Of a stretch of 64,000 nucleotides of DNA, positions 1 through 64,000 are shown in pieces (position 1 is the stretch's first letter; each line of letters begins with the position of its first letter). A program made the translations under genes and the position numbers. The notes beneath the pieces are model-generated. The model worked only from the letters and a program-made list of their open reading frames with translations, was not told the DNA's origin and ran no database searches. The stretch is from an uncultured Gammaproteobacteria bacterium. Its GTDB lineage: Bacteria; Patescibacteriota; Patescibacteriia; SG8-24. The DNA is taken from positions 327,538-391,537 of the forward strand of contig CAZBFO010000001.1 of the NCBI GenBank assembly GCA_964491475.1, written 5' to 3'.

Positions 1-263
1 CGCACCACCGGTTCGTCCTGCGACAGCGTCGCTGACGACCAGACCCGGTCGGTGTCGACCGTGTCGTTGGCTGCCGCTGGTTGCGGCAGGCAGGGCAGGT
101 TCCGCAGCAGCGCCTCGAGGATGCGATCCTTCCTGGCCCGATGGGCAATGGAGGTATCGGCGCTGGCGTAGGCGACGAGAGTGCGGAGAGCCGGATGAAA
201 GGCGACCATGCCCGCGATGAACAGCGCGGACGGCGAGATGAAAATGCGCGTGTCGTGGGGCAT
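1..263 (-). CDS. hypothetical protein, partial (runs off the window edge); N-terminus MPHDTRIFISPSALFIAGMVAFHPAL...
   Basis: ATG at 263 (minus) with AAAGGAGGGG Shine-Dalgarno 6 nt upstream and a TTGACA-17-TAGCTT promoter upstream. Reading frame stays open to position 1. Not in the ORF track because no stop lies inside the window. Confidence 0.45.
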   Translation of the reverse strand, partial: MPHDTRIFISPSALFIAGMVAFHPALRTLVAYASADTSIAHRARKDRILEALLRNLPCLPQPAAANDTVDTDRVWSSATLSQDEPVV

Positions 264-295
264 CACCCCTCCTTTTGTCCGGTGAGGGACCGATG

Positions 296-324
296 AAGCT
301 ACCACGAAAATCCGCTTTTGTCAA
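296..324 (-). promoter_or_regulatory. sigma70-like promoter TTGACAAAAGCGGATTTTCGTGGTAGCTT (member of the recurring TTGACAAA..TTTTnGTGGTAnnnT family)
   Basis: -35 TTGACA (revcomp of 319-324), 17-bp spacer, extended -10 TGgTAGCTT (revcomp of 296-301). Sits ~25 nt upstream of the ATG at 263. Confidence 0.5.
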
Positions 325-329
325 CGGTG

Positions 330-806
330 TCAGTCTCGCACCGGCTCGATTTCCGCCGCGCAGAAAGCGCAGCGCGTGGCGGCCTTCTTGATGACCGACA
401 GGCACTTTGGGCAATCGCGGGAATCCGCCGGCGGAGGAAGCGGCTTTTCCTTGAGACGGGCCATCACGCGGACCAGGATGAACACCACGAGGGCGGTCAG
501 GACGAAGTCCAAAACGATGCTCACGAACTGGCCGAAGTTCAGGGTGATGGCGCCGGCGGCCTTGGCGGCTTCGAGCGTGTCGAAACGCCCGCCGGAGAGG
601 GTCACGAAAAGGTTGGCGAAATTGACTTTGCCGAGCAGCAGCGAGATCGGCGGGGTGAGCAGATCGGTCACCAGAGAGGTGACCACGCGGCCGAAAGCGG
701 CACCGATGATGACGCCGACCGCCAAGTCGACGGCATTGCCCTTTACCGCGAAATTCTTGAAATCGTCGACGAATTTGGAGCCGGCCTTCAGGTCGATGGG
801 AGGCAT
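330..806 (-). CDS. mscL: large-conductance mechanosensitive channel MscL with a C-terminal Cys4 zinc-ribbon extension
   Basis: 158 aa. N-terminal MscL signature (KGNAVDLAVGVIIGAAFGRVVTSLVTDLLTPP), then TM2 and a cytoplasmic helix. Extra C-terminal CPKC...CAFC motif. Confidence 0.85.
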   Translation of the reverse strand: MPPIDLKAGSKFVDDFKNFAVKGNAVDLAVGVIIGAAFGRVVTSLVTDLLTPPISLLLGKVNFANLFVTLSGGRFDTLEAAKAAGAITLNFGQFVSIVLDFVLTALVVFILVRVMARLKEKPLPPPADSRDCPKCLSVIKKAATRCAFCAAEIEPVRD

Positions 807-871
807 AATCCGAGAGAGTGAGTGATGGCGAAATCCTAACGAAAACGGCCGTTTTTGTCACCCGGCCACCG

Positions 872-900
872 TTGACAAAAGGCCCTTTTTGTGCTATATT
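872..900 (+). promoter_or_regulatory. near-consensus sigma70 promoter TTGACA-17-TGcTATATT
   Basis: TTGACA 872-877, 17-bp spacer with TTTTTGTG, TATATT 895-900 with upstream TG. Lies 68 nt before the ATG at 968. Confidence 0.65.
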
Positions 901-967
901 TTACGGTCATTGGCTGCCACTTTTGCCCATGATAAATGACCGATAACGCTCATTGGGAGGTTCAAAA

Positions 968-1315
968 ATGAGAATGTTCATGCTGATAGGGGTCCGCGAT
1001 TCCTTTGATGACAAAGGCAAGGCCACGAAGGAAGCGCAGCACATCTGCTCTGTGTCAGGCAACAGCGTCGGCGACGCGGCCAGCAGGCTGCGCGGCGCGA
1101 GCTACTCCGGAGTGCTCCGGCACGTGTCCATCTCGAAAATCGTCGGCAGCTGCGCGTCCAACTACGCCATCTTCCGACCGGGGCGGGACACCAGCACCGT
1201 CGTCGAGGCGGCCATCGCCCGGCTCGACGGCAACGTCGAGCAGGGAATCGCCTTCGGCGACTACCTCAACCGTTACACCGACTGGGTGCTGGTCGAGGTG
1301 GCCTCGGTAACCTGA
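968..1315 (+). CDS. hypothetical protein (115 aa)
   Basis: ATG at 968 preceded by GGGAGG. Has its own promoter and a strong downstream terminator. No family recognised. Confidence 0.55.
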   Translation: MRMFMLIGVRDSFDDKGKATKEAQHICSVSGNSVGDAASRLRGASYSGVLRHVSISKIVGSCASNYAIFRPGRDTSTVVEAAIARLDGNVEQGIAFGDYLNRYTDWVLVEVASVT

Positions 1316-1334
1316 AACGTCATCGCTTCTTCTT

Positions 1335-1370
1335 GCGGCGCGCCCTTCCCTGGCGCGCCGCTTCTTTTTT
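1335..1370 (+). terminator. rho-independent terminator (10-bp GC stem GCGGCGCGCC/GGCGCGCCGC + T-tract)
   Basis: Perfect hairpin followed by TTCTTTTTT, immediately after the stop at 1315. Confidence 0.75.
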
Positions 1371-1395
1371 ACGTTTACGCCGAGACGACCGCATG

Positions 1396-1424
1396 AAAAA
1401 ACCGACCAGCCACAGGTCGGTTTT
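1396..1424. terminator. bidirectional terminator hairpin (AAAAA-ACCGACC-loop-GGTCGGT-TTTT)
   Basis: A-tract and T-tract flank a 7-bp stem. Ends the minus-strand transcript coming from the ligase/Nudix side. Confidence 0.6.
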
Positions 1425-1748
1425 GAGCGTCACCGCCTTTTGTTGGGAGGCTTGAGTCGGCGTTCCGGACAGCGCTGCGCGTAGCTTACCAAGTCCGACG
1501 CCTTCAGGGCCGCAAGCACTTCTTTGGCTTTGGCCGGTTCCGCATAAACCACGTACATGCGTTCCAGCTTCGGTTCTTCGTCGCCGGGAAACGTCTGGGC
1601 GTACTTCTGGACGCCAGGTATCGCCGTAACGAAATCCTAGAACGCTTTTTTGTCCGCATTCTTCCTTCTGCTGACCACTATCTGCGTCGCCATTGTCTCT
1701 TCTTTCCGTAGTGGGTTTTCGTCCTGACACTTCGTTCGCGCCGGCTTC

Positions 1749-2264
1749 TCATGAAAGCAGCCGCAACCGTCGCAGCAGCATCTCGCGCTTCGCCGCTCGC
1801 GTGGTCGAAAGCGCGGTCGCGCCGTCGCGCGGCTGCACCCAGCGCGCCGCGGCTAGCTCGACCGGGTCGAGGCGCAGCGCTTCCGGTTGCAAGCAAGTCA
1901 GCGCGAAGAAGAAGTAGCGCTTGCCGACCGAGAAGCCGCGCATATTGGCGCGGCCGGATTCGGCAGCGAGGTCTTCCTCGCCCAAGTAGGCGTCAATCGC
2001 GAACGACTGCGGTCCGAGCAGCAACTCCTCGTGCAGCTCGCGGGCCAGCGCCACGGTCACCGACTCCCCTCCCTCGATGCCGCCCTGCGGGCAGCCCCAG
2101 TCGTCGGGATCCTTGGCCGACTGCACCAGTAGCACGGCACCGTCCGCGTCGCGCAGCATCAATGCCGCGGCCACGGGACGATACTCCTTATACGCGTGGG
2201 CGTCGTGCACGCGCCGGTTGATCCGATCGATGACTTCCAGCGTCAGCTGTTCTCTTTGCGACAT
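1749..2264 (-). CDS. Nudix hydrolase
   Basis: Nudix box GGIEGGESVTVALARELHEELLL (Gx5Ex7REUxEE). ATG at 2264 with AAGGAG Shine-Dalgarno 7 nt upstream. Confidence 0.8.
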   Translation of the reverse strand: MSQREQLTLEVIDRINRRVHDAHAYKEYRPVAAALMLRDADGAVLLVQSAKDPDDWGCPQGGIEGGESVTVALARELHEELLLGPQSFAIDAYLGEEDLAAESGRANMRGFSVGKRYFFFALTCLQPEALRLDPVELAAARWVQPRDGATALSTTRAAKREMLLRRLRLLS

Positions 2265-2363
2265 CTCCAAGCTCCTTGGCAAAGGACGTCTGCAGCATAG
2301 AGGCGGCGGCAGTTTATCGCAAGCCCAAAAGAAAAACCCTCTCCGATCGGAGAGGGCACGCGG

Positions 2364-3533
2364 CTACGCCGCCCTTTGCGCCGTTTTTCGCCTGCGCGGC
2401 TTGGCGCTGTCTTCCACTTGCTGGATGAACTTCCGGCAGATGCTGCGGTAATGCTGCTTTTTCTGCCGCTCGGAATCGAGACGGTACAGGTACTCGCGCC
2501 GGGCCTTGAGGTCGCCCGGCACTTCGCGAACCACCGCTTGGATTTGCGCGATCATGTCGCGTGCCCTGCCGACGATCTCTTCGGGAAGGGTCCGGATCAT
2601 CTTCTCGGCGTTGTGGGCCATCAGGCGCTTCATCAGGTAGCCGTAGGTGAGCTTGGCGGCGACCATCAGCCCGATGTAGGTCTCGAACTTGTACTTCACG
2701 CGCACGCCGTTGGCGAAGCGCGCCACGAGGCCTTCGCGACCGCGAACGGTGGTATCGCGTACCAGCGCCTTGAGGTCGTCGAGCGACGTGCCTTCCCAGC
2801 GCTCGGCGACCGGCAAACTAAGAGCCGCACCGAGATCGAGCAGCTCCGGCCAAGTAAAATCCTTGTGCGTGCCGTTGCGGTACGCGCCGATCAGGGTGAA
2901 CCCTTCTCTGCCGCCGTAGTCGAGATGCACCCGCGTCCGCGGATGGATGATCTCGACGAGCATGGTCACGCCCTCGGGGAACCTGCCGAGCCAGGACTGC
3001 TTTTCGACGATCCGCTGAAGCATCTCGTTGCCGAGCATGGCCGAAGGGCCGTCGAAGGTGACGCGCGTGGCCAAGTGCAGCTCGCCGCGACAGGTGAAGA
3101 CGATTCCCAGATGGCCGTCGTGCTTTTCGGTGGCGACGAACGGTCCTGGCGGTGCCAGCGTCTCCGGATGTTCCCCGTGGTTGAAGAACTTGGGGAACGG
3201 GAAGGCCATCAGGTGGCCGCGGCGGTCGAAGATGATGCCGCGGCAATGCCGGATGGCCGGCGTCCAACCGTCGGGGAAGGCGTGGAGCGTATTATGCGCC
3301 ACGTTGGTGTAGTTGAGCCCGATAAGCGGCAGCTCCTTGTGGAAGTGCGGCTCGACCAACGCCGTCACCGCAGGCATCCCCTTCTTGCGGCGATACCCCA
3401 AGCACTTGGCCATGAACTTCTCGTTGGCCGGCTTCTTCTTCCAGTTGCGGAACTGCTTCTTGCTCTTGATGCGCGCCTTGACCAGCGCGCCGATGAAGGT
3501 ACGAAGGTTCTCTACGGCCTTTTTGGCATCCAA
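2364..3533 (-). CDS. ATP-dependent polynucleotide (RNA) ligase-family nucleotidyltransferase
   Basis: 389 aa. Covalent nucleotidyltransferase motifs: motif I ATEKHDGHLG (KxDG), motif IV EGLVAR, motif V RVKYKFE (K-x-K). Upstream PFPKFFNHGE element typical of RNA ligases. Strong AGGAGG Shine-Dalgarno. Confidence 0.65.
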   Translation of the reverse strand: MDAKKAVENLRTFIGALVKARIKSKKQFRNWKKKPANEKFMAKCLGYRRKKGMPAVTALVEPHFHKELPLIGLNYTNVAHNTLHAFPDGWTPAIRHCRGIIFDRRGHLMAFPFPKFFNHGEHPETLAPPGPFVATEKHDGHLGIVFTCRGELHLATRVTFDGPSAMLGNEMLQRIVEKQSWLGRFPEGVTMLVEIIHPRTRVHLDYGGREGFTLIGAYRNGTHKDFTWPELLDLGAALSLPVAERWEGTSLDDLKALVRDTTVRGREGLVARFANGVRVKYKFETYIGLMVAAKLTYGYLMKRLMAHNAEKMIRTLPEEIVGRARDMIAQIQAVVREVPGDLKARREYLYRLDSERQKKQHYRSICRKFIQQVEDSAKPRRRKTAQRAA

Positions 3534-3584
3534 TGTTTTCCTCCTCTGTTTTTAACGTGCTTCCGTCTCGCGACGGACCGGACA

Positions 3585-3613
3585 TCATGCCAGAACAACG
3601 GTCCGGCGTCAAT
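3585..3613 (-). promoter_or_regulatory. candidate promoter for the ligase gene (TTGACG-17-CATGAT, weak -10)
   Basis: Good -35 but poor -10. Positioned between the tRNA-Glu terminator and the ligase Shine-Dalgarno. Confidence 0.3.
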
Positions 3614-3623
3614 CCGCAGATGC

Positions 3624-3656
3624 AAAAACGGCTTCTCGTGATGAGAAGCCGTTTTT
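3624..3656 (-). terminator. terminator hairpin directly after tRNA-Glu (AAAAACG-GCTTCTC-loop-GAGAAGC-CGTTTTT)
   Basis: Symmetric hairpin with flanking A- and T-tracts, so bidirectional in form. Abuts the CCA end of the tRNA. Confidence 0.7.
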
Positions 3657-3733
3657 GGTAGTCCCAAGGGGATTCGAACCCCTGTTTTCTCCGTGAGAGG
3701 GAGACGTCCTGGACCGGGCTAGACGATGGGACC
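3656..3733 (-). tRNA. tRNA-Glu (anticodon CUC), CCA encoded
   Basis: 78-nt cloverleaf: acceptor GGTCCCA/TGGGACT (G1-U72 wobble), D-stem GTCT/GGAC, anticodon stem TCTCC/GGAGA with loop CTCTCAC, T-arm AGGGG-TTCGAAT-CCCCT. Close to the E. coli tRNA-Glu pattern. Confidence 0.85.
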
Positions 3734-3756
3734 GCGTGCGGTTTTTCGTGTTGGGG

Positions 3757-3785
3757 ACTGTAGCAAAACGGTTCCGATTTGTCGA
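3757..3785 (-). promoter_or_regulatory. promoter for tRNA-Glu: TCGACAAATCGGAACCGTTTTGCTACAGT
   Basis: -35 TCGACA, 17-bp spacer containing TTTTG, -10 TACAGT. About 17 nt upstream of the mature 5' end. Confidence 0.5.
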
Positions 3786-3850
3786 GAGCCTGGAGGCGGC
3801 GGACGTCGTCGCGGCGACGAAAAAGCGCCCGAATCGGACGCTATGGTCAG

Positions 3851-3876
3851 AAAAAGCCGCCCAGTTCGGGGCGGCT
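3851..3876 (-). terminator. rho-independent terminator after murF (GCCGCCC-loop-GGGCGGC + T-tract on minus strand)
   Basis: 7-bp GC stem with a TTTTT run, 6 nt after the murF stop. Confidence 0.65.
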
Positions 3877-3881
3877 GTCGA

Positions 3882-5171
3882 TTAGGCCTTGTCGAGCCAG
3901 TCCTTGTCCTGGCGCACCAGCAGCTTGGGCGCGTCCAGCGGCTCGGCCATGATTTCCTTGACGACGCGCTCCATGCGCATGCCCTGCGAGCCCTTTACCA
4001 GGATCAAGTCGCCCATCTTCATGCGCTCCTGCACGAAGCGGCCGGCTTCGTCGGTGTTGCTGAAGTGAAAGACGTGATCTTCGTTGGCACCGGCGGCCTT
4101 GGCGGCGACGTCGGCGTCATGCATGCGCTCCCCCACCAGCACGATGAGATCGGCGCACTCGGCGGCCTTTTTGCCGACGGCGGCGTGGCCCTCTTCAGTG
4201 GCGGCGCCGAGCTCGAGCATGTCGCCCATGATGGCGATGCGCTTGGCGTTCTCGGGCACGGGCATGTCACGCAGCACTTCGAGCGCTGCGAGCGCGCTCT
4301 TTGGCGCGGCGTTGTAGGTGTCGTCGATGATGACGGTGTGCTTGATGCCGGGAATGTAGCGAAGACGGCCTGCCGGAGCCTTGTACAGGCTGATGGCGTC
4401 GCCGATTTCCACAAGATGCATGCCTTTGGCGATGCCCACGGCGGCCGCTGCCAGGACGGCGTAGATGCCGTGCTTGCCGAGGACGTTGGGAACGAACACG
4501 GGGACGGTGGCGCCGGCGGCAGACATCTTGAAGCGCATGCCGCACTCGTTGTCGATCGAGCACAGGTAGGCCAGCGACTCGGGCAAAGCGCGCACGGTGG
4601 CTTCCTCGTGGAAACCGTAAGACATCACCGTTGCCTTGGTCTTGCCGCGCATGGCCCAGACGCGTTCGTCGTCGCGGTTCAGCACGGCGAACCCTTCCTT
4701 TGGCAGGCGCTCGACGAGCACCCGTTTTTCCTTGGCGATCTCGTCGATCGAGCCCATGAACTCCATGTGGCTCTCCCCCACGGCGGTCTCCACGCCGATG
4801 GTCGGCGCGGCGATGTCGCAGAGGTAGGCGATGTCGCCGGGATGGGTCAGGCCGTACTCCAGAACGAGCAATTTAGGAAACTCGCCGCCACCGAACATTT
4901 TCTGCATCCAGGCTTTGCACAAAATGCCCAGCCAGGCGAAGGCCGACTTGCCGCCCGTGGGAAGATCAAGCACCGACAACGGCAGGCCGATTTCGGTGTT
5001 GAAGTTCTTGGGGCTGCTGCGGACGCGAAAACGCTTGCCCAAGACGGCGCCGATGGCCTCTTTGGCCGAGCTTTTGCCGACCGAGCCGGTTATGCCGATG
5101 ATTTCCGGCTTTTCTCTTGCGATTACCGCCTTGGCGGCATTGGCGAGCGAGGATTCAACGAATTTGCGCAT
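3882..5171 (-). CDS. murF: UDP-N-acetylmuramoyl-tripeptide--D-alanyl-D-alanine ligase MurF
   Basis: Mur ligase P-loop IIGITGSVGKSS, NTEIGLP motif, and MurF-type C-terminus LILVKGSQGMRMERV. 429 aa from the ATG at 5171. Confidence 0.9.
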   Translation of the reverse strand: MRKFVESSLANAAKAVIAREKPEIIGITGSVGKSSAKEAIGAVLGKRFRVRSSPKNFNTEIGLPLSVLDLPTGGKSAFAWLGILCKAWMQKMFGGGEFPKLLVLEYGLTHPGDIAYLCDIAAPTIGVETAVGESHMEFMGSIDEIAKEKRVLVERLPKEGFAVLNRDDERVWAMRGKTKATVMSYGFHEEATVRALPESLAYLCSIDNECGMRFKMSAAGATVPVFVPNVLGKHGIYAVLAAAAVGIAKGMHLVEIGDAISLYKAPAGRLRYIPGIKHTVIIDDTYNAAPKSALAALEVLRDMPVPENAKRIAIMGDMLELGAATEEGHAAVGKKAAECADLIVLVGERMHDADVAAKAAGANEDHVFHFSNTDEAGRFVQERMKMGDLILVKGSQGMRMERVVKEIMAEPLDAPKLLVRQDKDWLDKA

Positions 5172-5194
5172 AATCTGTAGTCCTTGCGGGTCAA

Positions 5195-6973
5195 TTAGGT
5201 CCGCTCTGGGGGAATCTGGAGGTATTGTAACAGGTATTTTGCGATGTCTCCAAAGAGAGGTCCGGCCGAGGATTCGGCCCATTGGACGTCCTTGGGGTTG
5301 TCCAGCTCGACCACGATGACGAAGGCGGGGTTATCCACAGGGGCAAAGCCTGCAAAGGAGCCGATGTTTACGCCTTTGAGGTAGCCATGACCGTCAGGGC
5401 TGGGCACTTGAGCCGTGCCGGTCTTGCCGGCCACGAAGTAGCCGGGAACGGCGGCCTTCTTGCCGTGGCCCTTCTCGACCACGCTTACCAGCATGCCGCT
5501 GACCAGCGCCGCCGCGCGCTTGGTGATGACCTGGCGGATGACTTCGGGTTCGACCGTTTCGGCGGTGCCGTCGGCATGAGCGATGCTGCCGACGACGTAC
5601 GGCTTCATCAGCTTGCCGCCGTTGGCGATTGCCGAGTAGGCCGAAGCCATCTGCAGCGGCGTCACCGTGATGCCCTGCCCAAACGAAGCCGTGGCGCTCC
5701 AGATGTCTCCCTTCTTGCGCAGCGACTCGATGTTGCCGCTCGACTCGGTGTCCAGGTCGATGCCCAGCGGGCTGCCGAATCCGAATGCCTCGACGTACTT
5801 GAGGAACTGCTGCGAGCCGACCAGTCGTGAGGCGTAGATGGTGCCGGTGTTGAGTGACTCGTCGAGCACCTGGGTCATGGTCTGCAGGCCGTGGGCCTTG
5901 TGGTCGGAATTCTGGATGGTGAACGGACCGATCTTGACGCTGCCCTCGTCGACGTAGGTGGAGTTGGGCGTGACCTTGCCGGCGTCGATGGCTGCGGCCA
6001 TGGTGACGGCCTTGAAGATGGAGCCCGGTTCGTAGGCGGAAAAGACGGCCCGGTCGTTGAAGGCGCCCACGTCGGTGACGGCCGAGAGGTCGTTGGGGTC
6101 GAAGTCGGGCACGTTGCAGATGGCCATGACGGCGCCGGTGTTCGGGTTCATCACGATGGCCGAGCCGGTGTCTGCCTGATGCCTGATGACCGCCTCGCGC
6201 AGCTTGGTGCAGGTGACGTACTGGATGTTGCGGTCCAACGTCAGCGTCAGGTCGTCGCCGTCCTTGGCGGCGATGAAGCGGTTGGCGCCGCCGATGAGGT
6301 TACCGAGCGAATCGTCGGCGGCGACCGCGGCGGAAGTACCCGACAGCTCTGACTGCCAATGCCCTTCCACGCCGTACCGGCCGACGCGATTGCCGGCATC
6401 GTCGGAGCCGTAAAAGCCGACCGCCTGGGAGAACGATGACTTCTCCGGATAGTAGCGGTATTTGGAAGGGTCGAAGCCGATGCCGGCGAGGTTCAGCGCC
6501 TTCACTTCGGCCATCAGGTCGTCATCGGCCTTGGGTTTGAGCGGGACGTAAGGGGCGTCCTTGCGCGACAGCTTTTCGAGCAGCACCGGCATGTCCATTT
6601 CGAGCACCGGGGCCAAAGCGTTGGCGGCCTCTGCCGGATTCTTGATAGCCCTGGTGTTGGCGTAGACGGTGTAGAGCGTCTTGTTCACGGCCACCGGAAA
6701 CTTGCCGTCGGGCGACTTGGGGTCAAGCGCGTAAATCGTGCCGCGGTCCGGGACGAAGTTGGAGTAACGGTCCCGTTGGCTCTCCGCCAAATCGGCATAA
6801 AACTGGCGTTGCAGCACCTGCAGCACGAACAGCCGCCAGCCGATGGCGGTCATCGCCAACGCCATGAATCCCTTGAGCACCATGAACCGACGCTCTTCCG
6901 AGGAAAAGCGCGGTGACTGACGCGCATGCGCTTGGGAAGGGCGCGGGCGGATGTACGGGATGCGGGGACTCAT
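5195..6973 (-). CDS. ftsI: peptidoglycan D,D-transpeptidase FtsI / PBP2-class penicillin-binding protein
   Basis: N-terminal TM anchor plus dimerisation domain. Transpeptidase motifs S-x-x-K (SIFKAV), SxN region, and KTGTA. The ATG at 6973 overlaps the upstream TGA (ATGA). Confidence 0.9.
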   Translation of the reverse strand: MSPRIPYIRPRPSQAHARQSPRFSSEERRFMVLKGFMALAMTAIGWRLFVLQVLQRQFYADLAESQRDRYSNFVPDRGTIYALDPKSPDGKFPVAVNKTLYTVYANTRAIKNPAEAANALAPVLEMDMPVLLEKLSRKDAPYVPLKPKADDDLMAEVKALNLAGIGFDPSKYRYYPEKSSFSQAVGFYGSDDAGNRVGRYGVEGHWQSELSGTSAAVAADDSLGNLIGGANRFIAAKDGDDLTLTLDRNIQYVTCTKLREAVIRHQADTGSAIVMNPNTGAVMAICNVPDFDPNDLSAVTDVGAFNDRAVFSAYEPGSIFKAVTMAAAIDAGKVTPNSTYVDEGSVKIGPFTIQNSDHKAHGLQTMTQVLDESLNTGTIYASRLVGSQQFLKYVEAFGFGSPLGIDLDTESSGNIESLRKKGDIWSATASFGQGITVTPLQMASAYSAIANGGKLMKPYVVGSIAHADGTAETVEPEVIRQVITKRAAALVSGMLVSVVEKGHGKKAAVPGYFVAGKTGTAQVPSPDGHGYLKGVNIGSFAGFAPVDNPAFVIVVELDNPKDVQWAESSAGPLFGDIAKYLLQYLQIPPERT

Positions 6974-8256
6974 TTGCATGCCCCCTTCTCGTTGGTGATG
7001 CCGAAGTCGAACAGCTTGCCCGGACCGTTGGGATTGCAACCCACTTCGACTTCGTCGCCGTCAGAGACGCCGTCGCCGTCGGAATCCCGGTTGTTGGGAT
7101 CAGTCCCGTAGAAGGCCTCGAGCGAATCAGACAGGCCGTCATGGTCGGTGTCGGACTGGGTGAGGACGGCACCGCCTCCGGAACCGCCCAAGCCGTTGCC
7201 GCCGCCGGTCTCATCGGTACCGTGCTGCACTTCGCCGATCTTGGCCATCGGCAAATGCTGCTGCAAGCCCGAGAGCAGCGACAGCACGAAGGAGGTCACG
7301 TCGGTGAAGTCGCCGGGCGCGTCGGTGCTGCCGATGCGGTTGAAGTTGGAGAAGCGGATATCTGCCGTGAGGTCGCCGCGCCGCGTGCCGGTGTCGATGC
7401 GGACTGCGCACTTGGCGCGATACAGGTAGTAATCGCGGCTGCCGATCCAGAATTCGCATTCCTTGAACGTCAGGCCCGCAAAAAGCGTCTTGGCGGCGGT
7501 CCTTTCGGCGTCGGTGATCGGCCGCTTGAGACGCGCCGCCTCGACCTTCTCGTAAAAGTCCTCCATCAGGACGTTGCCCTCGTCGGTGCGCACCTTGTAG
7601 TGGAAATTCTTGACGCCATCGACGGTTTCGTCCTCAAGCCGCTCGGCGACCGTGAAGAACAGGGTCTTCTTGAACAGCTTGACCAGCGACTTGGCGTCGT
7701 CGTCTGACATGGGCGAAAAGCCCGTGCCGACCATGGGAACGGTCAGCATCTCGAGCATTTTCTGCCGCGCGAGCCGTAACCACTTTCCCTTGAATTTTCC
7801 GAATTGGAGCACGCCCACCTTTTCGGGAATCGCGGTCAGGCGCAGGTAATCGATATCGCCGTCGCGGACGTAATCGCCGGCGAAGTCGTACGGATGGGCG
7901 CTGCCGATCTTCATCTGGAACTGATGGCGCGCCTTGAGCGCTTCGGGATCGCTCATGTTGAACGTGCCTCCCGAATGCCAAGTCAGCGCCTCGGGAGACG
8001 ACTGGTAGGAGCCGTCGGCGCCCTTCTGCGCGGACGATCCGGAGTACGAGATGTCCGCAACCACGTCGACTGCCTTGAGCGAGACCATTTTTGCCTGCAT
8101 GAAACGCAGGATCTCGGATGAGTACGGAAGCGCGAAAAGCAGCAGCAACAGCGCCGCGGCAAAGCCGGCCGCGACGACGGATATGAAAACGGTCAGCAGG
8201 ACGTAAGGCTGCGCGTACCAGCGCGGACCGACATCTTGTCCTTCGAAAGGCTCCAT
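6970..8256 (-). CDS. membrane-anchored hypothetical protein with C-terminal thrombospondin-type-3-like Ca-binding Asp-rich repeats
   Basis: 428 aa. N-terminal TM (LLTVFISVVAAGFAAALLLLLFAL). C-terminal DTDHDGLSDSLEAFYGTDPNNRDSDGDGVSDGDE. Shares a Y-x-R-L-[ST]-x-[IL]-P...GKW segment with the upstream gene. Translationally coupled to ftsI. Confidence 0.6.
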   Translation of the reverse strand: MEPFEGQDVGPRWYAQPYVLLTVFISVVAAGFAAALLLLLFALPYSSEILRFMQAKMVSLKAVDVVADISYSGSSAQKGADGSYQSSPEALTWHSGGTFNMSDPEALKARHQFQMKIGSAHPYDFAGDYVRDGDIDYLRLTAIPEKVGVLQFGKFKGKWLRLARQKMLEMLTVPMVGTGFSPMSDDDAKSLVKLFKKTLFFTVAERLEDETVDGVKNFHYKVRTDEGNVLMEDFYEKVEAARLKRPITDAERTAAKTLFAGLTFKECEFWIGSRDYYLYRAKCAVRIDTGTRRGDLTADIRFSNFNRIGSTDAPGDFTDVTSFVLSLLSGLQQHLPMAKIGEVQHGTDETGGGNGLGGSGGGAVLTQSDTDHDGLSDSLEAFYGTDPNNRDSDGDGVSDGDEVEVGCNPNGPGKLFDFGITNEKGACK

Positions 8257-8259
8257 AGG

Positions 8260-9249
8260 TCAGTTCGTCGGTTTCTTGAATGCGGCCATGAGATCGCTGT
8301 ACGGGGTGATGTCATCGGGCGGCTTCACCTCGACGGGCTCGTTCCAGGAAGTGAACTTGAGCACCATGCTGAAATGATTGGCGTCGGAACCGGCGTCGGA
8401 ACCGCCGGCGTCGCGGGAGGAAACGGTCAGCTGCAATTGCGCCAGCTCCTCCTGCCGCGTGTTGACCCAGACTTCCAGGGACACATCGCGTTTCGCCAAC
8501 TCGTCGGCCACCTGCTGCATCTCTTCGGCCGAGAGCGAACGGCCGAGCACCAGGCTCTTGAGGTCCTGGGAAAAGGTCACCAACCGGTCGGGATGCATCG
8601 GCAGGATGAACCGCTTGATCGGCTGCGTGGTCATTTCGGTCAGCGCAAGAGGCACCGGCGTGCCGAAGAAACCGGGCTTGACCAATTCCTGGCGGAGCGA
8701 TTGCCAGCTGGCTGCCGGACGCGAGCCGGTGGAGGCGGCGCCTTCCGCTGCGGCGGTCTGGGGAGAGCGGACGATCAGCGAAGCCAGCGTGCGCGCATCC
8801 ATCGAGAACCATTTGCCATTCACCCGTTTCACCAAGGCGGCATCCTTGGCGGTTAGCGGAAGGTTGGAGAGCCTGGCATAAGCCGTACCGTCCTGTCCGG
8901 CGCTGACGTCCAGCGTCAGGTCCTTGCCGCCGTCACCCTGCCCGATCAAATCGAAGGTGGCCTTGCCGCTTGGCGGCCGGTCCTTCGGCATGTTCATGCC
9001 CCCTTCGCCAACGAAGACGATCGGCACCGGAGCACCTTTCGGATCTCCGCCCGCTGCGGCAATCGTCGACTCTGGAGCGAACGTCCCGATGGTGGCGGCT
9101 GCCATGAACGAAACGTCCCCGTCGAGCTTGTGCAGCGCCGTCAGCACGACTTTCTCCGGTCGCGTGGCGAAGAACACCGTCGGCACGAGCGCACCGGCAG
9201 CCATGAGCGCGAAGACGGCGACGATGACGGCTTGGCGTGACTTTTCCAT
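8260..9249 (-). CDS. membrane-anchored hypothetical protein (paralogous segment shared with 6970-8256)
   Basis: 329 aa. N-terminal TM (AVIVAVFALMAAGALVPTVFFA). YARLSNLP...VNGKWFSM aligns with YLRLTAIP...KGKWLRL of its neighbour. 10-nt gap to rarA and 3-nt gap to the next gene. Confidence 0.55.
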   Translation of the reverse strand: MEKSRQAVIVAVFALMAAGALVPTVFFATRPEKVVLTALHKLDGDVSFMAAATIGTFAPESTIAAAGGDPKGAPVPIVFVGEGGMNMPKDRPPSGKATFDLIGQGDGGKDLTLDVSAGQDGTAYARLSNLPLTAKDAALVKRVNGKWFSMDARTLASLIVRSPQTAAAEGAASTGSRPAASWQSLRQELVKPGFFGTPVPLALTEMTTQPIKRFILPMHPDRLVTFSQDLKSLVLGRSLSAEEMQQVADELAKRDVSLEVWVNTRQEELAQLQLTVSSRDAGGSDAGSDANHFSMVLKFTSWNEPVEVKPPDDITPYSDLMAAFKKPTN

Positions 9250-9259
9250 AGCGATGGGA

Positions 9260-10537
9260 CTATGTCTTGGTCAGATATTTTTTGCCTTTGAGCCGCGATG
9301 GCAGGAAGTCCTGGTGCACGTCCGGGGCATCGGGGGTGTAGACGTAGCCCTTGCCGTAGCCGACTTCCTTCATCAGCTTGGTGACGCCGTTGCGGATGTG
9401 CATCGGGACCGGATCGTTCGGCGCTTCGGCGATGTCCTTCTTGACCTCGCCGTATGCCCGATAGACCTCGACGGACTTAGGGGCGCGAGCCAAGTACACC
9501 ACGCACTGCGCCAAAATCACGTCGCCTTCCGGCATGCCCAGCTGATGCACGGCTTCGAAAGCCGCCGTTGCCTGCACCAGCGCGTTAGGGTCTGCCAAAC
9601 CCACGTCCTCGGAGGCGAAACGGACAAGGCGCCGGGCCACGTAGAGAGGATCGTCGCCGGCCTGGAGCATCCGTCCCAGCCAGTAGAGGGCCGCATCGGC
9701 GTCATTGCCGCGCATGCTCTTATGCAAGGCGGAGATGACGTTGTAATGCTGCTCGCCGTCCTTGTCGTACAGCAAGTGCGAACGCTTGAGGATTTTTGCG
9801 GCATCCTCACGGCGTAAGAGTACCACGTCGGCAGCCGCGGCGTCGACGCCGGTTTTGCGGGCGCCCAGGACGGTTCCGGCGGCCAATTCAAGGGCGTTCA
9901 GGGCGCCGCGGGCGTCGCCGTCAGCCACCTCGGCGATCATCCGCAATACGTCGTCTTCGGCTTGAACGCGTCCGGCCAAGCCGCGCGGCGCGGTCAGCGC
10001 CCGCCGCAGGAGCGAAACGATGTCGCCGGCCTCCAGCTTATGCAGCACGAACACGCGGCTGCGCGACAGCAATGCGGAGTTGACCTCGAAGGAAGGGTTT
10101 TCGGTGGTGGCGCCGATAAGCGTGACCGTGCCGTCCTCGACATACGGCAAAAAAGCGTCCTGTTGCGCCTTGTTCCAGCGATGGATTTCGTCGATGAAGA
10201 CGATGGTGCGGGTCCCGGTCAGTTTGCGGCGGTCGATGGCATCGGACACCACCTGCCGCAGTTCGGCCACGCCGCTGGAAACGGCCGGCATCGACACGAA
10301 GCGCGACTTGGTAAGCGAAGCCACCACCCTGGCCAGGGTGGTTTTGCCGGTACCAGGAGGCCCCCACAAAATCATCGAGGGCACTTCGTCGGCTTCGATT
10401 AGGCCGCGCAGGGCGCTCCCCTCGCCGGCCAGGTCCCGCTGCCCTACGAACTCCTCGAGGGTTTCGGGGCGCATCCGGTCGGCCAATGGGGCTTCCTTGA
10501 GCCGTTGCTGCTTCGCCTTATAGTCGAACAGGTCCAT
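9260..10537 (-). CDS. rarA: replication-associated recombination protein A (RarA/MgsA AAA+ ATPase)
   Basis: Walker A GPPGTGKTT, Walker B VFIDEIHR, sensor and C-terminal MgsA helices. 425 aa from MDLFDYK. The ORF-track ORF extends further upstream to 11137, but that extension is rejected. Confidence 0.9.
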   Translation of the reverse strand: MDLFDYKAKQQRLKEAPLADRMRPETLEEFVGQRDLAGEGSALRGLIEADEVPSMILWGPPGTGKTTLARVVASLTKSRFVSMPAVSSGVAELRQVVSDAIDRRKLTGTRTIVFIDEIHRWNKAQQDAFLPYVEDGTVTLIGATTENPSFEVNSALLSRSRVFVLHKLEAGDIVSLLRRALTAPRGLAGRVQAEDDVLRMIAEVADGDARGALNALELAAGTVLGARKTGVDAAAADVVLLRREDAAKILKRSHLLYDKDGEQHYNVISALHKSMRGNDADAALYWLGRMLQAGDDPLYVARRLVRFASEDVGLADPNALVQATAAFEAVHQLGMPEGDVILAQCVVYLARAPKSVEVYRAYGEVKKDIAEAPNDPVPMHIRNGVTKLMKEVGYGKGYVYTPDAPDVHQDFLPSRLKGKKYLTKT

Positions 10538-10663
10538 ATGCGGCCATTCTACGGGTTCCTTTGCGAAGTTGCGAGAACGGCCCTCCCACTTGCCCGTCCG
10601 TGACCAATGCCTTACGCTCTGTACATTGCCTGTTCCTTGCAGACCACGAGCAAAGGTGTCCCG

Positions 10664-10975
10664 ATGTCTCCCATACGAGAAACGAGAGACGATCGCGTAG
10701 CCAAGCTTAAGGGAAAGTTCCTGGCACTGAACCGCCTGCGGCGGCTCAAGGAGTTCGTCCGCTACGACCGCGCCGCCGACGGCGACCTCCCCCACCCCTT
10801 TCCCCAAGACTACGTCGAAGAGTGCCGAGATGCGCTCTGGCAACTCCTCTGGGAGGACTACGAGAAAGAGGACCGGCTGCCTGATCTGGAGCGGCTCGTC
10901 CGCATGGTCAAACGCCGGCCGTCCAGGTCGTTCTACCCCGATGCCCCGTCGGTTCCCGACGATGACGACTTTTAG
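10664..10975 (+). CDS. hypothetical small protein (103 aa)
   Basis: ORF starting MSPIRETRDD. No family recognised. Confidence 0.4.
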   Translation: MSPIRETRDDRVAKLKGKFLALNRLRRLKEFVRYDRAADGDLPHPFPQDYVEECRDALWQLLWEDYEKEDRLPDLERLVRMVKRRPSRSFYPDAPSVPDDDDF

Positions 10976-11090
10976 AAGGCCCGTTTTCATTGCGGGTCCT
11001 TTTCTTTTCCCCGGTTGACCCGAGCGACGGAACCTGTTACTTTTCCTCGTCCGCCCGACACCGTGTCGCGTGGCAACAGGAGGACTCCGA

Positions 11091-12281
11091 ATGAATGACG
11101 GCCGCCCTTTCAAAAAGACGTCTCGCGTCCCTCTCAAGGACTACCGGCTGCCCGAAGCGCGTTTGGCGGTGCTCAAACGGTACGGCCACGACATCCGGCT
11201 TCCCGGCATCCAAGCCGCGGAAGCCGCCTCGGTCAAGCTGATCGAAAACGCCATCGGCTCGTTTCCGATACCCATCGGCATTGCCACCAACTTCGTCATC
11301 AACGGCGAAGAACGTTTGGTGGCGATGGCTATCGAGGAAAAGTCGGTAGTCGCCGGCGCTTCCTACGCCGCCAAGCTCTGCCGCGAAAACGGCGGATTCT
11401 CGGTGATCGTCGGACCGAACGTGATGCGCGGACATATCCTGTTCGCTTCCACCCCCAAGTGGCAGCATGACGCATTTGACCGCCTTGGCGGCCTTAACCA
11501 GCTGTGCCGTAAGGCCGCCGAAGAGCTGGACTGCTCGGAGCGCCAAACGCGTGCGCATTGCCGGCTTATCACCGACGGTTTCGGACACGAAGTCTCGGCG
11601 TGCCGGCTGGACGGAGGCTTCGGCAGGCCGAGCCTGCTGGTCATCAACTTCCAGATGGACGTCGGCAACGCCATGGGCGCGAACGCCGTCACCCGCTTCG
11701 GCGAGGATCTGGCAGCCCTGCTGGAGCCGATCATCGGTGCCAAAAGAAAGGCGGTAATCTGCTCCGATGACGCCACCCACCTGTCCGGTTCCGAAGTGAA
11801 GGTGCAGGCAGCGTGGCCCATCGCCCTGCTGGGCAAGGAGGTCGCAGAGACCATCGTCACCCTCCAACATTGGGCCGATGCCGACCCCGCTCGTGCCGTC
11901 ACGCACAACAAAGGCGCGATGAACGGCGTGAGCGCGGTGGCGCTGGCGACGGGTCAGGACGTCCGCGCCATTGAGGCAGCTTCTCACGCAAAAGCTGCCT
12001 ATGAGGGCATGCCCTACGCCTACAGCAAAACGCTGACGAATTACGAGATCCTCGACAGGAATCTCGTCGGCTGGCTGAAGCTGCGAGTGCCGCTTGGCAC
12101 TGTCGGCGGCGCCACCTCGCACCCTACAGCCGTGCAGGTCCGCAAGCTGATGGACGTGGAAAATTTCCAAGACCTTGCGGCGGTCATCGGCGCCGTCGGT
12201 CTCGCGCAGAACTTCGCCGCGTTGCGCATGCTCGCCGACGAAGGCGTAGGCGAGGCGCATAGCCGCCTCAAGGAAACCTGA
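11091..12281 (+). CDS. hydroxymethylglutaryl-CoA reductase, class II
   Basis: ENAIGSFPIPIG and VGNAMGANAV signatures. 396 aa. CAGGAGGA Shine-Dalgarno before the ATG at 11091. Confidence 0.85.
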   Translation: MNDGRPFKKTSRVPLKDYRLPEARLAVLKRYGHDIRLPGIQAAEAASVKLIENAIGSFPIPIGIATNFVINGEERLVAMAIEEKSVVAGASYAAKLCRENGGFSVIVGPNVMRGHILFASTPKWQHDAFDRLGGLNQLCRKAAEELDCSERQTRAHCRLITDGFGHEVSACRLDGGFGRPSLLVINFQMDVGNAMGANAVTRFGEDLAALLEPIIGAKRKAVICSDDATHLSGSEVKVQAAWPIALLGKEVAETIVTLQHWADADPARAVTHNKGAMNGVSAVALATGQDVRAIEAASHAKAAYEGMPYAYSKTLTNYEILDRNLVGWLKLRVPLGTVGGATSHPTAVQVRKLMDVENFQDLAAVIGAVGLAQNFAALRMLADEGVGEAHSRLKET

Positions 12282-12286
12282 ACTTC

Positions 12287-12316
12287 GGCCGCCCGTCCGG
12301 GCGGCCTTTCTTTTTT
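12287..12316 (+). terminator. rho-independent terminator after the HMG-CoA reductase gene
   Basis: GGCCGCC...GGCGGCC hairpin followed by TTTCTTTTTT. Confidence 0.7.
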
Positions 12317-12370
12317 GGAAGATATCGTCTAAGGTGGCCTCGCTCTTCACGACCAGAAAGGCAGCCTAGA

Positions 12371-13135
12371 ATGAGCGAAAAAGACATGCAGACCCCGGAC
12401 GCGCCGGCCGGCGACCTCAAGGAACTGAACGCCAACGATGCCGTACTCGGCGACGAGGGTGTCCCCCCGACGGTCAACTCGGAACGCCCGGCCTCGCAGC
12501 CGCCCCAAGCCGCCCGAACCAGCCGTGCCATGCCGCAGCCCGTCACCGAAGCGCATCCGGACGGGGAGTTTTACCCCCTCAAACGAAGTGCCCTCAAGCA
12601 TTTGCCCGGCGTCATCGCCGGCACGCTCATCGGCACGCTCGGCTTCGGCGTCCTGATCGGCATGCTCATCGGCGGCGCACGTTCCAAGCCCGCACCGCCC
12701 GAACGCGTCACGGTCACGGTGACCGTCCCCGCGAACGCCAACTCGCGCGAGGCGGTCGCCAAGCGCAACGTGGTCTGGCGCGTGCTGAACCACGACGCCG
12801 ACAAGCTGCCCGAGACGCCGGAAAAGCGCCTGGGCGAAGCGCTCGACCTGCTCATCGGCAAGGACGCCGATCAGTACGCACGGATGGACGGCTTCACCGC
12901 CTTCATCAAGAAGGGCGCCGCGTACTTCAACGAGGAGCAGAGCAACGCCATCGAGCACGCCCTGGCCGAAGGCTCCCCTGCCGAGGTCGCAGAGGTGATG
13001 CGCAAGATCGTGGTGGCCGACGGCCAAGCCAGCGATCTCCTGCGCGGAGTCCTGTCCGACCAAAAGCGGATCAAGGCCGTGGTTGGCGGACAAAAGGCCC
13101 CGCTCGAGACCATGCCCGACGGCAGCCAACCCTGA
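12371..13135 (+). CDS. hypothetical protein with one TM segment (254 aa)
   Basis: Pro/Ala-rich N-terminus, TM GVIAGTLIGTLGFGVLIGMLIGG, and a soluble C-terminal domain. Confidence 0.5.
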   Translation: MSEKDMQTPDAPAGDLKELNANDAVLGDEGVPPTVNSERPASQPPQAARTSRAMPQPVTEAHPDGEFYPLKRSALKHLPGVIAGTLIGTLGFGVLIGMLIGGARSKPAPPERVTVTVTVPANANSREAVAKRNVVWRVLNHDADKLPETPEKRLGEALDLLIGKDADQYARMDGFTAFIKKGAAYFNEEQSNAIEHALAEGSPAEVAEVMRKIVVADGQASDLLRGVLSDQKRIKAVVGGQKAPLETMPDGSQP

Positions 13136-13156
13136 TTTTCCTCGTCGTTCCCACGG

Positions 13157-13185
13157 ACGCCCGTTTGACCGGGCGTTTTTCTTTT
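13157..13185 (+). terminator. rho-independent terminator (ACGCCCG-loop-CGGGCGT + T-tract)
   Basis: 7-bp stem followed by TTTTTCTTTT. Confidence 0.65.
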
Positions 13186-13200
13186 GCACAGCGCCGACCC

Positions 13201-13229
13201 TTGCTTCTTTCCGCCGTTTGGCCTATCCT
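13201..13229 (+). promoter_or_regulatory. promoter for tRNA-Pro (TTGCTT-17-TATCCT)
   Basis: Hexamers with 17-bp spacing, 12 nt before the tRNA 5' end. Confidence 0.5.
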
Positions 13230-13240
13230 GACTGCACTGT

Positions 13241-13315
13241 CGGGGCGTAGCGCAGTGGTAGCGCGCATCGTTCGGGACGATGAGGCCGCAGGTTCAATCC
13301 CTGTCGCCCCGACCA
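13241..13315 (+). tRNA. tRNA-Pro (anticodon CGG), CCA encoded
   Basis: Acceptor CGGGGCG/CGCCCCG, D-arm GCGC-AGTGGTA-GCGC, anticodon stem CATCG/CGATG with loop TTCGGGA, T-arm GCAGG-TTCAATC-CCTGT, discriminator A, CCA. 75 nt. Confidence 0.9.
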
Positions 13316-13317
13316 TC

Positions 13318-13352
13318 AAAGACCTCCGCGAAAAAGCGGAGGTCTTTGCTTT
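13318..13352 (+). terminator. terminator hairpin after tRNA-Pro (GACCTCCGC-GAAAAA-GCGGAGGTC + TTTGCTTT)
   Basis: 9-bp perfect stem. Confidence 0.7.
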
Positions 13353-13381
13353 CCGTACGCCCGCGCTTTCGCGACGATGCA

Positions 13382-13410
13382 TTTATCTGCCAAAAAAAGT
13401 GTGCTAAAGT
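13382..13410 (+). promoter_or_regulatory. candidate extended -10 promoter (..AAAAAAAGTGTGCTAAAGT)
   Basis: TGTGcTAAAGT extended -10 with an AAAA/GTG spacer, similar to the recurring promoter family. About 35 nt before the ATG at 13445, which has no Shine-Dalgarno. Confidence 0.4.
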
Positions 13411-13444
13411 GGCCGCGTTCTCATTCTCGTTTAATTTCACATTC

Positions 13445-14386
13445 ATGAGCAGCCCTGAAAGTCGGCCACCCGCCCCTGAAAGCGCTGGCGAACCACAGGA
13501 GGGAAAGAGGGAAAATATGGCCGAGAGCGTACCCGACGCCGGCGCGGAGGATCGCGAACAACCGCGTCCGGGGTTCACCGTCGAGGCCAACCGGCAGTTC
13601 CTCGGTTTCCAGAAGGTCGAGACGACCAAGGTCGACGAGACTAAGCCATGGAAGCCGGCGCTTGAGGTGCGCGTAACCAACGCAGACGGCTCGATCGAGG
13701 AAGGCGTAGATGCAAACACTGCGTTCTTCACTTTCCATGGCGGGACCGAAGGCGCGCGGGACCTTACGGTTACCGCCGCAGCCGCCGGTCACGTCGACAG
13801 CCTGCACATCAGAGGCACGGAGGCAGGCAGCCACTTCGATTACCCGTCAGTCGAGGAGCTATTTGAGGACGTCGCCGAGCGCATACCCGACAATGTGGCG
13901 ACAGATCCCGGCGTCAGCGCGTTCGACGTGGAAATGGGCAAGCCAATGGGACGCGAAGGTATTGCCTCACGGGCCGAGCTGCTCGCCGACGAGACGATCC
14001 GCGGCGAAGACGTCGTCTCCGCCGACCTCGCCCGCGAGGAGGTACTGGCGTTAAACCGCGAAGGCGCACCGGAGGCAAAGAAGGCATTCATCGAAAAATT
14101 CCGCCGGGATAATCCCGATTCCCGAATCCAGTTCCAACTGGTGCGTGGAGACGTGCTCGTTCCGGTAGTCGTCGCCCCCAAGCGCGAGACGACGAAACTG
14201 TTCCTGGTATTCGGGCCGGACGCGACCGGGGACAAGAAGACGCTCTACACCGCCGCGCCAGGCCGCAACATGCCTCGCCATCCGAACCCGGGACAACACA
14301 GGAACAAAGAGGGCGTGCTTAACGACAGCACCTTCAACGAGTCAGCGAACGCCTGGTTCGACACGGTGATGCTGGTCGGTAAATGA
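13445..14386 (+). CDS. hypothetical protein (313 aa, acidic, no TM)
   Basis: ORF from MSSPESRPPAPE. Start could instead be MAESVP at 13517. No family recognised. Confidence 0.5.
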   Translation: MSSPESRPPAPESAGEPQEGKRENMAESVPDAGAEDREQPRPGFTVEANRQFLGFQKVETTKVDETKPWKPALEVRVTNADGSIEEGVDANTAFFTFHGGTEGARDLTVTAAAAGHVDSLHIRGTEAGSHFDYPSVEELFEDVAERIPDNVATDPGVSAFDVEMGKPMGREGIASRAELLADETIRGEDVVSADLAREEVLALNREGAPEAKKAFIEKFRRDNPDSRIQFQLVRGDVLVPVVVAPKRETTKLFLVFGPDATGDKKTLYTAAPGRNMPRHPNPGQHRNKEGVLNDSTFNESANAWFDTVMLVGK

Positions 14387-14483
14387 GAAGGAGAGAAAGG
14401 CATTACATCCGCCTAAAGCGGGTGTTTTTGTTTCCAAAGTTTCCCGTGAAACAAAAAGCCCCGGAAAACCGAGGGCATGACCT

Positions 14484-15101
14484 TCATTTGGTGGCGACCA
14501 GCCAGAGGCCGCCGGAATTGGACGGTGAGCCGATAGGTACGATCCAAGGCAGAAGCTTTAGCAGGCCGCGCACTTCGGCGTAACGCTTGGCGTCGTTCTG
14601 CGAAACGTAGGCAGCGCCGTAGGCCACGGCGACCGAGGAGGCGTGGGCAACGTCATGTGCCAAAGCTTCCTCGACAGAGTCGAAAAGCTCGGCGCAGGTG
14701 CGGCGGGTGGCCTCTGTGAGGTCGCTGCACAAGTGCCACCAGAGCGGCGCGACCAACCTGGCCAGCGCTTCTTCTCCGTATGCTGCGGTGAACTCGTCAC
14801 GTCTATTCCGGCGCATCGACAACGTCAGGAAAGTGTCGTAATCGCCCTCGGCACGGATGTTCTTGCTCAACGTCTCGCCACTTAACGAAAGCGTGAGCAG
14901 ACCGGACACTTCCTCGCGCGCTGCGGCAGCGATGGCGTTGCCGACGTTTTCGACGTTCAGCTGCTCGGCTTCGGCCATGGGCAGCATGCCGTCCTCGGCG
15001 GCGCGGCATGACGGCTCGATGTCGCGCATGAAGCGTTTGGCAAGTTCGGTCCCTTGGTGCGGCGCGAGCAGGGCCGCCAGATCCGTTCGAGAGACGGTCA
15101 T
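14484..15101 (-). CDS. hypothetical protein (205 aa)
   Basis: ORF MTVSRTDLAALLAPHQG... Convergent with the preceding gene. Confidence 0.45.
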   Translation of the reverse strand: MTVSRTDLAALLAPHQGTELAKRFMRDIEPSCRAAEDGMLPMAEAEQLNVENVGNAIAAAAREEVSGLLTLSLSGETLSKNIRAEGDYDTFLTLSMRRNRRDEFTAAYGEEALARLVAPLWWHLCSDLTEATRRTCAELFDSVEEALAHDVAHASSVAVAYGAAYVSQNDAKRYAEVRGLLKLLPWIVPIGSPSNSGGLWLVATK

Positions 15102-15232
15102 GAAGCACCTCTATCGTATGCGAAAGAGCCTTTGCATTGTTGCCGTTACCGTGCAAACGCGCAACTCCGTTCCCTTTCCCCTCTTCGGTCGTATCCTCTA
15201 TACTGATCCCATATTCATCCGCTTTACCTGCT

Positions 15233-15865
15233 ATGCAGCCCGAAATCCACTCCTTCGTAAGGGAAGCCCTGTCGCGCAACATTCCGCGCGCAGACATAAA
15301 GGAGGCGCTGGCCAAAGCCGGCTGGCAAAATGACGAAATCGCCTCTGCACTGGACATTTACGCAGAGGTGGCATTTCCGGTGCCGGTCCCCAAACGCAAG
15401 CCGTACCTTTCGGCACGCGAGGCGTTCATCTACCTGCTGCTGTTCGTCTGTCTGTACTTGAGCGCCTTCAATTTCGGCGCACTGGTGTTCAACTTCATCA
15501 ACCGCTGGCTCCCGGACGTCACCCAGTACGGCGGCGACGACCTCACGGCCATCCGCTTCTCCGTCGCTTCGCTCATCGTGGCTTTCCCGCTGTACCTGTG
15601 GCTGTCCTCGCTGATGCTCAAAGCCATCCGCAAAGACAATGAGAAGCGCGCCTCGAAGATCCGCAAGTGGCTCACCTACATCACGCTGTTCGTGGCCGCA
15701 GGCATCATCATCGGCGACCTCATCACCCTGCTGTTCAACCTCTTGAACGGCGAGCTGACCCTGCGCTTCGTGCTCAAGGTGCTGACCGTGCTGTTGATTG
15801 CCGGCCTGATCTTCGGCTACTACCTGTGGGACTTGCGGAAGGACGAGCAGGAAAAGGAAGCCTAA
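15233..15865 (+). CDS. membrane protein: N-terminal soluble helical domain followed by 4 TM segments (210 aa)
   Basis: ORF from MQPEIHSFVREALS. Four hydrophobic helices. Preceded by the TATACTGATCCC leader and no Shine-Dalgarno. Confidence 0.55.
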   Translation: MQPEIHSFVREALSRNIPRADIKEALAKAGWQNDEIASALDIYAEVAFPVPVPKRKPYLSAREAFIYLLLFVCLYLSAFNFGALVFNFINRWLPDVTQYGGDDLTAIRFSVASLIVAFPLYLWLSSLMLKAIRKDNEKRASKIRKWLTYITLFVAAGIIIGDLITLLFNLLNGELTLRFVLKVLTVLLIAGLIFGYYLWDLRKDEQEKEA

Positions 15866-15876
15866 CCGCCGCGCCT

Positions 15877-16779
15877 ATGCCTTCTCTCAAGCCGAAAATG
15901 GCGTCATCCTCCCAATCGTTGCGGATTTTCGCGGGCCTGGTGTCGCTGATGGTCGCTGCCGTCATCATCGGCGGCATCTACGTGGCCGGTTCGCCCTCTT
16001 CCTCACGCGCTAAAATCCTGGACCAGCGACGAGCCGACGGCTTGAGCCAGGTCTCTTCCGCGCTTGATCAGTACTACGCCACTAACTTCGCGCTGCCCTC
16101 CGCCCTCGACGAACTCAAGAACTCGCCAAACGCCAACTACGCCTTAAATTCCATCGTTGACCCCGAAACGCAGCAGCCCATCACCTATCACGTCATCGAC
16201 GCGCAGACCTACGAACTGTGCGCCGCATTCGCTTTCCCGTCGCAGGACCAGGCAAATGGCGAGCATGCCGCGCCGAGCAAGCCGATGCCCGTCGGCGCGT
16301 ACCCCAGCGACAACATGAACTGGTACGTCCACGCCGCCGGCGAGGTCTGCCAGCGAGCCAACGCGGCGCAGCGCGCGCCGTTCCAGTATTGCGGCAACGG
16401 CATCGGCGTGAACGCCTGTCCTGGCGGCACCACCTGTACGCAACTGCCCGGCCGCAGCTCGGCGATCTGCGTGAAGACTGGGAAGGAATGCATGGCCGGC
16501 TGCGGCAGCGATGAGTGCACCATCGACAAGGGCGTTCCGCCGGTCGTCAGCTGCGCCGCGCCTGCGCCGAAACCCGGCGGCATGATGCCGGTAAAAGGCA
16601 GGGAGAACTGCGCCCTCTACCAAAACGTCAAGACCAATGAGCGCGCCTGCTACGGCTGCGCCAACGGCATCTGCACCGACCCGCCGCCTGGTTTTGCACC
16701 CTACGGCCGGCCTAGCGGCACCATGGGCATTCCTTACGCTTGCACCGCCACCGAAAGCGGCTGCGAGCTGGTCCAGTAA
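15877..16779 (+). CDS. membrane-anchored secreted protein with a pilin-like N-terminal helix and a 16-Cys C-terminal domain
   Basis: N-terminal TM LRIFAGLVSLMVAAVIIGGIYVAG, then ...DGLSQVSSALDQYYATNFALPSALDEL, which resembles the type IV pilin alpha-1 consensus. The C-terminal ~180 aa hold 16 Cys in CxxC- and CxC-like spacing. Confidence 0.5.
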   Translation: MPSLKPKMASSSQSLRIFAGLVSLMVAAVIIGGIYVAGSPSSSRAKILDQRRADGLSQVSSALDQYYATNFALPSALDELKNSPNANYALNSIVDPETQQPITYHVIDAQTYELCAAFAFPSQDQANGEHAAPSKPMPVGAYPSDNMNWYVHAAGEVCQRANAAQRAPFQYCGNGIGVNACPGGTTCTQLPGRSSAICVKTGKECMAGCGSDECTIDKGVPPVVSCAAPAPKPGGMMPVKGRENCALYQNVKTNERACYGCANGICTDPPPGFAPYGRPSGTMGIPYACTATESGCELVQ

Positions 16780-16833
16780 TTCGCGAAAAAGCGGCGGCCC
16801 TGCGGCCGCCGTTTTTGGTTGCCGATTCGCTTC

Positions 16834-17388
16834 TTACTTCGCCAGCCGTCCGGCCTTCAGGGTCTGTGCCCACCATTGCAGCTCCTTCAACATGCCGGCC
16901 GCGCGCTCCGCGTAGGCAGGATCGGCAATCGCCCCCTTTTCGTCGAAGATCGTCTTGACGTTGCCGAAGTTCATGGTGCTGCGGACGCAGAACATGCCCA
17001 GGTAAGTCAGCACCGGCTTCAGGTTCTCGATTGCGCGGGCGCCGCCGAAGATGCCCGAGGAAACCCCGCAGAGCGCCACGGCCTTGCGGTCGTACTCCTC
17101 GAGCAGCGAGTCGAGGGTGATTTTGAGCTCGCCCGGATAGCCGCGGTTGTACTCGGGGGTGACGATGACCAAGCCGTCGGCGGCGGTCATGATCTTGCGC
17201 CAGCCGTCGGTGCGTTCGCACGGCTGTTTTGAATGATGGGTCAATTGCGTGGCCACGTCGCGGACGTCGACCAGTTCGGTGTGCATGCCGGCGGCCTTGA
17301 CCTGTTCGAGCATGAATGAGGCTGCCTTTTCGGATTGGCGCGTTTCCCGCCCCGTGCCGAGCAGTACCGGAATGTAGAGTGATTCCAT
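16834..17388 (-). CDS. NAD(P)H-dependent FMN reductase family protein
   Basis: MESLYIPVLLGTGRETRQSEKAASF... is typical of this flavodoxin-like family. 184 aa. Confidence 0.7.
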   Translation of the reverse strand: MESLYIPVLLGTGRETRQSEKAASFMLEQVKAAGMHTELVDVRDVATQLTHHSKQPCERTDGWRKIMTAADGLVIVTPEYNRGYPGELKITLDSLLEEYDRKAVALCGVSSGIFGGARAIENLKPVLTYLGMFCVRSTMNFGNVKTIFDEKGAIADPAYAERAAGMLKELQWWAQTLKAGRLAK

Positions 17389-17501
17389 AAAGGTAAGGTG
17401 AATGACCGAAGGATAGCACGACGCCCGCAAGAGGGCACCATTGACTTCGACGAGGAAAAACGGCTCAATGGCATGGCGCTCACGAGAAAGCGAGGTCGTT
17501 C

Positions 17502-18188
17502 ATGCCACCCACGTCGTCAAAGAGCATTTACGCCTTTCATCACGTCGTCTTCGACTTGGACGGCACGCTGCTCAACAGCATCGCCGCCTGCCACGACGCT
17601 TACGCGCATTCGGTCGCGCCGTTCGGCATCCCGAAAGAAGTCGCCATCGCCCATTATCACGCCACCACGGGCCTGCCGCTGCGCCAGCAGTACCGCCTGC
17701 TGTTCGAACAGGAAGGCGTCGACACGAAAGGCGTAACCTTCGGCCGTCTCCAGTCGGCCTTCGACGAGGTCTTCGGAACCCGTCCGGCGCCGTTCTTCGA
17801 CGGCGCCATCTCGACCGTCAGCGCGCTGCATCAGCTCGGCACGGACCTGTTCCTGTCGAGCGCTTCGTCCGACGCGGTGGTGGCCAAACGCCTCCGCGAT
17901 GGGTTCATCGGCGATGTCTTCAGGCTGGCCCTGGGCTCGACGGCGATTCCCAAAGGACGGCGGCACATCGAACGCTTCTTCCGGAGCCTTGGCGTGCCTG
18001 CGCATGCGTTCGCCCAGCACTCCGCCTTCGTCGGTGACGGCGAAACGGACATGCGCATCGCTCGTGCCGCCGGCATGTATGCCATCGGCATCGAAGGAAC
18101 GGTCAGCGCGACACGGCTGCGCGCGGCCGGTGCGCATCGCGTCGCGCCGTCAGTGCGCATCCTCTTGGCCGATTCCGGCCCCTCTTGA
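17502..18188 (+). CDS. HAD-superfamily hydrolase
   Basis: Motif I FDLDGTLL. Downstream motifs SSAS and GDGETD. Confidence 0.75.
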   Translation: MPPTSSKSIYAFHHVVFDLDGTLLNSIAACHDAYAHSVAPFGIPKEVAIAHYHATTGLPLRQQYRLLFEQEGVDTKGVTFGRLQSAFDEVFGTRPAPFFDGAISTVSALHQLGTDLFLSSASSDAVVAKRLRDGFIGDVFRLALGSTAIPKGRRHIERFFRSLGVPAHAFAQHSAFVGDGETDMRIARAAGMYAIGIEGTVSATRLRAAGAHRVAPSVRILLADSGPS

Positions 18189-18224
18189 AACCAAAGCGGA
18201 CCCTCGCAGGTCCGCTTTTTTCGT

Positions 18225-19382
18225 CTATCCGAAGGTGAAGGCGTAACATTCCGCGCCCTTGTCTTTGAACTCGATGCGCAGCAGATGGGTGCCGTACTCC
18301 CCCTTGGCGTCAATCAGGCTGTACAACCGCTGGCCCGAAACGTCCACGAAGGTCTTACCGCCCTCCTCGACCAGGTCCGGGCCGCGCATTCCGGCGGCCA
18401 CCGGCTTCCCGTCAAGCGTCACCTCCGCGCGGACGGTCTTGCCGTTGCCGCCCATCACCAAGTTGACGTTAGCGGCGTTGAAAGTGTAGACGATTGCCGA
18501 TCCAGCCTGCGAACTCACGGCTTTTTCGGATTGGACATCCCAATAGCCGTCGAGCGCGAACATGTTGTGGCGCAACGGCGACGGAATCGAGTAGTGCCGG
18601 TCGGTATCCCTGGCCACGCCCTCGGGACTGGCGAAGTATTCCTGCCTGGAGTAACCGAGATAGGTTTCCGGGGAGCCGATCTTCGAGAAATCGATTTTCG
18701 TTTCGACCTCCGTCACCGGCATCTCGGCGGCCTTGCCTGCCTCGGCCAGCAGCAGCTGGATGTTGCGCTCGGTCTCGTCATAGGCGCCTTCGCCGAAATG
18801 CATCTCGCGCAGCTTGCCGTCCGCGTCGAAGAGGTAATGCGCCGGCCAATAATGGTTGTCGTAGCCGTTCCAGGTGGAATAGGCGTTGTCGAGCGCCACC
18901 GGGTAATTGATGTCGTGACGCTTGATGGCGTCGCGGACGTTGTTCACGTCCTTCTCGAAGGCGAACTCGGGCGTGTGCACGCCGACCACCACGAACCCTT
19001 TGTCCTTGTACTTCTCATACCATGACGTGACGTACGGAAGGGTGCGGATGCAGTTGATGCAGGAATATGTCCAGAAATCGACCAGCACCACTTTGCCCTT
19101 CAGGCTGTCGGGCGTAAGCGGTTCGCTGTTCAGCCAGGCGGTAATTTCGGTAAACGGCGGCATCGCGTCAGCGAGAACCGGGAGCGAAGACTTGTCTCCC
19201 TGCTTCACTCCGCGTGCAATCTGGGAGACGCCCGGCTTGGGCGCGCCGGCAGACGAACTGCCGAGGTCCGTGCCGTTGCGGCCCAAACGGGTATCGACCA
19301 CGTAGGCCATCAGCACCAGGGCCGCCGTGGCCACTGCGCCGATGAAAAGGAACTGCTTGGTCTTGTCGGTGGGAGCGCTCAT
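18225..19382 (-). CDS. thioredoxin-fold thiol:disulfide oxidoreductase (TlpA/ResA-like) with a C-terminal beta-rich domain; DipZ C-terminal-half-like
   Basis: TM anchor, redox motif WTYSCINCIRTLP, then a ~170-aa extra domain. The ATG at 19382 overlaps the TGA of ccdA (ATGA). Confidence 0.75.
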   Translation of the reverse strand: MSAPTDKTKQFLFIGAVATAALVLMAYVVDTRLGRNGTDLGSSSAGAPKPGVSQIARGVKQGDKSSLPVLADAMPPFTEITAWLNSEPLTPDSLKGKVVLVDFWTYSCINCIRTLPYVTSWYEKYKDKGFVVVGVHTPEFAFEKDVNNVRDAIKRHDINYPVALDNAYSTWNGYDNHYWPAHYLFDADGKLREMHFGEGAYDETERNIQLLLAEAGKAAEMPVTEVETKIDFSKIGSPETYLGYSRQEYFASPEGVARDTDRHYSIPSPLRHNMFALDGYWDVQSEKAVSSQAGSAIVYTFNAANVNLVMGGNGKTVRAEVTLDGKPVAAGMRGPDLVEEGGKTFVDVSGQRLYSLIDAKGEYGTHLLRIEFKDKGAECYAFTFG

Positions 19383-20092
19383 AGGTTGCCGGTAAAAGAT
19401 GACGGATAGAACTGGATCAGCCAGGTCTGAAAGGCGATGTCGTAGCCGGTCAGGATCAGCAGCGCCATTCCCACGACCAATACGCCGAAAATCTTGTTCA
19501 AGACCGACTGCCATCTTCCGAAGGCGACCAGCCTGCGTTGCAGGGCATTGCCGCCATAGGCGATGCCCAGCATAGGCACGCCGGCACCGAGCGCATAGGC
19601 GAAAAGCAACAGCAGCGTCGTGAGGAAGTCGGGATTGCGGCTGGCCAGGGTCAAAATCGATCCCAGGATGGGTCCGGCGCAAGGCGTCCAGATCAGTCCG
19701 AGCGAAAGGCCGACCATAAGTCCGGACGCGGCGTCCGTGCGTTTGCTCGCTCCGCTGGAGAGCTTGCCGCTCCACCGCGCCAGCACCGGCTGCAGACTTG
19801 CCATGGCCCTGTCGTAGGCTTTCTCGAAGAGCAGCGCCAGTCCGAAGAGGAGCAGCAGTACCACGGCGACGGTGCGCAAGACGGAGTTGCTGACGCCCAA
19901 GAAAGTACCGAACGTCGCCAGGGCGGCGCCGATGAGGCTGAAGCTGCCCACGAATCCGACGATGATCATCAGCGGCCGGAACTTGGACTTGCCGCCGCTG
20001 GTGCCGAGAAGGAACGGCAGCAGGGGCAAAATGCAGGGCGCGAGGATGGTCAGGAAACCGGCGACGATGGCAAGAAAGAAAAGGCTGTGCAT
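19379..20092 (-). CDS. ccdA: cytochrome c-type biogenesis / disulfide-transfer membrane protein CcdA (DsbD beta-domain family)
   Basis: 6-TM protein with the two conserved Cys (APCILPLL...WTPCAGPILG). Confidence 0.8.
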   Translation of the reverse strand: MHSLFFLAIVAGFLTILAPCILPLLPFLLGTSGGKSKFRPLMIIVGFVGSFSLIGAALATFGTFLGVSNSVLRTVAVVLLLLFGLALLFEKAYDRAMASLQPVLARWSGKLSSGASKRTDAASGLMVGLSLGLIWTPCAGPILGSILTLASRNPDFLTTLLLLFAYALGAGVPMLGIAYGGNALQRRLVAFGRWQSVLNKIFGVLVVGMALLILTGYDIAFQTWLIQFYPSSFTGNL

Positions 20093-20161
20093 AGGGCGTT
20101 TATCGGCAACAAAAAAGTGCCACTACGTTTCGTAAGGCACTATACCACACCTGCCCGCCGG

Positions 20162-20686
20162 TTACATCGCCTGCAGGTAGCGGGTCACGCCGACGAACAG
20201 CAGGCCGACGGCGGCGGCCGTGACCAGCCAGTGCGCCGGCATCCGACGCTCGGCCTTGCCGTCCGCCTTCCAAGCGATGGCAAAAATCACCAGCATCAGC
20301 ACCTTGGAGGCCTCGCAGAAGGGGCAAATGGTGCCCAAATCGCGGATCTCGATGAGCGACAGGTTGATGCCGAACACCAGCGAGAAGAGGGTGAAGGCCT
20401 GAATCGCCCGATAGGCCTGAGGCAGGAATTTCTTGTATGCCAGGGCGGCGATGGTGACGAAGTAAGCCAGGCCAAGGAAAGACAACGGCACGCCCAGCAC
20501 TTCGGAGTAGATGCTCTTGTTGACGATCTCGCAGGACAGGCCGGCGCCGAAGTTGCAGAGGGAGCCTTCGGTGGTCTTAAAGTGCAGGTACGTCAAATAT
20601 CCCATGAACAGGGTGCCGAGACCGCACAGGGCGACGATGATCCTGTCGATTTTGCCGAACGAAGAGGCGTTCTGCATAGAATGCAT
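20162..20686 (-). CDS. vitamin K epoxide reductase (VKOR) family protein
   Basis: 4-5 TM helices with loop Cys pair (GSLCNFGAGLSC) and the active-site CPFC motif. Start may be the MQNASS ATG at 20677. Confidence 0.75.
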   Translation of the reverse strand: MHSMQNASSFGKIDRIIVALCGLGTLFMGYLTYLHFKTTEGSLCNFGAGLSCEIVNKSIYSEVLGVPLSFLGLAYFVTIAALAYKKFLPQAYRAIQAFTLFSLVFGINLSLIEIRDLGTICPFCEASKVLMLVIFAIAWKADGKAERRMPAHWLVTAAAVGLLFVGVTRYLQAM

Positions 20687-20828
20687 GCTGCCAGGACGTT
20701 ACCACGAAAACAGGTGATTGTCGAGGTGGCCGGGCGGGCGCGCTTGCGCCCGGCACGACCGTCGTCTAGGCTGAAAGCAGTCCTGAATGCTTGGGACTTT
20801 TACCGCCCCGGGCACAAAGGAGACAGCC

Positions 20829-21134
20829 GTGAGAGCCAAAAAAATTCTCCTGCAGAACAGCACGACCAACGTGCTGTATGTGCAGGTCATGGTGGAAAAC
20901 GACACGTTCATTGTCACTTTGCACGGACGCATGCCGTTGGACCGATGCGATACGGTGCCGCCGAAGAAGATGGCGTCCTATTCGGTCAACGCGGCCGTGC
21001 GCCGCTGCATCACGCCGGCGGAACGGCTCAACTACACCGTACGCAACAAGTCGGGCGGACCTCTCGACGTCGACGTGCGCCCCGACGCCAAGCGCGAGGC
21101 CATCGTCATGACCGTCATCGCCCAAAAAAACTGA
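20829..21134 (+). CDS. small hypothetical protein, tandem paralog 1 (101 aa)
   Basis: GTG start with AAAGGAGA Shine-Dalgarno. Aligns along its length with the following gene. Confidence 0.5.
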   Translation: MRAKKILLQNSTTNVLYVQVMVENDTFIVTLHGRMPLDRCDTVPPKKMASYSVNAAVRRCITPAERLNYTVRNKSGGPLDVDVRPDAKREAIVMTVIAQKN

Positions 21135-21168
21135 CCGCGCGGCATGAGGCGCAGAAAGGAGAAAGCGC

Positions 21169-21447
21169 ATGCGATTTTACGCCGTCAACGCGACCGGCAT
21201 CACCCTGCACGTCCGGCTGGATCGCGATGCCAAGGACGAACTCGTCCTGACGGTCAGCAAGCGGAAGATGGAACAGCCGCCCAAGCCGCTTTCCGCCTAC
21301 GTGCTGGCCAGCAGGACGCCCACGCGCATCGCCCACCTGGACGAGCGCAAGTCGTTCACGCTCAAGAACCCGGACCGAATGATCTTCGAAGACTTCCTCG
21401 ACAGCGACAAGGATCGGATTCTCAAAGTGACCGGCTTCCTCAACTGA
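21169..21447 (+). CDS. small hypothetical protein, tandem paralog 2 (92 aa)
   Basis: [23 protein letters not shown]... Followed by a strong terminator. Confidence 0.5.
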
Positions 21448-21449
21448 CT

Positions 21450-21478
21450 CCCGCGGCTGCCGCCGCGGGCTTTTTTTT
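21450..21478 (+). terminator. rho-independent terminator (CCCGCGGC-loop-GCCGCGGG + T8)
   Basis: 8-bp GC stem followed by TTTTTTTT. Confidence 0.8.
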
Positions 21479-21524
21479 CGCCTCGCGGCGCGGTACACTC
21501 GTACGGACGTTCATCCGTCCCCAC

Positions 21525-22802
21525 ATGCTCGAACACCTTTCCGCACAAGACCCCGAAATCGCCGAAGCCGTACGCAACGAAGTCGCCCGGCAGAAGAACG
21601 GCCTGGAGATGATCGCCTCCGAAAACATCGTCTCCATGGCGGTGCTCGAGGCGCTGGGCACGCCGCTGACCAACAAATATTCCGAAGGCTACCCCGGCAA
21701 GCGCTACTACGGCGGCAACGCCTGCATCGACGTCATCGAGAATGCGGCCATCATCCGAGCGCGCAAGCTGTTCGGTGCCGAACACGCCAACGTGCAGCCG
21801 CACTCCGGCTCGTCGGCCAACGCGGCGGCGTACTTTGCGCTGGCGGAGCACGGCGACACCATCCTGGCATTGGACCTGGCCCATGGCGGCCACCTGACCC
21901 ATGGCAGCGCGGTGAACTTCTCCGGTCGGCAGTACCGCATGGTCCATTACGGCGTGCGCAAGGAAGACGAGCGCATCGACATGGACCAGGTACGGCAGCT
22001 GGCGCTCAAGGAAAAACCGAAGGTAATCGTAGCCGGCTTCACGGCGTATTCGCGCCAGCTCGATTTTGCGGCTTTCCGCAAAATCGCCGAAGAAGTCGGC
22101 GCGTACCTGATGGTGGACATGGCGCACTTTGCCGGTTTGGTGGCGGCAAGGCTGTACCCGGACCCGATACCACACGCCGATGTGGTCACGGCCACCACCC
22201 ACAAGACCTTGCGCGGGCCTCGTGGCGGCCTGATTCTCTGCAAGACCGAAGACCGGCTGCGCCCCAACGACAAGAAGACGCTGGCCCAGCGCATCGACAG
22301 CGCGGTCTTCCCCGGCATGCAAGGCGGTCCGCTGGACCATGTGGTCGCGGCCAAGGCCGTGGCCTTCAGGGAGGCGCTGGACCCGGCCTTCGTTGACTAT
22401 CAGCGCCGGACCATCGACAATGCCCGAGCCCTTTCCGAAGGGCTGACGGCCCAGGGCTTCCGGGTGGTCACCGGCGGCACCGACAACCACCTGCTTCTGC
22501 TCGACCTGACCGCCGCCGGCATAGGCGGCAAAAAGGCCGAGGAGGCGCTCGATGCCGTCGGCATCGCCGTCAACAAGAACATGATCCCCTTCGATTCGCG
22601 CAAGCCGACCGACCCGTCCGGCCTGCGCCTGGGCACGCCGGCGTTGACTACCCGCGGCTGCGACGAAGGCGACATGACGCTCATCGCCGCGCTCATCGCC
22701 CGCGTGCTCAAGGCGCCGGACGACGAGCAGGTACGAACTGACGTTTCTGCCGCCGTCCGCGAGCTGGCGGCGCGACGACCCATCTACCCCGAACTGCAGT
22801 AA
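21525..22802 (+). CDS. glyA: serine hydroxymethyltransferase
   Basis: Full-length SHMT with PLP-Lys region [16 protein letters not shown]. 425 aa. ATG at 21525 lacks a Shine-Dalgarno. Confidence 0.95.
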
Positions 22803-22818
22803 CCTGGAAAGGAAAACC

Positions 22819-23652
22819 ATGTCAGCGAAACCGATCGACGGAAAATCCCTTGCCGCAGCCATCGTGGCTCGCGCCCGACGCGACTGCCTCGAATTGGGCT
22901 ATTCGCCCAGCTTGGCGGTAGTGATCGTCGGCGACGATCCGGCTTCGCACCAATACGTGCGTCTCAAAGAGAATGCGTGCCGTGAAGCCGGCATCCGCTT
23001 TGAGCGCCTGTCATTCGCCGCCGACGCCAACATCGGCCTGATCGTCCGTGCCATCGAGACACTGAACCGTCGGCAGGATGTCGATGCCATCTTGGTGCAG
23101 CTGCCGCTGCCCGAGCCGCTCGACGAGAGCGTGGTCATAAGGACCATCGACCCGGTCAAGGACGTCGACGGCTTCCACCCCGACAACGCCGATGCGCTGG
23201 CCAACGGCTCACCGCGACTGATCCCCGGCCTGGCAGCGGGCATCACGGCACTCATCAAGTCAACCGATGAGCCGCTGCGCGGAAAGAAGGCCGCAGTCAT
23301 CGCCAACAGCAGGATTTTTTTCGATCCGCTGGCGATCGTGCTGCGCTCGGCCGGCATCGAGCCGACCTACCTGCGTCCCGACGAGGCCGCGCGCGCCCGC
23401 GAGGCCGACGTCATCGTCATCGCCATCGGCCGCGCGCACTTCCTGAAGGCGGAGATGGTCAAACCGGGCGCGATCGTCATCGATGTCGGCACCAACAAGC
23501 TCGACGGCAAAACCGTCGGCGACGTCGACCTTTCCGCGTGGGAACCGGCGGCATTCGTCTCCCCCGTTCCCGGCGGCGTCGGTCCGATGACCGTGGGCAT
23601 GCTCATCAAGAATACCGTCGAGCTGGCCAAGAAGCGGCGCGGGCACGGATAG
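22819..23652 (+). CDS. folD: bifunctional methylenetetrahydrofolate dehydrogenase/cyclohydrolase
   Basis: FolD motifs YVRLKENACREAGI, ILVQLPLP, GGVGPMTV. Confidence 0.9.
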   Translation: MSAKPIDGKSLAAAIVARARRDCLELGYSPSLAVVIVGDDPASHQYVRLKENACREAGIRFERLSFAADANIGLIVRAIETLNRRQDVDAILVQLPLPEPLDESVVIRTIDPVKDVDGFHPDNADALANGSPRLIPGLAAGITALIKSTDEPLRGKKAAVIANSRIFFDPLAIVLRSAGIEPTYLRPDEAARAREADVIVIAIGRAHFLKAEMVKPGAIVIDVGTNKLDGKTVGDVDLSAWEPAAFVSPVPGGVGPMTVGMLIKNTVELAKKRRGHG

Positions 23653-23655
23653 CCT

Positions 23656-24807
23656 CTACACCAGCTTGCCGATCAGCCGTGCAATGGTCAGCAAGGCACC
23701 GACCGCAAGAATCGTAATCGAGACGTAAGCGACCCAGATCGGCACGCCCAGAGCTTTCTTGACGGCGTGCTTTTTCGTTACCGCGACGTAGAGCAGCGCC
23801 ACCAGTATGGCGCTGGTGCCGCTGAAGACGGCGCCGGTGAAGCCGACGATGGTGACGAAGTCCTTCACGCCCAGCAGCATCAGCGTGAACGGCGGCACGA
23901 CGGTCAGCATCCAGGACCAGAACTGCGAGAACTTGTAGTCATAGCGGAAGGTGTTCCGGAGGTTGGTGGCGCTGGCGAAGAACGCGGCGGTCACGGCCAG
24001 CAGGCCGGCGATGGCCCCGACCTTGGCGATGCCAGGGCCCAGCACGGCCTGCAAGCCCTTCACGGCCTCGGTAGTGGTGGCCGCACCGGTCACGCCCAGC
24101 ACGGTCAGGCTGAAGGAGGCCACCAGCGTGGCGGCCGAAAGCGTGCCGATCACGATGGCCTTGCGGTAATTCTCATGCTTGCCCTTGAGGATGTCTTCCA
24201 TTTCGAGAATCGCCGGCAGGCCCGAAAGCGAGAACAGCAGGATGCCGTACGGCAGCAGCAGATCGTGACCGGAAACCAGCGGCAGGTAGTTTTCGAGGCG
24301 CACGTGCGGCAGGCCCAAGTACAGGATGACGGCCATGGCCAAAATCATGCCCGTGGTGACCACCGTGCCGATGCGCGTGACGAAGCCGAGGCCGAGGTAG
24401 ATGAGGCCGGCGCCGACGGCGGCCCATCCGATCTGGTACAGCAGCGGCACCCCGCCGAAGAACGGCGACAGCAAGTTGGACAGGAAGGTGCCGCCGACCA
24501 CCATATAAGCGAGCAGCGCGCCCCAGAACCCCAACATGATGGCAGCGGCCGCAACCGCCTTGGCGCGGCGTCCCAAGTACCGTTCCACCAATCCGACCAA
24601 GCGAAGCGGCACCGGACAGGCGATCGCCGCCTCCGCGTAGTAGAGGTGCTGCATGAGCTGTACGCTGGCCAGCACCACCAGGTAGATGATCGCCGGCAGC
24701 ACGCCCGATCGCGAAAAGGCGTACGGCACGCCGAAGATGCCCACGCCGATGATGGAGCCGATGAGCGTCAGCACCGCTGAACGAAATGCCTGTCGATCGG
24801 TTTGCAT
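23656..24807 (-). CDS. amino-acid transporter (APC/amino-acid-permease-like, ~11 TM)
   Basis: Polytopic membrane protein with GVGIFGVPYAF N-terminal motif. Probably leaderless: TGcTATACT lies 6 nt before the ATG at 24807. Confidence 0.55.
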   Translation of the reverse strand: MQTDRQAFRSAVLTLIGSIIGVGIFGVPYAFSRSGVLPAIIYLVVLASVQLMQHLYYAEAAIACPVPLRLVGLVERYLGRRAKAVAAAAIMLGFWGALLAYMVVGGTFLSNLLSPFFGGVPLLYQIGWAAVGAGLIYLGLGFVTRIGTVVTTGMILAMAVILYLGLPHVRLENYLPLVSGHDLLLPYGILLFSLSGLPAILEMEDILKGKHENYRKAIVIGTLSAATLVASFSLTVLGVTGAATTTEAVKGLQAVLGPGIAKVGAIAGLLAVTAAFFASATNLRNTFRYDYKFSQFWSWMLTVVPPFTLMLLGVKDFVTIVGFTGAVFSGTSAILVALLYVAVTKKHAVKKALGVPIWVAYVSITILAVGALLTIARLIGKLV

Positions 24808-24900
24808 GTGCACAGTATAGCACGCCGTTCCATTGCCGCCGCGTCCGTCTGGGCATATGCTTGACCCTGACGTTCTTTCGCCGCCATCACGAGGTGCCTG

Positions 24901-25530
24901 ATGAGCCTTTTCGGCAAAAAATCAGGTCCTGGCTTGCCCATCCTGATTGCCAACGGTTTCGCGCCATTCCCGCTCCCTCTCCAGCTGGTGCAGCTGGAAT
25001 ACTGGAACCGCGGATTTCCCAGTCACGTCATCCCTTTCCGGTTGATCGACAACCGTGATGTCAACGTTTACGCGCGGAACGTGGCAGACTCGGTGAAACG
25101 CATCTGCGACCGTCACCGGCTGGCACGAATCAACCTGATGGGCTTGAGTCTTGGTGCCGTCGCCGGACTGGCGGCCATCAAGCGGTTGGGCATCGCCTCG
25201 CGCATCGCCACCTTCGTGGCCGTGGGCGGACCGATCATGGGAACCAATCTGGCCTATGCGGGCTTGCCGACGATCGTGTTCTCGCGCATCGGCGCGCAGC
25301 TGCTGCCTTCCAGCCAGTTCGTTCAAAAGCTCGCCTCGGAGCCGCTGCCGCACGGACCTCGCTACGTCGCCGTCGCCGGCAGCAACGATCTGGTTTGCCC
25401 CACCTGGACCGCGTTGTTTCCCGGCGCCGAGCACATTGTGCTCAAGTTCCACCACGTGGGCGTCGTCGGCGATCCCGGCATCGCCGATGCCGTCGCGCCG
25501 TATCTCGGCAAGCAGCCCTCCCCGCGATAG
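24901..25530 (+). CDS. alpha/beta-hydrolase, lipase/esterase-like
   Basis: GxSxG nucleophile elbow (MGLSLGA). Confidence 0.6.
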   Translation: MSLFGKKSGPGLPILIANGFAPFPLPLQLVQLEYWNRGFPSHVIPFRLIDNRDVNVYARNVADSVKRICDRHRLARINLMGLSLGAVAGLAAIKRLGIASRIATFVAVGGPIMGTNLAYAGLPTIVFSRIGAQLLPSSQFVQKLASEPLPHGPRYVAVAGSNDLVCPTWTALFPGAEHIVLKFHHVGVVGDPGIADAVAPYLGKQPSPR

Positions 25531-25635
25531 GAGGGCTTTTTTAAACCTGACTGGCCGTCTGCTCACAGTTTCTCCACCCATTGTCCCGTTTTTCGCATTG
25601 AAACAAGGGGGACGCTACAGTACAGTAGAACTGTT

Positions 25636-27075
25636 ATGTCATCCACCGGACGCATCCCCCCGCAAAATATCGAGGCCGAACAGTCGTTTTTGGGCGCCCT
25701 GCTCATCGAAAAGGACTCCCTGCTTCGCGTCGAGGACATGCTCCGCCCCGAGGACTTTTACCGCCAGTCGCACACCGAAATCTATCAGGCCATCATCGAG
25801 CTGAACGACAAGAAGGAACCCATCGACCTGCTCACTCTCGGCAACCGCCTCAACGAGAAAGGCAAGCTCGAATCGGTCGGCGGCCGCGCCTACCTGATCG
25901 AGCTGACGACGATGGTGCCCACCGCCGCGCACGTCCAGCACTACGCCGGAATCGTCCAAAAGAAGGCCACGCTGCGTCGCCTGCTGTCCGCCTCGACCGA
26001 AATCACCAGCATCGCCTTCGACGAAGACGAGGACATCGGCGAGACGCTCAACCGCGCCGAACAGAAGCTGTTCGGCATCTCGCAGAACTACCTCAAGACC
26101 AACTTCACTCCCATCAAGGACGCGCTCCACACCGCCTTTGACCGCATCGACGAGCTGCACCGCGAGCGCGGCAAGCTGCGCGGCATCCCCACCGGCTTCA
26201 CCGACCTCGACAGCCTGCTCGGCGGCCTGCAACGTTCCGACCTGATCATCCTTGCGGCGCGTCCGTCGGTCGGCAAGACGGCCTTCGCCATGGACATCGC
26301 CCGCCAGACGGCGGTCAAGTACAAGGTGCCGGTCGGCATCTTCTCCTTGGAAATGTCCAAGGAACAGCTGGTCGATCGCATGATCTGCGCCGAAGCCGGC
26401 GTCGACCTTTGGAAGATGCGCACCGGCAAGCTGAACGACAGCGGCGATGCCTCGAGCGACTTCGTGCGCATCGGTAACGCCCTCGGCAACCTGTCCGAAG
26501 CGCCCATCTTCATCGACGACACCTCCAACCTGACCATCACCGAAATCCGCACCAAGGCCCGCCGCCTGCAGAAGGACCGCGGCCTGGGCATGCTGGTGAT
26601 CGACTACTTGCAGCTGATGGAATCGCGCAGCGGCAACAAGAACTCCGACAACCGCACCCAAGAAGTGGCCGAAATCACCCGTGCGCTCAAAGGTTTGGCC
26701 CGCGAACTGAACATCCCGGTGCTGGCGCTGTCGCAGCTCTCCCGTACCACCGAAGCCTCCAAGCCGGCCATCCCCAAACTGTCGCACCTGCGCGAATCCG
26801 GTTCCATCGAGCAAGACGCCGACATCGTCATGTTCATTTACCGCAAGGCCGCCGACAAGAACTACCGGTTGGACGAAATCCCCTTGGACGAGCGCTACAT
26901 CGGCGAAATCCACGTGGCCAAGCACCGCAACGGCCCCGTCGGCGAAGTGAAGCTGTTCTTCGACGAGGCCCGCGCCAGCTACCGCAACCTGGACCGCCGC
27001 GCCATGTCGCAGATGGCCCCGGCCATGGCCGCCGCGGCACCCGCAGCCGCCCCGCCATCCGCCCCGCAATTTTGA
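25636..27075 (+). CDS. dnaB: replicative DNA helicase DnaB
   Basis: N-terminal domain NIEAEQSFLGALL, Walker A ARPSVGKTAF, Walker B MLVIDYLQLM, arginine finger region. 479 aa. Confidence 0.95.
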   Translation: MSSTGRIPPQNIEAEQSFLGALLIEKDSLLRVEDMLRPEDFYRQSHTEIYQAIIELNDKKEPIDLLTLGNRLNEKGKLESVGGRAYLIELTTMVPTAAHVQHYAGIVQKKATLRRLLSASTEITSIAFDEDEDIGETLNRAEQKLFGISQNYLKTNFTPIKDALHTAFDRIDELHRERGKLRGIPTGFTDLDSLLGGLQRSDLIILAARPSVGKTAFAMDIARQTAVKYKVPVGIFSLEMSKEQLVDRMICAEAGVDLWKMRTGKLNDSGDASSDFVRIGNALGNLSEAPIFIDDTSNLTITEIRTKARRLQKDRGLGMLVIDYLQLMESRSGNKNSDNRTQEVAEITRALKGLARELNIPVLALSQLSRTTEASKPAIPKLSHLRESGSIEQDADIVMFIYRKAADKNYRLDEIPLDERYIGEIHVAKHRNGPVGEVKLFFDEARASYRNLDRRAMSQMAPAMAAAAPAAAPPSAPQF

Positions 27076-27099
27076 CCTGGCCGACCCAGCACGTATACT
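27072..27099 (+). promoter_or_regulatory. promoter TTGACC-16-TATACT followed by the shared GATCCCC leader
   Basis: Hexamers at 27072-27077 and 27094-27099. Same TATACTGATCCC string as at 15199. Confidence 0.5.
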
Positions 27100-27125
27100 G
27101 ATCCCCATACTCTTCACCGATCCCT

Positions 27126-27413
27126 ATGTTCGAGAAGCTCAAGCAGTTCAAGGAACTCCGCGACAAGGCCAAGGAAATCCAGACCTCCCTCGCCACAGAA
27201 TCCGTCGAAGGCTCCGGCGCCTGGAACAAGGTCAAAGTCACCATGGACGGCAACCAGAACGTCACCGCCGTTTCCATCGCTGACGAGCTCCTGACCGACA
27301 AGTCCAAGCTGCAGGACGGCGTCCGCGAGGCGGTCAACGACGCCGTCAAGAAGGCCCAACGCAAGATGATGGAAAAAATGAGGGACATGGGCGCGCTGCC
27401 GGGGATGGGTTAA
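27126..27413 (+). CDS. ybaB: nucleoid-associated protein YbaB/EbfC
   Basis: 95 aa with the YbaB-family pattern (KEIQTSLATESVEGSGAWNKVKVTMDGNQNV). Confidence 0.85.
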   Translation: MFEKLKQFKELRDKAKEIQTSLATESVEGSGAWNKVKVTMDGNQNVTAVSIADELLTDKSKLQDGVREAVNDAVKKAQRKMMEKMRDMGALPGMG

Positions 27414-27487
27414 GGAGCCCGAATGACGACGGGCGCAAGGCGCGGGACGACCGCCCCGCGCCCAGCACGCGCCACTATTCCGCACCG

Positions 27488-28129
27488 ATGCCGAAATTTC
27501 CCAAGACAATCGAGGACCTGATTGCCCAGCTGGGTACATTGCCCGGCGTTGGCCCGAAGACGGCTGAACGCTATGCTTTTTCGTTGCTCAAGCGCAGCCG
27601 CAGCGAGCGCGAGCGGCTGGCGCAGGCCATCACGGCGCCGGACCAGATGCTGACCACCTGTTCCACTTGCCGCAACTACACCGAGTCCGATCCCTGCAAC
27701 ATCTGCGGCGACGTCAAGCGCGACCGCGAGGTCATCTGCGTGGTGGCCAACGAGCAGGACTTGCTGGCGCTGGAGCACACCGGCGAGCATCGCGGGCTGT
27801 ACCACATCTTGGGCGGCACGCTGTCGCCGGCAGACGGCATCACGCCGCGCGAGCTGACGGTGCGCGAGCTGGTGGAGCGCGTGCGCGTCACCAAGCCGCG
27901 CGAAGTCATCCTGGCGTTCGACCCGACCATCGAGGGCGAGTCGACCACGCTGTACGTCTCGCGCCTGCTGGCACCGTTCGGTACCCAGCTCACCCGCCTG
28001 GCCCGCGGCCTGCCCATCGGCAGCGAACTCGGCTACGCCGACGAGGTCACCCTCACCGACGCCATCAAGGGACGACGGGTGCTGCAGACGGCGACCGCAC
28101 CTGCAGAAACCGTAATCGAACCGTTCTAA
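27488..28129 (+). CDS. recR: recombination protein RecR
   Basis: HhH motif LPGVGPKTAERYAF, C4 zinc finger CSTCRNYTESDPCNIC, Toprim domain. Confidence 0.9.
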   Translation: MPKFPKTIEDLIAQLGTLPGVGPKTAERYAFSLLKRSRSERERLAQAITAPDQMLTTCSTCRNYTESDPCNICGDVKRDREVICVVANEQDLLALEHTGEHRGLYHILGGTLSPADGITPRELTVRELVERVRVTKPREVILAFDPTIEGESTTLYVSRLLAPFGTQLTRLARGLPIGSELGYADEVTLTDAIKGRRVLQTATAPAETVIEPF

Positions 28130-28133
28130 GAAC

Positions 28134-28167
28134 GGCCGCCCCAGTCAGAGGGGGCGGCCTTTGCTTT
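28134..28167 (+). terminator. rho-independent terminator after recR
   Basis: GGCCGCCCC-loop-GGGGCGGCC followed by TTTGCTTT. Confidence 0.7.
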
Positions 28168-28199
28168 AGATGGCAGGCAGGGCCTTTTCGTTTCCGGCA

Positions 28200-28958
28200 T
28201 CACTTTGCCATCAGCCATGACCTCGCCTCCGAAATAAGTTTTTCCTCCGGCCTCTCAACGAGCATCTCGTCGATCAACGACAGCAGCTCGGCACGCGCCT
28301 GCGAAAAGCGGGGCCGGGAAGCGAATTTTTTCTCGTTCTCAATGAGGTCATGCGCGAGCGAACCGAGAGCGGCTTCGATCGTGTCGAAAGCGTTATCGCC
28401 TTCGTTGGCGAATTTCGGATCGACATCGACTATCACGAAGTGCTTTGCGTCTTCCCCGACGCGGTTGCCGTAGACGAACTGGTCGCTGCGGCAGTCGCTC
28501 CAGAACTTCCGCTTCTGCCTCCAGGCATCGGCATAATGCCGCACGAGCGAACGGTACGTCTCCTCGAGTTCGCCCTTTGCCCCTTCTGGCAGCGACTCGG
28601 CCTTGGCGACGTTTTCACCGTCGATCTTTTCCACGACCGTAAAGACGGCCTCCTCGCCCTCCTTGTTCCGTTCTCGGCGTGTCTCCGTCGACACGACTCT
28701 TAGGCCGTATTCGTCCCTAAGGCGCGCGAACATCGCCTCGCCCTCGCGCTGGGCGGTCTCGAGGTCATCGAGAGTCTGACCGTCGGCAGCGCGGCTTTCT
28801 CTTGCGAGCTTCCATGGCTCGCCCTCGATCTGCCACAGACGGACGTTGCCAGCGTCAAAAGAGGTCGGCTTCAGCCTGCCGGCAAAACCTTCGTGTTCGC
28901 GCTCGCCTTGTTGCTCATACGAGGAGGTTCCTTCGCGCATACGACGATAGGGTACCAT
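28200..28958 (-). CDS. hypothetical protein (252 aa, acidic)
   Basis: Contains VVEKIDGENV (a KxDG-like motif), but the other nucleotidyltransferase motifs are not convincing. No Shine-Dalgarno. Confidence 0.4.
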   Translation of the reverse strand: MVPYRRMREGTSSYEQQGEREHEGFAGRLKPTSFDAGNVRLWQIEGEPWKLARESRAADGQTLDDLETAQREGEAMFARLRDEYGLRVVSTETRRERNKEGEEAVFTVVEKIDGENVAKAESLPEGAKGELEETYRSLVRHYADAWRQKRKFWSDCRSDQFVYGNRVGEDAKHFVIVDVDPKFANEGDNAFDTIEAALGSLAHDLIENEKKFASRPRFSQARAELLSLIDEMLVERPEEKLISEARSWLMAK

Positions 28959-29086
28959 CTGCCGTCAAAAACGGAAGACGAACCGGCCTTGGCGATGATG
29001 CCCGAAGCCCGCAGCTTGTTGCCTTTTGCCGCCAAACGTGAAGAAATGCAGGCAGTGTTCCTTTACCCCACCAAAGGAGAGCCATC

Positions 29087-29833
29087 GTGCTTGAACCGCT
29101 CATCAACGAAAAGCAACGACCGCTCTTCGAGAAGATCGTCAACGCCACGGTCGAGGTGCATAAGCTCGGGAGGAACGGCAAGACCGTTCAGTACGGCACC
29201 GGTGCCGTACTGACTGCCTGCGGGCTCATCATCACCGCCGCGCACGTCATCCTTCGTTCGCGCGTAGTGATGGTGCGCCGACTGCGGCTGGACAAGAAGC
29301 GTTGGCGCATCTGGAAGTACAGCAAGCTCAAGGCCGACGTCATCTACCGCGACCACCGCACCGACATTGCCATCCTCAAGTTGCGCAAGCCGCCCAAGGG
29401 ACTGGAGGCAATCGCCCTTGGCGACAGCAACGCGATGCACGTCGGCAGCCCGTTGTTCCGCGTCGGACGAGACCGCATCCCTCTCGGCGCCGGATACGCC
29501 ATCAAAGTGCAGCCGTGCTGGCGGGGCAAGAGACGTGTCCGCGTCCCGCAGGGCAACGGATACGTAATCAAAAAGAAGCCGTACCTCCGGCGAATGCGCG
29601 TGCTGCACGTCGGCATGGACGTCCATTCCGCCGCCAGCGGCGGCCCCGTCTGCAACGAGAGTGGCGAGCTCATCGGTGTCTGCCTGGAACGGCAAGACGA
29701 CGACAACTCCCCTCCCCTCGCCTATGTCGCGGCGCTCGAGGACATTCGCCGACGCGTCCTGAACCGCAAAAACGTCCGAGAACATCTGGAACAGTCCCCC
29801 GAAACCGCAGAGCGCATCTGCGGTCCGCAATGA
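29087..29833 (+). CDS. trypsin-like (S1/chymotrypsin-fold) serine peptidase, cytoplasmic-type
   Basis: Catalytic triad contexts TAAHV, DIAILKL, AASGGPV. GTG start with AAAGGAGAG Shine-Dalgarno. No signal peptide. Confidence 0.6.
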   Translation: MLEPLINEKQRPLFEKIVNATVEVHKLGRNGKTVQYGTGAVLTACGLIITAAHVILRSRVVMVRRLRLDKKRWRIWKYSKLKADVIYRDHRTDIAILKLRKPPKGLEAIALGDSNAMHVGSPLFRVGRDRIPLGAGYAIKVQPCWRGKRRVRVPQGNGYVIKKKPYLRRMRVLHVGMDVHSAASGGPVCNESGELIGVCLERQDDDNSPPLAYVAALEDIRRRVLNRKNVREHLEQSPETAERICGPQ

Positions 29834-29834
29834 A

Positions 29835-29856
29835 CCGCCGGTCTCGGCGGTTTTTT
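29835..29856 (+). terminator. rho-independent terminator (CCGCCG-GTCT-CGGCGG + TTTTTT)
   Basis: Directly after the stop at 29833. Confidence 0.7.
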
Positions 29857-29862
29857 CGTACC

Positions 29863-29887
29863 AAAAAGCCGCCCTTACGGAGCGGCT
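29863..29887 (-). terminator. terminator for rplU (AGCCGC-loop-GCGGCT + T-tract on minus strand)
   Basis: Lies 9 nt after the rplU stop. Confidence 0.6.
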
Positions 29888-29895
29888 CGGCCTGC

Positions 29896-30216
29896 TTACG
29901 CCTTGATGTCCTGAATGGCGATCGAGGTGAACGGCTGGCGGTGTCCCGCCTTGCGCTTGTAGCGCGTCTTGGCGTGGAACTTGATGATCGTCACCTTGTC
30001 GTGCTTGCCGGCACCGGTGACCTTGGCGGAAACGGTGGCACCCTGCACGGTGGGGGCGCCGACCTTCACGCTCTTGCCGTCCTCGTCCATGACGAGAAGG
30101 GCGTCGAGGGTGAGGACGTCGCCCTCGGCCGCGTCGAGCTTTTCGACACGAAGCGTGTCGCCTTCCTTGACCAAGTACTGTTTTCCTCCCGTTTGGATGA
30201 CTGCAAAATGCGCCAT
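29896..30216 (-). CDS. rplU: 50S ribosomal protein bL21
   Basis: MAHFAVIQTGGKQYLVKEGD is the classic bL21 N-terminus. 106 aa. Confidence 0.95.
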   Translation of the reverse strand: MAHFAVIQTGGKQYLVKEGDTLRVEKLDAAEGDVLTLDALLVMDEDGKSVKVGAPTVQGATVSAKVTGAGKHDKVTIIKFHAKTRYKRKAGHRQPFTSIAIQDIKA

Positions 30217-30260
30217 ATGCGAAACACGAAATAATCACGCTTTTTCAGCGAAGTACCGAT

Positions 30261-30289
30261 AGTCTAGCGGAAGGCCTCCCGACTGTCAA
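30261..30289 (-). promoter_or_regulatory. promoter TTGACA-17-TAGACT for rplU
   Basis: Consensus -35 and a good -10. About 45-nt leader. Confidence 0.6.
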
Positions 30290-30315
30290 CATCCGGAGCC
30301 ACGTTGGGGCCAGAT

Positions 30316-30831
30316 TCAGCCCTTTGGCTCCAAATGCTCGCTAATCGGCAGCCCGATCCGCAGTCCGTGAGCCTCGGCAAAGCCTGCGTTTACCTCCAAG
30401 ACCCTGTCTATGGGGACTTTGGGGGCGTAAGTGGGTAACGCACCGTCCGGGCCAGGCACCGGCAGGTTGGTGGTGATGTCGGCAATCTGGCCGTTGCTAA
30501 TCCAGATGATGTCGATAGGGAACCGCATTTCCTTCATCCAAAAACCGTACCTATCGGGCTGCTGGAACACGAAATACATGCCTTCATTAGGGCCAAGACC
30601 GGCGCGACCGGACAAGCCGCGTTCGCGCGCAGGCTCGGTCACCGCAATCGAAACGTCCACACGCAAATCATCGCCGACCGTGACATACCCGCTCCGGAAC
30701 CGGGACTGCAGCGTCGTCAGCACCAACGATGCGACGATGACGATGCCAAAAGCGGCTCCGGCCAAGAGGGACCGGTTGGTCGATCCGAGAAGGAAGGACA
30801 GTTTTTTTCCCTGTTGCGGCGCGTCGGACAT
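30316..30831 (-). CDS. DUF192-family protein
   Basis: N-terminal TM, then NEGMYFVF...MKEMRFPIDIIWI, characteristic of DUF192/COG1430. Confidence 0.65.
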   Translation of the reverse strand: MSDAPQQGKKLSFLLGSTNRSLLAGAAFGIVIVASLVLTTLQSRFRSGYVTVGDDLRVDVSIAVTEPARERGLSGRAGLGPNEGMYFVFQQPDRYGFWMKEMRFPIDIIWISNGQIADITTNLPVPGPDGALPTYAPKVPIDRVLEVNAGFAEAHGLRIGLPISEHLEPKG

Positions 30832-30834
30832 AGG

Positions 30835-31911
30835 TCAGGCTTTTTTACGATACGCGAGCATGGCAACGGCAGTCAACGCGACCAGAATGCTGGCGACCAT
30901 GCCGATGGCCGCCACCTTTTCCCACCCCTGCAGGATGAGCGTCGAAGTCCCGAACAGGGCCGCCACGAAATAATACAGCAGCACCACCTGCCGCTGCGAC
31001 CAGCCGAAATCGAGCAGCCGGAAATGCAGGTGCGAACGGTCACCGGCCGCCGGCGACTTCTTCTGGAGCAGCCGGCGGACGATGACGAATGCGGCGTCGA
31101 AAATCGGCAGTCCCAGGACCAGCAACGTCGTGGCAATCTTTCCGCCCGAGATGATGGCCAGCGTGCCAAGAAGGAAGCCCGCCATCGTCGATCCGCCCTC
31201 GCCGAGAAAAATCGAGGCGGGACTGCCGTTGAACAGCAGGAATCCGGCGAACGCCGCGGCGACGATGACCGCAAGCACCGCCGTGTCCGGCTGCGACACC
31301 TCTTTCATCAGGCTGACGGCTGCGACGACCAGCGCGCCGATGACGGTCACGCCGCTGACCAGGCCGTCGAGCCCGTCGAGGAACTTGGTGGTGTAGGTCA
31401 TGCCCAGCAGCCACAGCACCGTGAAGGCGTCGGCCAATGGCGTGACCTTGTAGGGGATGCCGGCCAGCCACAGCACGGTGACCGAAAACCCGTTCAGGTA
31501 CAGCTGTCCGCCGAAGGGATTGGTGACGAAAGTGATACCGATGCCGCTGGCGACGATGGCCAGCGCGGCCAGTACTGGCCAGACGATCTGTTTCCAGGGC
31601 CGGAGATTTCGGGCGTCATCCCAGGCTCCGCCGAACATCAGCAGGAAGGCAGCGATGACGATGCTGATCAGGAATTTCCCTTTTACGTGCAGGCCCGGCA
31701 GCCAACCGAACCCGATCGCCGTCGCGACCGCCACGGCCATGGCGACGAATACCGCCACGCCGCCCAGCAGCGCCACCGGCCGGCCATGCGCCTTGCGCTC
31801 ACCGTCCGGCCGATCGACTACTCCCGTGCGCCAAGCCAAAAACCGCACCAGCGGGGTGACGCAGGCGGCGACGGCAAACGATATGGCGGCATTGAGCAAA
31901 AGCGTGGGCAT
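30835..31911 (-). CDS. glycosyltransferase family 4 polyprenyl-phosphate sugar-1-phosphate transferase (WecA/TagO-like more than MraY-like)
   Basis: DDxxN (AWDDARN), TKFLDGLDGL, FLGEGGSTMAGFLLG, DRSHLHFRLL. Spacing matches the WecA motifs DGIDGL / GSTLIGF / DRxHIHH. 3-nt gap to the DUF192 gene. Confidence 0.7.
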   Translation of the reverse strand: MPTLLLNAAISFAVAACVTPLVRFLAWRTGVVDRPDGERKAHGRPVALLGGVAVFVAMAVAVATAIGFGWLPGLHVKGKFLISIVIAAFLLMFGGAWDDARNLRPWKQIVWPVLAALAIVASGIGITFVTNPFGGQLYLNGFSVTVLWLAGIPYKVTPLADAFTVLWLLGMTYTTKFLDGLDGLVSGVTVIGALVVAAVSLMKEVSQPDTAVLAVIVAAAFAGFLLFNGSPASIFLGEGGSTMAGFLLGTLAIISGGKIATTLLVLGLPIFDAAFVIVRRLLQKKSPAAGDRSHLHFRLLDFGWSQRQVVLLYYFVAALFGTSTLILQGWEKVAAIGMVASILVALTAVAMLAYRKKA

Positions 31912-31981
31912 GGGCACCGCGTTACTGTAGGCAAAGGTAGCACGGTCCCGGACTGCGGAAAAGACGCGGCCGGATGATTTC

Positions 31982-32018
31982 GAGAAAAAGAAAAGGCGCA
32001 CCGGAAGGCCGGTGCGCC
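31982..32018 (-). terminator. terminator hairpin (GGCGCACCGG-AAGG-CCGGTGCGCC) with a T-tract on the minus strand
   Basis: 10-bp perfect stem. Ends the monocistronic gene 32076-33647. Confidence 0.75.
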
Positions 32019-32075
32019 TTTCGACAGCCGTCAACGACGGCGGTCAATCAAGAAGCTAAGGGAGAGAAAGAACCG

Positions 32076-33647
32076 TCAGCCCATGTACTCGCGCACGATG
32101 TCGCTGGTATCCACGCTGTAATGCGTGGACAGTGCGGCGACGACCAGGTCTTGAATGGCCTGTTCGTGCAGTGCCGAGGTCGGCGAGTACGGGTTGGCGC
32201 GGAAATAGTTGCCTACCGCGCCGCGGTAGTTGGTGAAGTAGATCGCATGGATGAACCTGCCCTGGCGATTCCTGTAGACGAAGTTGCCGGGACTGGCCAA
32301 CTGCGCCTTCACCTGCTCGGTAATCTCGACGCCTTGACGGCGCAGGTCCGCCTCGCGAATCGCCATCGCCACCCGGTCGAGCCGGATGCCGTTGACGCTC
32401 GAGATGACGAACAGCCCGCGGCCGTACATCTGGATGATGACATCGCCCTTGGCCCGCTTCGGCTGCTGCGGCTGGGGACGGGGACCGGTGACTTTCCAAG
32501 ACTTCTTTTTGCCCTGGCCAGCCTCCTTGACCCACGTACCTGACTCGGTATTGCCGCGCCGGGCCACCGCGCCGAAGCGCTGCGACTCGGAGCGGCCGAA
32601 GACCACCATGACCTTGCGGGTCTTCTTGCCTTCCACCTGCGGCAGCATCTCGACCTCGCGGCCGATGGCATGCCGGAAGTAGTCGCCGATGGCGGCGTGC
32701 CACTGGCGTTCCATTTCGCCGAGCGCCTTCTCGGCCTGAACCGCGAACGTTCGCGTCTCACTTTTGACGCGGCCCGCGTCGTTGACGACAAAGGGGTGAA
32801 GGGTCGCCTCGAAATGGGCTTCCGTGCCGACGAGGATCTCGTCGATGCGGAACAGCTTCCGCACGTCGAGATCGTGCATGTCCTCGGGATTGTCGTACAG
32901 CATCCGCACGTTCTGCTCGATTGCCCCGAAGGCGACCGAGGCGAGTGCGTAGACCTTGTGGGGGTCGTTCGGATACTGCGCGTTCCACCCGAGAATCATG
33001 TTCCGCAGGTGACGGGGCGTATGCGGCGTCGGATCGACGTTCGCTTGCGCCGCCGGCATGGGATCGGCCTTGCCCTCAACAGGCTCGGCCGCGTCCATGT
33101 CCTGCAGCATGCCGTCCACGAGGTCGTCCCCGTCTTGCGACGGTTCGGCAGCCTCGGGCTTGGCATCGAGCGACCGGGGAGCGATGTCCTCGCCCGTCAG
33201 GTCGTTCCGGCAGATGACCAGGAAGACGCCTTCCATGATCCGGAGCAGGTGCTGCAGCTCCTTGCGGTCTGCGGCATCCATCTCCTCGACGCGAGCGCTC
33301 AACTCCTCGAGAAGGAGGTGAAGGCTCGACGTCTTGTTTTCGGCCACGCTGTCCGGAAGGACATGCTGGTCGAACCTCCCGCCGCCGCAATCGAGAAACA
33401 GGTATCCCCTGGCCTCGAGCTGCTCCGGCGAGAGCGTCCTCTCTTCCTCCCAGTCGCGCCGCCGAAGCTGGCCGGCCGGGATGAACTTGAGACGCGGCGC
33501 GTCGACGCAACGGAGCGCCTTCCGCACCACGACGTGGCCGCTGATCAGCCAAGCCATCACCAGCGCCTCCGTGTCCGGGGACACGTGCTGCACCAGCGTA
33601 TGAATCATCTGCTTGCGAACGGCATGCGCGTAACTGACCTGGTTCAT
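32076..33647 (-). CDS. large hypothetical cytoplasmic protein (523 aa)
   Basis: ORF from MNQVSYAHAVRK with GAGGAGAG Shine-Dalgarno. Contains GYLFLDCGGGRFDQH, an acidic central linker, and a basic QPKRAKGD segment. No family recognised. Confidence 0.55.
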   Translation of the reverse strand: MNQVSYAHAVRKQMIHTLVQHVSPDTEALVMAWLISGHVVVRKALRCVDAPRLKFIPAGQLRRRDWEEERTLSPEQLEARGYLFLDCGGGRFDQHVLPDSVAENKTSSLHLLLEELSARVEEMDAADRKELQHLLRIMEGVFLVICRNDLTGEDIAPRSLDAKPEAAEPSQDGDDLVDGMLQDMDAAEPVEGKADPMPAAQANVDPTPHTPRHLRNMILGWNAQYPNDPHKVYALASVAFGAIEQNVRMLYDNPEDMHDLDVRKLFRIDEILVGTEAHFEATLHPFVVNDAGRVKSETRTFAVQAEKALGEMERQWHAAIGDYFRHAIGREVEMLPQVEGKKTRKVMVVFGRSESQRFGAVARRGNTESGTWVKEAGQGKKKSWKVTGPRPQPQQPKRAKGDVIIQMYGRGLFVISSVNGIRLDRVAMAIREADLRRQGVEITEQVKAQLASPGNFVYRNRQGRFIHAIYFTNYRGAVGNYFRANPYSPTSALHEQAIQDLVVAALSTHYSVDTSDIVREYMG

Positions 33648-33790
33648 GACGACTCTCCTCGGGTCAAAAAACCCTAGTCCGGATAGGCCGGACACCTTCG
33701 GTTGTCAAACCGCCCTCTCCACGCACTATGCGCAGAAAGAACAACAGACTATAGCACGAAAACACCTTTCTGTCAATCCGTCCATGCAAA

Positions 33791-33820
33791 CAAAAAACGC
33801 TCTGCTAAGCGTTTTTTTTG
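33791..33820. terminator. bidirectional terminator (AAAAAACGCT-CTGCTA-AGCGTTTTTTTT) ending the mraZ-rsmH-ftsL operon
   Basis: Perfect A/T-extended hairpin 50 nt past the ftsL stop. Confidence 0.75.
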
Positions 33821-33870
33821 GAGGGGTTCCTTTTTGATTTCAGACCTCTACTAAGCCGAATTGGCCAAGA

Positions 33871-34227
33871 TTAGCGGATAGCCACCGCTCCCGTGCCGCT
33901 GTTAAGGTAGTCGACGTCAGTCACCGGCACCAAGCCCAAACCCTGGATCTTGCCATCAAGGGAATCCATCGACTCGTCAGTGACTACGGATAAATCCAGC
34001 TTCTGCCGCTGGTTCTGCAGTTCATTGATGCGCCGTTCCATGCTGCGAATGGCAAAACCCTTCTCGGTGGCGCTGTTGTTCAACACCAAATACCCGGCGA
34101 ACAGCGCGATGACGCCCAGCGCGATCAGGGCGTTCAGCACGCGGATGTCACGCCACAGCGGCACGTAGGCGAGGCGCGCCTCGCGGGCCGCGGCAAACGA
34201 CGGCGGATTGTAGCTTGCATGTGTCAT
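33871..34227 (-). CDS. ftsL: cell division protein FtsL-like (bitopic, coiled-coil)
   Basis: 118 aa. Single TM (VLNALIALGVIALFAGYLVL) followed by a coiled coil. Translationally coupled to rsmH (ATGA overlap). Canonical position after rsmH. Confidence 0.65.
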   Translation of the reverse strand: MTHASYNPPSFAAAREARLAYVPLWRDIRVLNALIALGVIALFAGYLVLNNSATEKGFAIRSMERRINELQNQRQKLDLSVVTDESMDSLDGKIQGLGLVPVTDVDYLNSGTGAVAIR

Positions 34228-35108
34228 GGCTTCTTGATGGCAATGCGCAGCTTGGCGCTGCGCGACCGCGAATTCCGCCTGATTTCTTCCTCAGAAGCCG
34301 TAATCGGCCGTTTGGCGACGACCGTCCCCTCTCCCGCCTCGGCCTTTTCCAGGAAAAAACGCTTGACGATGCGGTCCTCCAGCGAATGAAACGAGATGAC
34401 CGCCAGGCGGCCGCCGGGCGCCAAAGCGTCCCACAGCGCCGGAAGCGCCGTGCGGACGTTGCCGAGCTCGTCGTTTGTGGCGATGCGCAACGCCTGGAAG
34501 GTGCGCGTCGGGAACGGCAGCTTGCTCCGCCGGTAGAAGCCGGGGACGGAGTGGGCGATGACGTCCACCAATTGCGTGGTCGTCACGATTTTCGCGTCGC
34601 GTCTGGCTTTGACGATGCCGTCGGCGATCTTGCGGGCCCATTTTTCCTCCCCGTACTCCCACAGGACCCTTGAAAGGTCGTCTGCGCTCCATGAGTTGAC
34701 GATGGAGGCGGCCGTCTCGTCCTGGGTCCGGTCGAAGCGCATGTCGAGCGGCCCGTCGAAGCGGAAGCTGAATCCGCGCGTCGGGTCGTCGATTTCGAGC
34801 GACGAAAAACCCAGATCGAGAAGCGCCGCGTGAATCGGCCCGAAGGACTGGGTGTGGAGGACCCGCTCAAGATGGCGATAGTTCTCGCGGACAAGCATGG
34901 CGCGAGAACCATAGGCACCGAGTGTACTTCGAGCCGCTTCGAGCGCCGCTTCGTCGACGTCGAGGCCCAACAGCTTTCCGTTTGGCGCGGTCTTTGCCAG
35001 CGCGGCGGCGGCGTGTCCGCCGGCACCGAGCGTGCAATCGACCACGTTCTCGTTCGGTTGCAGGTTGAGGCCGTCGATCGTCTCACGGAGGAGAACTGGG
35101 ATATGCAT
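34224..35108 (-). CDS. rsmH: 16S rRNA (cytosine1402-N4)-methyltransferase RsmH/MraW
   Basis: CTLGAGGHA, LLDLGFSS, and SFHSLEDRIVK motifs. 294 aa from MHIPVLL. Confidence 0.9.
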   Translation of the reverse strand: MHIPVLLRETIDGLNLQPNENVVDCTLGAGGHAAAALAKTAPNGKLLGLDVDEAALEAARSTLGAYGSRAMLVRENYRHLERVLHTQSFGPIHAALLDLGFSSLEIDDPTRGFSFRFDGPLDMRFDRTQDETAASIVNSWSADDLSRVLWEYGEEKWARKIADGIVKARRDAKIVTTTQLVDVIAHSVPGFYRRSKLPFPTRTFQALRIATNDELGNVRTALPALWDALAPGGRLAVISFHSLEDRIVKRFFLEKAEAGEGTVVAKRPITASEEEIRRNSRSRSAKLRIAIKKP

Positions 35109-35110
35109 AA

Positions 35111-35542
35111 CTACACTCCCAGTTCGCCCATCCGTTCGGCGATGTCGTTCGAGTCTTTTTCTGTTTTTGCCTTGTAGGCGTCCCAGGACTTTTTGTCCCA
35201 GATTTCGATGCGGCCGTAGAGGCCGGCAACGACGGCATCTTTGGCGATGCCAGCGTAGCGGCGCAGGTATTCCGGCAGCACCACCCTCCCCTGCTTGTCG
35301 ATCTCCACGTCCATAGCGCCGGCGAGCATCAGGCGCGCGAACGCACGGGCGTTCGCCTGGCTGAATGGAAGTGCAGACAGTTTTTCGGCGAGCTTTTTCC
35401 ACTCGGCCATCGAGTATACGAAGAGACAGTTGTCGAGACCCCTGGTCACGACGGCGCCGCCCTTGAGCTCCTTGCGGAACTTGGTCGGTATCGCCAATCT
35501 CCCCTTCTCGTCGACCGCGTGGTTGTACTCACCGATAAACAT
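35111..35542 (-). CDS. mraZ: transcriptional regulator MraZ
   Basis: Duplicated MraZ half-domains (MFIGEYNHAVDEKGRLAIP ... DKQGRVVLP). Confidence 0.9.
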   Translation of the reverse strand: MFIGEYNHAVDEKGRLAIPTKFRKELKGGAVVTRGLDNCLFVYSMAEWKKLAEKLSALPFSQANARAFARLMLAGAMDVEIDKQGRVVLPEYLRRYAGIAKDAVVAGLYGRIEIWDKKSWDAYKAKTEKDSNDIAERMGELGV

Positions 35543-35727
35543 GACAGGAAAAAGTGAGCTGCGGATAAACGGGATTTTACGCTCATTTCAGCGACGTTTT
35601 GCCGCCCGAGCAATTCCCCATTTTTCCCCACTTAAAACCACTACAGTTCAACTATACACCTTTTTTCACCCCGCAACAAGATGAACCTGTGCATATTTTT
35701 CATCAAAAAAGACCGCAACGAGTGCGG

Positions 35728-36336
35728 TCATTCGAACGAGTATGGAACGCCGGTGATGAGGCCGGCGAGTGCGCGCAGGTGCGCCTCCATGTGGTGCTTT
35801 GAGCGATAGGCGGACAGCTCATCGTCGGCCATTTCTGCTAACGTCTTGTGCTCTCCGTCAGGAATGAACACCGTGGCCAGCGGCGACTTGAATGCCGGAC
35901 GCAGCGTTCCCCTTTCGGTCTCGGCGACGCGGCCGCGTTCGCGCCGAGTAAGCACCAACGGCTGCGGATGAAGCGCGTCCATGTAGGCCAGCGCGTCGAC
36001 GAAAGTGCAGGCGCGAGCGGCGTCCGGATAGCACCACAGCAGGTCCAGATACCCGCGGATGCCGAGCTGCTTGGTGGCCCACTTGACGTTAGTGCCGGGA
36101 AAACCCCCGAGCACGTCGATGTGAAAGGCGGAGTCGATCACCATGACAGGCGCCTTGGCGATGGCATAGGCGGCACGGACTTTACCGACGGCAATCTCCT
36201 CGGCGGACTCCGCCTGCAGCTCCGGAAGGTCGACGTCGAGGCGAACGACCTCGATGCCGTAGCCGCCGAGCACGCGGGCGACGCTCGTCACTTTGGCGGC
36301 GTTGCTGGTGGCGAATGACAGTTTTAGCATTGCCAC
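35728..36336 (-). CDS. non-canonical purine NTP pyrophosphatase (Ham1/RdgB/ITPase family)
   Basis: N-terminal LSFATSNAAKV (ATGN..K-type) plus a conserved FHIDV region. Confidence 0.6.
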   Translation of the reverse strand: MAMLKLSFATSNAAKVTSVARVLGGYGIEVVRLDVDLPELQAESAEEIAVGKVRAAYAIAKAPVMVIDSAFHIDVLGGFPGTNVKWATKQLGIRGYLDLLWCYPDAARACTFVDALAYMDALHPQPLVLTRRERGRVAETERGTLRPAFKSPLATVFIPDGEHKTLAEMADDELSAYRSKHHMEAHLRALAGLITGVPYSFE

Positions 36337-36339
36337 GCT

Positions 36340-36655
36340 TCAGGACGACTGACTCGCCCGGAAATCCTCCAGCAACGGAAAAAGTTCCGCGGCCCCGGCG
36401 ATCGTTTCGCGCATCATCTCCTCGTACGGCTGCGGATCCTTTTCGCCGATGTCGGCCATCAGCCGGTCGTAGGCCTTCCGGGGATCGTCATCTTCCTCCA
36501 GGGGAACGTCCGGAGGCAATGCGCCGTCGGGAGAGGTATGGGGCACGTTGAACTGCTGCGCGCAGCCGTCGCACACCAGCGGATGATGCCCGCAGCCGCA
36601 AGCGACCAACGTAACGACCCGAATCTTTCCCTTTCCGCACTTAGGACAGTCCATC
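36340..36655 (-). CDS. small zinc-ribbon protein
   Basis: MDCPKCGKGK...CGCGHHPLVCDGC, then an acidic tail. Confidence 0.45.
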
Positions 36656-36753
36656 TTTGGCTCCTTGTGGATGGCCAGCCCAAAGTAGCAACTAAACAAG
36701 CACCGTGCAAACGCGCGGTGCTTATCCGGCTCCGCAAAAACATGCGGCTCGCT

Positions 36754-37521
36754 TTACCCAAAGCGCTTTCGCACCGGAGACTTCCTGATGTACGCCAACG
36801 CTTCTTCCGCGGTATCGACCAACCTATAGATCTTCATGTCCTCTTTCGAGGCGGCGGCATAGTCCTTGATGACCGTCTGCTCGATCCATTCGAGGAACGG
36901 CGTCCAGAATTCGCGGCCGACCAGGATCATGGGAATCTTCACCGAAATCTTCTTGGTCTGAATCAGCGTCACCAGCTCGGTAAGCTCATCGAGCGTGCCG
37001 AAGCCGCCGGGGAAGTAGACATAGGCCTGCGCCGCGTAGGCCAGCATGACCTTGCGGACGAAGAAGTAATGGAAAGCCTCGCCTTTCTCCACGTACGGGT
37101 TTGCGCGCTGCTCAAAGGGAAGCTTGATGTTCAACCCGAACGAATCCCCTTCCTTGCCGCCTTCGGTCGCTCCGCGATTGCCCGCCTCCATGATGCCGGG
37201 ACCGCCGCCCGTGACGACGCTGTAGCCGTCGTCGGCAAGCAGCTTGCCCAACTTGCGGGCCTCCTCGTACCAGCGGTTGCCCGGCTTAAAGCGGGCCGAT
37301 CCGAATATCGAAACGCTCTTCTTGACGTCGGCGAGGAAATTCCAGCCCGAAACGAATTCAGACATGATCCGCAGAACGCGCCAGTGGAGCGACGATCGGA
37401 AATCGTAATGATGCTCGTTTTCGGGCAGGAACGCGGCGGGGAGGTTGGTCGGACGGGAAGCGGTCTTGCGGGGCTTTTGCGCCTGCTTCGCTTTTCCGCG
37501 AAAGGATTTTTTTGCAGTCAT
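36754..37521 (-). CDS. LOG-family protein (cytokinin riboside 5'-monophosphate phosphoribohydrolase-like, TIGR00730)
   Basis: GGGPGIMEA and PGGFGTLDE motifs. Confidence 0.8.
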   Translation of the reverse strand: MTAKKSFRGKAKQAQKPRKTASRPTNLPAAFLPENEHHYDFRSSLHWRVLRIMSEFVSGWNFLADVKKSVSIFGSARFKPGNRWYEEARKLGKLLADDGYSVVTGGGPGIMEAGNRGATEGGKEGDSFGLNIKLPFEQRANPYVEKGEAFHYFFVRKVMLAYAAQAYVYFPGGFGTLDELTELVTLIQTKKISVKIPMILVGREFWTPFLEWIEQTVIKDYAAASKEDMKIYRLVDTAEEALAYIRKSPVRKRFG

Positions 37522-37580
37522 AGGGATGGTAACGAACGCGGGTATCGTAACACGACGCGACGGCAAAACCAACGCGCAGC

Positions 37581-38042
37581 TCAACGCGCCATCATCCATG
37601 TCCACAGCAATACCGTCGCCGCGGATTGCCAGGCCAAACCGACCCACGCCGGAAGATGCGGGTGAAAGAAATTGTGGTTGCGCGCGTGGAATTTTGACAT
37701 GAAGCCCCACAGCTTCCGGTGGGCGACCATTTCCAGGCCCCACATGACGTCCGGCACGAACGAACCGGCCGCAGCGGCGATCAGGGGAATAGAAATGCCG
37801 CGGGTCCAGGAGTAGTAGCCGAAGACGGCAAGAAACAGCGAACCGTCCACCGCCAAGATGCCGGCGAACCGCAATATCTCATTGCCCTTCTTGGTCCATT
37901 CCCCTACAGGCTCGTCGCCGTGCGGCAGGAAGTCGGCTAGGTAATGCGAAATCCAGCCGACCCCGAAGGCGGCGACGGGATTGGTGATGCCGAGCGCGGA
38001 AACCGCGGCGACGCCGACGGCCGCATGTCCGACTAAAAACAT
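37581..38042 (-). CDS. small integral-membrane protein, possibly YdjM-like metal-dependent hydrolase
   Basis: Four hydrophobic helices with His/Asp-rich loops (YLADFLPHGDE, HARNHNFFHPH). Confidence 0.4.
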   Translation of the reverse strand: MFLVGHAAVGVAAVSALGITNPVAAFGVGWISHYLADFLPHGDEPVGEWTKKGNEILRFAGILAVDGSLFLAVFGYYSWTRGISIPLIAAAAGSFVPDVMWGLEMVAHRKLWGFMSKFHARNHNFFHPHLPAWVGLAWQSAATVLLWTWMMAR

Positions 38043-38045
38043 AGG

Positions 38046-39305
38046 TCAGGCAAGAAAACTTTTTGCGCGCTTTTTGCGATGCCACGAGACGGCGAAGCGG
38101 TGTGCCTCGTCCCTGCAGCGCTGCAGCAGCGGCTTGAAGGCGCGCGCCAGCCGGGCGAGCTCGTAGTCGCCCTTGTCGTAGACCAGCTCATTCTGCTTGC
38201 GATCCGGCCCCTTGGCAATGCCCACCAGCGGGATCTTCAGGCCGTACTGCGCCAGTACATCGCGCGCCGCGCCCATCTGCGGGGCGCCGCCGTCAATCAG
38301 CAGCAGGTCGGGCAGCGGCCACGACTTGCCGTCCTCCGGCCGGACGGTCCGCGCGAAGCGGCGCATCAGCGTCTCGCGCATCATGGCCACGTCGTTCGGG
38401 CCTTCCACGCCCTTAATGCCGAAGATGCGGTATTCCGACTTCTTCGGCTCGCCGTCGACCATCACCGCCATGCTGCCTACGGCATCCTGGCCGGAGGTGT
38501 TGGAGATGTCGTAGCACTCGACACGGCCGAAGATGTTGATGAACTCGGCGTTGCGGCTGTCGTCATGCTTCATGACTGATTCGTCGCGCACGTGCTCGAG
38601 CGCGTACAGGCGGTTACGCAGGTCGGCGGCGTCCTCGAAACGCTCCTCTGCCGCCGCCTTGGCCATCTCGCGCTTCATCTCGCCCGAAACCGCGTCGCGG
38701 CCGCCTTCGAAAAAGCGCATCAGGCGGCGAACGATCTTCTTGTACTGCGCCGAGGTGATGTCGCCGGTGCAGACGCCGGGGCACAGCCCGAGATGCCGGT
38801 AAAAGCAGGGACGCTTGCGTCCCGGTTTGCAGGTGGTCCAGGGAAAGGACTTGCGGAGCGCGTCGAGGCTGGCCCGCACCGCTGCGGCCGACCCGAACGG
38901 TCCGTACACCTTCAGGAACTGCCTCTTGGGCACGCGCGCCAGCTCGTAAGCGCGTATGAGCACGGGCTGCGGGTAGGCCTCGCGTGTGAACGCCAGATGA
39001 ATGAACGACTTGTCATCCTTCTCCATGACGTTGTACGGCGGCTGGAACTTCTTGATGAGCTTGGCCTCGAGCATCAGCGCCTCGACGGCAGTGGGCGTTT
39101 GCTCGTAGTCGATGCGTCGTATCCTGGTGACCATCTGGGCGATGCGCTCGTCGGCGGGCCGCACGAAATAGCTTCCCACGCGCGAACGCAGCGAAGTCGC
39201 CTTGCCGATGTAGAGCAGCTTGCCGTCGGCGTCCCTCATGAAATAGACGCCGGGAGTCGGCGGCAGCTCGCCGTTCTTGATGATGACGTGATCCGGTATG
39301 GCCAT
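38046..39305 (-). CDS. uvrC: excinuclease ABC subunit C lacking the C-terminal (HhH)2 domain
   Basis: GIY-YIG (GVYFMRDADGKLLYIGKA), Cys-containing region, UVR domain (EERFEDAADLRNRLYALE), and endonuclease domain ending RDEAHRFAVSWHRKKRAK. The gene stops there. Confidence 0.8.
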   Translation of the reverse strand: MAIPDHVIIKNGELPPTPGVYFMRDADGKLLYIGKATSLRSRVGSYFVRPADERIAQMVTRIRRIDYEQTPTAVEALMLEAKLIKKFQPPYNVMEKDDKSFIHLAFTREAYPQPVLIRAYELARVPKRQFLKVYGPFGSAAAVRASLDALRKSFPWTTCKPGRKRPCFYRHLGLCPGVCTGDITSAQYKKIVRRLMRFFEGGRDAVSGEMKREMAKAAAEERFEDAADLRNRLYALEHVRDESVMKHDDSRNAEFINIFGRVECYDISNTSGQDAVGSMAVMVDGEPKKSEYRIFGIKGVEGPNDVAMMRETLMRRFARTVRPEDGKSWPLPDLLLIDGGAPQMGAARDVLAQYGLKIPLVGIAKGPDRKQNELVYDKGDYELARLARAFKPLLQRCRDEAHRFAVSWHRKKRAKSFLA

Positions 39306-39370
39306 ACTGATGTCCCAGCATCCCACAAGATGGTCGGAAAATCAAGATTTGCGGGTCCGACCGGCACCCA

Positions 39371-39398
39371 TTGACAAAATCGTATTTTGTGCTAAGGT
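39371..39398 (+). promoter_or_regulatory. promoter TTGACAAAATCGTATTTTGTGCTAAGGT
   Basis: Family member with -35 TTGACA, 16-bp spacer containing TTTTGTG, and -10 TAAGGT. Confidence 0.5.
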
Positions 39399-39434
39399 CT
39401 GGCGTTCGGCAAAAAGCCGACATAGGAGGAATCA

Positions 39435-39947
39435 ATGAACCTTGCACACGCGAATACGCCGCAAATCGACGCGTCCCGCACCGTCGACAACGCCCGCAAG
39501 CTCGTGGAAATGATGCGCGGCTGCTACTGCAGCCTCGACCCCGCGGACCGCGCCGAAGTGCTCAAGCTGGCGCGCGCCCTGCGCACCCTGCTCGACAAGA
39601 GCGGCATGACCCTCAAAGAGGTCGGCTGCTCCGCGGCGGAGATCAACGACATCATCGTTGCCACGCCGGGCCGGACCGAAAGCGTCTCGTCGTTCGGGTT
39701 CCTCCAGGAACAGATGGCCGATGAGACTGCCGAGCTGGCGGTGGAAATCGACTCGGACCTGCTCGAGGAGGACGAGCCGGAGAAGGAGGAAATCTCCAGA
39801 GTCCGGCGCAAGCCGGAAGGGCACCTGTCCTTGATTTGCGGCAGCACCCGCGAACCCCACGTCCGAGCAGACGTGGCCGCCCTCTTGAGGGACTTCAGCG
39901 ACGCGCAGCTGACCGAGATGTTCGACCTCATCCGACTCGCCGGCTGA
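39435..39947 (+). CDS. hypothetical protein (170 aa)
   Basis: AGGAGGA Shine-Dalgarno. Has its own promoter and terminator. No family recognised. Confidence 0.5.
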   Translation: MNLAHANTPQIDASRTVDNARKLVEMMRGCYCSLDPADRAEVLKLARALRTLLDKSGMTLKEVGCSAAEINDIIVATPGRTESVSSFGFLQEQMADETAELAVEIDSDLLEEDEPEKEEISRVRRKPEGHLSLICGSTREPHVRADVAALLRDFSDAQLTEMFDLIRLAG

Positions 39948-39966
39948 ACAAGCGCCCGCGCCCGAA

Positions 39967-39995
39967 AGGCACCCTTGCTGCGGGTGCTTTTTTTA
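39967..39995 (+). terminator. rho-independent terminator (AGGCACCC-loop-GGGTGCTT + T8)
   Basis: Hairpin followed by TTTTTTT. Confidence 0.7.
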
Positions 39996-40006
39996 TCCCC
40001 GCATGA

Positions 40007-40035
40007 TTGACAAAACCGCCTTTTTCTGGTACGTT
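40007..40035 (+). promoter_or_regulatory. promoter TTGACAAAACCGCCTTTTTCTGGTACGTT
   Basis: Family member with 17-bp spacer and TGgTACGTT extended -10. Confidence 0.5.
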
Positions 40036-40076
40036 CTGCGGTCCCCTTTTTTGGGGCGAGACAGGAGAATGCAAAG

Positions 40077-40721
40077 ATGGACCTTCAATCGGCCGACTCG
40101 TCCACGTACCTCATGGGAGCAGCGCTCGTGGTGGCCGTCCTCTGCGGCCTCGTCACTGCCATCGCCTTCGCCCTTCGCGGGCACTTCGCCGAAGCAAGAG
40201 CGACCAAGCTCGTGACCGAGGCGCGGAACCTCATCACTCTCGGCATCTACGCCAGGGACGAGCAAGGCAAGCCCGGCCCGGCAGAGCTGCTGGGCGAGGC
40301 CTACCGCCTGCAGAAGCAGTTCGGCCTCAAGGCCGAAACCATCGGCCTGCGCGACGACGCCGAGATCGACGAGCTCATCAACCGCGCCATCCGCGGCGAC
40401 GCGCCGCCTGCGGCCAAAGCCGCCAGCGAAGTCAGGAATCCGGTCGTCTATGCGTTCGATGACACCGGCTCGATGGGCCACCTGCCCAGAATCATCCACG
40501 ACAAGATGCCGCTGGTCGCCGGGCAGCTCGTCGAGAACGGCTACCTCGAGGATCCGGGGGTCCGCACAATGGCCATCGGCGACACCATGCCCACCGAGGA
40601 CGTCGCCGAGACGCATGCGGAAATCCTGGCCGCGGAAGACGGCACCGACGAATACCTGAAGAACTGCGCCGACATGGCCGCAGGCCTCGAGCACCGCACT
40701 GGCCCCGACGACGTCGACTGA
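40077..40721 (+). CDS. hypothetical membrane-anchored protein (214 aa)
   Basis: N-terminal TM LMGAALVVAVLCGLVTAIAFAL. GGAGAA Shine-Dalgarno. Confidence 0.5.
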   Translation: MDLQSADSSTYLMGAALVVAVLCGLVTAIAFALRGHFAEARATKLVTEARNLITLGIYARDEQGKPGPAELLGEAYRLQKQFGLKAETIGLRDDAEIDELINRAIRGDAPPAAKAASEVRNPVVYAFDDTGSMGHLPRIIHDKMPLVAGQLVENGYLEDPGVRTMAIGDTMPTEDVAETHAEILAAEDGTDEYLKNCADMAAGLEHRTGPDDVD

Positions 40722-40764
40722 ACGTCGAACCAAAAAGAGCACGCATCTCGCGTGCTCTCTTTTT

Positions 40765-43317
40765 TTACTTCGGCAGCAGCCGCTTCAGGTACCGCGCCGT
40801 CCAGGTGTCGGAATAGTGCGCCACTTCTTCCGGCGTGCCGAGCGCGACCACCCGACCGCCCAAGTCCCCTCCTTCGGGACCGAGGTCGACGATGTAGTCG
40901 GCCGTCTTGATGACGTCCAGGTTGTGCTCGATGATGACCACCGAGTTGCCGCGTTCCACCAGCTTCTCCAGCACTTCCAACAGGCGGCGGATGTCCTCGA
41001 AGTGCAGGCCGGTGGTGGGCTCGTCCAGAATGTAGAGCGCCTTGCCGCCGCCGCGCTTGGCCAGCTCGAAGGCCAGCTTCACGCGCTGGGCCTCTCCGCC
41101 GGAGAGCGTCGTGGCCGACTGGCCGAGCTCGATATAGCCGAGACCGACCTCGTTGAGCACGCTCAACTTGTCGTGGATGTACGGAATGTCCTTGAAGAAC
41201 TCGTCGGCGTCCTCGATGGTCATGGTGAGGATGTCGTGGATGCTCTTGCCCTTGTACTTCACGTCGAGCGTCTCGCGGTCGAAGCGCTTGCCCCTGCAGA
41301 CGTCGCAAGTGACGTAGACCGTCGGTAGGAAATGCATCTCGATGGCGATCTGGCCGTTGCCTTCGCAGTTCTCGCAGCGGCCGCCGGGGACGTTGAAGCT
41401 GAAACGGCCCGGCTTGTAGCCGCGGAAGCGCGCCTCCTCGGTGGTGGCGAACAGCTCACGGATGTAGTTGAAGGCGCCGGTGTAGGTGGCCGGATTGGAG
41501 CGCGGCGTGCGGCCGATCGGCGACTGGTCGACCATCACCACGCGGTCCAGGTATTCGATGCCGCGGATGGCCTTGTGCTTGCCGACGGGCAGCTTGGAGC
41601 CGTTCAGCAGGTTCGAGACGTGATTAAAGAGGATGTCCTGCACCAAGGTGGACTTGCCCGAGCCGGAGACGCCCGTGACGCAGACCATGCGGCGCAGCGG
41701 AATCTCCACCTCGACGTTCTTGAGGTTGTTCTCGGTCGCGCCGATGATCTTGATGACCTCGCGGTTCTTGGTGCGGCGCGAAACCGGCACGCGAATCTTC
41801 TTTTTGCCTTGCAAATACTGGATGGTCAGCGACTTGGTGTCCTTGAAGATTTCCGGCGTCGGACCGGCGGCGACCACCTCGCCGCCGTGCTTGCCCGCAC
41901 CAGGACCGAAGTCCACCAGGTAATCGGCGGTCATGATGGTGTCCTCGTCGTGTTCCACCACGATGATGGTGTTGCCGATGTCACGCAAGTTCTTGAGGGT
42001 CGCCAGCAGCTTGTCGTTGTCGCGCTGATGCAGGCCGATGCTCGGCTCGTCCAAGACGTACAGCGCACCCACCAGTCGCGAACCGATCTGCGAGGCCAGG
42101 CGGATGCGCTGCGCTTCGCCGCCGGAGAGCGTTCCGGCCGTGCGTCCGAGCGACAGGTAATGCAAACCCACGTCCAGCAAGAACTGCAGGCGTCCGACGA
42201 TTTCCTTCATCACGCTCTCGGAGATTTCTGCGTCGCGACCCTTGAGTTCCAGCTTGGTCAGGAAGGCATGCGCCTTGTCGATGGCCATGGCAGTGAGCTC
42301 GACGATGTTCTTCTCGTTGACCTTCACGTGCAGGCTCTCCTTACGCAGGCGCAAGCCTTTGCAGTCTTCGCAAGGCTTGTCAGACCAAAGGTGCTCCACG
42401 CCAAGGCCGGTGCAAGTAGGGCACGCGCCATACGGGCTGTTGAACGAAAACAGGCGCGGCTCGATTTCGGGAAAGGAAAAGCCGCAAGACGGACAGCTGA
42501 ACTGGCTGGAGAGCATGCGCTCGCGGCCGTTGCCGTAGACCACGTTCACCACTCCCCCTCCGTATTGCAGCGCGTTCTCGACCGCTTCGGCCAAGCGCGC
42601 CTGCAGCTCCTTGCCGCCGGTGACGGCGTCGGTCTTGGTGATCGTGTCCACGACCAGCTCGACGGTGTGCTTCATGTTGCGGTCCAGCACCAGGCGCGTA
42701 CGCAACGAACGGACGTTGCCGTTGACGCGCGCGCTGGCAAAACCGGCGTTGTACCAGTCATACAGCAGCTGGTGATACTCGCCTTTGCGACCGCGCACGG
42801 ACGGCGCGAGAATGTAGGTATCGGCGTACTCGCGGCGCTTCTTGCCGAAGGCGTCCTGCGACAAGCCTTCGCCATAAGCGTCCTTGGCCTCGGCCATGAT
42901 GTGGTCGACCATCTCCTCGGCGGTCATCTTGCGAATGGCCGTCTCGCACTGCGGGCAATACGGCTTGCCGACGCGGGCGTAGAGCACGCGCAGGTAGTCG
43001 TAGATTTCGGTGATGGTGGCCACCGTCGAGCGCGGATTCGAGGAGTGCGCCTTCTGGTCGATGGAAATGGCCGGCGACAGGCCGGTGATGTCGTCCACAT
43101 CGGGCTTCTGCATCTGTCCCAGGAACTGACGGGCGTAAGCCGAGAGCGACTCCACGTAGCGGCGCTGCCCTTCGGCGAAGATGGTATCGAACGCCAACGA
43201 GGACTTGCCCGAACCGGACAGTCCCGTGAAGACGATCATCTTGTTGCGCGGCAGCGACAGCGAGACGTTCTTGAGATTATGCTCGCGTGCGCCCTTGATT
43301 TCAATGGTTTCTTGCAT
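40765..43317 (-). CDS. uvrA: excinuclease ABC subunit A
   Basis: Two ABC ATPase modules ([20 protein letters not shown]), zinc-finger Cys clusters, and LSGGEAQR signatures. 850 aa. Confidence 0.95.
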
Positions 43318-43456
43318 AATGTCGGTTGCGACGACTTAGCAGCATACTGCTGTTCCGATTGCCGGTCAAGGTGACTAGGTGCGACCCTTGCCAAGAACCC
43401 CTTTTTCGTGCATAGTGTCTCGTCGCGTTCCTTGTCCGTCCAAGTAGGAGTCCCCC

Positions 43457-43927
43457 ATGTCAAAGAAGAAAAGCGTCCGAGGTGCGGTGATGTTTGGAGC
43501 GACGGCGACGCCGTCGCGCAAACTGCGACGCCGCGAGCGAGCGAAAATCGCCTCACTTGCCTGGGAGATGAGAAAGAAGCTTCATGTCGCCTGCGGGCTT
43601 GCCGCGGACGACGAACACGCGTTCCACAACCTCAAAATAATGACCGTGCTGATCGAGGCGTGCGATCTCGCCCGTAGCTGTTCCGGCAGAATCCCGCCGC
43701 CGGTCCCGAAGGAAGAAACCGCGATGTCGCAGGGCAGCCTGATCATTGGAATCGAGCTGCAGATGGAGTTGCTCAAGCGGCTGGCGACCGTCGCTGACGA
43801 AGGCGTCAGCCTGACGACCGACTGGGCACGCAAGTATTTTCTCCGCATAGACTGGAACGTATCGGTTCTCTGCGCCTCGGTTGCGAAAAGAGTGGAAGCT
43901 GCTGCGCGAATTGCGCAAGAGCGCTGA
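43457..43927 (+). CDS. hypothetical protein (156 aa)
   Basis: ORF MSKKKSVRGAVMFGATATPSRKLRRRER... with a basic N-terminus. Confidence 0.4.
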   Translation: MSKKKSVRGAVMFGATATPSRKLRRRERAKIASLAWEMRKKLHVACGLAADDEHAFHNLKIMTVLIEACDLARSCSGRIPPPVPKEETAMSQGSLIIGIELQMELLKRLATVADEGVSLTTDWARKYFLRIDWNVSVLCASVAKRVEAAARIAQER

Positions 43928-44060
43928 ATCCGTCTCTCCGAAGAACCCCCTGCGGGGTTCTTTTTTCTTGCGCGGGCCGGCTCTTGCATGCTTGGAAGGT
44001 TTGGGCTTAGATGCTAGGGTGGTTCGTTGGCCCGACGGCCGCGTTCATTGGAGAAGTGCC

Positions 44061-44506
44061 ATGGCAGATATCAAGGAGTACGACAGTATCATCGCTTCGG
44101 CAGATGCCTTCAGGGAGCTCATGTCCGCGACCATCCGCGACCTGTGCCACGCGGCACTGGCGCTGATCGACAGAGGAACGACACCGTCTCCTGCGTGCGC
44201 ACGCTCTTGGCTTCGCGAAAGGCCATTTGCGAGGCGCAAGACCTGCCGCTCACGCGGCCCCAGCGGAAGGAAACCGGCATCGGTCGCGACAGCCTGCGGA
44301 TGACCGTCGGCAGCCTCGTGAGGACCGCAGAAGCGGCCTTCAAGCAGTTCGAGCAGGTCGACGAGAACGGAACGCCTGACGACATCGCCAACTGGCTGTT
44401 CACGCAGGGAAAAACGATCTTCAAGGCGTTCGTCTACCTCATCGGCGACCTGCTTTCCGAGCGGAACCTGCACGATCTCGTGCAGAAACTCGAACCGCTC
44501 GGCTGA
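44061..44506 (+). pseudogene. hypothetical gene with an apparent +1/-2 frameshift near 44175-44195
   Basis: Frame A reads well from the ATG at 44061 (MADIKEYDSIIASADAFRELMSATIRDLCHAALALIDRG) and then degenerates. Frame B reads well from ~44190 to the stop at 44506 (...DLPLTRPQRKETGIG...NLHDLVQKLEPLG). Neither frame is good throughout. Confidence 0.35.
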
Positions 44507-44523
44507 CCGCTCAAGGCTTCCGC

Positions 44524-46572
44524 TTATCGGAAGCCTTTTTTCTTTGGCACGGGGCTCTTACGCGACTCCGCTTTCTTTTTCTTTTCGTCTTCCTTTTTCA
44601 GCATCCTGATTTCATCTCGCAGCAGCGCCGCGAGTTCGAACTCCAGGTTCTTGGCCGCCTCGCGCATCTCCTTTTCCTTTTCGGCAATGACTTCGGACAG
44701 ATCGCGCGTTTCGGCCTTCATCTCCAGCGCCAGCAGGCCCTTGGCCTTGCGGTCGTCGCCCTTCATCAGGTCTTCCATGATGTCCTTGACCGCCTTCTCG
44801 ATGGTCTTGGGCGTGATGCCGTGGGCCTCGTTGTAGGCCATCTGCTTGGCGCGACGACGTTCGGTTTCCTTCATGGCCCGCTGCATCGATCCGGTAATCT
44901 CGTCGGCGTAGAGAATGACTTCGCCGCGCACGTTGCGCGCCGCGCGGCCGATGGTCTGAATCAGCGAGGTCTCGCTGCGCAGGAATCCTTCCTTGTCGGC
45001 ATCGAGAATCGCCACCAGCGTGACTTCCGGAAGGTCCAGACCTTCGCGCAGCAGGTTCACGCCGATCAGCACGTCGTAGGTGCCGCGACGGAAGGCCGTC
45101 AGCGTCTTGACGCGGTCGATGGTGTCGATGTCGCTGTGCAGGTAGGCCACCTTGTACTTCTTTTCCGCGAGATACGCGGACAAGTCCTCGGCCACCTTCT
45201 TGGTGAGCGTGGTCACCATGATGCGCTCGTTCAGCTTGATGCGTTCGTCGATGCGGCCGATCAGGTCGTCGATCTGGCCCTTGTGACCGTCCTTCTCGGT
45301 GACCGACAGCACCGTAATCTTCGGATCGACCAGGCCCGTGGGACGGATCACCTGCTCGGCGATCTGCGCCGACTCCTTGTACTCGAACGGTCCGGGAGTG
45401 GCCGAGACGAACACCGCCTGCGGCACGCGTTCCTCAAACTCCGCAAAGCGCAACGGACGGTTGTCCTGGGCCGACGGCAGGCGGAAGCCGTATTCAATGA
45501 GCGTCTTCTTGCGGGCAGCGTCGCCGTTGAACATGCCTTGAACTTGCGGCAGCGTCACGTGCGATTCGTCGACGAACAGAAGGAGGTCTTTGGGGAAATA
45601 GGCCAGCAGCGTGTCCGGCGGCTCGCCGGGCATGCGGCCGGAGAGGTGACGCGAGTAGTTCTCGATGCCATGGCAATAGCCCACCTCGCGCAGCATCGCC
45701 AGGTCGAAGTTGACACGGCGCTCCAGGCGCTCGGCCTCAAGCGGCTTGCCGTTCCTTGCAAACCAGTCGACGCGCTCCTTGGCCTCGGCGCCGATGGCGG
45801 CGACCGCGCGTTCGCGCTCCGGCCCGCTGGAGATGAAATGCTTGGCCGGGAAAATCCAATATTCGTCTTTCTTTTCAATCGGCTTGCGCGTGACGGGATC
45901 GATCAGCGTGATGGTCTTGATGACCTGCCCGGGCATGTCCACGCGCACGATGACTTCCTCGTGCGCCGGCATGATCTCGATGACGTCGGCGCGTGAACGG
46001 AACGAACCGCGAGTGATGTCGGCGGTGGTGCGTTCGAACTGAATCTGCACCAGCGAGCGCAGGATGTCGCTGCGCGTGAGCGGCTGTCCCACCTTGAGGT
46101 GCAGGTGCGAAGCACGATAGGCCTCCGGCGCACCAAGGCCGTAGATGCAGGACACCGACGACACGATGATCACGTCGCGGCGCGTCAGCAACGCCTGGGT
46201 GGCGCTGTGGCGCAGACGGTCGATTTCCTGATTGATCATCGCCTCCTTCTCGATGTAGGTGTCGGAGGTCGGCAGGTAAGCCTCCGGCTGGTAGTAGTCG
46301 TAGTACGACACGAAGTACTCCACCGCATTCTTGGGGAAGAACTCGCGGAACTCGTTGCAGAGCTGGGCCGCGAGGGTCTTGTTGTGGGCGATGACCAGCG
46401 CCGGTCGGCCGGCGTTCCTGATGACGTTGGCCATCGTGAAAGTCTTGCCCGTGCCGGTGGCGCCGAGCAAAGTTTGGTATCGTAAACCGCGCTTCACGCC
46501 GTCCGTGAGCTTCTCGATGGCCTCGGGCTGGTCGCCCTTGGGTTCGTATTTGGAGACAAGTTGGAAGTCCAT
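44524..46572 (-). CDS. uvrB: excinuclease ABC subunit B
   Basis: Helicase motifs GATGTGKTFT and DESHVT, a beta-hairpin region, and a C-terminal UVR domain (ELAALLRDEIRMLK). 682 aa from MDFQLVSKYEP. Confidence 0.95.
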   Translation of the reverse strand: MDFQLVSKYEPKGDQPEAIEKLTDGVKRGLRYQTLLGATGTGKTFTMANVIRNAGRPALVIAHNKTLAAQLCNEFREFFPKNAVEYFVSYYDYYQPEAYLPTSDTYIEKEAMINQEIDRLRHSATQALLTRRDVIIVSSVSCIYGLGAPEAYRASHLHLKVGQPLTRSDILRSLVQIQFERTTADITRGSFRSRADVIEIMPAHEEVIVRVDMPGQVIKTITLIDPVTRKPIEKKDEYWIFPAKHFISSGPERERAVAAIGAEAKERVDWFARNGKPLEAERLERRVNFDLAMLREVGYCHGIENYSRHLSGRMPGEPPDTLLAYFPKDLLLFVDESHVTLPQVQGMFNGDAARKKTLIEYGFRLPSAQDNRPLRFAEFEERVPQAVFVSATPGPFEYKESAQIAEQVIRPTGLVDPKITVLSVTEKDGHKGQIDDLIGRIDERIKLNERIMVTTLTKKVAEDLSAYLAEKKYKVAYLHSDIDTIDRVKTLTAFRRGTYDVLIGVNLLREGLDLPEVTLVAILDADKEGFLRSETSLIQTIGRAARNVRGEVILYADEITGSMQRAMKETERRRAKQMAYNEAHGITPKTIEKAVKDIMEDLMKGDDRKAKGLLALEMKAETRDLSEVIAEKEKEMREAAKNLEFELAALLRDEIRMLKKEDEKKKKAESRKSPVPKKKGFR

Positions 46573-46726
46573 TCGGAAAATCGTGAAAATTTTGCCAATA
46601 CGCAAAAACTCCCGGCGGAGCACCTACTAGGGTACCCCGGGAGCCGACGAGTTGTGCCTTGACCCTACAACAAAAGGGCGGTCCGGTCAACCGGGCCGCC
46701 CTGCTCTCCAAAACGGAACGGACGCA

Positions 46727-48079
46727 TTACGGATGCGTGAACGAATCCGCATTCGCCGGCACCGCCACATCCAGCGAGAACTGGTCGCGGATCTTCTGGG
46801 CCAGTTCCTCGGACGCGTGCGGCTCGCCGTGGTTCAGGTAAATCTTCTTGGGCAGCTTACGTCCGCTGGTGCACCATTTGAGCAGCTTGTTCTGATCGGC
46901 GTGCGCGGAATACGAGCCGATGACCTCGACCTTGGCGCGCACCTGCACCTCCTCGTGGTCGATGTACACCGACTTCGCCCCTTCGCTGATGGAACGCCCG
47001 ACGGTACCGACGGACTGATAACCGACCACCAGCAACGTGGTGTTCGCATCGTTCAGGTAGTCGACCAGGTGGTGCATGATGCGTCCGCCGTGCATCATGC
47101 CGCTGCCGGCGATGATGATCTTCGGTTTCGGCACGGCAAGAATGGCGCGCGACTCGTCGGGCTTCTTGGTAATGTTCAGTCCGGGGAACTTGAAGAAGTC
47201 GTCGCCGGAAGCTTTCAGCTCCGCGGCCTCTTGGTCGTAGTATTCGGAGAACTGGTGGTAGATGGGCAGCGCCTTGATGGCCAGCGGACTGTCGAGAAAG
47301 GTCTTGGTCGCCGGCACCTGCTTGGATTCCACCAGGTTATTGAGTTCGTACAAAATTTCCTGGGCGCGCTCCAGCGAGAAAGCGGGAATCAGCAGCGTCC
47401 CTTTCCTGTTGAAGTTGTCGATGACCGCAGCCTTGAGCCGTTCGGCGCGGTGCTGCGGGTCTTCATGCACGCGGTCGCCGTAGGTGGATTCCATCACCAC
47501 CACGTCGCCGTCGACGATGCGCGCCGTCGGTCGCAGAATCGGCACGTAATCGTTGCCGAGGTCGCCGGACATCACCAGCCTGGTGCCGTAAACGTCGGCC
47601 TCGACGAAGCCGGAGCCGAAGATGTGGCCCGCCTCGCGAAAGCAGAACGAAAAGTCGTTCGAAACCCGCACGGTGGTATCGTAGGCCACGCCGTGCACCA
47701 GATCGTACGCCGGCGCCACGTCCTTGGGCAGGTACAGCGCCGGACGCTTGTAACGACGGGCCTCATCCTTCATCACGTGCGAGGCGTCCTGCCACATCAG
47801 CCGCGAAAGCAGCCGAGTGGGATGCGTGGCGAAGATGCGTCCCTTGAAGCCTTCCTTCACCAGCCGCGGGATGCGGCCGGTATGGTCGATATGCGCATGC
47901 GTCATGATGACCGCGTCGATTGACGAGGGCTCGAACGGAAACGGCGCGCGGTTGCGGTCGAAGGAGTTGCCGTTGCCCTGAATCAAGCCGCAGTCCACCA
48001 GAACTCGAGTGGTCGGCGTCTCGATCAGCGAACAGGAACCGGTGACTTCGCGCGCGGCGCCGAGAAAAGTAATCTTCAT
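46727..48079 (-). CDS. MBL-fold beta-CASP family RNA-metabolising nuclease
   Basis: HAHIDHTG (HxHxDH), beta-CASP motifs, C-terminal His. 450 aa from MKITFLGA. Confidence 0.75.
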   Translation of the reverse strand: MKITFLGAAREVTGSCSLIETPTTRVLVDCGLIQGNGNSFDRNRAPFPFEPSSIDAVIMTHAHIDHTGRIPRLVKEGFKGRIFATHPTRLLSRLMWQDASHVMKDEARRYKRPALYLPKDVAPAYDLVHGVAYDTTVRVSNDFSFCFREAGHIFGSGFVEADVYGTRLVMSGDLGNDYVPILRPTARIVDGDVVVMESTYGDRVHEDPQHRAERLKAAVIDNFNRKGTLLIPAFSLERAQEILYELNNLVESKQVPATKTFLDSPLAIKALPIYHQFSEYYDQEAAELKASGDDFFKFPGLNITKKPDESRAILAVPKPKIIIAGSGMMHGGRIMHHLVDYLNDANTTLLVVGYQSVGTVGRSISEGAKSVYIDHEEVQVRAKVEVIGSYSAHADQNKLLKWCTSGRKLPKKIYLNHGEPHASEELAQKIRDQFSLDVAVPANADSFTHP

Positions 48080-48108
48080 ATCCACAAGAGTATAACACGG
48101 CCAGACGA

Positions 48109-48137
48109 TTGACAAAGCGGCAATTTTGTGGTAGTTT
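48109..48137 (+). promoter_or_regulatory. promoter TTGACAAAGCGGCAATTTTGTGGTAGTTT
   Basis: Family member. Divergent from the beta-CASP gene. 60 nt before the ATG at 48197. Confidence 0.5.
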
Positions 48138-48196
48138 GGACGAGTTTCGTACCTTTCGCCGGGTGACAGGCGCAACCCAAACCAAAAGAGGCAGAG

Positions 48197-48547
48197 ATGA
48201 TGCATGCCAGCAATTCCGTACGGCCCAGTTTCCCCGAACCGACTTTCGCCGGCAAGATTGGAAAAAGGGCCGCCCGGATGATCGGCATTCCGGAAGGCAC
48301 GCCGGTCCGATTCGCAAGGCACCCGAAGAATCCGGCGGTCGCGGTAGACGTCCGGGCCATCGACTTCGCCGCAGACGTCGAACGCACCGGCCCCACCAGC
48401 ATGAACGTCTCGCGCCACACGCCGGTCGAACGGTGGCTCACCGATTACGTCACCATCGGCGACGGTAGCATCGAGCCGTCGAACGACAAGGACCTCCTCG
48501 AGATCGTCGCCGGCTTCGTCGCCGGCTACTATCCGCTCCCGGTGTAG
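48197..48547 (+). CDS. hypothetical protein (116 aa)
   Basis: AAGAGG Shine-Dalgarno. No family recognised. Confidence 0.45.
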   Translation: MMHASNSVRPSFPEPTFAGKIGKRAARMIGIPEGTPVRFARHPKNPAVAVDVRAIDFAADVERTGPTSMNVSRHTPVERWLTDYVTIGDGSIEPSNDKDLLEIVAGFVAGYYPLPV

Positions 48548-48554
48548 CCCGCCC

Positions 48555-48580
48555 GCCCCTCGTCATGAGGGGCTTTTCTT
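48555..48580 (+). terminator. rho-independent terminator (GCCCCTC-GTCAT-GAGGGGC + TTTTCTT)
   Basis: 7-bp perfect stem. Confidence 0.75.
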
Positions 48581-48661
48581 TATCCGCATATTGACAATGA
48601 CCGTCTTTCTGGCACGGTGTCGCAAAGCCCTTTTCACCGCCGCAAGGCAAATGAGGTCATC

Positions 48662-49090
48662 GTGCGAAACGCTCTTCAGGCACGCATCCGCTGGACGCCG
48701 CCGCTGCTGCCACTGGTCATCCTGACCATGCTGGTCGTAGGTCTCAACGCCTTCGACGGCTACGCCACGCTCCACGCCTGCAGAACGATGGGTGCCGTGG
48801 AGCTGAACCCGGTGATGGCCTTCCTGCTGTCAATCGGTCCGTCTGCGTTCATGAGCGCCAAGACGTTGGGAGTGGCGCTTGCCCTGTCAGTACTTGCCTA
48901 CTGCCTGCATCACCCGCGAGTGCGCGACTCCGTGCGAAAAATCGGCTGGGGCGGCCTCATCGCCCTAAGCGCGATTTACTTCGCCCTCTGCGTCTGGCAC
49001 GTCCTGGTCATGACCGGGACCGTCATGCCGCCGGAAGCAGCTCCGGCGATCGAACCGGTCTGCGTCCGATACGAAAGCCGACCCCGGTGA
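48662..49090 (+). CDS. hypothetical integral membrane protein (about 142 aa, 4 TM)
   Basis: GTG start with GAGG Shine-Dalgarno. The ORF-track start at 48617 lies inside the promoter TTGACA...-10 and is rejected. Confidence 0.45.
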   Translation: MRNALQARIRWTPPLLPLVILTMLVVGLNAFDGYATLHACRTMGAVELNPVMAFLLSIGPSAFMSAKTLGVALALSVLAYCLHHPRVRDSVRKIGWGGLIALSAIYFALCVWHVLVMTGTVMPPEAAPAIEPVCVRYESRPR

Positions 49091-49105
49091 GGGTCGGCTT
49101 TTTTG
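49076..49105. terminator. bidirectional terminator (AGCCGACCC-loop-GGGTCGGCT + T6)
   Basis: 9-bp stem between convergent genes. Confidence 0.7.
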
Positions 49106-49121
49106 CCGCTTGATCAGTTTG

Positions 49122-49430
49122 CTACGGCAGTTCCTGCTTTTCCCATCGCTTCAGGCGCGGAATGGTAGCCGCGGCAAGCTCCTTGGCCTTCTCGCCCGGC
49201 AGGTGCAGCACGCGCGTCATGTGACTGACTGATTTCTCGATCATGTCTTTCATCGCCAGCTGCGGCTCGACGAACGCCCCGCCGGCATAGCAGAACTTGC
49301 AGTATTCCTTGACCGGCGAGCCGTCTGCGGCGGTGCCGAGGAAGGTGGCGTCCATGGGGCCGCCGGTATGCAGCGGCATGCCGCAGCTCTGGCAGCGTGA
49401 AGCGAGGTCCTTGTCGGCAATGGGTTCCAT
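49122..49430 (-). CDS. zinc-ribbon domain protein (about 102 aa)
   Basis: CQSCGMPL...CKFCY double CxxC. Confidence 0.5.
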   Translation of the reverse strand: MEPIADKDLASRCQSCGMPLHTGGPMDATFLGTAADGSPVKEYCKFCYAGGAFVEPQLAMKDMIEKSVSHMTRVLHLPGEKAKELAAATIPRLKRWEKQELP

Positions 49431-49521
49431 AATGAGGAGGTAAGAGGAAGGCGTTTCGTACCGATACGATAACAAAAACGGCGGACACGCGCCAAGGGCG
49501 TCCGCCGCGACGGCATTTCAG

Positions 49522-50901
49522 CTACCATCGTACCCCGTGTCCCATGAACCGGAGCAGCTCGTGCCTGATACCGTTGGCCTTGCAGATGTCGGCGTAGACG
49601 TACGCCGAACGGCGCGGCGTGCGCTTCATTGTCGCGTAATCGACCGCTACCAGGCCAAAACGGCCGCTGAAGCCCTTTTCCCACTCGTAGTTGTCCATCA
49701 GCGACCAGTGGAAGTACCCCAGAATCGGCACGCCGGACTTGACGGCATGGTACACCTCCTTGAGCGCCGCCACGATGACGCGCGGGCGCTTGCCGTCGTC
49801 GGCGTTGGCCACGCCATGCTCGGTGATGATGATCGGCTTGCCGTAGCGGTGCATCGACATGATGGCGTCGAAGATGCCCGCAGCGTTGATTTCCCAACCC
49901 AGGTCGCTGACCTCGCGGTTCTCGGTGTGCACTTCGTAGAAGAGCTGCGCGATCTTGGTCGGCACGTACTTCATGCGGTGATGGAAGTAGTAGTTGATGC
50001 CGATGAAATCATGCGCCCCTTTGGTCCAGTTGAAGAACTGGCGGTTGTACACCTTGTCGGCGAACCACACGAACAGGTTGTCCGTGAGCGATTGCTTGCG
50101 GTACGGCTCGAGGGTCATCACGTTCTGGGCGATGCCGACCATGACCGGCGGGACCTTCCCCTCCTTGGCCGCGGGGTCGAGCTCGCGATGCAACGCCCGA
50201 TATCCGGCCTTGTGCGCCAGGCACATCTTGCTGAAGACGTGGATGTTGCGGATGGGACTGGTCACTCCCGGCGGCCAGACGCCGGCGCCGTACGACTGCA
50301 GCAGGTAGACCATCGGTTCGTTCATGGTGATCCAAAAGTCGACCGACTCGCCGTACTCCTTGGCGAGCAGCGTCACGTACCTTTCGTACAGCTTGATGGC
50401 CTTGCCCGATTCCCAACCGCCCTGATCGGCGAACCATTTGGGCAGCGTGAAGTGCCAAGCGGTCAACATCACCTTGAAACCGCGGTCCTTGAGCGCCTTG
50501 AGCACCTTGCGGTAGTGCTCGATCTCGTTCCGGTCCCACTTCCCTTCCTCGGGCTCGATGCGGGCCCACTCCACCGAAAAACGGTGGGCGTTGTGGCCGA
50601 GTTCTTTCGACATGTCGAAGTCCGACTCGTAGCGGTTGTAGTGATCATCGGCGCGACCCGACGGGTTGCCGTCGAGAATGTGTCCGGGAACCTGTTCCCA
50701 AGGATACCAGTCGTTCTTGGTGTTGCCGCCCTCCACCTGATGCGCGGCGGTGGCCGAACCCCACAGGAAACCTTCGGGAAACTTGCGCGTCTCGTGGATG
50801 TGCGGGCGCGCCTGCGGCAGCTCGCTCAAATACTCCATTCCGGAGTGCTCATGGCCGCGCTCTTCCTGGGCGGTATTTTTGGCTTCGGCGGCATCATTCA
50901 T
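49522..50901 (-). CDS. glycoside hydrolase family 1 (beta-glucosidase-like)
   Basis: FLWGSATAAHQVEG, acid/base TMNEP, and nucleophile region IIITEHGVA (TENG variant with His). Probably leaderless. Confidence 0.8.
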   Translation of the reverse strand: MNDAAEAKNTAQEERGHEHSGMEYLSELPQARPHIHETRKFPEGFLWGSATAAHQVEGGNTKNDWYPWEQVPGHILDGNPSGRADDHYNRYESDFDMSKELGHNAHRFSVEWARIEPEEGKWDRNEIEHYRKVLKALKDRGFKVMLTAWHFTLPKWFADQGGWESGKAIKLYERYVTLLAKEYGESVDFWITMNEPMVYLLQSYGAGVWPPGVTSPIRNIHVFSKMCLAHKAGYRALHRELDPAAKEGKVPPVMVGIAQNVMTLEPYRKQSLTDNLFVWFADKVYNRQFFNWTKGAHDFIGINYYFHHRMKYVPTKIAQLFYEVHTENREVSDLGWEINAAGIFDAIMSMHRYGKPIIITEHGVANADDGKRPRVIVAALKEVYHAVKSGVPILGYFHWSLMDNYEWEKGFSGRFGLVAVDYATMKRTPRRSAYVYADICKANGIRHELLRFMGHGVRW

Positions 50902-50909
50902 ACCACCGT

Positions 50910-50938
50910 AGTATACCACTTTTTGGCGAACTTCTCAA
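50910..50938 (-). promoter_or_regulatory. promoter TTGAGA-17-TGgTATACT placed 8 nt before the GH1 ATG (leaderless configuration)
   Basis: -35 revcomp of 50933-50938. -10 revcomp of 50910-50915 with upstream TG. Confidence 0.5.
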
Positions 50939-51085
50939 GCTTATCTAGTCACCTTATAAAAGAGCTTTTTTTGGCTACATATATACAAAAAAACGGCCTT
51001 TTGGAGGTCGCCGAAAGTCGTCAAGCACTTAGCATGACGTTATCACATTTGGACGTTTTTGTCAAGGATGCCGGGCAGTCGATGT

Positions 51086-51613
51086 TCAACCCTTCCGATA
51101 CAGGTGCAGACCCTTGGTGTCGCTTTCCTGCTGCCATTCGGGAAAGGTAAAGGCGAAAGAAATCACCCGGCTGCCCGGGCGCAGTTCGTTTTGCAACTTC
51201 TGCTGCATCCTGGCCATTTGCGTGGTGAATAGGAAGAGCGTCACCACGTCTGCGTCGCGAAAATGCTCTTCCCAATACGAACCCAAGTGAATCTTCGCCT
51301 TGCCTGCCAGGCCTTGCCTCCTGATCTGCCAGTTGGAGTACAGCCACAGGTACGGGCTGATTTCCCAACCGACGGCATTCGCACCCGCTTTGGCGGCAGC
51401 GATGACGATGCGCCCGTCACCCGAGCCCAAATCGTACAGTTTTTCGCCGGGCTTGAGCCCGGTCAGCGCCAACATCGCGTCAACGCGTTCCCGGTCTGTC
51501 GGCAGATACGGCGCGCCGAACAGCGACGCAAAAGCCGTCGTCGCGAAAAGCGCGCCGCCGAGCAGCCCGAGCAAGACTGCGAAGATGACCAAGGCGATCA
51601 ATGCCGGAGACAT
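51086..51613 (-). CDS. class I SAM-dependent methyltransferase, membrane-anchored (175 aa)
   Basis: Motif I DLGSGDGRIV after an N-terminal TM. Confidence 0.6.
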   Translation of the reverse strand: MSPALIALVIFAVLLGLLGGALFATTAFASLFGAPYLPTDRERVDAMLALTGLKPGEKLYDLGSGDGRIVIAAAKAGANAVGWEISPYLWLYSNWQIRRQGLAGKAKIHLGSYWEEHFRDADVVTLFLFTTQMARMQQKLQNELRPGSRVISFAFTFPEWQQESDTKGLHLYRKG

Positions 51614-51632
51614 AACGAAAAGCCGCCCCCTA

Positions 51633-52085
51633 CTAGAGGATCGGCTCGTCTTCTTCCTGGTGGGGATCCAGATTCTCTTCCCCCGGCTCGTGGCCGACGA
51701 ATCCCGATTCCTCGGGCGTCAGCTCCACCAGTTCCGGCTCCACCTCCAACGGCGCGATTTCGCAGAACTCGTCGAAACCGCCGGCCAGGAACTCGGCGTT
51801 CTTGTAACCGAGCGCCTGGAGGTCTTCGTGAATCTTCTTGATGTCGGTCTCCTGCGTCGGACCGACGATGACCACTACCTTCTGCTCCTTGTTGGGCAGC
51901 AAGTTCTCGATGTTGCTGTGCAGCTCCTTGGCGGGGATGTTCAGCGAGTCCTTGATGTGTCCCGCCTCGAATTCGAGGCGGTCGCGAAGATCGATGACCA
52001 CGTGTTCCTTGGCCTGCTTTCCGTGCAGGTCGAGCAGGTGCTGGCAGGTGACGTGCGGGACGTTGGCGCGGTGTTCGGTAGCCAT
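51633..52085 (-). CDS. rhodanese-like domain protein (active-site Cys apparently absent)
   Basis: Rhodanese fold pattern (HVVIDLRDRLEFEAGHIKDSLNIP ... VVVIVGPTQE). No CxxGxR cysteine. Confidence 0.5.
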   Translation of the reverse strand: MATEHRANVPHVTCQHLLDLHGKQAKEHVVIDLRDRLEFEAGHIKDSLNIPAKELHSNIENLLPNKEQKVVVIVGPTQETDIKKIHEDLQALGYKNAEFLAGGFDEFCEIAPLEVEPELVELTPEESGFVGHEPGEENLDPHQEEDEPIL

Positions 52086-52147
52086 AGCGTATGAAGAGAT
52101 AACGGCGTCAGTGTAGCGGATGAGGCCTTTTTTTGCCAGGCCGCAGG

Positions 52148-53299
52148 TCATTGCAGAGGATCGGCGATATGATAGTTGAGGAAGAATTCCACCGGCACGT
52201 CATGGACCCGTTTGGCCCAGTTATCGCCAAAAACGGTCCGAGCCAAGTCCTCCGTCGGGACCCAGCGGATGGTGCCGATGCTGTCGGTCACCACGTACAC
52301 CTTGGGGTCGGTCTGGATCTTCACTAGCGACCCGGCGCGCATCGTGACGTTCCCGATCAGGCGATATTCGGAAGCGTTCGTCGGAGTAATAAGCTCGACG
52401 TTCTTGAAATCGGGATACCAGGAGAAGTAAGTGGCCTCGTTGGGAAACACCAGGCGGTACGGGCCGTTCAGCAGGCAGTACAGCGACGATGACGTCGGGG
52501 CACTGACTACGTATCCGCACCCGGAATCTTCCTGACGGTACGCCAGATGGGCGCCGTCGAAGCGGGCTGCGTCGGCATGGGTCAGGTAGCGGTCGTGAAG
52601 GCGGCTGCCGAAGGTGTCCATCCAGGCAATCAGGTTCATCACGTCGCCCAGCTCGTAGTCGATGATCTTCCGTTCGCCCGTCTTGTCGTCATCGGTATAA
52701 TTGACGCGATCGGCGATGCCGACGACGTTTCCGCCGGCGTCGACGGCCGGCCCTCCGGAGTAGCCTTGGGTGATGACGGCATCGCTGCCTATGGAGCCGC
52801 GACGGAAGTTCTTGATGCTCCCGTCGGAGGTTTTCATGTCTTCGCCCCCCTCCGGAAAGCCGTAGACCGTCAGATGGTCGCCCACCGTCGCGAACTCGTT
52901 GGTCTTGATCGGAGCCGACGGCAGCGATCCCTTGCCGGATATCTTGGTGCCGAGCTTGAGCACTGCGAAGTCGCGGCTGACGCGCTCGTCAAATATGGCG
53001 TGCTCGACTGTGGCATGGAAATAGGTGTCGGGGACCAAGGAGTCCCCCGTCGCGAAACCGACCACGCATTGCGACGCCAGCTCCTGGTTGTTCGGATTCA
53101 TGGCCACGTGGCCGACGGTGACCACATATCCCCCATCGTTGAGGCTGGTCAGGGCGCCCGTGCCCAAGCGCGTATCGCAGATGATCTTGGCGACCGCGCC
53201 CTGAATGGCGTTGGGCGCCGCCGAAACGGAACCGGCCACGACAAAACCGGCCGCCAACGCTGCGCCCGACATCATTATTTTTCGGCGAAACTGGCGCAT
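52148..53299 (-). CDS. secreted trypsin-like (S1) serine protease with an extra C-terminal domain
   Basis: Signal peptide MRQFRRKIMMSGAALAAGFVVAGSVSA. Triad contexts TVGHV, DFAVLKL, GYSGGPAV. Confidence 0.65.
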   Translation of the reverse strand: MRQFRRKIMMSGAALAAGFVVAGSVSAAPNAIQGAVAKIICDTRLGTGALTSLNDGGYVVTVGHVAMNPNNQELASQCVVGFATGDSLVPDTYFHATVEHAIFDERVSRDFAVLKLGTKISGKGSLPSAPIKTNEFATVGDHLTVYGFPEGGEDMKTSDGSIKNFRRGSIGSDAVITQGYSGGPAVDAGGNVVGIADRVNYTDDDKTGERKIIDYELGDVMNLIAWMDTFGSRLHDRYLTHADAARFDGAHLAYRQEDSGCGYVVSAPTSSSLYCLLNGPYRLVFPNEATYFSWYPDFKNVELITPTNASEYRLIGNVTMRAGSLVKIQTDPKVYVVTDSIGTIRWVPTEDLARTVFGDNWAKRVHDVPVEFFLNYHIADPLQ

Positions 53300-53366
53300 G
53301 ACCCCATGATAGCACGGCCTTTCCGCCATAACCAAAACCCGGCCCCTCGCGGGACCGGGCTGCCGA

Positions 53367-55184
53367 TTATTCTTCCTTCTTGCTGTCACGCAGCATGCGC
53401 TTGCGGTCGTTCGGGTCCAGGTAGAGCTTGCGGATGCGGACGTTGAGCGGGGTGACCTCCACCAGCTCGTCGTCGCCGATGTACTCGAGAGCGTCTTCCA
53501 GGCCCATGATGCGCGGGGTGTCGATGCTGTCGGCGCCGCCGTCGCCCTTGGAGCGCATGTTGGACAGCTTCTTTTCCTTGCAGACGTTGACCTCGAGGTC
53601 TTCGGCCTTGGCGTTCTTGCCGACCACCTGGCCGCAGTACACCTGCACGCCGTCGCCCAGGAACAGCTGGCCGCGCTCCTGCGCGGCGACCAGCGCGTAG
53701 TTGCGGGTCTCGCCGGCCTCGAAGGCAATCAGTGAACCGTGCTCGCCGGAGGAAAGCTCGCCCTTGTATTCCTGGTAGCCAAGGAAAAGGCTGTTCATGA
53801 TGCCGAGGCCCTTGGTGTCGGTGAGCAGCTCCGAGCGGTAGCCTATGAGGCCGCGGGTCGGAATCTCGAACTCCAGGTAGGCGATCTTGTTCTCGACCTT
53901 CATGTCCTTCATTTCGGCGCGGCGCTTGCCCATCTTCTCGATGACCACGCCGGAGTGCTCTTCGGGGACTTCCACGGAGACGTGCTCCATCGGTTCCATC
54001 TTCTTGCCGTCGACCTCCTTGATGATGACCTGCGGCTTGGAAACTTGAAGCTCGTAGCCCTCGCGGCGCATCTTTTCGATCAGGATCGAGAGGTGCAGTT
54101 CGCCGCGGCCGGCCATTTCGAACCTGTCGGCGGAATCGGTCGGAAACATCTTGAGGGCCACGTCGGTCTCCAGTTCGCGCTCCAGGCGCTCCTTGATCTG
54201 GCGCGAGGTGGTGTACTGGCCTTCCTTGCCGGCGAACGGCGAAGTGTTGACGCCGAAGGTCATCTTGACGGTCGGCTCCTCGATGGCGATGGTCGGTAGG
54301 GCGATGGGGTTGTTGGGATCGGCGACGGTCTCGCCGATGGAAACGTCGGAAATGCCGGAAATGGCCACGATGTCGCCGGCGAAGACCTCGTCAACTTCCA
54401 GGCGGCTCATGCCCATGAAGGTCATCACGGCGGTGATGCGCACCTTCTTGACGGCCCCGGCGCGGTTGATGTGCGCCACCTCCTGGCCCTTCTTGATGCT
54501 GCCGGAGTACAGGCGGCCGACGGCGATCTTGCCCTTGAAGTTGTCGTAGGAGAGATTGACGGTCAGCATCTGCAACGGGGCAGAGGCGTCGGCCTTGGCG
54601 ACCGGGATGACCTTGAGAATGGTGTCGAATACCGGGACGATGTCGGTCATCGTTGAAAGGTCCGGCTCAAGACCCGCCTTGCCCTGCACGCCCGAGGCGT
54701 AAATCACGGGGAAATCGGTCTGCTCGTCGCTGGCGCCCAGCTCGACGAAAAGGTCGAAGGTCTTGTCCAGGACCCAATCGATGCGCGCTTCCGGCTTGTC
54801 GATCTTGTTGATGACCACGATGATCTTGTGGCCGGCCTGGATGGCCTTGCGCAGCACGAACTTGGTCTGCGGCATCGGGCCTTCCTTGGCGTCCACCAGC
54901 AGGATGGCGCCGTCGACCATGCGCATGATGCGCTCCACTTCGCCGCCGAAGTCGGCGTGGCCGGGGGTGTCGACGATGTTGATTTTTACACCGCCAAACT
55001 CAACGGCCGCGTTCTTGGAGAAAATGGTGATGCCGCGCTCGCGCTCCAGGTCGTTGGAGTCCATGAGCAAGTCTCCCCCGGCCTCCTTTTTGAGGGCGTG
55101 GGACTGGCGAAGCAGGGCGTCCACGAGGGTGGTCTTGCCGTGGTCGACGTGAGCGATGATGGCGACGTTGCGGATTTCTTGCAT
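53367..55184 (-). CDS. typA: translational GTPase TypA/BipA
   Basis: IRNVAIIAHVDHGKTTL, DTPGHADF, NKIDK, and a BipA-type C-terminal domain. 605 aa. Confidence 0.95.
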   Translation of the reverse strand: MQEIRNVAIIAHVDHGKTTLVDALLRQSHALKKEAGGDLLMDSNDLERERGITIFSKNAAVEFGGVKINIVDTPGHADFGGEVERIMRMVDGAILLVDAKEGPMPQTKFVLRKAIQAGHKIIVVINKIDKPEARIDWVLDKTFDLFVELGASDEQTDFPVIYASGVQGKAGLEPDLSTMTDIVPVFDTILKVIPVAKADASAPLQMLTVNLSYDNFKGKIAVGRLYSGSIKKGQEVAHINRAGAVKKVRITAVMTFMGMSRLEVDEVFAGDIVAISGISDVSIGETVADPNNPIALPTIAIEEPTVKMTFGVNTSPFAGKEGQYTTSRQIKERLERELETDVALKMFPTDSADRFEMAGRGELHLSILIEKMRREGYELQVSKPQVIIKEVDGKKMEPMEHVSVEVPEEHSGVVIEKMGKRRAEMKDMKVENKIAYLEFEIPTRGLIGYRSELLTDTKGLGIMNSLFLGYQEYKGELSSGEHGSLIAFEAGETRNYALVAAQERGQLFLGDGVQVYCGQVVGKNAKAEDLEVNVCKEKKLSNMRSKGDGGADSIDTPRIMGLEDALEYIGDDELVEVTPLNVRIRKLYLDPNDRKRMLRDSKKEE

Positions 55185-55423
55185 ACGTTTGCGGTGCGGG
55201 CGACGGACGGTCCTCCCTGTACGCCAATAAGGCGAAAAAAATGCGCGGAACAAGGTTCCGCTGCGTGGGCCTAAACTATCACGGACAGGTCCGTCTGTCA
55301 ACCTTTACGGGCGCGCCCGGCTTGCCGCAGAGCCCCTGCCGAAACCTTCCAACGCGCGCAAAATCGCGGCCACCGATTAAGGCGGCCGCGAGCGTTCATG
55401 CATTACGGCAGCCTGACCGCCGT

Positions 55424-56407
55424 CTAATTGCTCGGAAGCACGGGTGCCGGGGATTGCCCCTCCGGGACCTGCTGACCGTTATCAGAAGCGGCCGGCTCGT
55501 TGTTCCAGCATTTCTTTTCGCCGGTCGAAAGGACGCCGCAGAGGGTGTAAGTCCTTCCGTCATCACCGACCGAGTATTCGAAATTGTCGGCAAGACCGGC
55601 GGCGTTCGGGTCATTCCAGGCTTCCATCAGGACTTCCTTGAGGGTCGCCGGCAGCGGCCCACGCAGCGCGACGAAGTCGATCACCCCCGGCAATTGGGGA
55701 CCAAATTGCAGGATGGTCTCGTCCCTGCTGGCACGAATCTCCGCGGCCTGTTTGTTTTTCAGCTGCGAAATCTGCTGCTGCATGCCGAACGGCAAGGCTT
55801 CGAGCACCTTGGGGTTGTTCCCGAACGACGCCCAAAGGATCATGCCGAGCAACAGGTAAAAAAGCACAATATACAGCAACCACGAATATCGTTCCGCGCG
55901 TCGGACGTCCATGCCCAAAACGCGTTCCGCCGCACGCGCTTGCTTTGAAAGGAATCTGCGGGACAGGAGATACGTGACGACGGGGACGGCGATGACCTTC
56001 ATTGCGATGCTAAGGACGTCCCCGTGGGACAAAAACGCCGCCACGAGGCGAGGAAGGGGCCAGAAAAGTCCGATTGCCGTCAGGAAAACGACGATCTTTT
56101 CCGCTCGATCGTCATCAACGGCACTTTTGGCGATAACGTAACGGATGCCGAGGAAAAGCCCAGGGACAAGCGCGAGCAGGTACAGCACCAGCTTCAGGAC
56201 GAGCAGAAGCGGCGCAAGGCCGGACAGCGGCGCTTCAGCGTAGCTGACCGCAAGTCCGGCCAGCAGCAGGAAGGGAGCGCTGCCGACGGCTTGGGTTACC
56301 AAAACCGTCGTCACCTGCCAAAACAGGCTCCTGCGCGGTTTGGCGTCAGACGAGGGCGTAGCGGTCGAAGCAGATTGTTGCATGTCCATAGGCACTGATT
56401 CCTCCAT
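55424..56407 (-). CDS. hypothetical polytopic membrane protein (327 aa)
   Basis: 6-7 hydrophobic helices and a C-terminal soluble segment with a Cys pair. Confidence 0.45.
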   Translation of the reverse strand: MEESVPMDMQQSASTATPSSDAKPRRSLFWQVTTVLVTQAVGSAPFLLLAGLAVSYAEAPLSGLAPLLLVLKLVLYLLALVPGLFLGIRYVIAKSAVDDDRAEKIVVFLTAIGLFWPLPRLVAAFLSHGDVLSIAMKVIAVPVVTYLLSRRFLSKQARAAERVLGMDVRRAERYSWLLYIVLFYLLLGMILWASFGNNPKVLEALPFGMQQQISQLKNKQAAEIRASRDETILQFGPQLPGVIDFVALRGPLPATLKEVLMEAWNDPNAAGLADNFEYSVGDDGRTYTLCGVLSTGEKKCWNNEPAASDNGQQVPEGQSPAPVLPSN

Positions 56408-56529
56408 CCTATTTAACTCGATAACTATAGCAAATCAATTGCTTTTCGGCTCCCTAGCCGTTCTGGCCAAAGCGATTACACATCGCAAAACCGGCCCCAT
56501 TTGAGGGGCCGGTCCGCGCCGGAGCGATG

Positions 56530-57309
56530 TTATTTGAGGGCCTGGTCGACCATGGCCTTGAGCTGCTCGTAAGGGACGGCGCCCGGAACGAGCTGCTTGT
56601 CGCCCTTCTTGTTGACGATGATGGTGCCCGGAGTGCCGTTGACGCCGGCGGTCGAACCGCTGCTCTGGTCGGCGGTAATGCGGGCGTTGTACTTCTTGGA
56701 GGAGTAGCAGGAGTCGAACTTGCCGCGGTTCAAGCCGAGCTTGTCGGCGAGCTGGCCGTAGAAGGCGTCACCTTCGGAGTCCTGCGCGTTGAACAGGCCG
56801 TCGGCGAACTCCCAGAACTTGCCCTGCTCCGAAGCGCACTCGGCGGCGTTGGCTGCCGGAAGCGCGTTGGGGTGGAAGGACAGGGGGAAGTGGCGGTAGA
56901 CCCAGCGCACTTTGCCCTTGTAGGCGGGATCGTTCATGAGCTGCTCCATCGTGGGATGGAAGCGGGAGCAGAACGGACACTGGAAGTCGGAGTACTCGAT
57001 GAGGGTCAGTTCGGCATCCTTCGGGCCGCGGATGTGGTCATCGGCGGAGACGGCCTTCACTTCGCCGACGGCGTCGGGAGCTGCCGAGGGAGCCGCGGCG
57101 GCAGCCGACGGGGACGGTGCCGCAGCCGACGGCGCGGCCGAGCCCGCGCCGAGCGAAAGGCCGGTGCCGCCCTTGAGCATGATCGAGAGCAAGATGAAGA
57201 AGCCGGCCGTGCACAAGACCAGAATGCCGCCGACCAGGCCGAGGACGAAGCTTGCTTTTGGCGATAAAACGATACCTGCGGATGACTTGTGCTGTTCTTC
57301 CATGGACAT
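56530..57309 (-). CDS. DsbA-family thiol:disulfide oxidoreductase, membrane-anchored with Ala/Pro-rich linker
   Basis: N-terminal TM, linker SAAPSAAAPSPSAAAAAPSAAP, and thioredoxin fold with the CPFC active site. Confidence 0.8.
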   Translation of the reverse strand: MSMEEQHKSSAGIVLSPKASFVLGLVGGILVLCTAGFFILLSIMLKGGTGLSLGAGSAAPSAAAPSPSAAAAAPSAAPDAVGEVKAVSADDHIRGPKDAELTLIEYSDFQCPFCSRFHPTMEQLMNDPAYKGKVRWVYRHFPLSFHPNALPAANAAECASEQGKFWEFADGLFNAQDSEGDAFYGQLADKLGLNRGKFDSCYSSKKYNARITADQSSGSTAGVNGTPGTIIVNKKGDKQLVPGAVPYEQLKAMVDQALK

Positions 57310-57364
57310 ACGAAAGAGTGAGTGAATTGCGGTGATCCTGCCGGATCGGACTTAGCAATGGGAA

Positions 57365-58396
57365 TTATGGCCGAACCGTCTTGGAGTGTACAGGTTCGGG
57401 GCTCATTATTTTATCGATCGTGTCAACGGGCACTGGGGACATCTGCGGCACCCACACCGAAAAGTAGGGTGAAAAGTTTATCTGGCTCATGTTGGCGGTC
57501 GGTCCGGAAGGGCATTGCTTGGTGTCGTCATCGACGACGGCCAAGGCGCCTGTCGAGGTCAGGGCAAACTGCAAGGCGGCAATGGCCACGGCGGCAAGCG
57601 AAGTGATGGCCGTGTGCCGCGCGGACAGCCTGATGTCTGTCCCCTTTTTGCCGGCCAAGGCCGAAATGCGCGCCGTCAGGTGACCGAAGGCAGGCGCCGT
57701 ACTCGGCAGGAAATCGGTGCGGCTGGCAACGGACTTGAGCAGCGCCGACGCCAGCGGCCGCTGGCCGCAGGTGCCGAGCGCGTTTCGATCGGCGGCGATT
57801 TCCCGGCTTACCGAGAAGTGCGCGGCGATGTCGGCAACCGTCGGAAGGAAAAAGAACGTCCTGCGAAGCGATTCCCAGAGCAGTGCCCGCAACGGATGCC
57901 GTTCCCGACAGTGCCCGTCTTCGTGGGCCAGCACCGCGCGGAGTTCCGCCAAGGTCAAAGCGCTTACCAGCGAGGAAGAAATCACTATGCGCGGAGAAAC
58001 GATGCCGACGGCCACCGCGAACGGGATTGCGTCCCGCACGGTCAGTACCGGTGCGCGGATGCCGGCACTGCGGCGTGCGGCAGAGACGCGAGACGGCTGG
58101 CGCATGCGCCTGCGGCGCACCATTGCGGCGAAACGGCGGACCGTAAGCCATTCCGTGGCCGCAAACGTCGCCAGCTTCAGCAATGACAGCGCGGCGAGCG
58201 CGGCCAGCGCGCAGGTGACTGCCACGGCCACCGCTCCCCGCCTGGCCGAAGCCGCCACCACGAAGTTGCGGCACCAAGTGACCAGAGACAGCGCCCCATC
58301 GCCGACGGAACCCAGGGCGGCAACGGTGGCGGCCAACGCCGCGACGGTTGCGAACGACAGGAACACCGATTGTCGTGAAGTTAAAGTCCTTTCCAT
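57365..58396 (-). CDS. M56-family (BlaR1-type) membrane metallopeptidase without C-terminal sensor domain
   Basis: HExxH (LAHEDGHCRE) in a 4-TM context. 343 aa. Start lies 6 nt after the blaI-like stop. Confidence 0.7.
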   Translation of the reverse strand: MERTLTSRQSVFLSFATVAALAATVAALGSVGDGALSLVTWCRNFVVAASARRGAVAVAVTCALAALAALSLLKLATFAATEWLTVRRFAAMVRRRRMRQPSRVSAARRSAGIRAPVLTVRDAIPFAVAVGIVSPRIVISSSLVSALTLAELRAVLAHEDGHCRERHPLRALLWESLRRTFFFLPTVADIAAHFSVSREIAADRNALGTCGQRPLASALLKSVASRTDFLPSTAPAFGHLTARISALAGKKGTDIRLSARHTAITSLAAVAIAALQFALTSTGALAVVDDDTKQCPSGPTANMSQINFSPYFSVWVPQMSPVPVDTIDKIMSPEPVHSKTVRP

Positions 58397-58401
58397 AGCG
58401 T

Positions 58402-58815
58402 CTAGGCCTCCTCGATCAGCTTCTTGAGTCGGCGCAGGTCCTCTTCCGAACATCCCTTGATGGCCTCCGCGAAGCCGGCCATCTGGAAGAGCGAACCGTC
58501 GCGGACGATTGCGCTGACCACCGACCTGGTGACTTCGCGCAGGAACGATTCCTTGGGCACCGCCGCCTGATAGGCGAACGAACCGCCGACCGACTGCTTC
58601 TTGAGCAGCTTCTTCTCTACCAACCGGTTCATCACCGTCATCACCGTGTTGAACGAGTAGGCCTTCTTGCGCTTGAGCGTCTCGCGGACGTCGCGCACGG
58701 TCAGCGTCCCCTTTTCCCAAATCGCGTCCATGACTTCGGCTTCGAGGAAGCCGAGCACCTTGGAAAGCCCGTCCTGATCGAGCTTCAGGCTCTTGAGTTG
58801 AAATCGCATAGGCAT
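58402..58815 (-). CDS. BlaI/MecI/CopY-family transcriptional repressor
   Basis: Winged-helix penicillinase-repressor pattern (LSKVLGFLEAEVMDAIWEKGTLTVRDV...FNTVMTVMNRLVEKKLL). About 137 aa. Confidence 0.8.
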   Translation of the reverse strand: MPMRFQLKSLKLDQDGLSKVLGFLEAEVMDAIWEKGTLTVRDVRETLKRKKAYSFNTVMTVMNRLVEKKLLKKQSVGGSFAYQAAVPKESFLREVTRSVVSAIVRDGSLFQMAGFAEAIKGCSEEDLRRLKKLIEEA

Positions 58816-58825
58816 GTGACAAGCG

Positions 58826-58850
58826 TTAACACTACCTAGTGTAGTGTTAA
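58826..58850. promoter_or_regulatory. perfect inverted repeat TTAACACTAC-CTAGT-GTAGTGTTAA; candidate operator for the adjacent BlaI-family repressor
   Basis: 10-bp arms and 5-bp spacer, 11 nt upstream of the repressor start. Contains the TACA/TGTA-type half-sites typical of BlaI/MecI/CopY operators. Confidence 0.6.
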
Positions 58851-58888
58851 ACCGCCTCGGCCGCAAGCCGCTGTTATCCACAACCGAA

Positions 58889-61606
58889 TTACTGCCAGTT
58901 CTTGGGAATGAAACCTTTGCGGCACATCGACTTGTACGCCTCGACGACGACGATGACCGAACCGGTCACGACCAAAATCAGCAGCCATTCCTTCAGGTCG
59001 ATCGGTTGCGTCGAAAAAAGTTTCCGCAGCTGCGGCTGGTACAGCACCGTCATCTGCAGCCCGAAGGCGCCGACGACGGCCGCCAGCACGTACTTGTTGG
59101 TGAACAGTCCCAAGGAAAAAATCGACGCGGTGAACGAGCGCATGTTGAAGACGTTCCAAATTTGGAATACCGCCATGGCCGTGAAGGCGACGCTGCGCGC
59201 GTAGGAAAGATCGTGATCGACGATCGCCAGCGCGTACAGCAGGATGGTGCCCATGCACATGACCGCGCAGGTGATGACCGAAAGGATCAGCACGCTCTTC
59301 GAGATGATGGGCGCGTCCTTGCCGCGTGGCGGTTCCGAGAGCGCGTCGCCGGACGGGGGCTCGGTGGCCAGCGCCATGTCCGGGAAACCGTCGGTGATAA
59401 GGTTCATCCAGAGGATCTGCGTCGGCAACAGCGGCAGCGGCAAGCCGAAGGCCATGCTGGCGAAGATGGTGACGATCTCGCCGACGTTGGTCATGAAAAG
59501 ATAGGCCGTGGTCTGCTTGACGTTCCGGAAGACGATGCGGCCCTCCTCGATGGCGCTGACGATCGAGACGAAGTTGTCGTCGGCAAGCACCATGTCGGCA
59601 ACCTCCTTGGTGACGTCGGTGCCCGTGATGCCCATGGCCACGCCGATCGAGGCCTTCTTGAGAGCCGGCGCGTCATTTACGCCGTCCCCCGTCATCGCCA
59701 CCACGTGCCCCAGCTGCTGCAGGCCCGAGACGATGCGCAGCTTGGTCTCCGGCGTCACCCGCGCGAACACTACCGCATTCTTGAGCGCGGCCGAGAAGGT
59801 ACGCTCGTCCATCTGGGCGATTTCCTTTTCGGTATGTACGCGCTCCTCCAGCCGATCGGCAGTCTCGAACAGGCCGATTTCCCTGCCGATGGCCAAGGCG
59901 GTGTCTCGCTGGTCGCCGGTGACCATGATGACGCGCACGCCTGCCCGATGGCAGCGGGCGATGGCCTTGGCCACGCCGACGCGCGGCGGATCAATCATGC
60001 CGACGGCCCCGAGGAAAGCGAGATCGCGCACGTCACGGTCGTCGAGGGAATCCTGCGACTCGCCGACGAACTTGAAAGCCACGCCCAGCACGCGCAGGGA
60101 TCGGTTGGCCATGTCGTGGTTCGCGGCGTCGCATTCCGCGCGGGCCGCGCCGTCGAGAGTCCGGCCCCTGCCGTCGGCGCCGACGTGCGTCGAACGGTCG
60201 CGGATGATGCCGTAGGCGCCGACGGCGAAAATCACCCGGGAGTGCACGCCGCGCACGTCGTTGCGCTCGAGCAGGACCGCCCGGAACTTCCGTTCGGAAT
60301 TGAACGGAATCTCCTCCACGAGACGGTACTCCATTTCGAGGCTGGTGCGTTCGTAACCGGCCTTCGCGGACATGACGGCCAGCGCGCCCTCGGTGGGCTC
60401 GCCGATGACGGCGGCGCGGTCGTCCTTCCATTGCAGGGCGGCCTTGTTGCACAGGGCGGTGGCGCGGAGCAGAAGATCGAAGTCGGGAATGTCCCCGGGA
60501 CGGAAACTGCGGCCGTCAATCATGAATTCCCCGCGCGGGTCCCAGCCTTCGCCGGAGACGGTCACGCGCCGACCGGCAACGTGCACCTCGCGCACGGTCA
60601 TCTTGTTCTCCGTCAGCGTGCCCGTCTTGTCGGTGCAGATGATGTCGGTGATGCCGAGCGTCTCCACCGAGGGCACGTGCCGCACGATGGCGTTGCGCTT
60701 GGCCATGCGCTGCACGCCGATGGCCAGCACGACTGCCAGCACCGCCGGCAGGCCCTCGGGAACGATGGAGACCATCAGGGCGATGGCAAAAAAGAACATC
60801 TGCAGCAAAGCGTCGCCGCGAAGCGTGCCGAAAACCATCACCAGAAGGCAGAGCAGGACGGCCGAGAAGCCGAGCTGCCGCCCGAGCTTGTCCAGCCGCT
60901 CTTCCAATGGCGTCCGTCCGCGCCGGATGCTGACCAGCGAGTCGGCGATCTTGCCGAAGGCGGTGCGCTTGCCGGTCTCGACCACGATGCCGCGGCCTTC
61001 GCCGGATATCACCGTCGTGCCCATCCAGGCCATGCAGGCCCGTTCCGGCAACAGGGCGGAGGCGTCGACGGCCTCGACCGACTTGCGGGAATTCGCGGAT
61101 TCTCCGGTCAGCGCGGATTCGTTGGTGGCCAATCCCCGGCTCTCCGCCAGGCGCATGTCGGCAGTGATGCGGTCGCCCTCGACCAGCAGCACGACGTCGC
61201 CTGGCACCAGTTCGCGTGCCGGCACGCGATGCACGCGCCGATCGCGGATGACCGCCGCTTCCTGCACCACCATGTCCCGAAGGCGATCGAGAGCCCCCTC
61301 CGCCTTCCGTTCCTGAACGAAGCCGATGACCGCCTTTATCGCCACGGCCAGCAGGATGCCGAAGCAGTCGCTCCACTCCCCCGCCGCCACGGAAATCGCC
61401 GCCGCCGCGAGCAGAATGTAGGTCAGTCCGCTGTGGAACTGTCTGAAGAACATCACCAGCGGGGACATTTTCTTTTCCGGTGGCAGTTCGTTCGCCCCGT
61501 ATTCCGCCAACCGTGCCTTCGCGACGGCATCACTAAGCCCGTGCTCGATGTCGGTACCGAGCGCTTCTGCGACTGCGGAGACGGAGAGTGCGTGAGTCTG
61601 TTCCAT
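58889..61606 (-). CDS. P-type ATPase, type IIA/IIB-like (Ca2+/cation-transporting)
   Basis: DKTGTLT, PEGLPAV (no CPC motif, so not P1B), TGDQ, and GDGVNDAPALKKA. 905 aa with 10 TM. Confidence 0.9.
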   Translation of the reverse strand: MEQTHALSVSAVAEALGTDIEHGLSDAVAKARLAEYGANELPPEKKMSPLVMFFRQFHSGLTYILLAAAAISVAAGEWSDCFGILLAVAIKAVIGFVQERKAEGALDRLRDMVVQEAAVIRDRRVHRVPARELVPGDVVLLVEGDRITADMRLAESRGLATNESALTGESANSRKSVEAVDASALLPERACMAWMGTTVISGEGRGIVVETGKRTAFGKIADSLVSIRRGRTPLEERLDKLGRQLGFSAVLLCLLVMVFGTLRGDALLQMFFFAIALMVSIVPEGLPAVLAVVLAIGVQRMAKRNAIVRHVPSVETLGITDIICTDKTGTLTENKMTVREVHVAGRRVTVSGEGWDPRGEFMIDGRSFRPGDIPDFDLLLRATALCNKAALQWKDDRAAVIGEPTEGALAVMSAKAGYERTSLEMEYRLVEEIPFNSERKFRAVLLERNDVRGVHSRVIFAVGAYGIIRDRSTHVGADGRGRTLDGAARAECDAANHDMANRSLRVLGVAFKFVGESQDSLDDRDVRDLAFLGAVGMIDPPRVGVAKAIARCHRAGVRVIMVTGDQRDTALAIGREIGLFETADRLEERVHTEKEIAQMDERTFSAALKNAVVFARVTPETKLRIVSGLQQLGHVVAMTGDGVNDAPALKKASIGVAMGITGTDVTKEVADMVLADDNFVSIVSAIEEGRIVFRNVKQTTAYLFMTNVGEIVTIFASMAFGLPLPLLPTQILWMNLITDGFPDMALATEPPSGDALSEPPRGKDAPIISKSVLILSVITCAVMCMGTILLYALAIVDHDLSYARSVAFTAMAVFQIWNVFNMRSFTASIFSLGLFTNKYVLAAVVGAFGLQMTVLYQPQLRKLFSTQPIDLKEWLLILVVTGSVIVVVEAYKSMCRKGFIPKNWQ

Positions 61607-61626
61607 GTCGGCGTTACTGATGCCGG

Positions 61627-62217
61627 TTACGGCTTTCGGAAAGTGCCGACGAGTACGGCCTGCCCGACCACGTGCGGCAACAGCGCTTGCCGCAGCGCCT
61701 GCGGATCGGTGTCATCGGGGAGCTGCAGCGTCTCGTCGAGCGCGTACACCTTGAAGAGGTAACGGTGCGCGCCCGTTGGCGGGCACGGACCGAAATACCC
61801 CTTTTGCCCGGCGCTGTTGGCACCTTGCACTGCTCCCTGCGGCACGGTGCCCTCCCGCAGCGAAGTCAGCCGCGGCGACATGTTCCAGAGGGTCCAATGC
61901 GTCCAAGTGCCGATCGGCGCGTCGGGATCTTCCAGCGCCAAGGCCAGCGACTTGGCCTCCGCCGGCACGCCGGAAATCTCCAGCGGCGGGCTGACGCCGT
62001 CACCGCCCTCGCGCGTGCAGGCGAAATGCAGCGGTATCGGTCCGTTCTGCTCGAAAGCGGGGCTGGCCACGCGCATCCCGCCTTTGGCGAAATCTTCCAG
62101 GCCGACGGGCGCAGGCTGCCTCCGCCCGGAAGAAAAATACCAAATCGCCCCGACGATCAGGGCGACGTCGATAATCGCGAAATAGATCATGGCGCGCTTG
62201 GAAATGTGGACGCGCAT
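61627..62217 (-). CDS. YbhB/YbcL-family phosphatidylethanolamine-binding protein (PEBP)
   Basis: DPDAP...HW and GPCPP...HRY motifs. N-terminal TM or signal anchor. Confidence 0.75.
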   Translation of the reverse strand: MRVHISKRAMIYFAIIDVALIVGAIWYFSSGRRQPAPVGLEDFAKGGMRVASPAFEQNGPIPLHFACTREGGDGVSPPLEISGVPAEAKSLALALEDPDAPIGTWTHWTLWNMSPRLTSLREGTVPQGAVQGANSAGQKGYFGPCPPTGAHRYLFKVYALDETLQLPDDTDPQALRQALLPHVVGQAVLVGTFRKP

Positions 62218-62224
62218 AGGAACG

Positions 62225-62521
62225 TCAGCGTAATTGGATGCAGCCCTCGTCTACGCGGCCGCGCACGATGCGCACGCCTTCCTCCGCCAGACGACCGGCT
62301 TTGGTGCGCCCGCCTCCCGGCCGGTTGTACTCCCCCACCTTGCGGTCGGCCCGAATCACCCGATGGCACGGCACCGCCGGATCAAGGTTGGCCTTCATCA
62401 GCGAACCGACGGCCCGCGCGCCGCCGGGACTGCCGGCCGCAATGGCGACGCCGCCGTAGGTCATCACCCTGCCTTTCTTGATGCGTTTTACCACCGAAAG
62501 CGCACGTTCACGGAAGGTCAT
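62225..62521 (-). CDS. MGMT-family DNA-binding domain protein (6-O-alkylguanine-DNA alkyltransferase C-terminal domain only)
   Basis: Active-site PCHRV motif in a ~98-aa protein. TGcTACACT -10 lies 9 nt before the ATG. Confidence 0.7.
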   Translation of the reverse strand: MTFRERALSVVKRIKKGRVMTYGGVAIAAGSPGGARAVGSLMKANLDPAVPCHRVIRADRKVGEYNRPGGGRTKAGRLAEEGVRIVRGRVDEGCIQLR

Positions 62522-62595
62522 AGTACCGTCAGTGTAGCACTTTTCGCCCCACATGGCACCGTCCCCGCCATCACCGGAACCTGCCGGTCCCCTGA

Positions 62596-62624
62596 TTGAC
62601 AAAACGGCTTTTTTGTAGTATTTT
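62596..62624 (+). promoter_or_regulatory. promoter TTGACAAAACGGCTTTTTTGTAGTATTTT
   Basis: Family member. Back-to-back with the MGMT-like -10 on the other strand. Confidence 0.5.
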
Positions 62625-62660
62625 TGCGGCGGCAATCGTGCCAAAGGGAAAGGAACACGC

Positions 62661-63422
62661 ATGGGTTGGCCGAAGTTACTGGTTCTCGTCAGACATCCCG
62701 AATCCGAGGGAAACGTCATGACCGTCGACGAGCGCGCCGCGTACGAAGTGCCTACATACGCCTACCGCTGCACCGAGCGTGGCCGCAAGCAGGCCGAAGT
62801 GACCCGCGACTGGCTGAAGGATCGGTTCGGCACGTTCGACGTCCGCTACTCCTCGTACTACGTGCGGGCCAAGGAGGGGCTGGAGATCATCTGTCCCGGC
62901 GAGCGTGCCTACGAGGATCCGCGCTTGGCAGAAGGGCAGCGCGGCATCTTCCACACCATGACGAAGGAGCAGATCGAGAAAAGGTATCCGGAGGAGCTGG
63001 AGCGCAAGCGGCGCGAAGGCGTCTACCACTTCCGTCCGTTGGGAGGCGAGAACTGGCCCGACATGGAGCTGCGCATTCACAGCTTCCTCGGCACGCTGGC
63101 CCGCGACTACGAGGGCAAGAAGGTGCTGATCATCGTTCACGGCCACTGGCAGATCCTGTTCGAGCGGCTGGTCCACCACTTCTCCATCGAGGAGGCGGTG
63201 CGCCAGTACGAGGGGCAAGTGGTCGAGAACGCCGCTGTCACCATCTACCGCAGCAAAGGCAAGAAGCGCCGTCGGCTGGAGCTGGTCGAGAAGAACATCG
63301 TCCCCTGGGACGGCATCGTCGGCAAGGCACGCAAGGTCCGCGGCGACGGTGACTTCAAGAAAAACGGCCCGAAGAACGGGAAAAACGGAAAGAGGACGGC
63401 GGCGACCAAGGTCGTCGACTGA
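62661..63422 (+). CDS. histidine phosphatase (phosphoglycerate-mutase-like) family protein
   Basis: LVRHPESEGN (RHG-type motif), a second His in VHGHW, and a basic Lys-rich tail. Confidence 0.7.
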   Translation: MGWPKLLVLVRHPESEGNVMTVDERAAYEVPTYAYRCTERGRKQAEVTRDWLKDRFGTFDVRYSSYYVRAKEGLEIICPGERAYEDPRLAEGQRGIFHTMTKEQIEKRYPEELERKRREGVYHFRPLGGENWPDMELRIHSFLGTLARDYEGKKVLIIVHGHWQILFERLVHHFSIEEAVRQYEGQVVENAAVTIYRSKGKKRRRLELVEKNIVPWDGIVGKARKVRGDGDFKKNGPKNGKNGKRTAATKVVD

Positions 63423-63478
63423 AAACGAAAGCGGCCCTGTGCGGGCCGCTCTTTTCTTTCTCGTAATCCGTTTTACGG

Positions 63479-63952
63479 TCATTGCGGCTTCAGCTTCTGG
63501 ACGTCGGCATACACCTGGTCGGCGTGCAGTGCCGGTTTGACCGTCTCGTACACCTTGGCAATTTTGCCGTCGGGATCTATCAGGAACGACATGCGGTTGA
63601 TGCCCATGTACTCGCGTCCCATGAACTTCTTCTCCCCGTAGGCGCCATACAGCTCCACGACCTCCTTCTTCTCGTCGGACAGCAGCGTGAACGGCAGGAC
63701 GTGCTTCAGGGCGAACTTGGCATGGCTTTTCACCGAATCGGCGCTGACGCCGAGTATGGTTATGCCCGCGTCCCCGAAGTCCTCGAAGCGGTCGCGAAGC
63801 ACGCAGGCCTCGGTGGTGCAGCCCGGCGTGTCGTCCTTGGGATAAAAGTAGAGCAGCACCCAGTCGCCCCTGTAGCTCGAAAGCTTGTGCGGCTTCCCCT
63901 CTTGGTCGGGAAGCGTGAAATCCGGAGCCTTGTCCCCTGGCTGCAAAGTCAT
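63479..63952 (-). CDS. bcp: thiol peroxidase Bcp (peroxiredoxin Q)
   Basis: FYPKDDTPGCTTEAC peroxidatic/resolving Cys pair. 157 aa. Confidence 0.9.
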   Translation of the reverse strand: MTLQPGDKAPDFTLPDQEGKPHKLSSYRGDWVLLYFYPKDDTPGCTTEACVLRDRFEDFGDAGITILGVSADSVKSHAKFALKHVLPFTLLSDEKKEVVELYGAYGEKKFMGREYMGINRMSFLIDPDGKIAKVYETVKPALHADQVYADVQKLKPQ

Positions 63953-64000
63953 AGGCGTGGTGATTTGAGTATGCGAAAACGATAGCAGGAAAAACTGATT

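Follow-up and report, generated by a model that had tools for sequence, protein, structure and literature searches.

The window (the whole stretch of DNA that was analysed, 64,000 nucleotides long) encodes, at positions 2364 to 3533 of the minus strand, an RNA ligase of the T4 RNA ligase 1 (Rnl1) type. The reading that we favour, with a probability of about 75 %, is that this ligase is a stand-alone, monocistronic gene, and that the adjoining tRNA and Nudix hydrolase genes are independent units, their order being a lineage-specific accident. The enzyme is an ordinary, uncharacterized new member of a known family: one more bacterial homologue of T4 Rnl1 in a family of thousands, and its relatives already carry the NCBI name ‘T4 RnlA family RNA ligase’.

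Family, active site and fold of the ligase

The ORF opens with TTG and specifies a protein of 389 aa; the Shine–Dalgarno (SD) sequence AGGAGG (3540–3545, minus strand) lies 6 nt 5′ of the start. The ORF and the SD sequence had been described in a first-pass annotation of this DNA, which called the product an RNA-ligase-family enzyme. Sequence, Pfam, PDB and PHROG comparisons and an AlphaFold (AF2) model bear this out, and narrow the assignment to the Rnl1/T4 RnlA type. The annotation was silent on strand; the tRNA, ligase and Nudix genes all lie on the minus strand.

The protein scores 45.5 bits against Pfam PF09511 (cut-off 28.3), and PHROG 562, ‘RNA ligase and tail fiber attachment catalyst’, matches residues 86–375 with an E value of 1.8e-34. 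A phmmer search of the PDB gave significant matches to T4 Rnl1 only (three PDB chain sequences). When the family profile was compared with the PDB, T4 Rnl1 was retrieved at E 3.8e-27, the ligase domain of fungal Trl1 (Trl1-LIG) much more weakly at 4.6e-8, and Rnl3 at 1e-6. Foldseek searches with the AF2 model (pLDDT 94.5) returned the same order, T4 Rnl1 being best (E 1e-14), followed by Trl1-LIG and then Rnl3. Against the NCBIfam equivalog model for T4 RnlA, TIGR02308, the score of 30.9 bits is far below the cut-off of 242.

The motifs listed in the first-pass annotation are all present: KHDG (K137–G140), EGLVAR (from E267), KYK (K280–K282) and the upstream element PFPKFFNHGE (residues 112–121), with little or no variation in their columns across an alignment of 40 homologues. 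By alignment, R98, K115, F117, K137 and G140 of the ligase correspond to R54, K75, F77, K99 and G102 of T4 Rnl1, and R157, E194, E267/G268 and K280/K282 to K119, E159, E227/G228 and K240/K242. The counterparts of the T4 Rnl1 catalytic residues are invariant across the 40 homologues, K115 nearly so. C97-R98-G99 and K115-F116-F117-N118, again invariant or nearly so, align with the CRG and KFFN motifs of T4 Rnl1; roles for these residues of the Rnl1 N sub-module (the CRG Arg and the KFFN Lys and Phe) have been described (PMC6379707).

T4 Rnl1 (gp63, the product of rnlA; PDB 2C5U, 5TT6 and 9DO4) is the best match by sequence, profile and fold alike. The two proteins share the nucleotidyltransferase core with motifs I, Ia, III, IV and V and the Rnl1-specific N sub-module, at an identity of only about 17–23 %, and each has a C-domain that is all-helical. 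In the ligase, the N sub-module and nucleotidyltransferase domain occupy residues ~56–290 and the helical C-domain residues ~290–389. Residues ~1–55 form a clade-specific helical extension of three helices that T4 Rnl1 does not have. Whereas T4 Rnl1 is encoded by a phage, the ligase is cellular.

What distinguishes one RNA ligase clade from another is the domain attached to the nucleotidyltransferase core (PMC6379707), and for this domain the relationship to T4 Rnl1 is distant. The C-domain of the ligase measures ~100 aa against 120 in T4 Rnl1, and in a direct comparison with the ligase family the similarity ends after the first two helices. The connection runs through intermediate sequences, namely bacterial relatives of ~350 aa, whose C-domain matches that of the ligase family with an hhalign probability of 98 % and that of T4 Rnl1 with a probability of 84 % (E 7e-6).

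Other nucleotidyltransferase families were considered and rejected. In DNA ligases and capping enzymes an OB-fold domain follows motif V. The corresponding region of the ligase model is all-helical, with no OB-fold; DNA ligases enter the Foldseek list from rank 24 down, with E values of 1e-5 or worse and partial alignments, and there are no GTP-dependent capping enzymes in the top 50. Neither family fits the protein. The Trl1 ligase domain (the Rnl6 clade of fungi and plants; PDB 6N0T, 6N67 and 9QW7), second best by structure and profile, has the adenylyltransferase fold and an Rnl1-like N sub-module in common with the ligase. A Trl1-type tRNA ligase was rejected on a match 19 orders of magnitude weaker than that of T4 Rnl1 and on the absence from the 389-aa protein of extra domains, including the fused kinase and cyclic-phosphodiesterase domains of Trl1. 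The hallmarks of Trl1-LIG are a different C-domain and a 2′-PO4 requirement (PMC6379707).

Transcription units around the ligase

The tRNA-Glu(CUC) gene (3656–3733, minus strand; ARAGORN, and 59.5 bits against Rfam RF00005) encodes its CCA end and is predicted to form a separate transcription unit. The promoter and terminator previously claimed for it were both recovered as predicted signals: a sigma-70-like promoter candidate, TCGACA-17-TACAGT (3757–3785, minus strand), which is a consensus match only, and an intrinsic terminator of the bidirectional type (3623–3657, minus strand) with a perfect 15-bp stem, an A-tract and a U-tract (dG −23.9, z −6.4). Searched with Rfam at gathering thresholds, positions 1–9000 of the window yielded no structured RNA other than the tRNA.

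The ligase has a sigma-70-like promoter candidate of its own, the consensus match TTGACG-17-CATGAT (3584–3612, minus strand), and just 3′ of its stop codon stands a putative intrinsic terminator (2336–2357, minus strand), a 9-bp GC-rich stem followed by UUUUUCUUUU (dG −21.1, z −2.7). The closest relative, a locus that we call L056, has terminator, promoter-like site and SD sequence in the same layout, with an equivalent hairpin after the ligase and TTGACA-17-TATTTT at the place of the promoter candidate. The ligase and the Nudix gene each have a promoter-like site and an SD sequence, the tRNA gene has a promoter-like site, and predicted terminators lie on both sides of the ligase. The single ligase–Nudix transcript implied earlier was not confirmed: a predicted terminator separates the two genes, in the window as in L056. 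Judged by these signals, the ligase is transcribed alone and insulated on both sides, with some read-through of the predicted hairpins possible.

Sealing chemistry and end-healing partners

The conserved active site, together with what is known of T4 Rnl1, suggests a mechanism for the ligase. Lys137 would attack ATP to form ligase-AMP, the AMP would be transferred to a 5′-phosphate RNA end, and attack by the 3′-OH would then seal the break. The helical C-domain, a distant relative of the tRNA-specificity domain of T4 Rnl1, would most likely direct the enzyme to breaks in the loops of structured RNAs, for example the anticodon loops of tRNAs; because its direct similarity to the T4 domain ends after two helices, tRNA specificity is an extrapolation. 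We infer an ATP-dependent sealing of 3′-OH/5′-PO4 RNA ends, with tRNA or another structured RNA as the putative substrate and repair as the putative role.

[quoted passage not shown] T4 Rnl1, the closest characterized relative, seals ends healed by Pnkp (PMC6379707), and in T4 the Pnkp gene, pseT, lies ~1.4 kb from rnlA. The ligase, by contrast, has no adjoining Pnkp. The lack of a polynucleotide kinase/phosphatase partner, already claimed by the first-pass annotation, holds across positions 1 to 16.8 kb of the window, where no healing gene was found; neither the ~12 kb beyond the ligase nor the 1.4 kb to the window edge contains a kinase, phosphatase or phosphodiesterase gene.

We extended the comparison to 55 related ligase loci, from records titled mainly Patescibacteria and Melainabacteria, and to the 103 immediate neighbours of the ligase in them. 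None of these neighbours is a Pnkp, and the only candidate healing enzyme among them is an EEP-family phosphoesterase, whose gene lies directly downstream of the ligase and co-directional with it in 10 Melainabacteria loci. This recurrent neighbour speaks for healing followed by sealing, and hints that some members of the family have an end-processing partner. A homologue of the EEP protein is absent from the window, however, and a sequence search of the PDB found no relative of it.

Less probable again, and advanced here tentatively, is that the N-terminally extended Rnl1 clade constitutes a distinct cellular RNA-repair ligase, which would either seal 3′-OH/5′-PO4 breaks directly and without healing, as at the breaks left by metal-dependent tRNases of the PIN/VapC type, or work with a new kind of end-processing partner, at which the EEP gene of the 10 Melainabacteria loci hints. 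In that case the divergent C-domain and the additional N-terminal module might mark out a new ligase sub-clade that acts on an RNA target of its own. The members of the clade are proteins of ~375–390 aa, from records labelled mainly Patescibacteria and Melainabacteria, and the three-helix extension of ~55 aa is conserved among them. Our literature search for Rnl1 ligases of the CPR/Patescibacteria found nothing specific and no biochemistry for the clade. Small genomes labelled Patescibacteria keep a full-length Rnl1-type ligase, catalytically intact by its residues, together with this clade-specific module, and at none of their loci examined does an end-healing gene accompany it. The ligase could reveal a healing-independent route of tRNA repair, or provide a useful new ligase reagent.

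Neighbouring genes and origin of the locus

The first-pass annotation had proposed that tRNA-Glu, the ligase and an RppH-like Nudix hydrolase form an RNA repair or maintenance cassette, in which the Nudix enzyme would turn 5′-triphosphate ends into the 5′-monophosphate ends needed by the ligase. The three genes are indeed adjacent and co-directional. The Nudix ORF is open from a TTG at 2282 (1749–2282, minus strand; PF00293, E 8e-17), and its start is likely to be the ATG at 2261, which is preceded by its own AAGGAG and gives a protein of 170 aa (1749–2261, minus strand).

The resemblance of this protein to RppH is one of motifs, profile and fold, as assessed by Pfam, hhalign and Foldseek. It matches Escherichia coli RppH (NudH) with an hhalign probability of 98 % (E 5e-14), and the top 11 Foldseek matches are all E. 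coli RppH (TM 0.64–0.71). Its YRP and WxxPQGG motifs, invariant in orthologues, align with Y7-R8-P9 and W33..Q37 of RppH. Both proteins have a Nudix box, at an identity of 22–25 %. In the window protein, Leu stands in place of the Gly of the REUxEExGU box, and close orthologues have a degenerate box. NudB, NudI and Ap4A hydrolases nearly match RppH in structural scores, the best PDB match by sequence is DIPP1/NUDT3, and the scores against five NCBIfam RppH models (24–37 bits) are all far below the cut-offs (116–259). An RppH/NudH-like protein is a plausible description: motifs, profile and fold resemble those of RppH, while the scores fall below every NCBIfam cut-off.

Gene order in relatives argues against the cassette. 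By BLASTP, a Nudix-box regular expression and a Pfam scan of the 103 immediate neighbours, a Nudix gene adjoins the ligase in none of the 55 related loci. When loci of Nudix orthologues were fetched instead (L056–L060), the ligase was present beside the Nudix gene in one of the five, the 78 %-identical relative L056; Nudix orthologues of 59–69 % identity lie beside mscL, the genes upstream of them differ, and a ligase is lacking. ARAGORN placed no tRNA-Glu next to the ligase in any of the 55 loci, and a tRNA of any kind within 6 kb in 12 of them; the one tRNA-Glu among them (UUC) is on the other strand, at a distance of ~4 kb. The commonest Pfam family among the 103 neighbours occurs no more than four times. 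All-versus-all clustering of neighbour ORFs found no conserved ligase partner in the Patescibacteria-labelled loci, such synteny as there is being specific to Melainabacteria, and PADLOC found no match for the ligase as part of an anti-phage defence context.

The chemistry is no more favourable: breaks made by ribonucleases carry no 5′-triphosphates, and RppH chemistry is therefore not suited to repair ends. Taken with the predicted terminator and the separate promoter and SD signals between ligase and Nudix, and with the degenerate Nudix box, these observations make the cassette very improbable, and the tempting ‘repair cassette’ annotation is removed as unsupported. The Nudix gene is a neighbour of the ligase and not a demonstrated partner, although, as the ligase–Nudix order is kept in the sole close relative L056, a lineage-restricted functional link is conceivable.

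We consider least probable of all that the ligase derives from a phage or mobile element inserted next to a tRNA gene and is now a decaying or selfish remnant without a host function: tRNA genes are classic integration sites, the ligase lies just downstream of one, phages commonly carry members of its family (1,164 matching phage records) and the interval from murF to the Nudix gene varies among relatives, but the best phage match is partial and 38 % identical, the GC content of the ligase equals that of its flanks, no att-like direct repeat, integrase or phage gene was found, and the catalytic residues are all intact, with full-length orthologues of 40–78 % identity across the clade. These intact residues and full-length orthologues point to purifying selection in cellular genomes. 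With neither a GC anomaly nor att-like repeats, the sequence marks the ligase as not a recent insertion.

Antisense ORFs over the ligase, such as that at 2376–3641 of the plus strand, were rejected as artefacts of DNA with 62 % GC. A small conserved ORF at 1430–1693 of the minus strand, within the region covered by the first-pass annotation and unmentioned there, is interrupted by an in-frame TAG (1637–1639); its orthologue in L056 is intact and encodes 96 aa. The small ORF is probably co-transcribed with the Nudix gene, and a hairpin of the bidirectional type with a 10-bp stem and a U-tract (1398–1424, minus strand; z only −1.8) is predicted to end this unit. A bidirectional terminator had been claimed to end the transcript here; the hairpin with its U-tract is indeed present.

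Family and active site of the ligase

The 389-aa protein encoded at 2364-3533 on the minus strand is, judging from its sequence, a catalytically intact Rnl1-type RNA ligase, and not a DNA ligase or a capping enzyme. The first-pass annotation had rightly assigned it to the RNA ligases, and several searches narrow this to the T4 Rnl1 family. The protein scored 45.5 bits against Pfam PF09511 (RNA_lig_T4_1; threshold 28.3), and a single-sequence search of the PDB returned significant matches to T4 Rnl1 only (three chain sequences). Against the same database, a profile of 40 homologues matched T4 Rnl1 best (E 3.8e-27), followed by fungal Trl1-LIG (4.6e-8) and archaeal Rnl3 (1e-6). PHROG 562, the T4 gp63 family, covered ligase residues 86-375 (E 1.8e-34), and hhalign aligned the 40-sequence alignment with T4 residues 48-276 of rnlA, taken from NC_000866 (Prob 99%, E 3e-18). 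The AlphaFold2 model was confident (pLDDT 94.5, pTM 0.88), and Foldseek ranked T4 Rnl1 first (E 1e-14), then Trl1-LIG and Rnl3. Rnl5, Rnl2 and DNA ligases came far behind.

All four motifs quoted by the first-pass annotation (PFPKFFNHGE, KHDG, EGLVAR and KYK) were found. Wang et al. are said to have reported in 2003 that R54, K75, F77, K99, G102, K119, E159, E227, G228, K240 and K242 of T4 Rnl1 are essential. Their counterparts in the ligase are, in order, R98, K115, F117, K137, G140, R157, E194, E267, G268, K280 and K282, and these are invariant in the 40 aligned sequences, save K115, which is nearly so. Arg54 and Lys75 are documented as essential elsewhere (PMC6379707).

Appended domains and distribution

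What defines a clade of such ligases is the domain joined to its nucleotidyltransferase core, and the tRNA-repair specificity of T4 Rnl1 derives from its C-domain (PMC6379707). Past motif V, the window ligase continues for ~100 aa, modelled as helices by AlphaFold2. Direct alignment of its family with T4 Rnl1 reaches only the first two C-domain helices, but a transitive link exists through a shorter group of ~350-aa bacterial relatives, whose C-domain matches both that of the window's family (Prob 98%) and that of T4 (Prob 84%, E 7e-6). An HMM of this group scored 19.4 bits against the T4 C-domain, and 500 shuffles gave at most 9.3 bits. At the other end lies an extension of ~55 aa (residues 1-55) with three helices, in which L10, W31 and Y47 are conserved in the clade. 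The clade labelled Patescibacteria/Melainabacteria has such an extension, whereas T4 Rnl1, phage homologues and the ~350-aa relatives do not, and this clade-specific module is one of two mildly novel leads.

The 40-homologue profile matched 15,344 of 1.84 billion cluster representatives at E <=1e-3 and 3,833 at <=1e-30, and a further 1,164 phage records matched, the best at 38% identity over a partial alignment. The full-length, N-extended clade is far smaller (about 135 of the fetched sequences), and its named members are mainly labelled Patescibacteria and Melainabacteria/Obscuribacterales. By record title, the 55 loci from GTDB species comprise 21 Patescibacteria-type, 18 Melainabacteria-type, 12 'uncultured Gammaproteobacteria', one Binatia and three unclassified. 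NCBI already names clade members 'T4 RnlA family RNA ligase'; the window ligase is an uncharacterised newcomer to a known, already auto-annotated family. Among distant relatives, an Rnl1-like domain also lies within the longer proteins P0180 (1088 aa), P0190 (570 aa), P0224 (590 aa), P0235 (784 aa) and P0254 (726 aa), possible products of fusion to healing domains or to others.

Transcription units and the Nudix gene

The tRNA-Glu(CUC) gene (3656-3733; ARAGORN, Rfam tRNA 59.5 bits), the ligase gene and the Nudix gene (1749-2282; PF00293, E 8e-17) are co-directional, as originally described, and lie on the minus strand. The tRNA is followed by the terminator already noted, a perfect 15-bp hairpin (3657-3623), and then by a promoter-like site (3612-3584) and the TTG start of the ligase, 6 nt past the AGGAGG that had been recognised. 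A hairpin with a GC-rich 9-bp stem and UUUUUCUUUU after it (2357-2336), overlooked in the first-pass annotation, separates the ligase stop from the Nudix start, which is probably an ATG (2261) preceded by AAGGAG. The ligase is thus bracketed by two predicted terminators, and the single ligase-Nudix transcript implied earlier is not upheld. In the closest relative (locus L056; ligase 78% identical) the layout matches: a terminator after the upstream gene, TTGACA-17-TATTTT and a TTG start precede the ligase, and between it and the Nudix ATG lie, in this order, a T-tract hairpin, a promoter-like site and AAGGAG. The terminators, separate promoter-like sites and common layout therefore predict three transcription units rather than one, with the ligase gene monocistronic.

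An RppH type for the Nudix protein, as proposed, is plausible. YRP and WxxPQGG motifs are invariant across its small family and align with Y7-R8-P9 and W33..Q37 of Escherichia coli RppH (hhalign Prob 98%, E 5e-14), which also supplied the top 11 Foldseek matches of the model (pLDDT 93.7; TM 0.64-0.71). Against this, the protein scores far under every NCBIfam RppH cut-off, NudB, NudI and Ap4A hydrolases nearly equal RppH in Foldseek score, and the best PDB match by sequence is DIPP1. The window protein keeps an intact catalytic Nudix box (RELHEE, residues 74-79 of 170 aa), but close orthologues have degenerate versions (RELREK in P0120, RGLRRK in P0121) while YRP and WxxPQGG remain invariant. 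Hydrolase activity may therefore have been lost in some members, or their role may be a different one.

The coordinates of the first-pass annotation also span a small ORF (1430-1693) and a terminal hairpin (1424-1398), both on the minus strand. The ORF, 3′ of the Nudix gene and without a Pfam match, has an in-frame TAG at codon 19 (1637-1639). The one orthologue detected, a 96-aa protein of L056 (5504-5794) with 57% identity, carries Glu there, and one G-to-T substitution would thus account for the TAG. A nonsense mutation, a pseudogene and an assembly error are all possible readings.

Gene neighbourhood and possible substrates

The earlier reading of tRNA, ligase and Nudix genes as an RNA repair/maintenance cassette is refuted by a test proposed with it, the conservation of ligase-Nudix adjacency in relatives. 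Of the 55 related loci, only 12 have a tRNA within 6 kb of the ligase, and the sole tRNA-Glu is UUC, ~4 kb off and on the opposite strand. Neither BLASTP nor a Nudix-box regex detected a Nudix gene near the ligase in related loci, nor did a Pfam scan of the 103 immediate neighbours on either side, where no family occurred more than four times. L056 alone keeps the ligase-Nudix pair, with parB rather than a tRNA upstream. Starting from the Nudix gene leads to the same conclusion: its orthologues elsewhere follow a GMC-oxidoreductase gene in the order murF ... GMC-oxidoreductase - Nudix - mscL (L057 and L058, 59% identity), small unrelated ORFs (L060, 69%) or an ABC transporter (L059, 44%). It is thus with mscL, found at 330-806 in the window, that the Nudix gene is syntenic, and the variable murF-to-Nudix interval happens to contain a tRNA and the ligase in the window's lineage. 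Neither a GC shift nor an att-like repeat points to an insertion. The original observation is otherwise largely borne out, in its features and ligase family.

A 42-nt imperfect inverted repeat (288-329 and 867-908; 74% complementary) flanks mscL, its right arm containing a promoter-like TTGACA...TATATT. A minus-strand gene at 6970-8256 encodes 428 aa with bacterial thrombospondin type-3 repeats (PF18884) and overlaps the PBP/FtsI-like gene of the dcw-like cluster next to murF in its annotated start region.

By analogy with its family, the ligase would be adenylylated by ATP at Lys137, pass AMP to a 5′-PO4 RNA end and seal the break via 3′-OH attack, its helical C-domain steering it to breaks in structured loops, probably of tRNA. 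RppH, which converts 5′-triphosphates to 5′-monophosphates, works on the ends of primary transcripts and not on the breaks that ribonucleases make. The first-pass annotation noted that a polynucleotide kinase/phosphatase partner is missing, and kinase, phosphatase and phosphodiesterase genes are indeed absent around the ligase, whose neighbours are MurF, a PBP transpeptidase, a TSP3-repeat protein and MgsA. Healing enzymes may be encoded elsewhere in the genome, or the substrates may be 3′-OH/5′-PO4 breaks that need no healing, for example from metal-dependent PIN-type toxins. The other mildly novel lead comes from the Melainabacteria/Obscuribacterales, where 10 of 18 loci (L007, L012, L014, L015, L018, L023, L026, L029, L033 and L038) have a co-directional EEP-family gene (endonuclease/exonuclease/phosphatase, PF03372; 370-470 aa) 10-1150 bp downstream of the ligase. 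Its product has no sequence relative in the PDB and no homologue in the window, and may be an end-processing partner of the ligase in that phylum.

What the first reader, a model, noticed from the sequence alone, without database searches (positions are those of the whole stretch)
6970..10537. Two tandem paralogous membrane proteins (one with TSP3-type Ca-binding repeats) translationally coupled into a rarA-X-Y-ftsI-murF operon
Genes 8260-9249 and 6970-8256 are both N-terminally membrane-anchored and share the segment Y-x-R-L-[ST]-x-[IL]-P...GKW (YARLSNLP..VNGKWFSM versus YLRLTAIP..KGKWLRL). The second ends in DTDHDGLSD...DSDGDGVSDGDE, an Asp-rich Ca-binding repeat. They sit with 10-nt and 3-nt gaps after rarA, and the second overlaps ftsI by ATGA, so all are almost certainly co-translated with the septal transpeptidase and murF. 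This is the position where ftsL/ftsQ-type bitopic divisome proteins normally sit. Here they would be unrecognised, lineage-specific periplasmic partners of FtsI, possibly Ca-dependent.
Basis: partly seen in the sequence, partly recalled or inferred. Interest (0 to 1): 0.7.

Follow-up and report, generated by a model that had tools for sequence, protein, structure and literature searches.

The report
Tandem LolA/LprG-fold proteins beside ftsI
Two neighbouring membrane-anchored genes upstream of the cell-wall transpeptidase gene are real ancient duplicates with a lipid-carrier-type (LolA/LprG) fold; they belong to a large unnamed family of ultra-small (CPR) bacteria, are not stand-ins for the division proteins FtsL/FtsQ, and any role with the transpeptidase is unproven.

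Summary
On the minus strand, rarA (10537..9260), X (9249..8260), Y (8256..6970), a class B PBP "ftsI" (6973..5195) and murF (5171..3882) are packed with 10-nt and 3-nt gaps, an ATGA overlap and a 23-nt gap. An intrinsic terminator follows murF.

X and Y are true paralogues: profile-profile E 1.7e-14 over 306 columns. Y carries two TSP3 calcium-binding repeats.

An FtsL-type gene already sits in its usual slot after mraZ-rsmH, at 34227..33871 in the same window.

The domain has no Pfam model but defines a large family: 3,904 clusters at 50% identity. Named members are all Patescibacteria. Forms include lipoproteins, TM-anchored proteins, and fusions to TSP3 repeats or pilin-like domains.

Linkage to ftsI is limited to the Y orthologue clade (19 of 19 informative loci) and a Wildermuthbacteria-type subgroup. 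About 35 distant members lie elsewhere, and X is missing in four lineages.

Best reading: envelope accessory proteins with a hydrophobic-ligand-binding fold, possibly PBP-associated. Interest is moderate.

The parts
9260..10537 (-). rarA/mgsA (425 aa), first gene of the block
   Evidence: Pfam MgsA_C 4.3e-56, AAA_assoc_2 and AAA. Conserved directly upstream of X or Y in all informative loci.
8260..9249 (-). X: 329-aa bitopic protein, TM anchor plus LolA/LprG-fold ectodomain, no TSP3 repeats
9169..9234 (-). X N-terminal membrane anchor (about residues 6-27)
   Evidence: Hydrophobic stretch AVIVAVFALMAAGALVPTVFFA preceded by K3/R5. Helix 4-18 in the model. No Cys, so no lipobox.
8800..8880 (-). 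X copy of the shared motif Y-x-[RK]-[LF]-x-N-[LV]-P ... GKW (Y124-M150)
   Evidence: P131 and W147 are invariant in the X family.
6970..8256 (-). Y: 428-aa bitopic protein with TM anchor, LolA/LprG-fold ectodomain, Gly-rich linker and two TSP3 repeats
8131..8208 (-). Y N-terminal membrane anchor (residues 17-42)
   Evidence: Helix 17-42 in the model. Basic residues precede it in homologues (KKWY, RKKWY), which implies N-in/C-out topology.
7264..8121 (-). Y LolA/LprG-like domain (residues 46-331), including the family signature WIGxxDYYLYR (W270-R280)
   Evidence: Strand/helix pattern. Invariant W159, W270, G272, D275 and Y276. The signature WIGxxDYYLY retrieved 23 loci from the genome scan; those with informative labels are Patescibacteria, while a few carry other phylum names or just 'bacterium'.
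7771..7848 (-). Y copy of the shared motif (Y137-L162: YLRLTAIP...KGKWLRL)
7159..7263 (-). Gly-rich, predicted disordered linker (residues 332-366)
   Evidence: pLDDT 23-49 over residues 331-366. The region is variable in the alignment.
7024..7158 (-). Two bacterial TSP3 Ca-binding repeats (residues about 367-411: DTDHDGLSD...DSDGDGVSDGDE)
   Evidence: Pfam PF18884, E 1.4e-12, two stretches. D369, D371, D373, G374, D391 and D393 are invariant in 17 homologues.
7000..7035 (-). Conserved C-terminal tail NPxGPGxLFDFG (residues 408-419), function unknown
   Evidence: P409 and G419 are invariant; G411, G413, F416, D417 and F418 are at least 90% conserved.
5195..6973 (-). Class B penicillin-binding protein (ftsI/spoVD-like transpeptidase)
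   Evidence: Pfam Transpeptidase 1.1e-76 and PBP_dimer 1.3e-9. NCBIfam best hits are spoVD_pbp and pbp2_mrdA, all below equivalog cut-offs. Division versus elongation role is therefore not settled.
3882..5171 (-). murF (429 aa from ATG 5171)
   Evidence: NCBIfam TIGR01143 murF, 290 bits against a cut-off of 288.6. Gene length in homologues 429-430 aa.
3855..3876 (-). Intrinsic-terminator-like hairpin plus T-run 6 nt after the murF stop; probable end of the operon
   Evidence: Eight-pair stem with 7 GC pairs followed by TTTTCT. A second hairpin lies at 3842-3824.

Best explanation
What they are. X and Y are the products of one ancient tandem duplication. They belong to a large, unnamed, Patescibacteria (CPR)-wide family of extracytoplasmic proteins. 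Members are tethered to the membrane by a lipobox or by an N-terminal TM helix. Their roughly 280-residue domain has the LolA/LppX-LprG half-beta-barrel fold (the 'PLLLF' superfamily). This part is shown here.

Gene context. In an Uhrbacteria-related clade the Y orthologue is fixed between rarA and a class B PBP gene plus murF. It carries a flexible Gly-rich linker and two Ca-binding TSP3 repeats. It is almost certainly co-transcribed with those genes. X is an optional second copy that has lost the family's WIGxxDYYLY signature.

Inferred mechanism. The half-barrel sits on the outer face of the membrane next to the PBP. It acts as an accessory module for wall synthesis in one of two ways. It could dock onto the PBP as an allosteric or scaffolding partner, as the LolA-like lipoprotein GerS does for the amidase CwlD. 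Alternatively it could hold the hydrophobic tail of a lipid-linked ligand. The Ca-loaded TSP3 module would reach into the wall. X and Y are not FtsL or FtsQ substitutes.
For: Paralogy.
- hhalign probability 98.3%, E 1.7e-14 over 306 columns.
- In an NJ tree the X clade and the Y clade are sisters.

Fold.
- Two separately built models were used, each from its own family alignment.
- Foldseek gives LolA3 and RseB.

Family.
- A 339-position profile that excludes TSP3 finds 3,904 50%-identity clusters at E<=1e-3.
- Named members are Uhr-, Falkow-, Wildermuth-, Peregrini-, Komeili- and Magasanikbacteria.
- Many members have a lipobox.
- 16 of 23 members give sub-threshold hits to the NCBIfam SCO4651 lipoprotein family.

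Operon.
- 10-nt and 3-nt gaps, the ATGA overlap and the terminator after murF.
- Short gaps or overlaps also occur in Uhrbacteria loci.

Linkage to PG genes.
- Y-ftsI adjacency holds in 19 of 19 informative orthologue loci, down to 29% Y identity.
- A different subgroup places a family member immediately upstream of mraZ-rsmH-ftsL-ftsI.
- In Falkowbacteria a member lies 2-3 kb upstream of ftsI-murF.

Precedent.
- LolA-like proteins in monoderms regulate wall enzymes or shape: GerS-CwlD and SsdC (bioRxiv 10.1101/2025.01.13.632879).
Against: - No direct evidence of any contact with the PBP.
- rarA is conserved in the same block as strongly as Y. Synteny in this clade may therefore be inheritance rather than function.
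- About 35 distant family members have no PG or division gene within 6 kb. In Peregrinibacteria the neighbours are enolase, flavodoxin and PFOR.
- X is absent from four lineages (L008, L011, L012, L037/38).
- The closest structural relatives (LprG, LppX, LprF) are glycolipid carriers, not enzyme regulators.
- The models are of moderate confidence (pLDDT 74 and 68). The cavity could not be inspected because no coordinates were available.
- Transcription was inferred from spacing and pattern scans only.
Confidence: 0.45

Rival explanations
1. X and Y are generic lipid, glycolipid or lipoprotein carriers, used for membrane maintenance or for scavenging host lipids, as LprG and LppX carry lipids in mycobacteria. 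They have no specific relationship with the PBP. Their position in the rarA-ftsI-murF block is inherited gene order.
For: - The top structural matches are glycolipid carriers.
- The family is very large, and most members are not next to wall genes.
- rarA shares the same conserved synteny without any plausible wall function.
- Background knowledge, not tested here: CPR bacteria generally lack de novo lipid synthesis.
Against: - Y-ftsI adjacency survives to 29% Y identity, with overlapping or near-overlapping reading frames.
- A second subgroup is independently adjacent to mraZ-rsmH-ftsL-ftsI.
- No transporter partner (MFS or MmpL type, as for LprG and LppX) is encoded nearby.
Confidence: 0.3
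2. They are Ca-dependent cell-surface structural or adhesion proteins, used for attachment to a host cell or matrix. The TSP3 repeats are the functional part and the half-barrel is a stalk or binding module.
For: - TSP3 repeats recur after this domain in many relatives.
- Some relatives also carry pilin-like T2SSG or T4SS_pilin C-terminal domains.
- The TSP3 region matches biofilm-associated surface proteins in the PDB.
Against: - X and many family members lack TSP3 altogether.
- The conserved core is the half-barrel, not the repeats.
- This reading does not explain the operon with the PBP and murF.
Confidence: 0.1
3. One reading: X and Y are unrecognised FtsL/FtsQ-type bitopic divisome proteins occupying the slot upstream of ftsI.
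For: - Bitopic topology.
- Position immediately upstream of ftsI with translational overlap.
Against: - An FtsL-type 118-aa gene follows rsmH elsewhere in the window. It is homologous to the protein in the rsmH-ftsI slot of another CPR genome.
Confidence: 0.05
4. They are RseB/MucB-like envelope-stress sensors that bind an anti-sigma factor.
Against: - These matches score lower than LprG and LppX.
- No sigma or anti-sigma gene lies in the block or its flanks.
- RseB's second domain is absent.
Confidence: 0.02

Closest known systems
Mycobacterial LppX / LprG / LprF lipoproteins (Pfam LppX_LprAFG; PDB 2byo, 3mh9, 4qa8)
   Different: There is no sequence-level match (9-20% identity in the structural alignment; no Pfam hit). 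X and Y use a TM helix instead of a lipobox. Their domain is about 80 residues larger, with extra helices. Y adds TSP3 repeats. No MFS or MmpL partner gene is present, and ligand binding is untested.
LolA / LolB / LolA3 lipoprotein carriers and RseB (the PLLLF superfamily, SSF89392)
   Different: From background knowledge, CPR cells have no outer membrane to sort lipoproteins to. No LolCDE genes are nearby. X and Y are anchored rather than soluble.
GerS (C. difficile) and SsdC (B. subtilis): LolA-like proteins of monoderms acting on wall enzymes or cell shape
   Same: The fold class is the same according to the literature. They are membrane-tethered and work with peptidoglycan-modifying machinery in bacteria without an outer membrane (bioRxiv 10.1101/2025.01.13.632879).
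NCBIfam NF053532, SCO4651 family lipoprotein (Actinobacteria)
   Same: It is the only sequence-level relative found. 16 of 23 family members hit it, and a Falkowbacteria member aligns over nearly the full model (9-276 of 277, E 2.1e-12).
   Different: All scores are below the curated cut-off of 65 bits (X 18.7, Y 21.7, best relative 47.3). X and Y are not lipoproteins. I found no described function for that family.
FtsL / DivIC and FtsQ / DivIB
   Same: Bitopic, N-in/C-out topology, encoded next to ftsI.
   Different: The size and fold are different. A separate FtsL-type gene is present after rsmH.

Membership tests
LolA / LppX-LprG structural superfamily (PLLLF, SSF89392) | Unclosed antiparallel beta-sheet (half-barrel) packed against helices | tested here: met
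LolA / LppX-LprG structural superfamily (PLLLF, SSF89392) | Hydrophobic ligand-binding cavity | not testable with these tools
LolA / LppX-LprG structural superfamily (PLLLF, SSF89392) | Extracytoplasmic location via signal peptide or lipobox | tested here: inconclusive
   X and Y have one N-terminal TM helix and no Cys lipobox. Distant relatives have classic L-[TS]-[AGS]-C lipoboxes. The outside location is inferred from topology.
Pfam LppX_LprAFG (PF07161), LolA (PF03548), DUF6612 (PF20316): sequence membership | Score above the Pfam gathering threshold | tested here: not met
   X, Y and 21 relatives gave no hit to LppX_LprAFG or LolA at E<=0.1. Single sub-threshold DUF6612 hits were seen (E 0.0065-0.0067).
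NCBIfam SCO4651 family lipoprotein (NF053532) | Score of at least 65 bits, and a lipoprotein signal | tested here: not met
   X 18.7 bits, Y 21.7 bits, best relative 47.3 bits. X and Y have no lipobox.
Bacterial TSP3 repeat (PF18884) | DxDxDGxxDxxE-type Ca-binding repeat above the Pfam threshold | tested here: met
   Y: 47.7 bits (cut-off 25), two repeats, with the Asp and Gly positions invariant in 17 homologues. X has none. Calcium binding itself was not tested.
FtsL / DivIC | About 100-130 aa; TM helix followed by a coiled-coil (leucine-zipper) ectodomain; gene after rsmH (mraW) | tested here: not met
   X and Y are 329 and 428 aa with a beta-rich ectodomain. A 118-aa protein at 34227..33871 has these features and is homologous to the rsmH-ftsI slot protein of L017.
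FtsQ / DivIB | POTRA domain plus FtsQ beta domain | tested here: not met
GerS-type LolA-like regulators of peptidoglycan enzymes | Direct binding to and activation of a wall enzyme | not testable with these tools
Only gene adjacency to the PBP is available.
Single operon rarA-X-Y-ftsI-murF | Co-transcription with no internal terminator or promoter | tested here: inconclusive
   Gaps of 10, 3, -4 and 23 nt. The only strong hairpins with a T-run on this strand lie 6-58 nt after murF. Weak internal pattern matches fall inside coding sequence. No transcript data were available.

The most novel reading that the evidence does not exclude
Y, with X where present, is a dedicated extracytoplasmic subunit of the class B PBP in a branch of Patescibacteria. 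It would be a LolA/LprG-fold, Ca-stabilised activator or lipid II-presenting factor. That would make it a new type of PBP regulator, taking the role played elsewhere by FtsQLB, MreC or Lpo-type activators.
Probability: 0.15. Interest if true: 0.7.

Novelty: new variant of a known kind. Interest (0 to 1): 0.4.

Why it matters
Division and wall synthesis in CPR/Patescibacteria are almost unstudied, and many canonical regulators are hard to find in these reduced genomes.

A very large, unnamed family of surface-tethered LolA/LprG-fold proteins in bacteria without an outer membrane raises the question of what these proteins carry or regulate. One branch of the family is locked into an operon with the class B transpeptidase and MurF.

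If that branch proves to be a PBP accessory factor, it would extend the GerS/SsdC precedent. That precedent shows LolA-like proteins repurposed for wall-enzyme control, and this case would extend it to a vegetative synthase in a new phylum.

If they are lipid carriers instead, they bear on how lipid-auxotrophic epibionts handle membrane lipids.

Either way, the family deserves a curated model. At present Pfam has none.

Tried and rejected
Sequence searches that gave nothing for the half-barrel domain.
- Pfam on X, Y and 21 relatives, including permissive thresholds: nothing for the domain.
- PDB sequence searches with the Y, X and whole-family profiles: only the TSP3 repeats and a short chance match of the WIGxxDYYLY motif to designed beta-propellers.
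- A third word-indexed homologue search with the broad alignment mostly re-found close X and Y proteins.

Searches that could not be run.
- Foldseek against afdb50: the library is not installed.

Literature. Searches for CPR plus LolA, LprG, dcw or FtsL found nothing on this family.

Hypotheses rejected.
- FtsL or FtsQ identity: wrong fold and size, and a separate ftsL-like gene exists.
- RseB-like stress sensor: no sigma or anti-sigma genes, and lower structural scores.
- Chance similarity of the shared motif: the profile E-value rules this out.
- Independent duplications producing X in different lineages: the NJ tree shows one X clade (no bootstrap).

Side checks. The 539-aa protein between the ftsL-like gene and mraY has no Pfam or PDB-sequence match.
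Full report
Observation. The minus strand between 10537 and 3882 carries five tightly packed genes:
- rarA/mgsA, 10537..9260 (Pfam MgsA_C 4e-56).
- X, 9249..8260, 329 aa.
- Y, 8256..6970, 428 aa.
- A class B penicillin-binding protein, 6973..5195 (Transpeptidase 1e-76 plus PBP_dimer).
- murF, 5171..3882 (TIGR01143 above its cut-off).

There are 10 nt between rarA and X and 3 nt between X and Y. An ATGA overlap joins Y and the PBP, with an AAGGGGG run 7 nt upstream of that ATG. A public gene call uses an ATG 6 nt further up instead. murF follows after 23 nt. A strong hairpin with a T-run lies 6 nt past the murF stop, and nothing comparable lies inside the block.

Are X and Y really paralogues? 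Pairwise BLASTP is marginal (E 0.008, 21% identity over 276 aa). I collected 17 full-length Y homologues and 10-13 X homologues. Comparing the two family profiles gives hhalign probability 98.3%, E 1.7e-14 and 306 aligned columns, running from the membrane anchor to the end of the domain. In a neighbour-joining tree, all proteins in the X position form one clade and all in the Y position form another. The two clades are sisters relative to more distant family members (no bootstrap). This indicates one old duplication. X has lost the family's most conserved signature: WIGxxDYYLYR in Y reads VWVNTRQEELAQ in X.

- For X: LprG 12.0, LprF 11.9 and LppX 11.4.
- In both lists LolA-like proteins, LolA, LolB and RseB/MucB follow.

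Foldseek on X gives LolA3 and RseB. [quoted passage not shown] There is no sequence-level membership in any Pfam family and no PDB sequence match outside the TSP3 repeats. The only sequence relative is NCBIfam's SCO4651 family lipoprotein. 16 of 23 family members hit it, always below the curated cut-off.

How big is the family and where is it found?
- The signature WIGxxDYYLY retrieved 23 loci from one-genome-per-species GTDB. Those with informative labels are Patescibacteria: Uhr-, Falkow-, Wildermuth-, Peregrinibacteria and the Parcubacteria group. A few MAGs carry other phylum names, but their gene content is that of close relatives of the window.
- A profile of 339 positions was verified locally to exclude the TSP3 region and to recognise distant members at 62-169 bits. 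It finds 3,904 clusters at 50% identity with E<=1e-3, and 1,982 with E<=1e-10, among 1.84 billion representatives.
- Sampled members with names are Komeilibacteria and Magasanikbacteria. One is labelled 'outer membrane lipoprotein-sorting protein'.
- Architectures vary: plain lipoproteins with an L-[TS]-[AGS]-C lipobox, TM-anchored forms, and forms with a small cytoplasmic N-terminal domain. Many carry C-terminal TSP3 repeats, and some carry pilin-like T2SSG or T4SS_pilin domains.
- Y's architecture is therefore a common one in this family, not something special to the ftsI neighbourhood.

Is the link to ftsI real?
- For orthologues of Y (29-77% identity), every locus with enough flanking sequence has the PBP gene immediately downstream and murF after it. 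That is 19 of 19 loci across the genome and metagenome scans. rarA lies upstream in every locus that extends that far.
- X is present in about 12 distinct loci but absent, with no room for it, in L008, L011, L012 and L037/38.
- In a separate subgroup (Wildermuthbacteria L017, and metagenome loci L041, L042 and L045), a TM-anchored family member sits directly upstream of mraZ-rsmH, a small bitopic protein and ftsI.
- In Falkowbacteria a lipoprotein member lies 2-3 kb upstream of ftsI-murF, with unrelated genes between.
- In Peregrinibacteria-type loci the neighbours are enolase, flavodoxin and pyruvate:ferredoxin oxidoreductase.
- About 35 further distant members have no wall or division gene within 6 kb.
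- The association is thus strong within two branches but is not a property of the family. Within the Y branch, rarA is conserved just as strongly, which shows that gene order alone cannot carry a functional argument here.

The FtsL/FtsQ argument. The same window holds a second fragment of the division/cell-wall cluster on the minus strand:
- mraZ, 35542..35111.
- rsmH, ending at 34224.
- A 118-aa protein, 34227..33871, overlapping the rsmH stop by 4 nt. It has one TM helix followed by a coiled-coil-like segment.
- A 539-aa protein with no recognisable domain.
- mraY, 32034..30835.

The 118-aa protein is homologous (E 5e-7) to the 125-aa protein that lies between rsmH and ftsI in the Wildermuthbacteria locus. 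The FtsL slot is therefore filled. In this lineage the cluster has simply been split, with ftsI-murF relocated behind rarA-X-Y. Together with the fold result, this removes the basis for treating X and Y as FtsL/FtsQ-type proteins.

Mechanism.
- Shown here: two paralogous, outward-facing, membrane-tethered LolA/LprG-fold proteins. One has a flexible linker and two TSP3 repeats with all Ca-ligand positions conserved. Both are encoded in what looks like one operon with a class B PBP and MurF.
- Inferred: they act at the outer face of the membrane in envelope biogenesis.
- The version I favour (0.45) is an accessory role for the neighbouring PBP. The protein would either bind the PBP directly, as GerS binds and activates the amidase CwlD in a monoderm, or handle a lipid-linked ligand.
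- The main rival (0.30) is a general lipid, glycolipid or lipoprotein carrier with no specific tie to the PBP. It fits the closest structural relatives and the wide family distribution.
- A Ca-dependent adhesin or structural role (0.10) fits the TSP3 and pilin fusions in relatives. It does not fit X or the conserved core.
- FtsL/FtsQ-type (0.05) and RseB-type (0.02) readings are poorly supported.

Limits.
- The afdb50 library was missing.
- There are no transcript data.
- Whether the PBP is the divisome or the elongasome enzyme is open. NCBIfam hits to spoVD, mrdA and ftsI models are all below their equivalog cut-offs.
- The source organism is inferred to be a high-GC (about 62%) patescibacterium from its nearest relatives, not from a marker-gene phylogeny.

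Verdict. The finding is a new variant within a known structural superfamily: an unnamed, very large CPR family, one branch of which is operonic with the transpeptidase. It is a reasonable lead for CPR envelope biology but not the FtsL/FtsQ replacement first proposed. Interest 0.4.

Noticed in passing
window 30316-35542 (minus strand): A second fragment of the division/cell-wall cluster: mraZ (35542..35111), rsmH (to 34224), a 118-aa FtsL-type bitopic protein (34227..33871, 4-nt overlap with rsmH), a 539-aa protein, mraY (32034..30835) and DUF192. ftsI and murF are missing from their usual place here and sit 25 kb away behind rarA-X-Y, so the cluster is split in this lineage.
   Followed up: partly
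window 32076-33695 (minus strand): A 539-aa protein sits between the ftsL-like gene and mraY, in the slot where ftsI/murE normally lie. It has no Pfam hit and no PDB sequence match, and I saw no obvious TM segment on reading it. Its function is unknown.
   Followed up: partly
window 11070-12281 (+): An HMG-CoA reductase gene (Pfam HMG-CoA_red in the public gene call of the identical contig) lies upstream of rarA on the opposite strand; a 122-aa ORF of unknown function (10607-10975, +) separates the two. A mevalonate-pathway enzyme is notable in a reduced patescibacterial genome and could bear on isoprenoid or undecaprenyl supply.
   Followed up: no
window 18225-19775, 20162-20686, 56530-57309: Genes for extracytoplasmic thiol-disulfide chemistry: a thioredoxin/redoxin fusion, VKOR and a DsbA-like protein. 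Y in this clade has two Cys in its C-terminal tail (GCNP...GACK) that could form a disulfide.
   Followed up: no
window 3656-3733 (-) and 13241-13315 (+): tRNA-Glu(CTC) lies just downstream of the murF terminators, and tRNA-Pro(CGG) is also present. A T4 Rnl1-type RNA ligase gene (2364-3533, minus strand) follows the tRNA-Glu.
   Followed up: no
P0145, P0158, P0172, P0153 (relatives): Family members are fused to type IV/type II pilin-like domains (T2SSG, T4SS_pilin). Some also carry a conserved small N-terminal cytoplasmic domain (MxNQQLLDYIKQ...GW). This suggests that parts of the family are associated with surface filaments.
   Followed up: partly
L019-L022, L026, L027 (Peregrinibacteria-type loci): A lipoprotein family member is conserved directly downstream of enolase in all six loci. 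In L020, L021, L022 and L026 flavodoxin plus the PFOR alpha and beta subunits follow. In L019 other genes follow instead, and L027 ends at the member. This is a second, unrelated conserved neighbourhood for the family.
   Followed up: partly
L007, L009, L012 and proteins P0106, P0111: Several close relatives of this locus are deposited under non-CPR names: Candidatus Binatia, Vicinamibacterales, Gammaproteobacteria and Eisenbacteria. Their rarA, ftsI and murF are 52-76% identical to the window and the synteny is the same. These are probably mislabelled or mis-binned MAG contigs.
   Followed up: no
window 7000-7035 (minus strand; Y residues 408-419): A strongly conserved C-terminal tail, NPxGPGxLFDFG, follows the TSP3 repeats in Y and in many TSP3-bearing relatives. 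It is not part of the Pfam repeat model, and its role is unknown.
   Followed up: no

Follow-up and report, generated by a model that had tools for sequence, protein, structure and literature searches.

The region analysed here most probably represents a stable gene order of a clade of Patescibacteria (CPR, Parcubacteria-type MAGs), with the ancestral dcw cluster interrupted immediately behind ftsL and the genes laid out in four units. The window, by which we mean the whole 64-kb stretch of DNA analysed, reads as four predicted transcription units at this point: the mraZ operon, a single gene for a 523-aa protein, a GT4-DUF192 pair, and rplU (Table 1). The genes after ftsL are unrelated, lineage-conserved neighbours. 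All of the coding signal in 30316-35542 is carried by the minus strand (GC3 0.73-0.84 in these ORFs), and the plus-strand ORFs overlapping these genes have an antisense codon pattern. A preliminary description of this DNA had proposed a split module, an independent 523-aa gene and a WecA-like GT4 with a DUF192 gene, and each of these interpretations is supported by the present analysis.

Table 1. Positions of genes and of predicted signals in the window
Feature	Position	Strand	Basis or detail
mraZ predicted promoter	35651-35679	-	TTGTTG 35679-35674, 17 nt, TATAGT 35656-35651; read from sequence
Three MraZ-box-like repeats, GTGG/GTGG/ATGG	35618-35641	-	Invariant columns in 6-locus alignment
mraZ	35111-35542	-	Pfam MraZ E 2e-44; NCBIfam TIGR00242 155.9 bits, cutoff 98
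rsmH	34224-35108	-	Pfam Methyltransf_5 E 1e-96; TIGR00006 310.9 bits, cutoff 154
FtsL-like gene, 118 aa	33871-34227	-	Canonical ftsL position; ATGA overlap with rsmH stop
Hairpin and T-run ending mraZ operon	33792-33817	-	11-bp stem, -11.4 kcal/mol, z -2.56
Predicted promoter, 523-aa gene	33748-33776	-	TTGACA, 17 nt, (TGc)TATAGT; 11/12 consensus matches plus TG
Structured 5' leader, 523-aa gene	33648-33747	-	Alignments and folds
Leader P1 hairpin	33742-33712	-	Alignments, folds
Leader single-stranded UUUGACAAC	33709-33701	-	Alignments, folds
Leader P3 hairpin	33693-33677	-	Alignments, folds
Leader P4 GGGUUUUUUGACCC	33674-33661	-	Alignments, folds
Ribosome-binding site GAGGAG, 523-aa gene	33660-33655	-	Leader alignment
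523-aa protein gene	32076-33647	-	GAGGAG ribosome-binding site; uncharacterised Patescibacteria family
Strong predicted terminator, 523-aa gene	31991-32022	-	14-bp stem (9 G-C), T-run, -26 kcal/mol, z -5.6
Predicted extended -10 TGcTACCTT, GT4	31934-31942	-	Read from sequence
GT4 transferase, WecA/TagO-like, 358 aa	30835-31911	-	Pfam Glycos_transf_4 (PF00953) E 3e-26
DUF192 protein, N-terminal membrane anchor	30316-30831	-	Pfam DUF192 E 3e-27
rplU predicted promoter TTGACA-17-TAGACT	30261-30289	-	Promoter scan
rplU	29896-30216	-	Pfam Ribosomal_L21p
ftsI-type class B PBP	5195-7039	-	NCBIfam, Pfam
murF	3882-5282	-	TIGR01143 290 bits, cutoff 288.6

The mraZ-rsmH-ftsL operon

The first unit would be a self-contained operon of three translationally coupled ORFs, mraZ-rsmH-ftsL, ending at a hairpin and T-run. 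The contiguity and coupling originally proposed for these genes hold: the stop of mraZ and the start of rsmH lie 2 nt apart (TAGTTATG), and rsmH overlaps the next gene by ATGA. The product of rsmH is the 16S rRNA m4C1402 methyltransferase. The third protein has one predicted transmembrane helix and, after it, a stretch resembling a coiled coil, scores 41.6 bits (E 9e-11) against NCBIfam FtsL_Actino, below the cutoff of 55, and gave no match in the Pfam scan; its gene is kept at the ftsL position in all relatives compared. The sub-threshold match, gene position and predicted topology together suggest an FtsL-like protein. The three genes stand in the same order as in the E. coli dcw cluster (mraZ-rsmH-ftsL-ftsI-murE-murF-mraY-murD-ftsW), with equally tight coupling, including the rsmH/ftsL overlap. 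Here, however, the cluster stops after ftsL at the hairpin and T-run, the neighbours of the operon are unrelated to peptidoglycan, and ftsI and murF lie 27 kb off, with no murE between them and no mraY after them.

Upstream of mraZ, the TTGTTG hexamer is -35-like, and an alignment of six loci shows conserved TTGnnn and GTGTATAnT elements, from which we infer that TTGTTG-17-TATAGT would function as the promoter. Directly 3' of the -10 element, MraZ-box-like repeats begin at 35641, 35631 and 35621, an exact 10-nt period, and their columns are invariant in the six loci despite diverged flanks. Published MraZ operators consist of GTG(G/T) boxes with 6-nt spacers (PMC12957436), and known operators, like the repeats here, lie beside the promoter. 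Given that three GTGG-type boxes at 10-nt spacing match this known layout, MraZ probably represses its own operon through these putative boxes.

The hairpin after ftsL had been described as a perfect bidirectional terminator. The stem is indeed perfect (seven A-U and four G-C pairs) and symmetrical, preceded by an A-run and followed by a T-run, but it is weak and is not bidirectional in the closest relative. Locus L002 retains the CGCT..AGCG core and the T-run, with one T-A pair replaced by T-G, but lacks the upstream A-run. The hairpin is absent from the list produced by a consensus terminator scan. In summary, the predicted terminator is real but weak, and since its stem holds only four G-C pairs, partial read-through from ftsL into the 523-aa gene is possible.

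Conservation of the gene order after ftsL

The displaced dcw fragment, an ftsI-type PBP gene and murF (3882-7039), lies about 27 kb from the mraZ operon on the same strand, as had been noted earlier, and the canonical ftsI-murE-murF-mraY continuation is missing after ftsL. On the 3' side of murF there is a tRNA gene (3659-3733) followed by an RNA ligase gene, and mraY is not there. No murE, mraY, murD or other dcw biosynthesis gene was found in the window when 45 ORFs, among the strongest of coding type by GC3 ranking, were scanned with Pfam and NCBIfam (about 20 smaller ORFs fall outside this set), or when E. coli MurE, MraY and MurD served as tblastn queries; the reported lack of murE is in agreement with this. 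It follows that mraY, murE, murD and ftsW must be either elsewhere in the genome or absent from it.

Comparison with relatives indicates that the arrangement is conserved. The run x153-mraZ-rsmH-ftsL-...-523-aa-family gene occurs in nine distinct lineages (the window, L002, L004, L006, L010, L011, L013, L021 and L024), on at least nine independent Patescibacteria contigs; the 523-aa-family gene adjoins GT4 in 12 lineages, and DUF192-rplU follows GT4 in every contig that reaches far enough. The overall recurring order is mraZ-rsmH-ftsL-(optional ClpB block)-523-aa family-GT4-DUF192-rplU, in which most relatives have a block of 2.6-3.6 kb between ftsL and the 523-aa-family gene, consisting, in the two relatives resolved, of a small ORF and a ClpB-type chaperone. 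Across the syntenic loci the 523-aa-family proteins are just 31-71% identical, and neither ftsI nor murF was found in the relatives in the flanking 6-10 kb to each side, or in as much of it as the contig covers. The split is an old, lineage-wide trait and not a recent rearrangement.

Because the sequence comes from a metagenome assembly, the split could in principle be an artefact of assembly or binning, produced for instance by a chimeric contig or by a mis-join behind ftsL, with the dcw cluster of the real genome continuous; binning errors do occur in such data, as is seen from the improbable taxonomy assigned to several related contigs (Binatia, Acutalibacteraceae, Vicinamibacterales). However, there is next to no probability of this, for three reasons: first, the same junction and order recur in independent NCBI, ENA, JGI and Logan assemblies from at least nine lineages, and this identity of gene order rules out an assembly artefact; second, the intergenic region carries conserved regulatory sequence; third, composition is uniform across the region. 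An artefact is effectively refuted already. It is also extremely unlikely that the 523-aa gene is a recent foreign or mobile insertion that broke an otherwise continuous cluster. Its own predicted promoter and terminator, the lack of annotated homologues and a narrow taxonomic distribution could be taken to suggest this; yet its GC content and GC3 agree with those of its neighbours, repeats, whether direct or inverted, do not flank it, neither an integrase nor a transposase gene was found, the gene, promoter and leader occupy the same position across the clade, and ftsI is not next to it in any case.

The split of the dcw cluster is therefore real, though a fairly ordinary trait of the lineage. 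According to a review (PMC10221324), Megrian et al. 2022 found dcw genes and their order to be conserved in bacteria, including CPR. Sub-clusters have been described in Chloroflexi and Planctomycetes, with near absence of the cluster in Cyanobacteria (PMC8871954), and Mollicutes have mraZ-rsmH-x-ftsZ (PMC8475190); fragmented clusters known from other phyla make the present split less surprising. As in those cases, the internal order of the sub-clusters is kept and the mraZ-rsmH 5' module survives. The present case differs in belonging to a clade of Patescibacteria, and in that the 5' module keeps ftsL and loses ftsI, with ftsI-murF elsewhere.

The GT4-DUF192 pair and rplU

The third unit would comprise the GT4 protein, a polyprenyl-phosphate HexNAc-1-phosphate transferase, and a membrane-anchored DUF192 protein, transcribed from an extended -10 element of its own. 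TGnTAnnnT is found upstream of GT4 in 11 loci, the -10 ending some 9-23 nt before the ATG, and in the window the leader is about 16 nt long and lacks a Shine-Dalgarno sequence; from this pattern we infer a separate extended -10 promoter for GT4. The DUF192 gene starts 3 nt past the GT4 stop and is translationally coupled to it, as proposed, and the two genes stay together in every locus that extends far enough downstream of GT4, a constant coupling that sets this GT4 apart from WecA, TagO and WbpL. One homologue (P0266, 510 aa) carries DUF192 and GT4 domains in a single protein. The fourth unit would be rplU.

The previously noted motifs TKFLDGLDGL, GSTMAGF and DRSHLHF are all present in GT4, and its assignment to the WecA/TagO type in preference to MraY is borne out. 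Against NCBIfam, it matches the WecA model over its full length at 88.5 bits and the mraY model at 48.9 bits (cutoff 192) over the C-terminal half; in BLASTP, it scores 67.8 bits with E. coli WecA (E 5e-17, residues 23-312) and 35.8 bits with E. coli MraY. Since the equivalog cutoff for WecA is 326, GT4 is not an enterobacterial-type WecA orthologue. With WecA it shares DGLDGL, the G(E/D)xGS loop and DRxH(I/L)H, and its size and multi-pass membrane character agree with WecA, TagO and WbpL (GT4, PNPT superfamily). With MraY, the phospho-MurNAc-pentapeptide translocase, it shares the superfamily, DGLDGL and the C-terminal half, but the N-terminal half is unmatched and the HHH motif is lacking.

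These shared features raise the possibility that GT4 is a highly diverged MraY that makes lipid I, and that the cluster is merely interrupted (mraZ-rsmH-ftsL-X-mraY). MraY and WecA are members of the same superfamily, the window shows no further MraY, the GT4 gene lies near the dcw 5' module, and the sole match of a single-sequence PDB search was MraY 5jnq, at 37.5 bits. This is nevertheless very improbable. Besides the profile and BLASTP scores, which favour WecA, and the restriction of the MraY match to the C-terminal half, tblastn with E. coli WecA detects the GT4 orthologue at every locus and with E. coli MraY at none. The cytoplasmic-loop motif DRSHLHF aligns with DRQHIHH of WecA and not with PIHHHY of MraY. 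Among the homologues listed, 25 are named GlcNAc-1-P transferases, nine carry the generic name 'MraY family glycosyltransferase' and none is named as an MraY enzyme. Finally, L004 has hrcA-grpE-dnaK where GT4 would follow the 523-aa-family gene, showing that no fixed link joins GT4 to the dcw module. GT4 thus does not group with MraY, and the junction recurs in at least nine assemblies. As a WecA/TagO-like enzyme, GT4 would most likely start the synthesis of a lipid-linked surface glycopolymer and would not make lipid I.

The 523-aa protein and its leader

The second unit would be a single gene with a near-consensus sigma-70-type promoter in front and a strong terminator behind, in keeping with its earlier description as monocistronic with signals of its own, both of them predicted. 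The protein gave no Pfam, NCBIfam or PDB sequence match, although it has 27 close homologues and 250 matches in a profile search. Foldseek gave no significant match for its AF2 model (pLDDT 83.6). The protein has two inserts, one helical and about 90 residues long, the other acidic and disordered (residues 165-204). The long family is homologous to a short-form family (hhalign probability 100%, E 1e-41), and the model of a short-form relative (pLDDT 92) matched GdpP (probability 0.97), TM1595, DhhP, Rv2837c and family II pyrophosphatase in Foldseek, with probabilities of 0.87-0.97 but low TM-scores (0.2-0.3). Weak Pfam DHH or DHHA1 matches occur in 5 of 57 family members, none at Pfam thresholds. 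The motifs HxxPD(x)[DE] and D-x-GGG-x-x-D-x-H are kept in the family, and the N-terminal HxxPDxD/E motif resembles DHH motif I; no clear GGGH motif of the DHHA1 type is seen.

The short forms are predicted to share the two-domain architecture of DHH/DHHA1 proteins (GdpP, DhhP, Rv2837c/CnpB, TM1595, NrnA, family II pyrophosphatase), from which the family differs in having the compact D-x-GGG-x-x-D-x-H in place of a separate DHH motif III, and the window protein in its two inserts. Through the homologous short form, the 523-aa protein may be regarded as a divergent two-domain DHH/DHHA1-like protein, and fold and motifs suggest a probable metal-dependent phosphoesterase with a nucleotide or a short nucleic acid as its substrate.

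The promoter, as TTGACA-17-TAnnnT, is present 5' of the 523-aa-family gene in 17 of 17 distinct loci, and is followed by a leader of 75-150 nt in which the positions of the hairpins are conserved. Each locus has a single copy of the P4 motif, at the leader position only, and none of 4227 Rfam families matched the leader, even at E <= 10. Structural support is mixed and statistical support moderate: pairing in the alignment is 97%, partly forced by the way in which the alignment was constructed, the mean folding z is only -2.1, and when the minimum-energy fold of one sequence is imposed on its closest relative, 34 of the changed pairs can still form and 45 are broken. As in riboswitches and other cis-regulatory 5' leaders, the leader lies between promoter and ribosome-binding site, always accompanies one gene family, and combines several hairpins of varying stem sequence with invariant single-stranded stretches; unlike them, it has no clear terminator/antiterminator pair or helix sequestering the ribosome-binding site.

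It is possible, though unlikely, that this sequence acts not as structured RNA but as DNA, for instance through palindromic repressor operators or a -35-like TTGACA decoy, or is the tail of the terminator upstream. P3 and P4 are palindromes to which dimeric proteins could bind, the single-stranded motif never departs from TTGACA by more than one mismatch, the less circular fold-transfer test shows many broken pairs, and the z-scores are modest. However, the sequences of P1, P2 and P3 differ wholly between subgroups while a hairpin remains at the same place between fixed anchors, which is what an RNA structure, but not a conserved operator, would be expected to show. Furthermore, P4 shows C-G to U-A and A-U replacements, and the whole leader sits downstream of the promoter, reaching to the ribosome-binding site. 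As a structured RNA, the leader would probably control expression of the 523-aa gene in cis.

Fragmentation of the dcw cluster is in itself a known kind of variation. What is new is an unannotated family of Patescibacteria proteins, whose short-form relatives are predicted to fold like DHH/DHHA1 phosphodiesterases, and a conserved leader, matching no Rfam family, that with its promoter always accompanies it; it is this pairing of leader and enzyme that is worth following.

The break in the division and cell-wall cluster

The cluster of genes for division and the cell wall (dcw cluster) of this contig is split, and the split is real. At its 5' end mraZ, rsmH and an FtsL-like ORF keep the canonical order and a common orientation, and the preliminary description was correct, in coordinates and in couplings, when it treated the three as contiguous and coupled. 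The gap between the first two is 2 nt, and the second and third overlap in ATGA. The FtsL-like ORF has no Pfam match even at E 5 and is found by the NCBIfam model FtsL_Actino at E 9e-11 (41.6 bits, the cutoff being 55); on reading of its sequence, a hydrophobic segment is followed by a heptad-like region, and it lies between rsmH and the next gene. The canonical continuation ftsI-murE-murF-mraY-murD-ftsW, for which E. coli K-12 served as comparison, is absent after ftsL in the window and likewise in relatives; in the window the genes that follow are a 523-aa ORF, a polyprenyl-phosphate sugar-1-phosphate transferase gene (GT4), a DUF192 gene and rplU. G+C is 61-63% over the entire window, and in a codon-position G+C test the coding signature within 29.9-35.6 kb is limited to minus-strand ORFs (GC3 0.73-0.84), the long plus-strand ORFs of this interval being rejected as antisense shadows.

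As had been described, ftsI and murF stand apart from mraZ-rsmH-ftsL, 27 kb away on the same strand, with a TSP3-repeat protein and a hypothetical protein upstream and tRNA and RNA ligase genes, not mraY, downstream. The pair apparently shares its orientation with two uncharacterised genes and not with other dcw genes. In its longest form the ftsI ORF has about 70 nt in common with the end of the TSP3-repeat gene (5195-8256, minus strand), so that its actual start probably lies further downstream. Pfam or NCBIfam scans of 45 of the window ORFs with the strongest coding signal by GC3, with about 20 smaller coding-type ORFs outside the scan, found no further Mur ligase, MraY, FtsW or MurG, nor did the window give a tblastn match to E. 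coli MurE, MraY or MurD; the earlier claim that murE is absent from the window agrees with both searches.

An assembly artefact was considered as an alternative origin of the break. However, this is not borne out, since the same order is found in independent assemblies. A Logan contig of 10.7 kb, independent of the window, encodes the exact 523-aa protein too and has the same genes beside it. Homologues of this protein and their flanks were taken from NCBI, ENA, JGI and Logan, and the window proteins were placed in these flanks by tblastn. The order (uvrC)-x153-mraZ-rsmH-ftsL, in which x153 is a 153-aa membrane protein gene, lies upstream of the 523-aa ORF or its homologue in nine lineages (the window, L002, L004, L006, L010, L011, L013, L021 and L024); in twelve lineages the ORF is followed by GT4 and then, where the contig is long enough, by DUF192-rplU, a trypsin-like protease, recR and dnaB. 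Across these loci identity is 31-71% for the 523-aa protein and 69-94% for MraZ, and ftsI and murF never occur in the relatives' flanks (6-10 kb each side or to the contig end).

The gene content just downstream of the break varies. In most relatives a block of 2.6-3.6 kb separates ftsL from the homologue of the 523-aa ORF, the window, L002 and L024 being without it, and in L004 (6512-9678) and L006 (6620-9762) this block is a small ORF and a ClpB-type AAA+ chaperone; gaps of similar size are present in L010, L011, L013 and L021. In L004 hrcA-grpE-dnaK-dnaJ replaces GT4 on the other side of the gene. Comparison of these loci points to a break after ftsL that is ancient in the clade and to a downstream content that has itself been reshuffled. 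The flanks of the 523-aa ORF contain no repeats, integrase or compositional shift, and insertion as a mobile element was rejected for want of flanking repeats. Heat-shock genes recurrently adjoin the gene in relatives, which may hint at a stress-related role. Because clpB and hrcA-grpE-dnaK lie beside it there, a CIRCE/HrcA operator was sought; there was no match in the window, and control of this type was set aside.

Some further features of these loci were observed. The x153 gene sits between uvrC and mraZ in 10 of the 10 relatives with a long enough flank, and in the window LOG-family, zinc-ribbon and Ham1 genes are inserted between it and mraZ. L010, L011 and L012 have typical Patescibacteria synteny, and their MAG records name Candidatus Binatia, Acutalibacteraceae and Vicinamibacterales, labels that probably reflect binning contamination in public bins. 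Elsewhere in the window, the listed ORF 13280-14386, for which Pfam gave no match, shares its 5' end with a tRNA gene; if this ORF is a gene its real start must, given the overlap, lie downstream.

In Chloroflexi and Planctomycetes the dcw cluster is documented to be broken up into sub-clusters of preserved internal order, and in Cyanobacteria to be almost entirely lost (PMC8871954); the Mollicutes keep little beyond mraZ-rsmH plus ftsZ (PMC8475190). For CPR, the summary of Megrian et al. 2022 in a review (PMC10221324) describes dcw genes and order as conserved. In the canonical cluster ftsI and the remaining genes directly follow ftsL, whereas in the clade of the window there is a clean break after ftsL with the order of the 5' module kept. 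Given the sub-clusters of Chloroflexi and Planctomycetes, the break in a CPR clade is a further case of known variation; it adds to what is documented and changes no concept. Overall, both the observation and the interpretation of the preliminary description were sound.

Features of the window and of the leader preceding the 523-aa ORF
Feature	Position	Strand	Remarks
MurF	3882-5282	-	NCBIfam 290 bits, cutoff 288.6
Class B PBP, FtsI/SpoVD type	5195-7039	-
HMG-CoA reductase, full length	11070-12281	+	Pfam E 3e-70
tRNA gene	13241-13312	+	Rfam 67 bits
rplU	downstream of DUF192	-
rplU promoter		-	TTGACA-17-TAGACT
DUF192 protein, membrane-anchored	30316-30831	-	begins 3 nt past GT4 stop
GT4 membrane transferase, 358 aa	30835-31911	-	Pfam Glycos_transf_4 PF00953, 92.8 bits, cutoff 27
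GT4 extended -10	31942-31934	-	TGcTACCTT
Predicted terminator of 523-aa ORF	31991-32022	-	14-bp stem, -26 kcal/mol, z -5.6
523-aa ORF	32076-33647	-
Acidic insert, residues 165-204	33036-33155	-
Leader and promoter	33648-33776	-
P1			GUYC...GRAY outer stem, internal loop, inner hairpin
Single-stranded motif, UUUGACAAC-type			(C/U)UU(G/C/U)A(C/A)A(A/G)
P2			long hairpin, GCAUGGUGC-type tip; not in window, L002, L024
P3			G+C-rich hairpin
P4 (GGGCUUUUUGGCCC)			GGGCU-UUUU-GGCCC, abuts ribosome-binding site
Promoter of 523-aa ORF	33776-33748	-	TTGACA-17-(TGc)TATAGT; GAGGAG ribosome-binding site precedes gene
Hairpin after ftsL	33792-33817		perfect 11-bp stem
FtsL-like ORF, 118 aa	33871-34227	-	ATGA overlap with rsmH
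rsmH	34224-35108	-	NCBIfam 310.9 bits, cutoff 154; begins 2 nt past mraZ stop
mraZ	35111-35542	-	Pfam E 2e-44; NCBIfam 155.9 bits, cutoff 98
mraZ promoter-like element and boxes	35618-35679	-	TTGTTG-17-TATAGT
MraZ-box-like repeats GTGG / GTGG / ATGG	starts 35641, 35631, 35621	-	exact 10-nt period
Terminator of Ham1 gene	35711-35729		upstream of mraZ
Ham1	35728-36336
Zinc-ribbon	36340-36699
LOG-family	36754-37743
x153	37581-38042	-	HxxxD motif region with weak likeness to Zn-dependent phospholipase C (Pfam E 2e-4, sub-threshold)

Predicted transcription units of the region

The three GTGG-type boxes at the mraZ promoter have the layout of known MraZ operators, the published definition being of GTG(G/T)-type boxes (PMC12957436). 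Given that the -10 element and the boxes are invariant across six loci (the window and five relatives) despite scrambled flanks, and that they match the published type, the promoter is predicted to be a standard MraZ-autoregulated one.

At the other end of the module, the hairpin after ftsL had been called a perfect bidirectional terminator. The perfect stem is present, flanked by an A-run upstream and a U-run downstream (-11.4 kcal/mol, z -2.6), but with only four G-C pairs it would be a weak terminator, and the consensus terminator scan did not pick it up. Furthermore, the closest relative keeps the CGCT..AGCG core and the T-run and not the A-run, so that bidirectionality is not a conserved property. 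The 523-aa ORF has, as proposed, its own promoter-like element and a predicted terminator, and the latter combines the G+C-rich stem-loop and U-run of an intrinsic terminator, of which the hairpin after ftsL is a weak example. A TGnTAnnnT element is found upstream of the GT4 start in 11 related loci, the -10 ending about 9-23 nt before the ATG. In the window the GT4 upstream region (31911-31942, minus strand) is without a recognisable -35 and without a Shine-Dalgarno sequence, the predicted 5' UTR being only about 16 nt, and the DUF192 gene likewise has no Shine-Dalgarno sequence, which suggests translation of GT4-DUF192 from a short leader followed by re-initiation. The most economical reading of the region is that of four predicted transcription units.

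The transferase beside the division module

The position of GT4 beside mraZ-rsmH-ftsL constitutes an annotation trap, as a gene in this place is easily called mraY. It was earlier judged to fit WecA/TagO better than MraY, and this is upheld. The NCBIfam WecA model (TIGR02380) matches residues 11-348 at 88.5 bits, short of its equivalog cutoff of 326, whereas the MraY model (TIGR00445) matches residues 138-321 only, at 48.9 bits and below its cutoff of 192; likewise, BLASTP against E. coli WecA gives 67.8 bits (E 5e-17, residues 23-312) and against E. coli MraY 35.8 bits (E 9e-7, residues 179-325). The GT4 motif DRSHLHF aligns to DRQHIHH of WecA, where MraY has PIHHHY. With E. coli WecA as tblastn query a GT4 orthologue was found in every locus, with E down to 1e-23, and with E. 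coli MraY there was no match in any locus at E <= 1e-3. Homologues number 3866 at E <= 1e-10, and among the best 120 of these 25 are named UDP-GlcNAc:undecaprenyl-phosphate GlcNAc-1-phosphate transferase, nine carry the generic name "MraY family glycosyltransferase" and none is named MraY proper. The alternative, that GT4 is MraY, would rest on a partial, sub-cutoff match set against a full-length and better WecA match, and was rejected. The lone PDB phmmer match to MraY reflects the superfamily sequences reachable by a single-sequence search and was not taken as kinship. Given that models, alignments, motif and homologue names all favour WecA over MraY, GT4 is predicted to be a polyprenyl-phosphate sugar-1-phosphate transferase of WecA/TagO type, one that would be WecA-like and not a WecA orthologue. 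A WecA-like paralogue near a dcw module is ordinary.

The coupling of GT4 to the DUF192 gene, also described before, holds, and a DUF192 gene always follows GT4. A single 510-aa homologue (P0266), on a 2.9-kb Logan contig, contains DUF192 and Glycos_transf_4 domains together; it is either a gene fusion, which would support a functional link of the two, or a read-through or sequencing artefact, the contig being short and the ORFs 3 nt apart. The HMG-CoA reductase gene suggests a mevalonate-pathway gene in a small-genome bacterium, which is of relevance to the polyprenyl-phosphate supply for GT4. Together GT4 and DUF192 point to a lipid-linked surface glycopolymer pathway in a group with poorly known envelopes.

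The 523-aa protein and its conserved leader

For the 523-aa protein neither Pfam and NCBIfam nor a PDB sequence search gave a match, and sequence-profile searches of the PDB with two alignments (A1 and A8) returned nothing. Only 27 close homologues were found; a profile search of 1.84 billion representatives gave 250 relatives, with E <= 1e-10 for 98, and the named ones are "hypothetical protein" entries of Patescibacteria or Saccharimonadales MAGs. The AlphaFold model (pLDDT 83.6, pTM 0.83) is confident except for a disordered, highly acidic insert (pLDDT below 50) that is specific to the subclade of the window (P0001-P0003) and missing from relatives of roughly 420 aa. Foldseek with the full-length model found nothing significant in the PDB and BFVD. 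A putative fold is recognisable solely through a group of short-form relatives (308-345 aa) that are without the helical insert and, as judged by hhalign to the long family (100% probability, E 1e-41, end to end), unambiguously homologous to it. The model of one of these, P0106 (pLDDT 92.1), matches the GdpP catalytic domain at a Foldseek probability of 0.97, and further T. maritima TM1595, Borrelia DhhP, M. tuberculosis Rv2837c and family II pyrophosphatase, as well as the DHHA1-like C-Ala domain of AlaRS. Over GdpP and the four other enzymes the probability is 0.44-0.97 with TM-scores of only 0.2-0.3, as would be expected of hinge-linked two-domain proteins.

In Pfam searches of 57 family members DHH (PF01368) was found in four (best E 0.0036) and DHHA1 (PF02272) in one (E 0.003), all sub-threshold, and for 10 distant members there was nothing at E <= 0.001. 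Conserved across the family are HxxPD(x)[D/E], which follows the first strand, D-x-GGG-x-x-D-x-H, which follows the third, and, within NDLxGxD, an invariant Asp. DHH/DHHA1 phosphoesterases have the motifs DxD, D, DHH and GGGH, whereas this family has a motif-I-like element, HxxPD(x)[DE], with invariant D86, D93, H95 and D149, and on motif reading neither the canonical DHH triplet nor GGGH was seen. A resemblance to the MYG1/UPF0160 motif had no corresponding Pfam match, and this reading was not used. In the short-form relative L028 the gene lies beside UPF0102, without a long leader, and its context gave no functional hint. The structural matches and motifs make it fairly probable that the protein is a putative, very divergent metal-dependent phosphoesterase of DHH/DHHA1 type.

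Ahead of this gene TTGACA, a spacer of exactly 17 nt and TAnnnT occur in all 17 distinct loci, and in all 17 a TG dinucleotide stands two bases upstream of the -10 hexamer. The leader and promoter of the window recur in L002, L004, L006, L010-L013, L017, L018, L020-L022, L024 and L025. The predicted transcribed leader, of 75-150 nt, is better conserved than the protein: between the window and L002 there are only two differences over the stretch that begins at UUUGACAAC and stops just short of the ribosome-binding site, and the proteins are 71% identical. Folding of whole leaders and, independently, of anchor-bounded segments gave the same architecture of hairpins. P4 occurs exactly once per locus at a constant position, and in the window it reads GGGUU...GACCC, a compensatory change of C-G to U-A.

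The minimum-free-energy z has a mean of -2.1 over 17 leaders and is negative in 16. In the four closest pairs, aligned on sequence only and folded by RNAalifold, variable columns are 23 of 268 in stems against 94 of 259 unpaired; no pair is broken, and of the changes 4 are compensatory and 15 one-sided but compatible. In a structure-guided alignment of 14 leaders, with pair statistics computed in Python, 21 of 26 helix positions are changed on both sides and pairing is 97%, a value partly built in by the alignment method, against at most 74% in shuffled and 32-46% in slid controls. Transfer of the full minimum-energy fold to the partner leader left 45 changed pairs broken and 34 still paired, and the variability in this test is 15.8% for stems against 30% for loops (p 1e-7). 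MAFFT/RNAalifold on all leaders recovered P2 and P4 only, P1 and P3 being mis-registered. None of the Rfam 15 cis-regulatory families reached its gathering threshold in the whole window, and in E-value mode the leader region 33500-33900 gave chance-level matches only (E 0.5-9). Given that the invariant single-stranded motif is a near-perfect -35 hexamer, this motif might have a role at the level of DNA. On balance the comparative evidence slightly favours the leader as a candidate structured cis-regulatory RNA. That it represents a new Patescibacteria-specific class, riboswitch or protein-binding, which controls a new divergent DHH/DHHA1 branch, is a bolder proposal and rather unlikely.

In this CPR clade the MraZ-box promoter and the module of three genes have survived the break in dcw order after ftsL, which fits the view that mraZ-rsmH-ftsL is able to function on its own in regulation and division. 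The 250 profile matches, all unnamed, provide a lead to an uncharacterised Patescibacteria-restricted enzyme family of putative DHH-like fold, to which a conserved leader, a candidate for RNA structure, is attached; experiments on this pair of protein family and leader could prove worthwhile. Should the leader sense a ligand, CPR "dark matter" genes would be linked to nucleotide signalling or RNA turnover. The nearest structural matches are enzymes that break down c-di-AMP, pApA or nanoRNA, so that leader and enzyme could, if the proposed class is true, constitute a CPR circuit not seen before, one for the homeostasis of a nucleotide signal or of nanoRNA.
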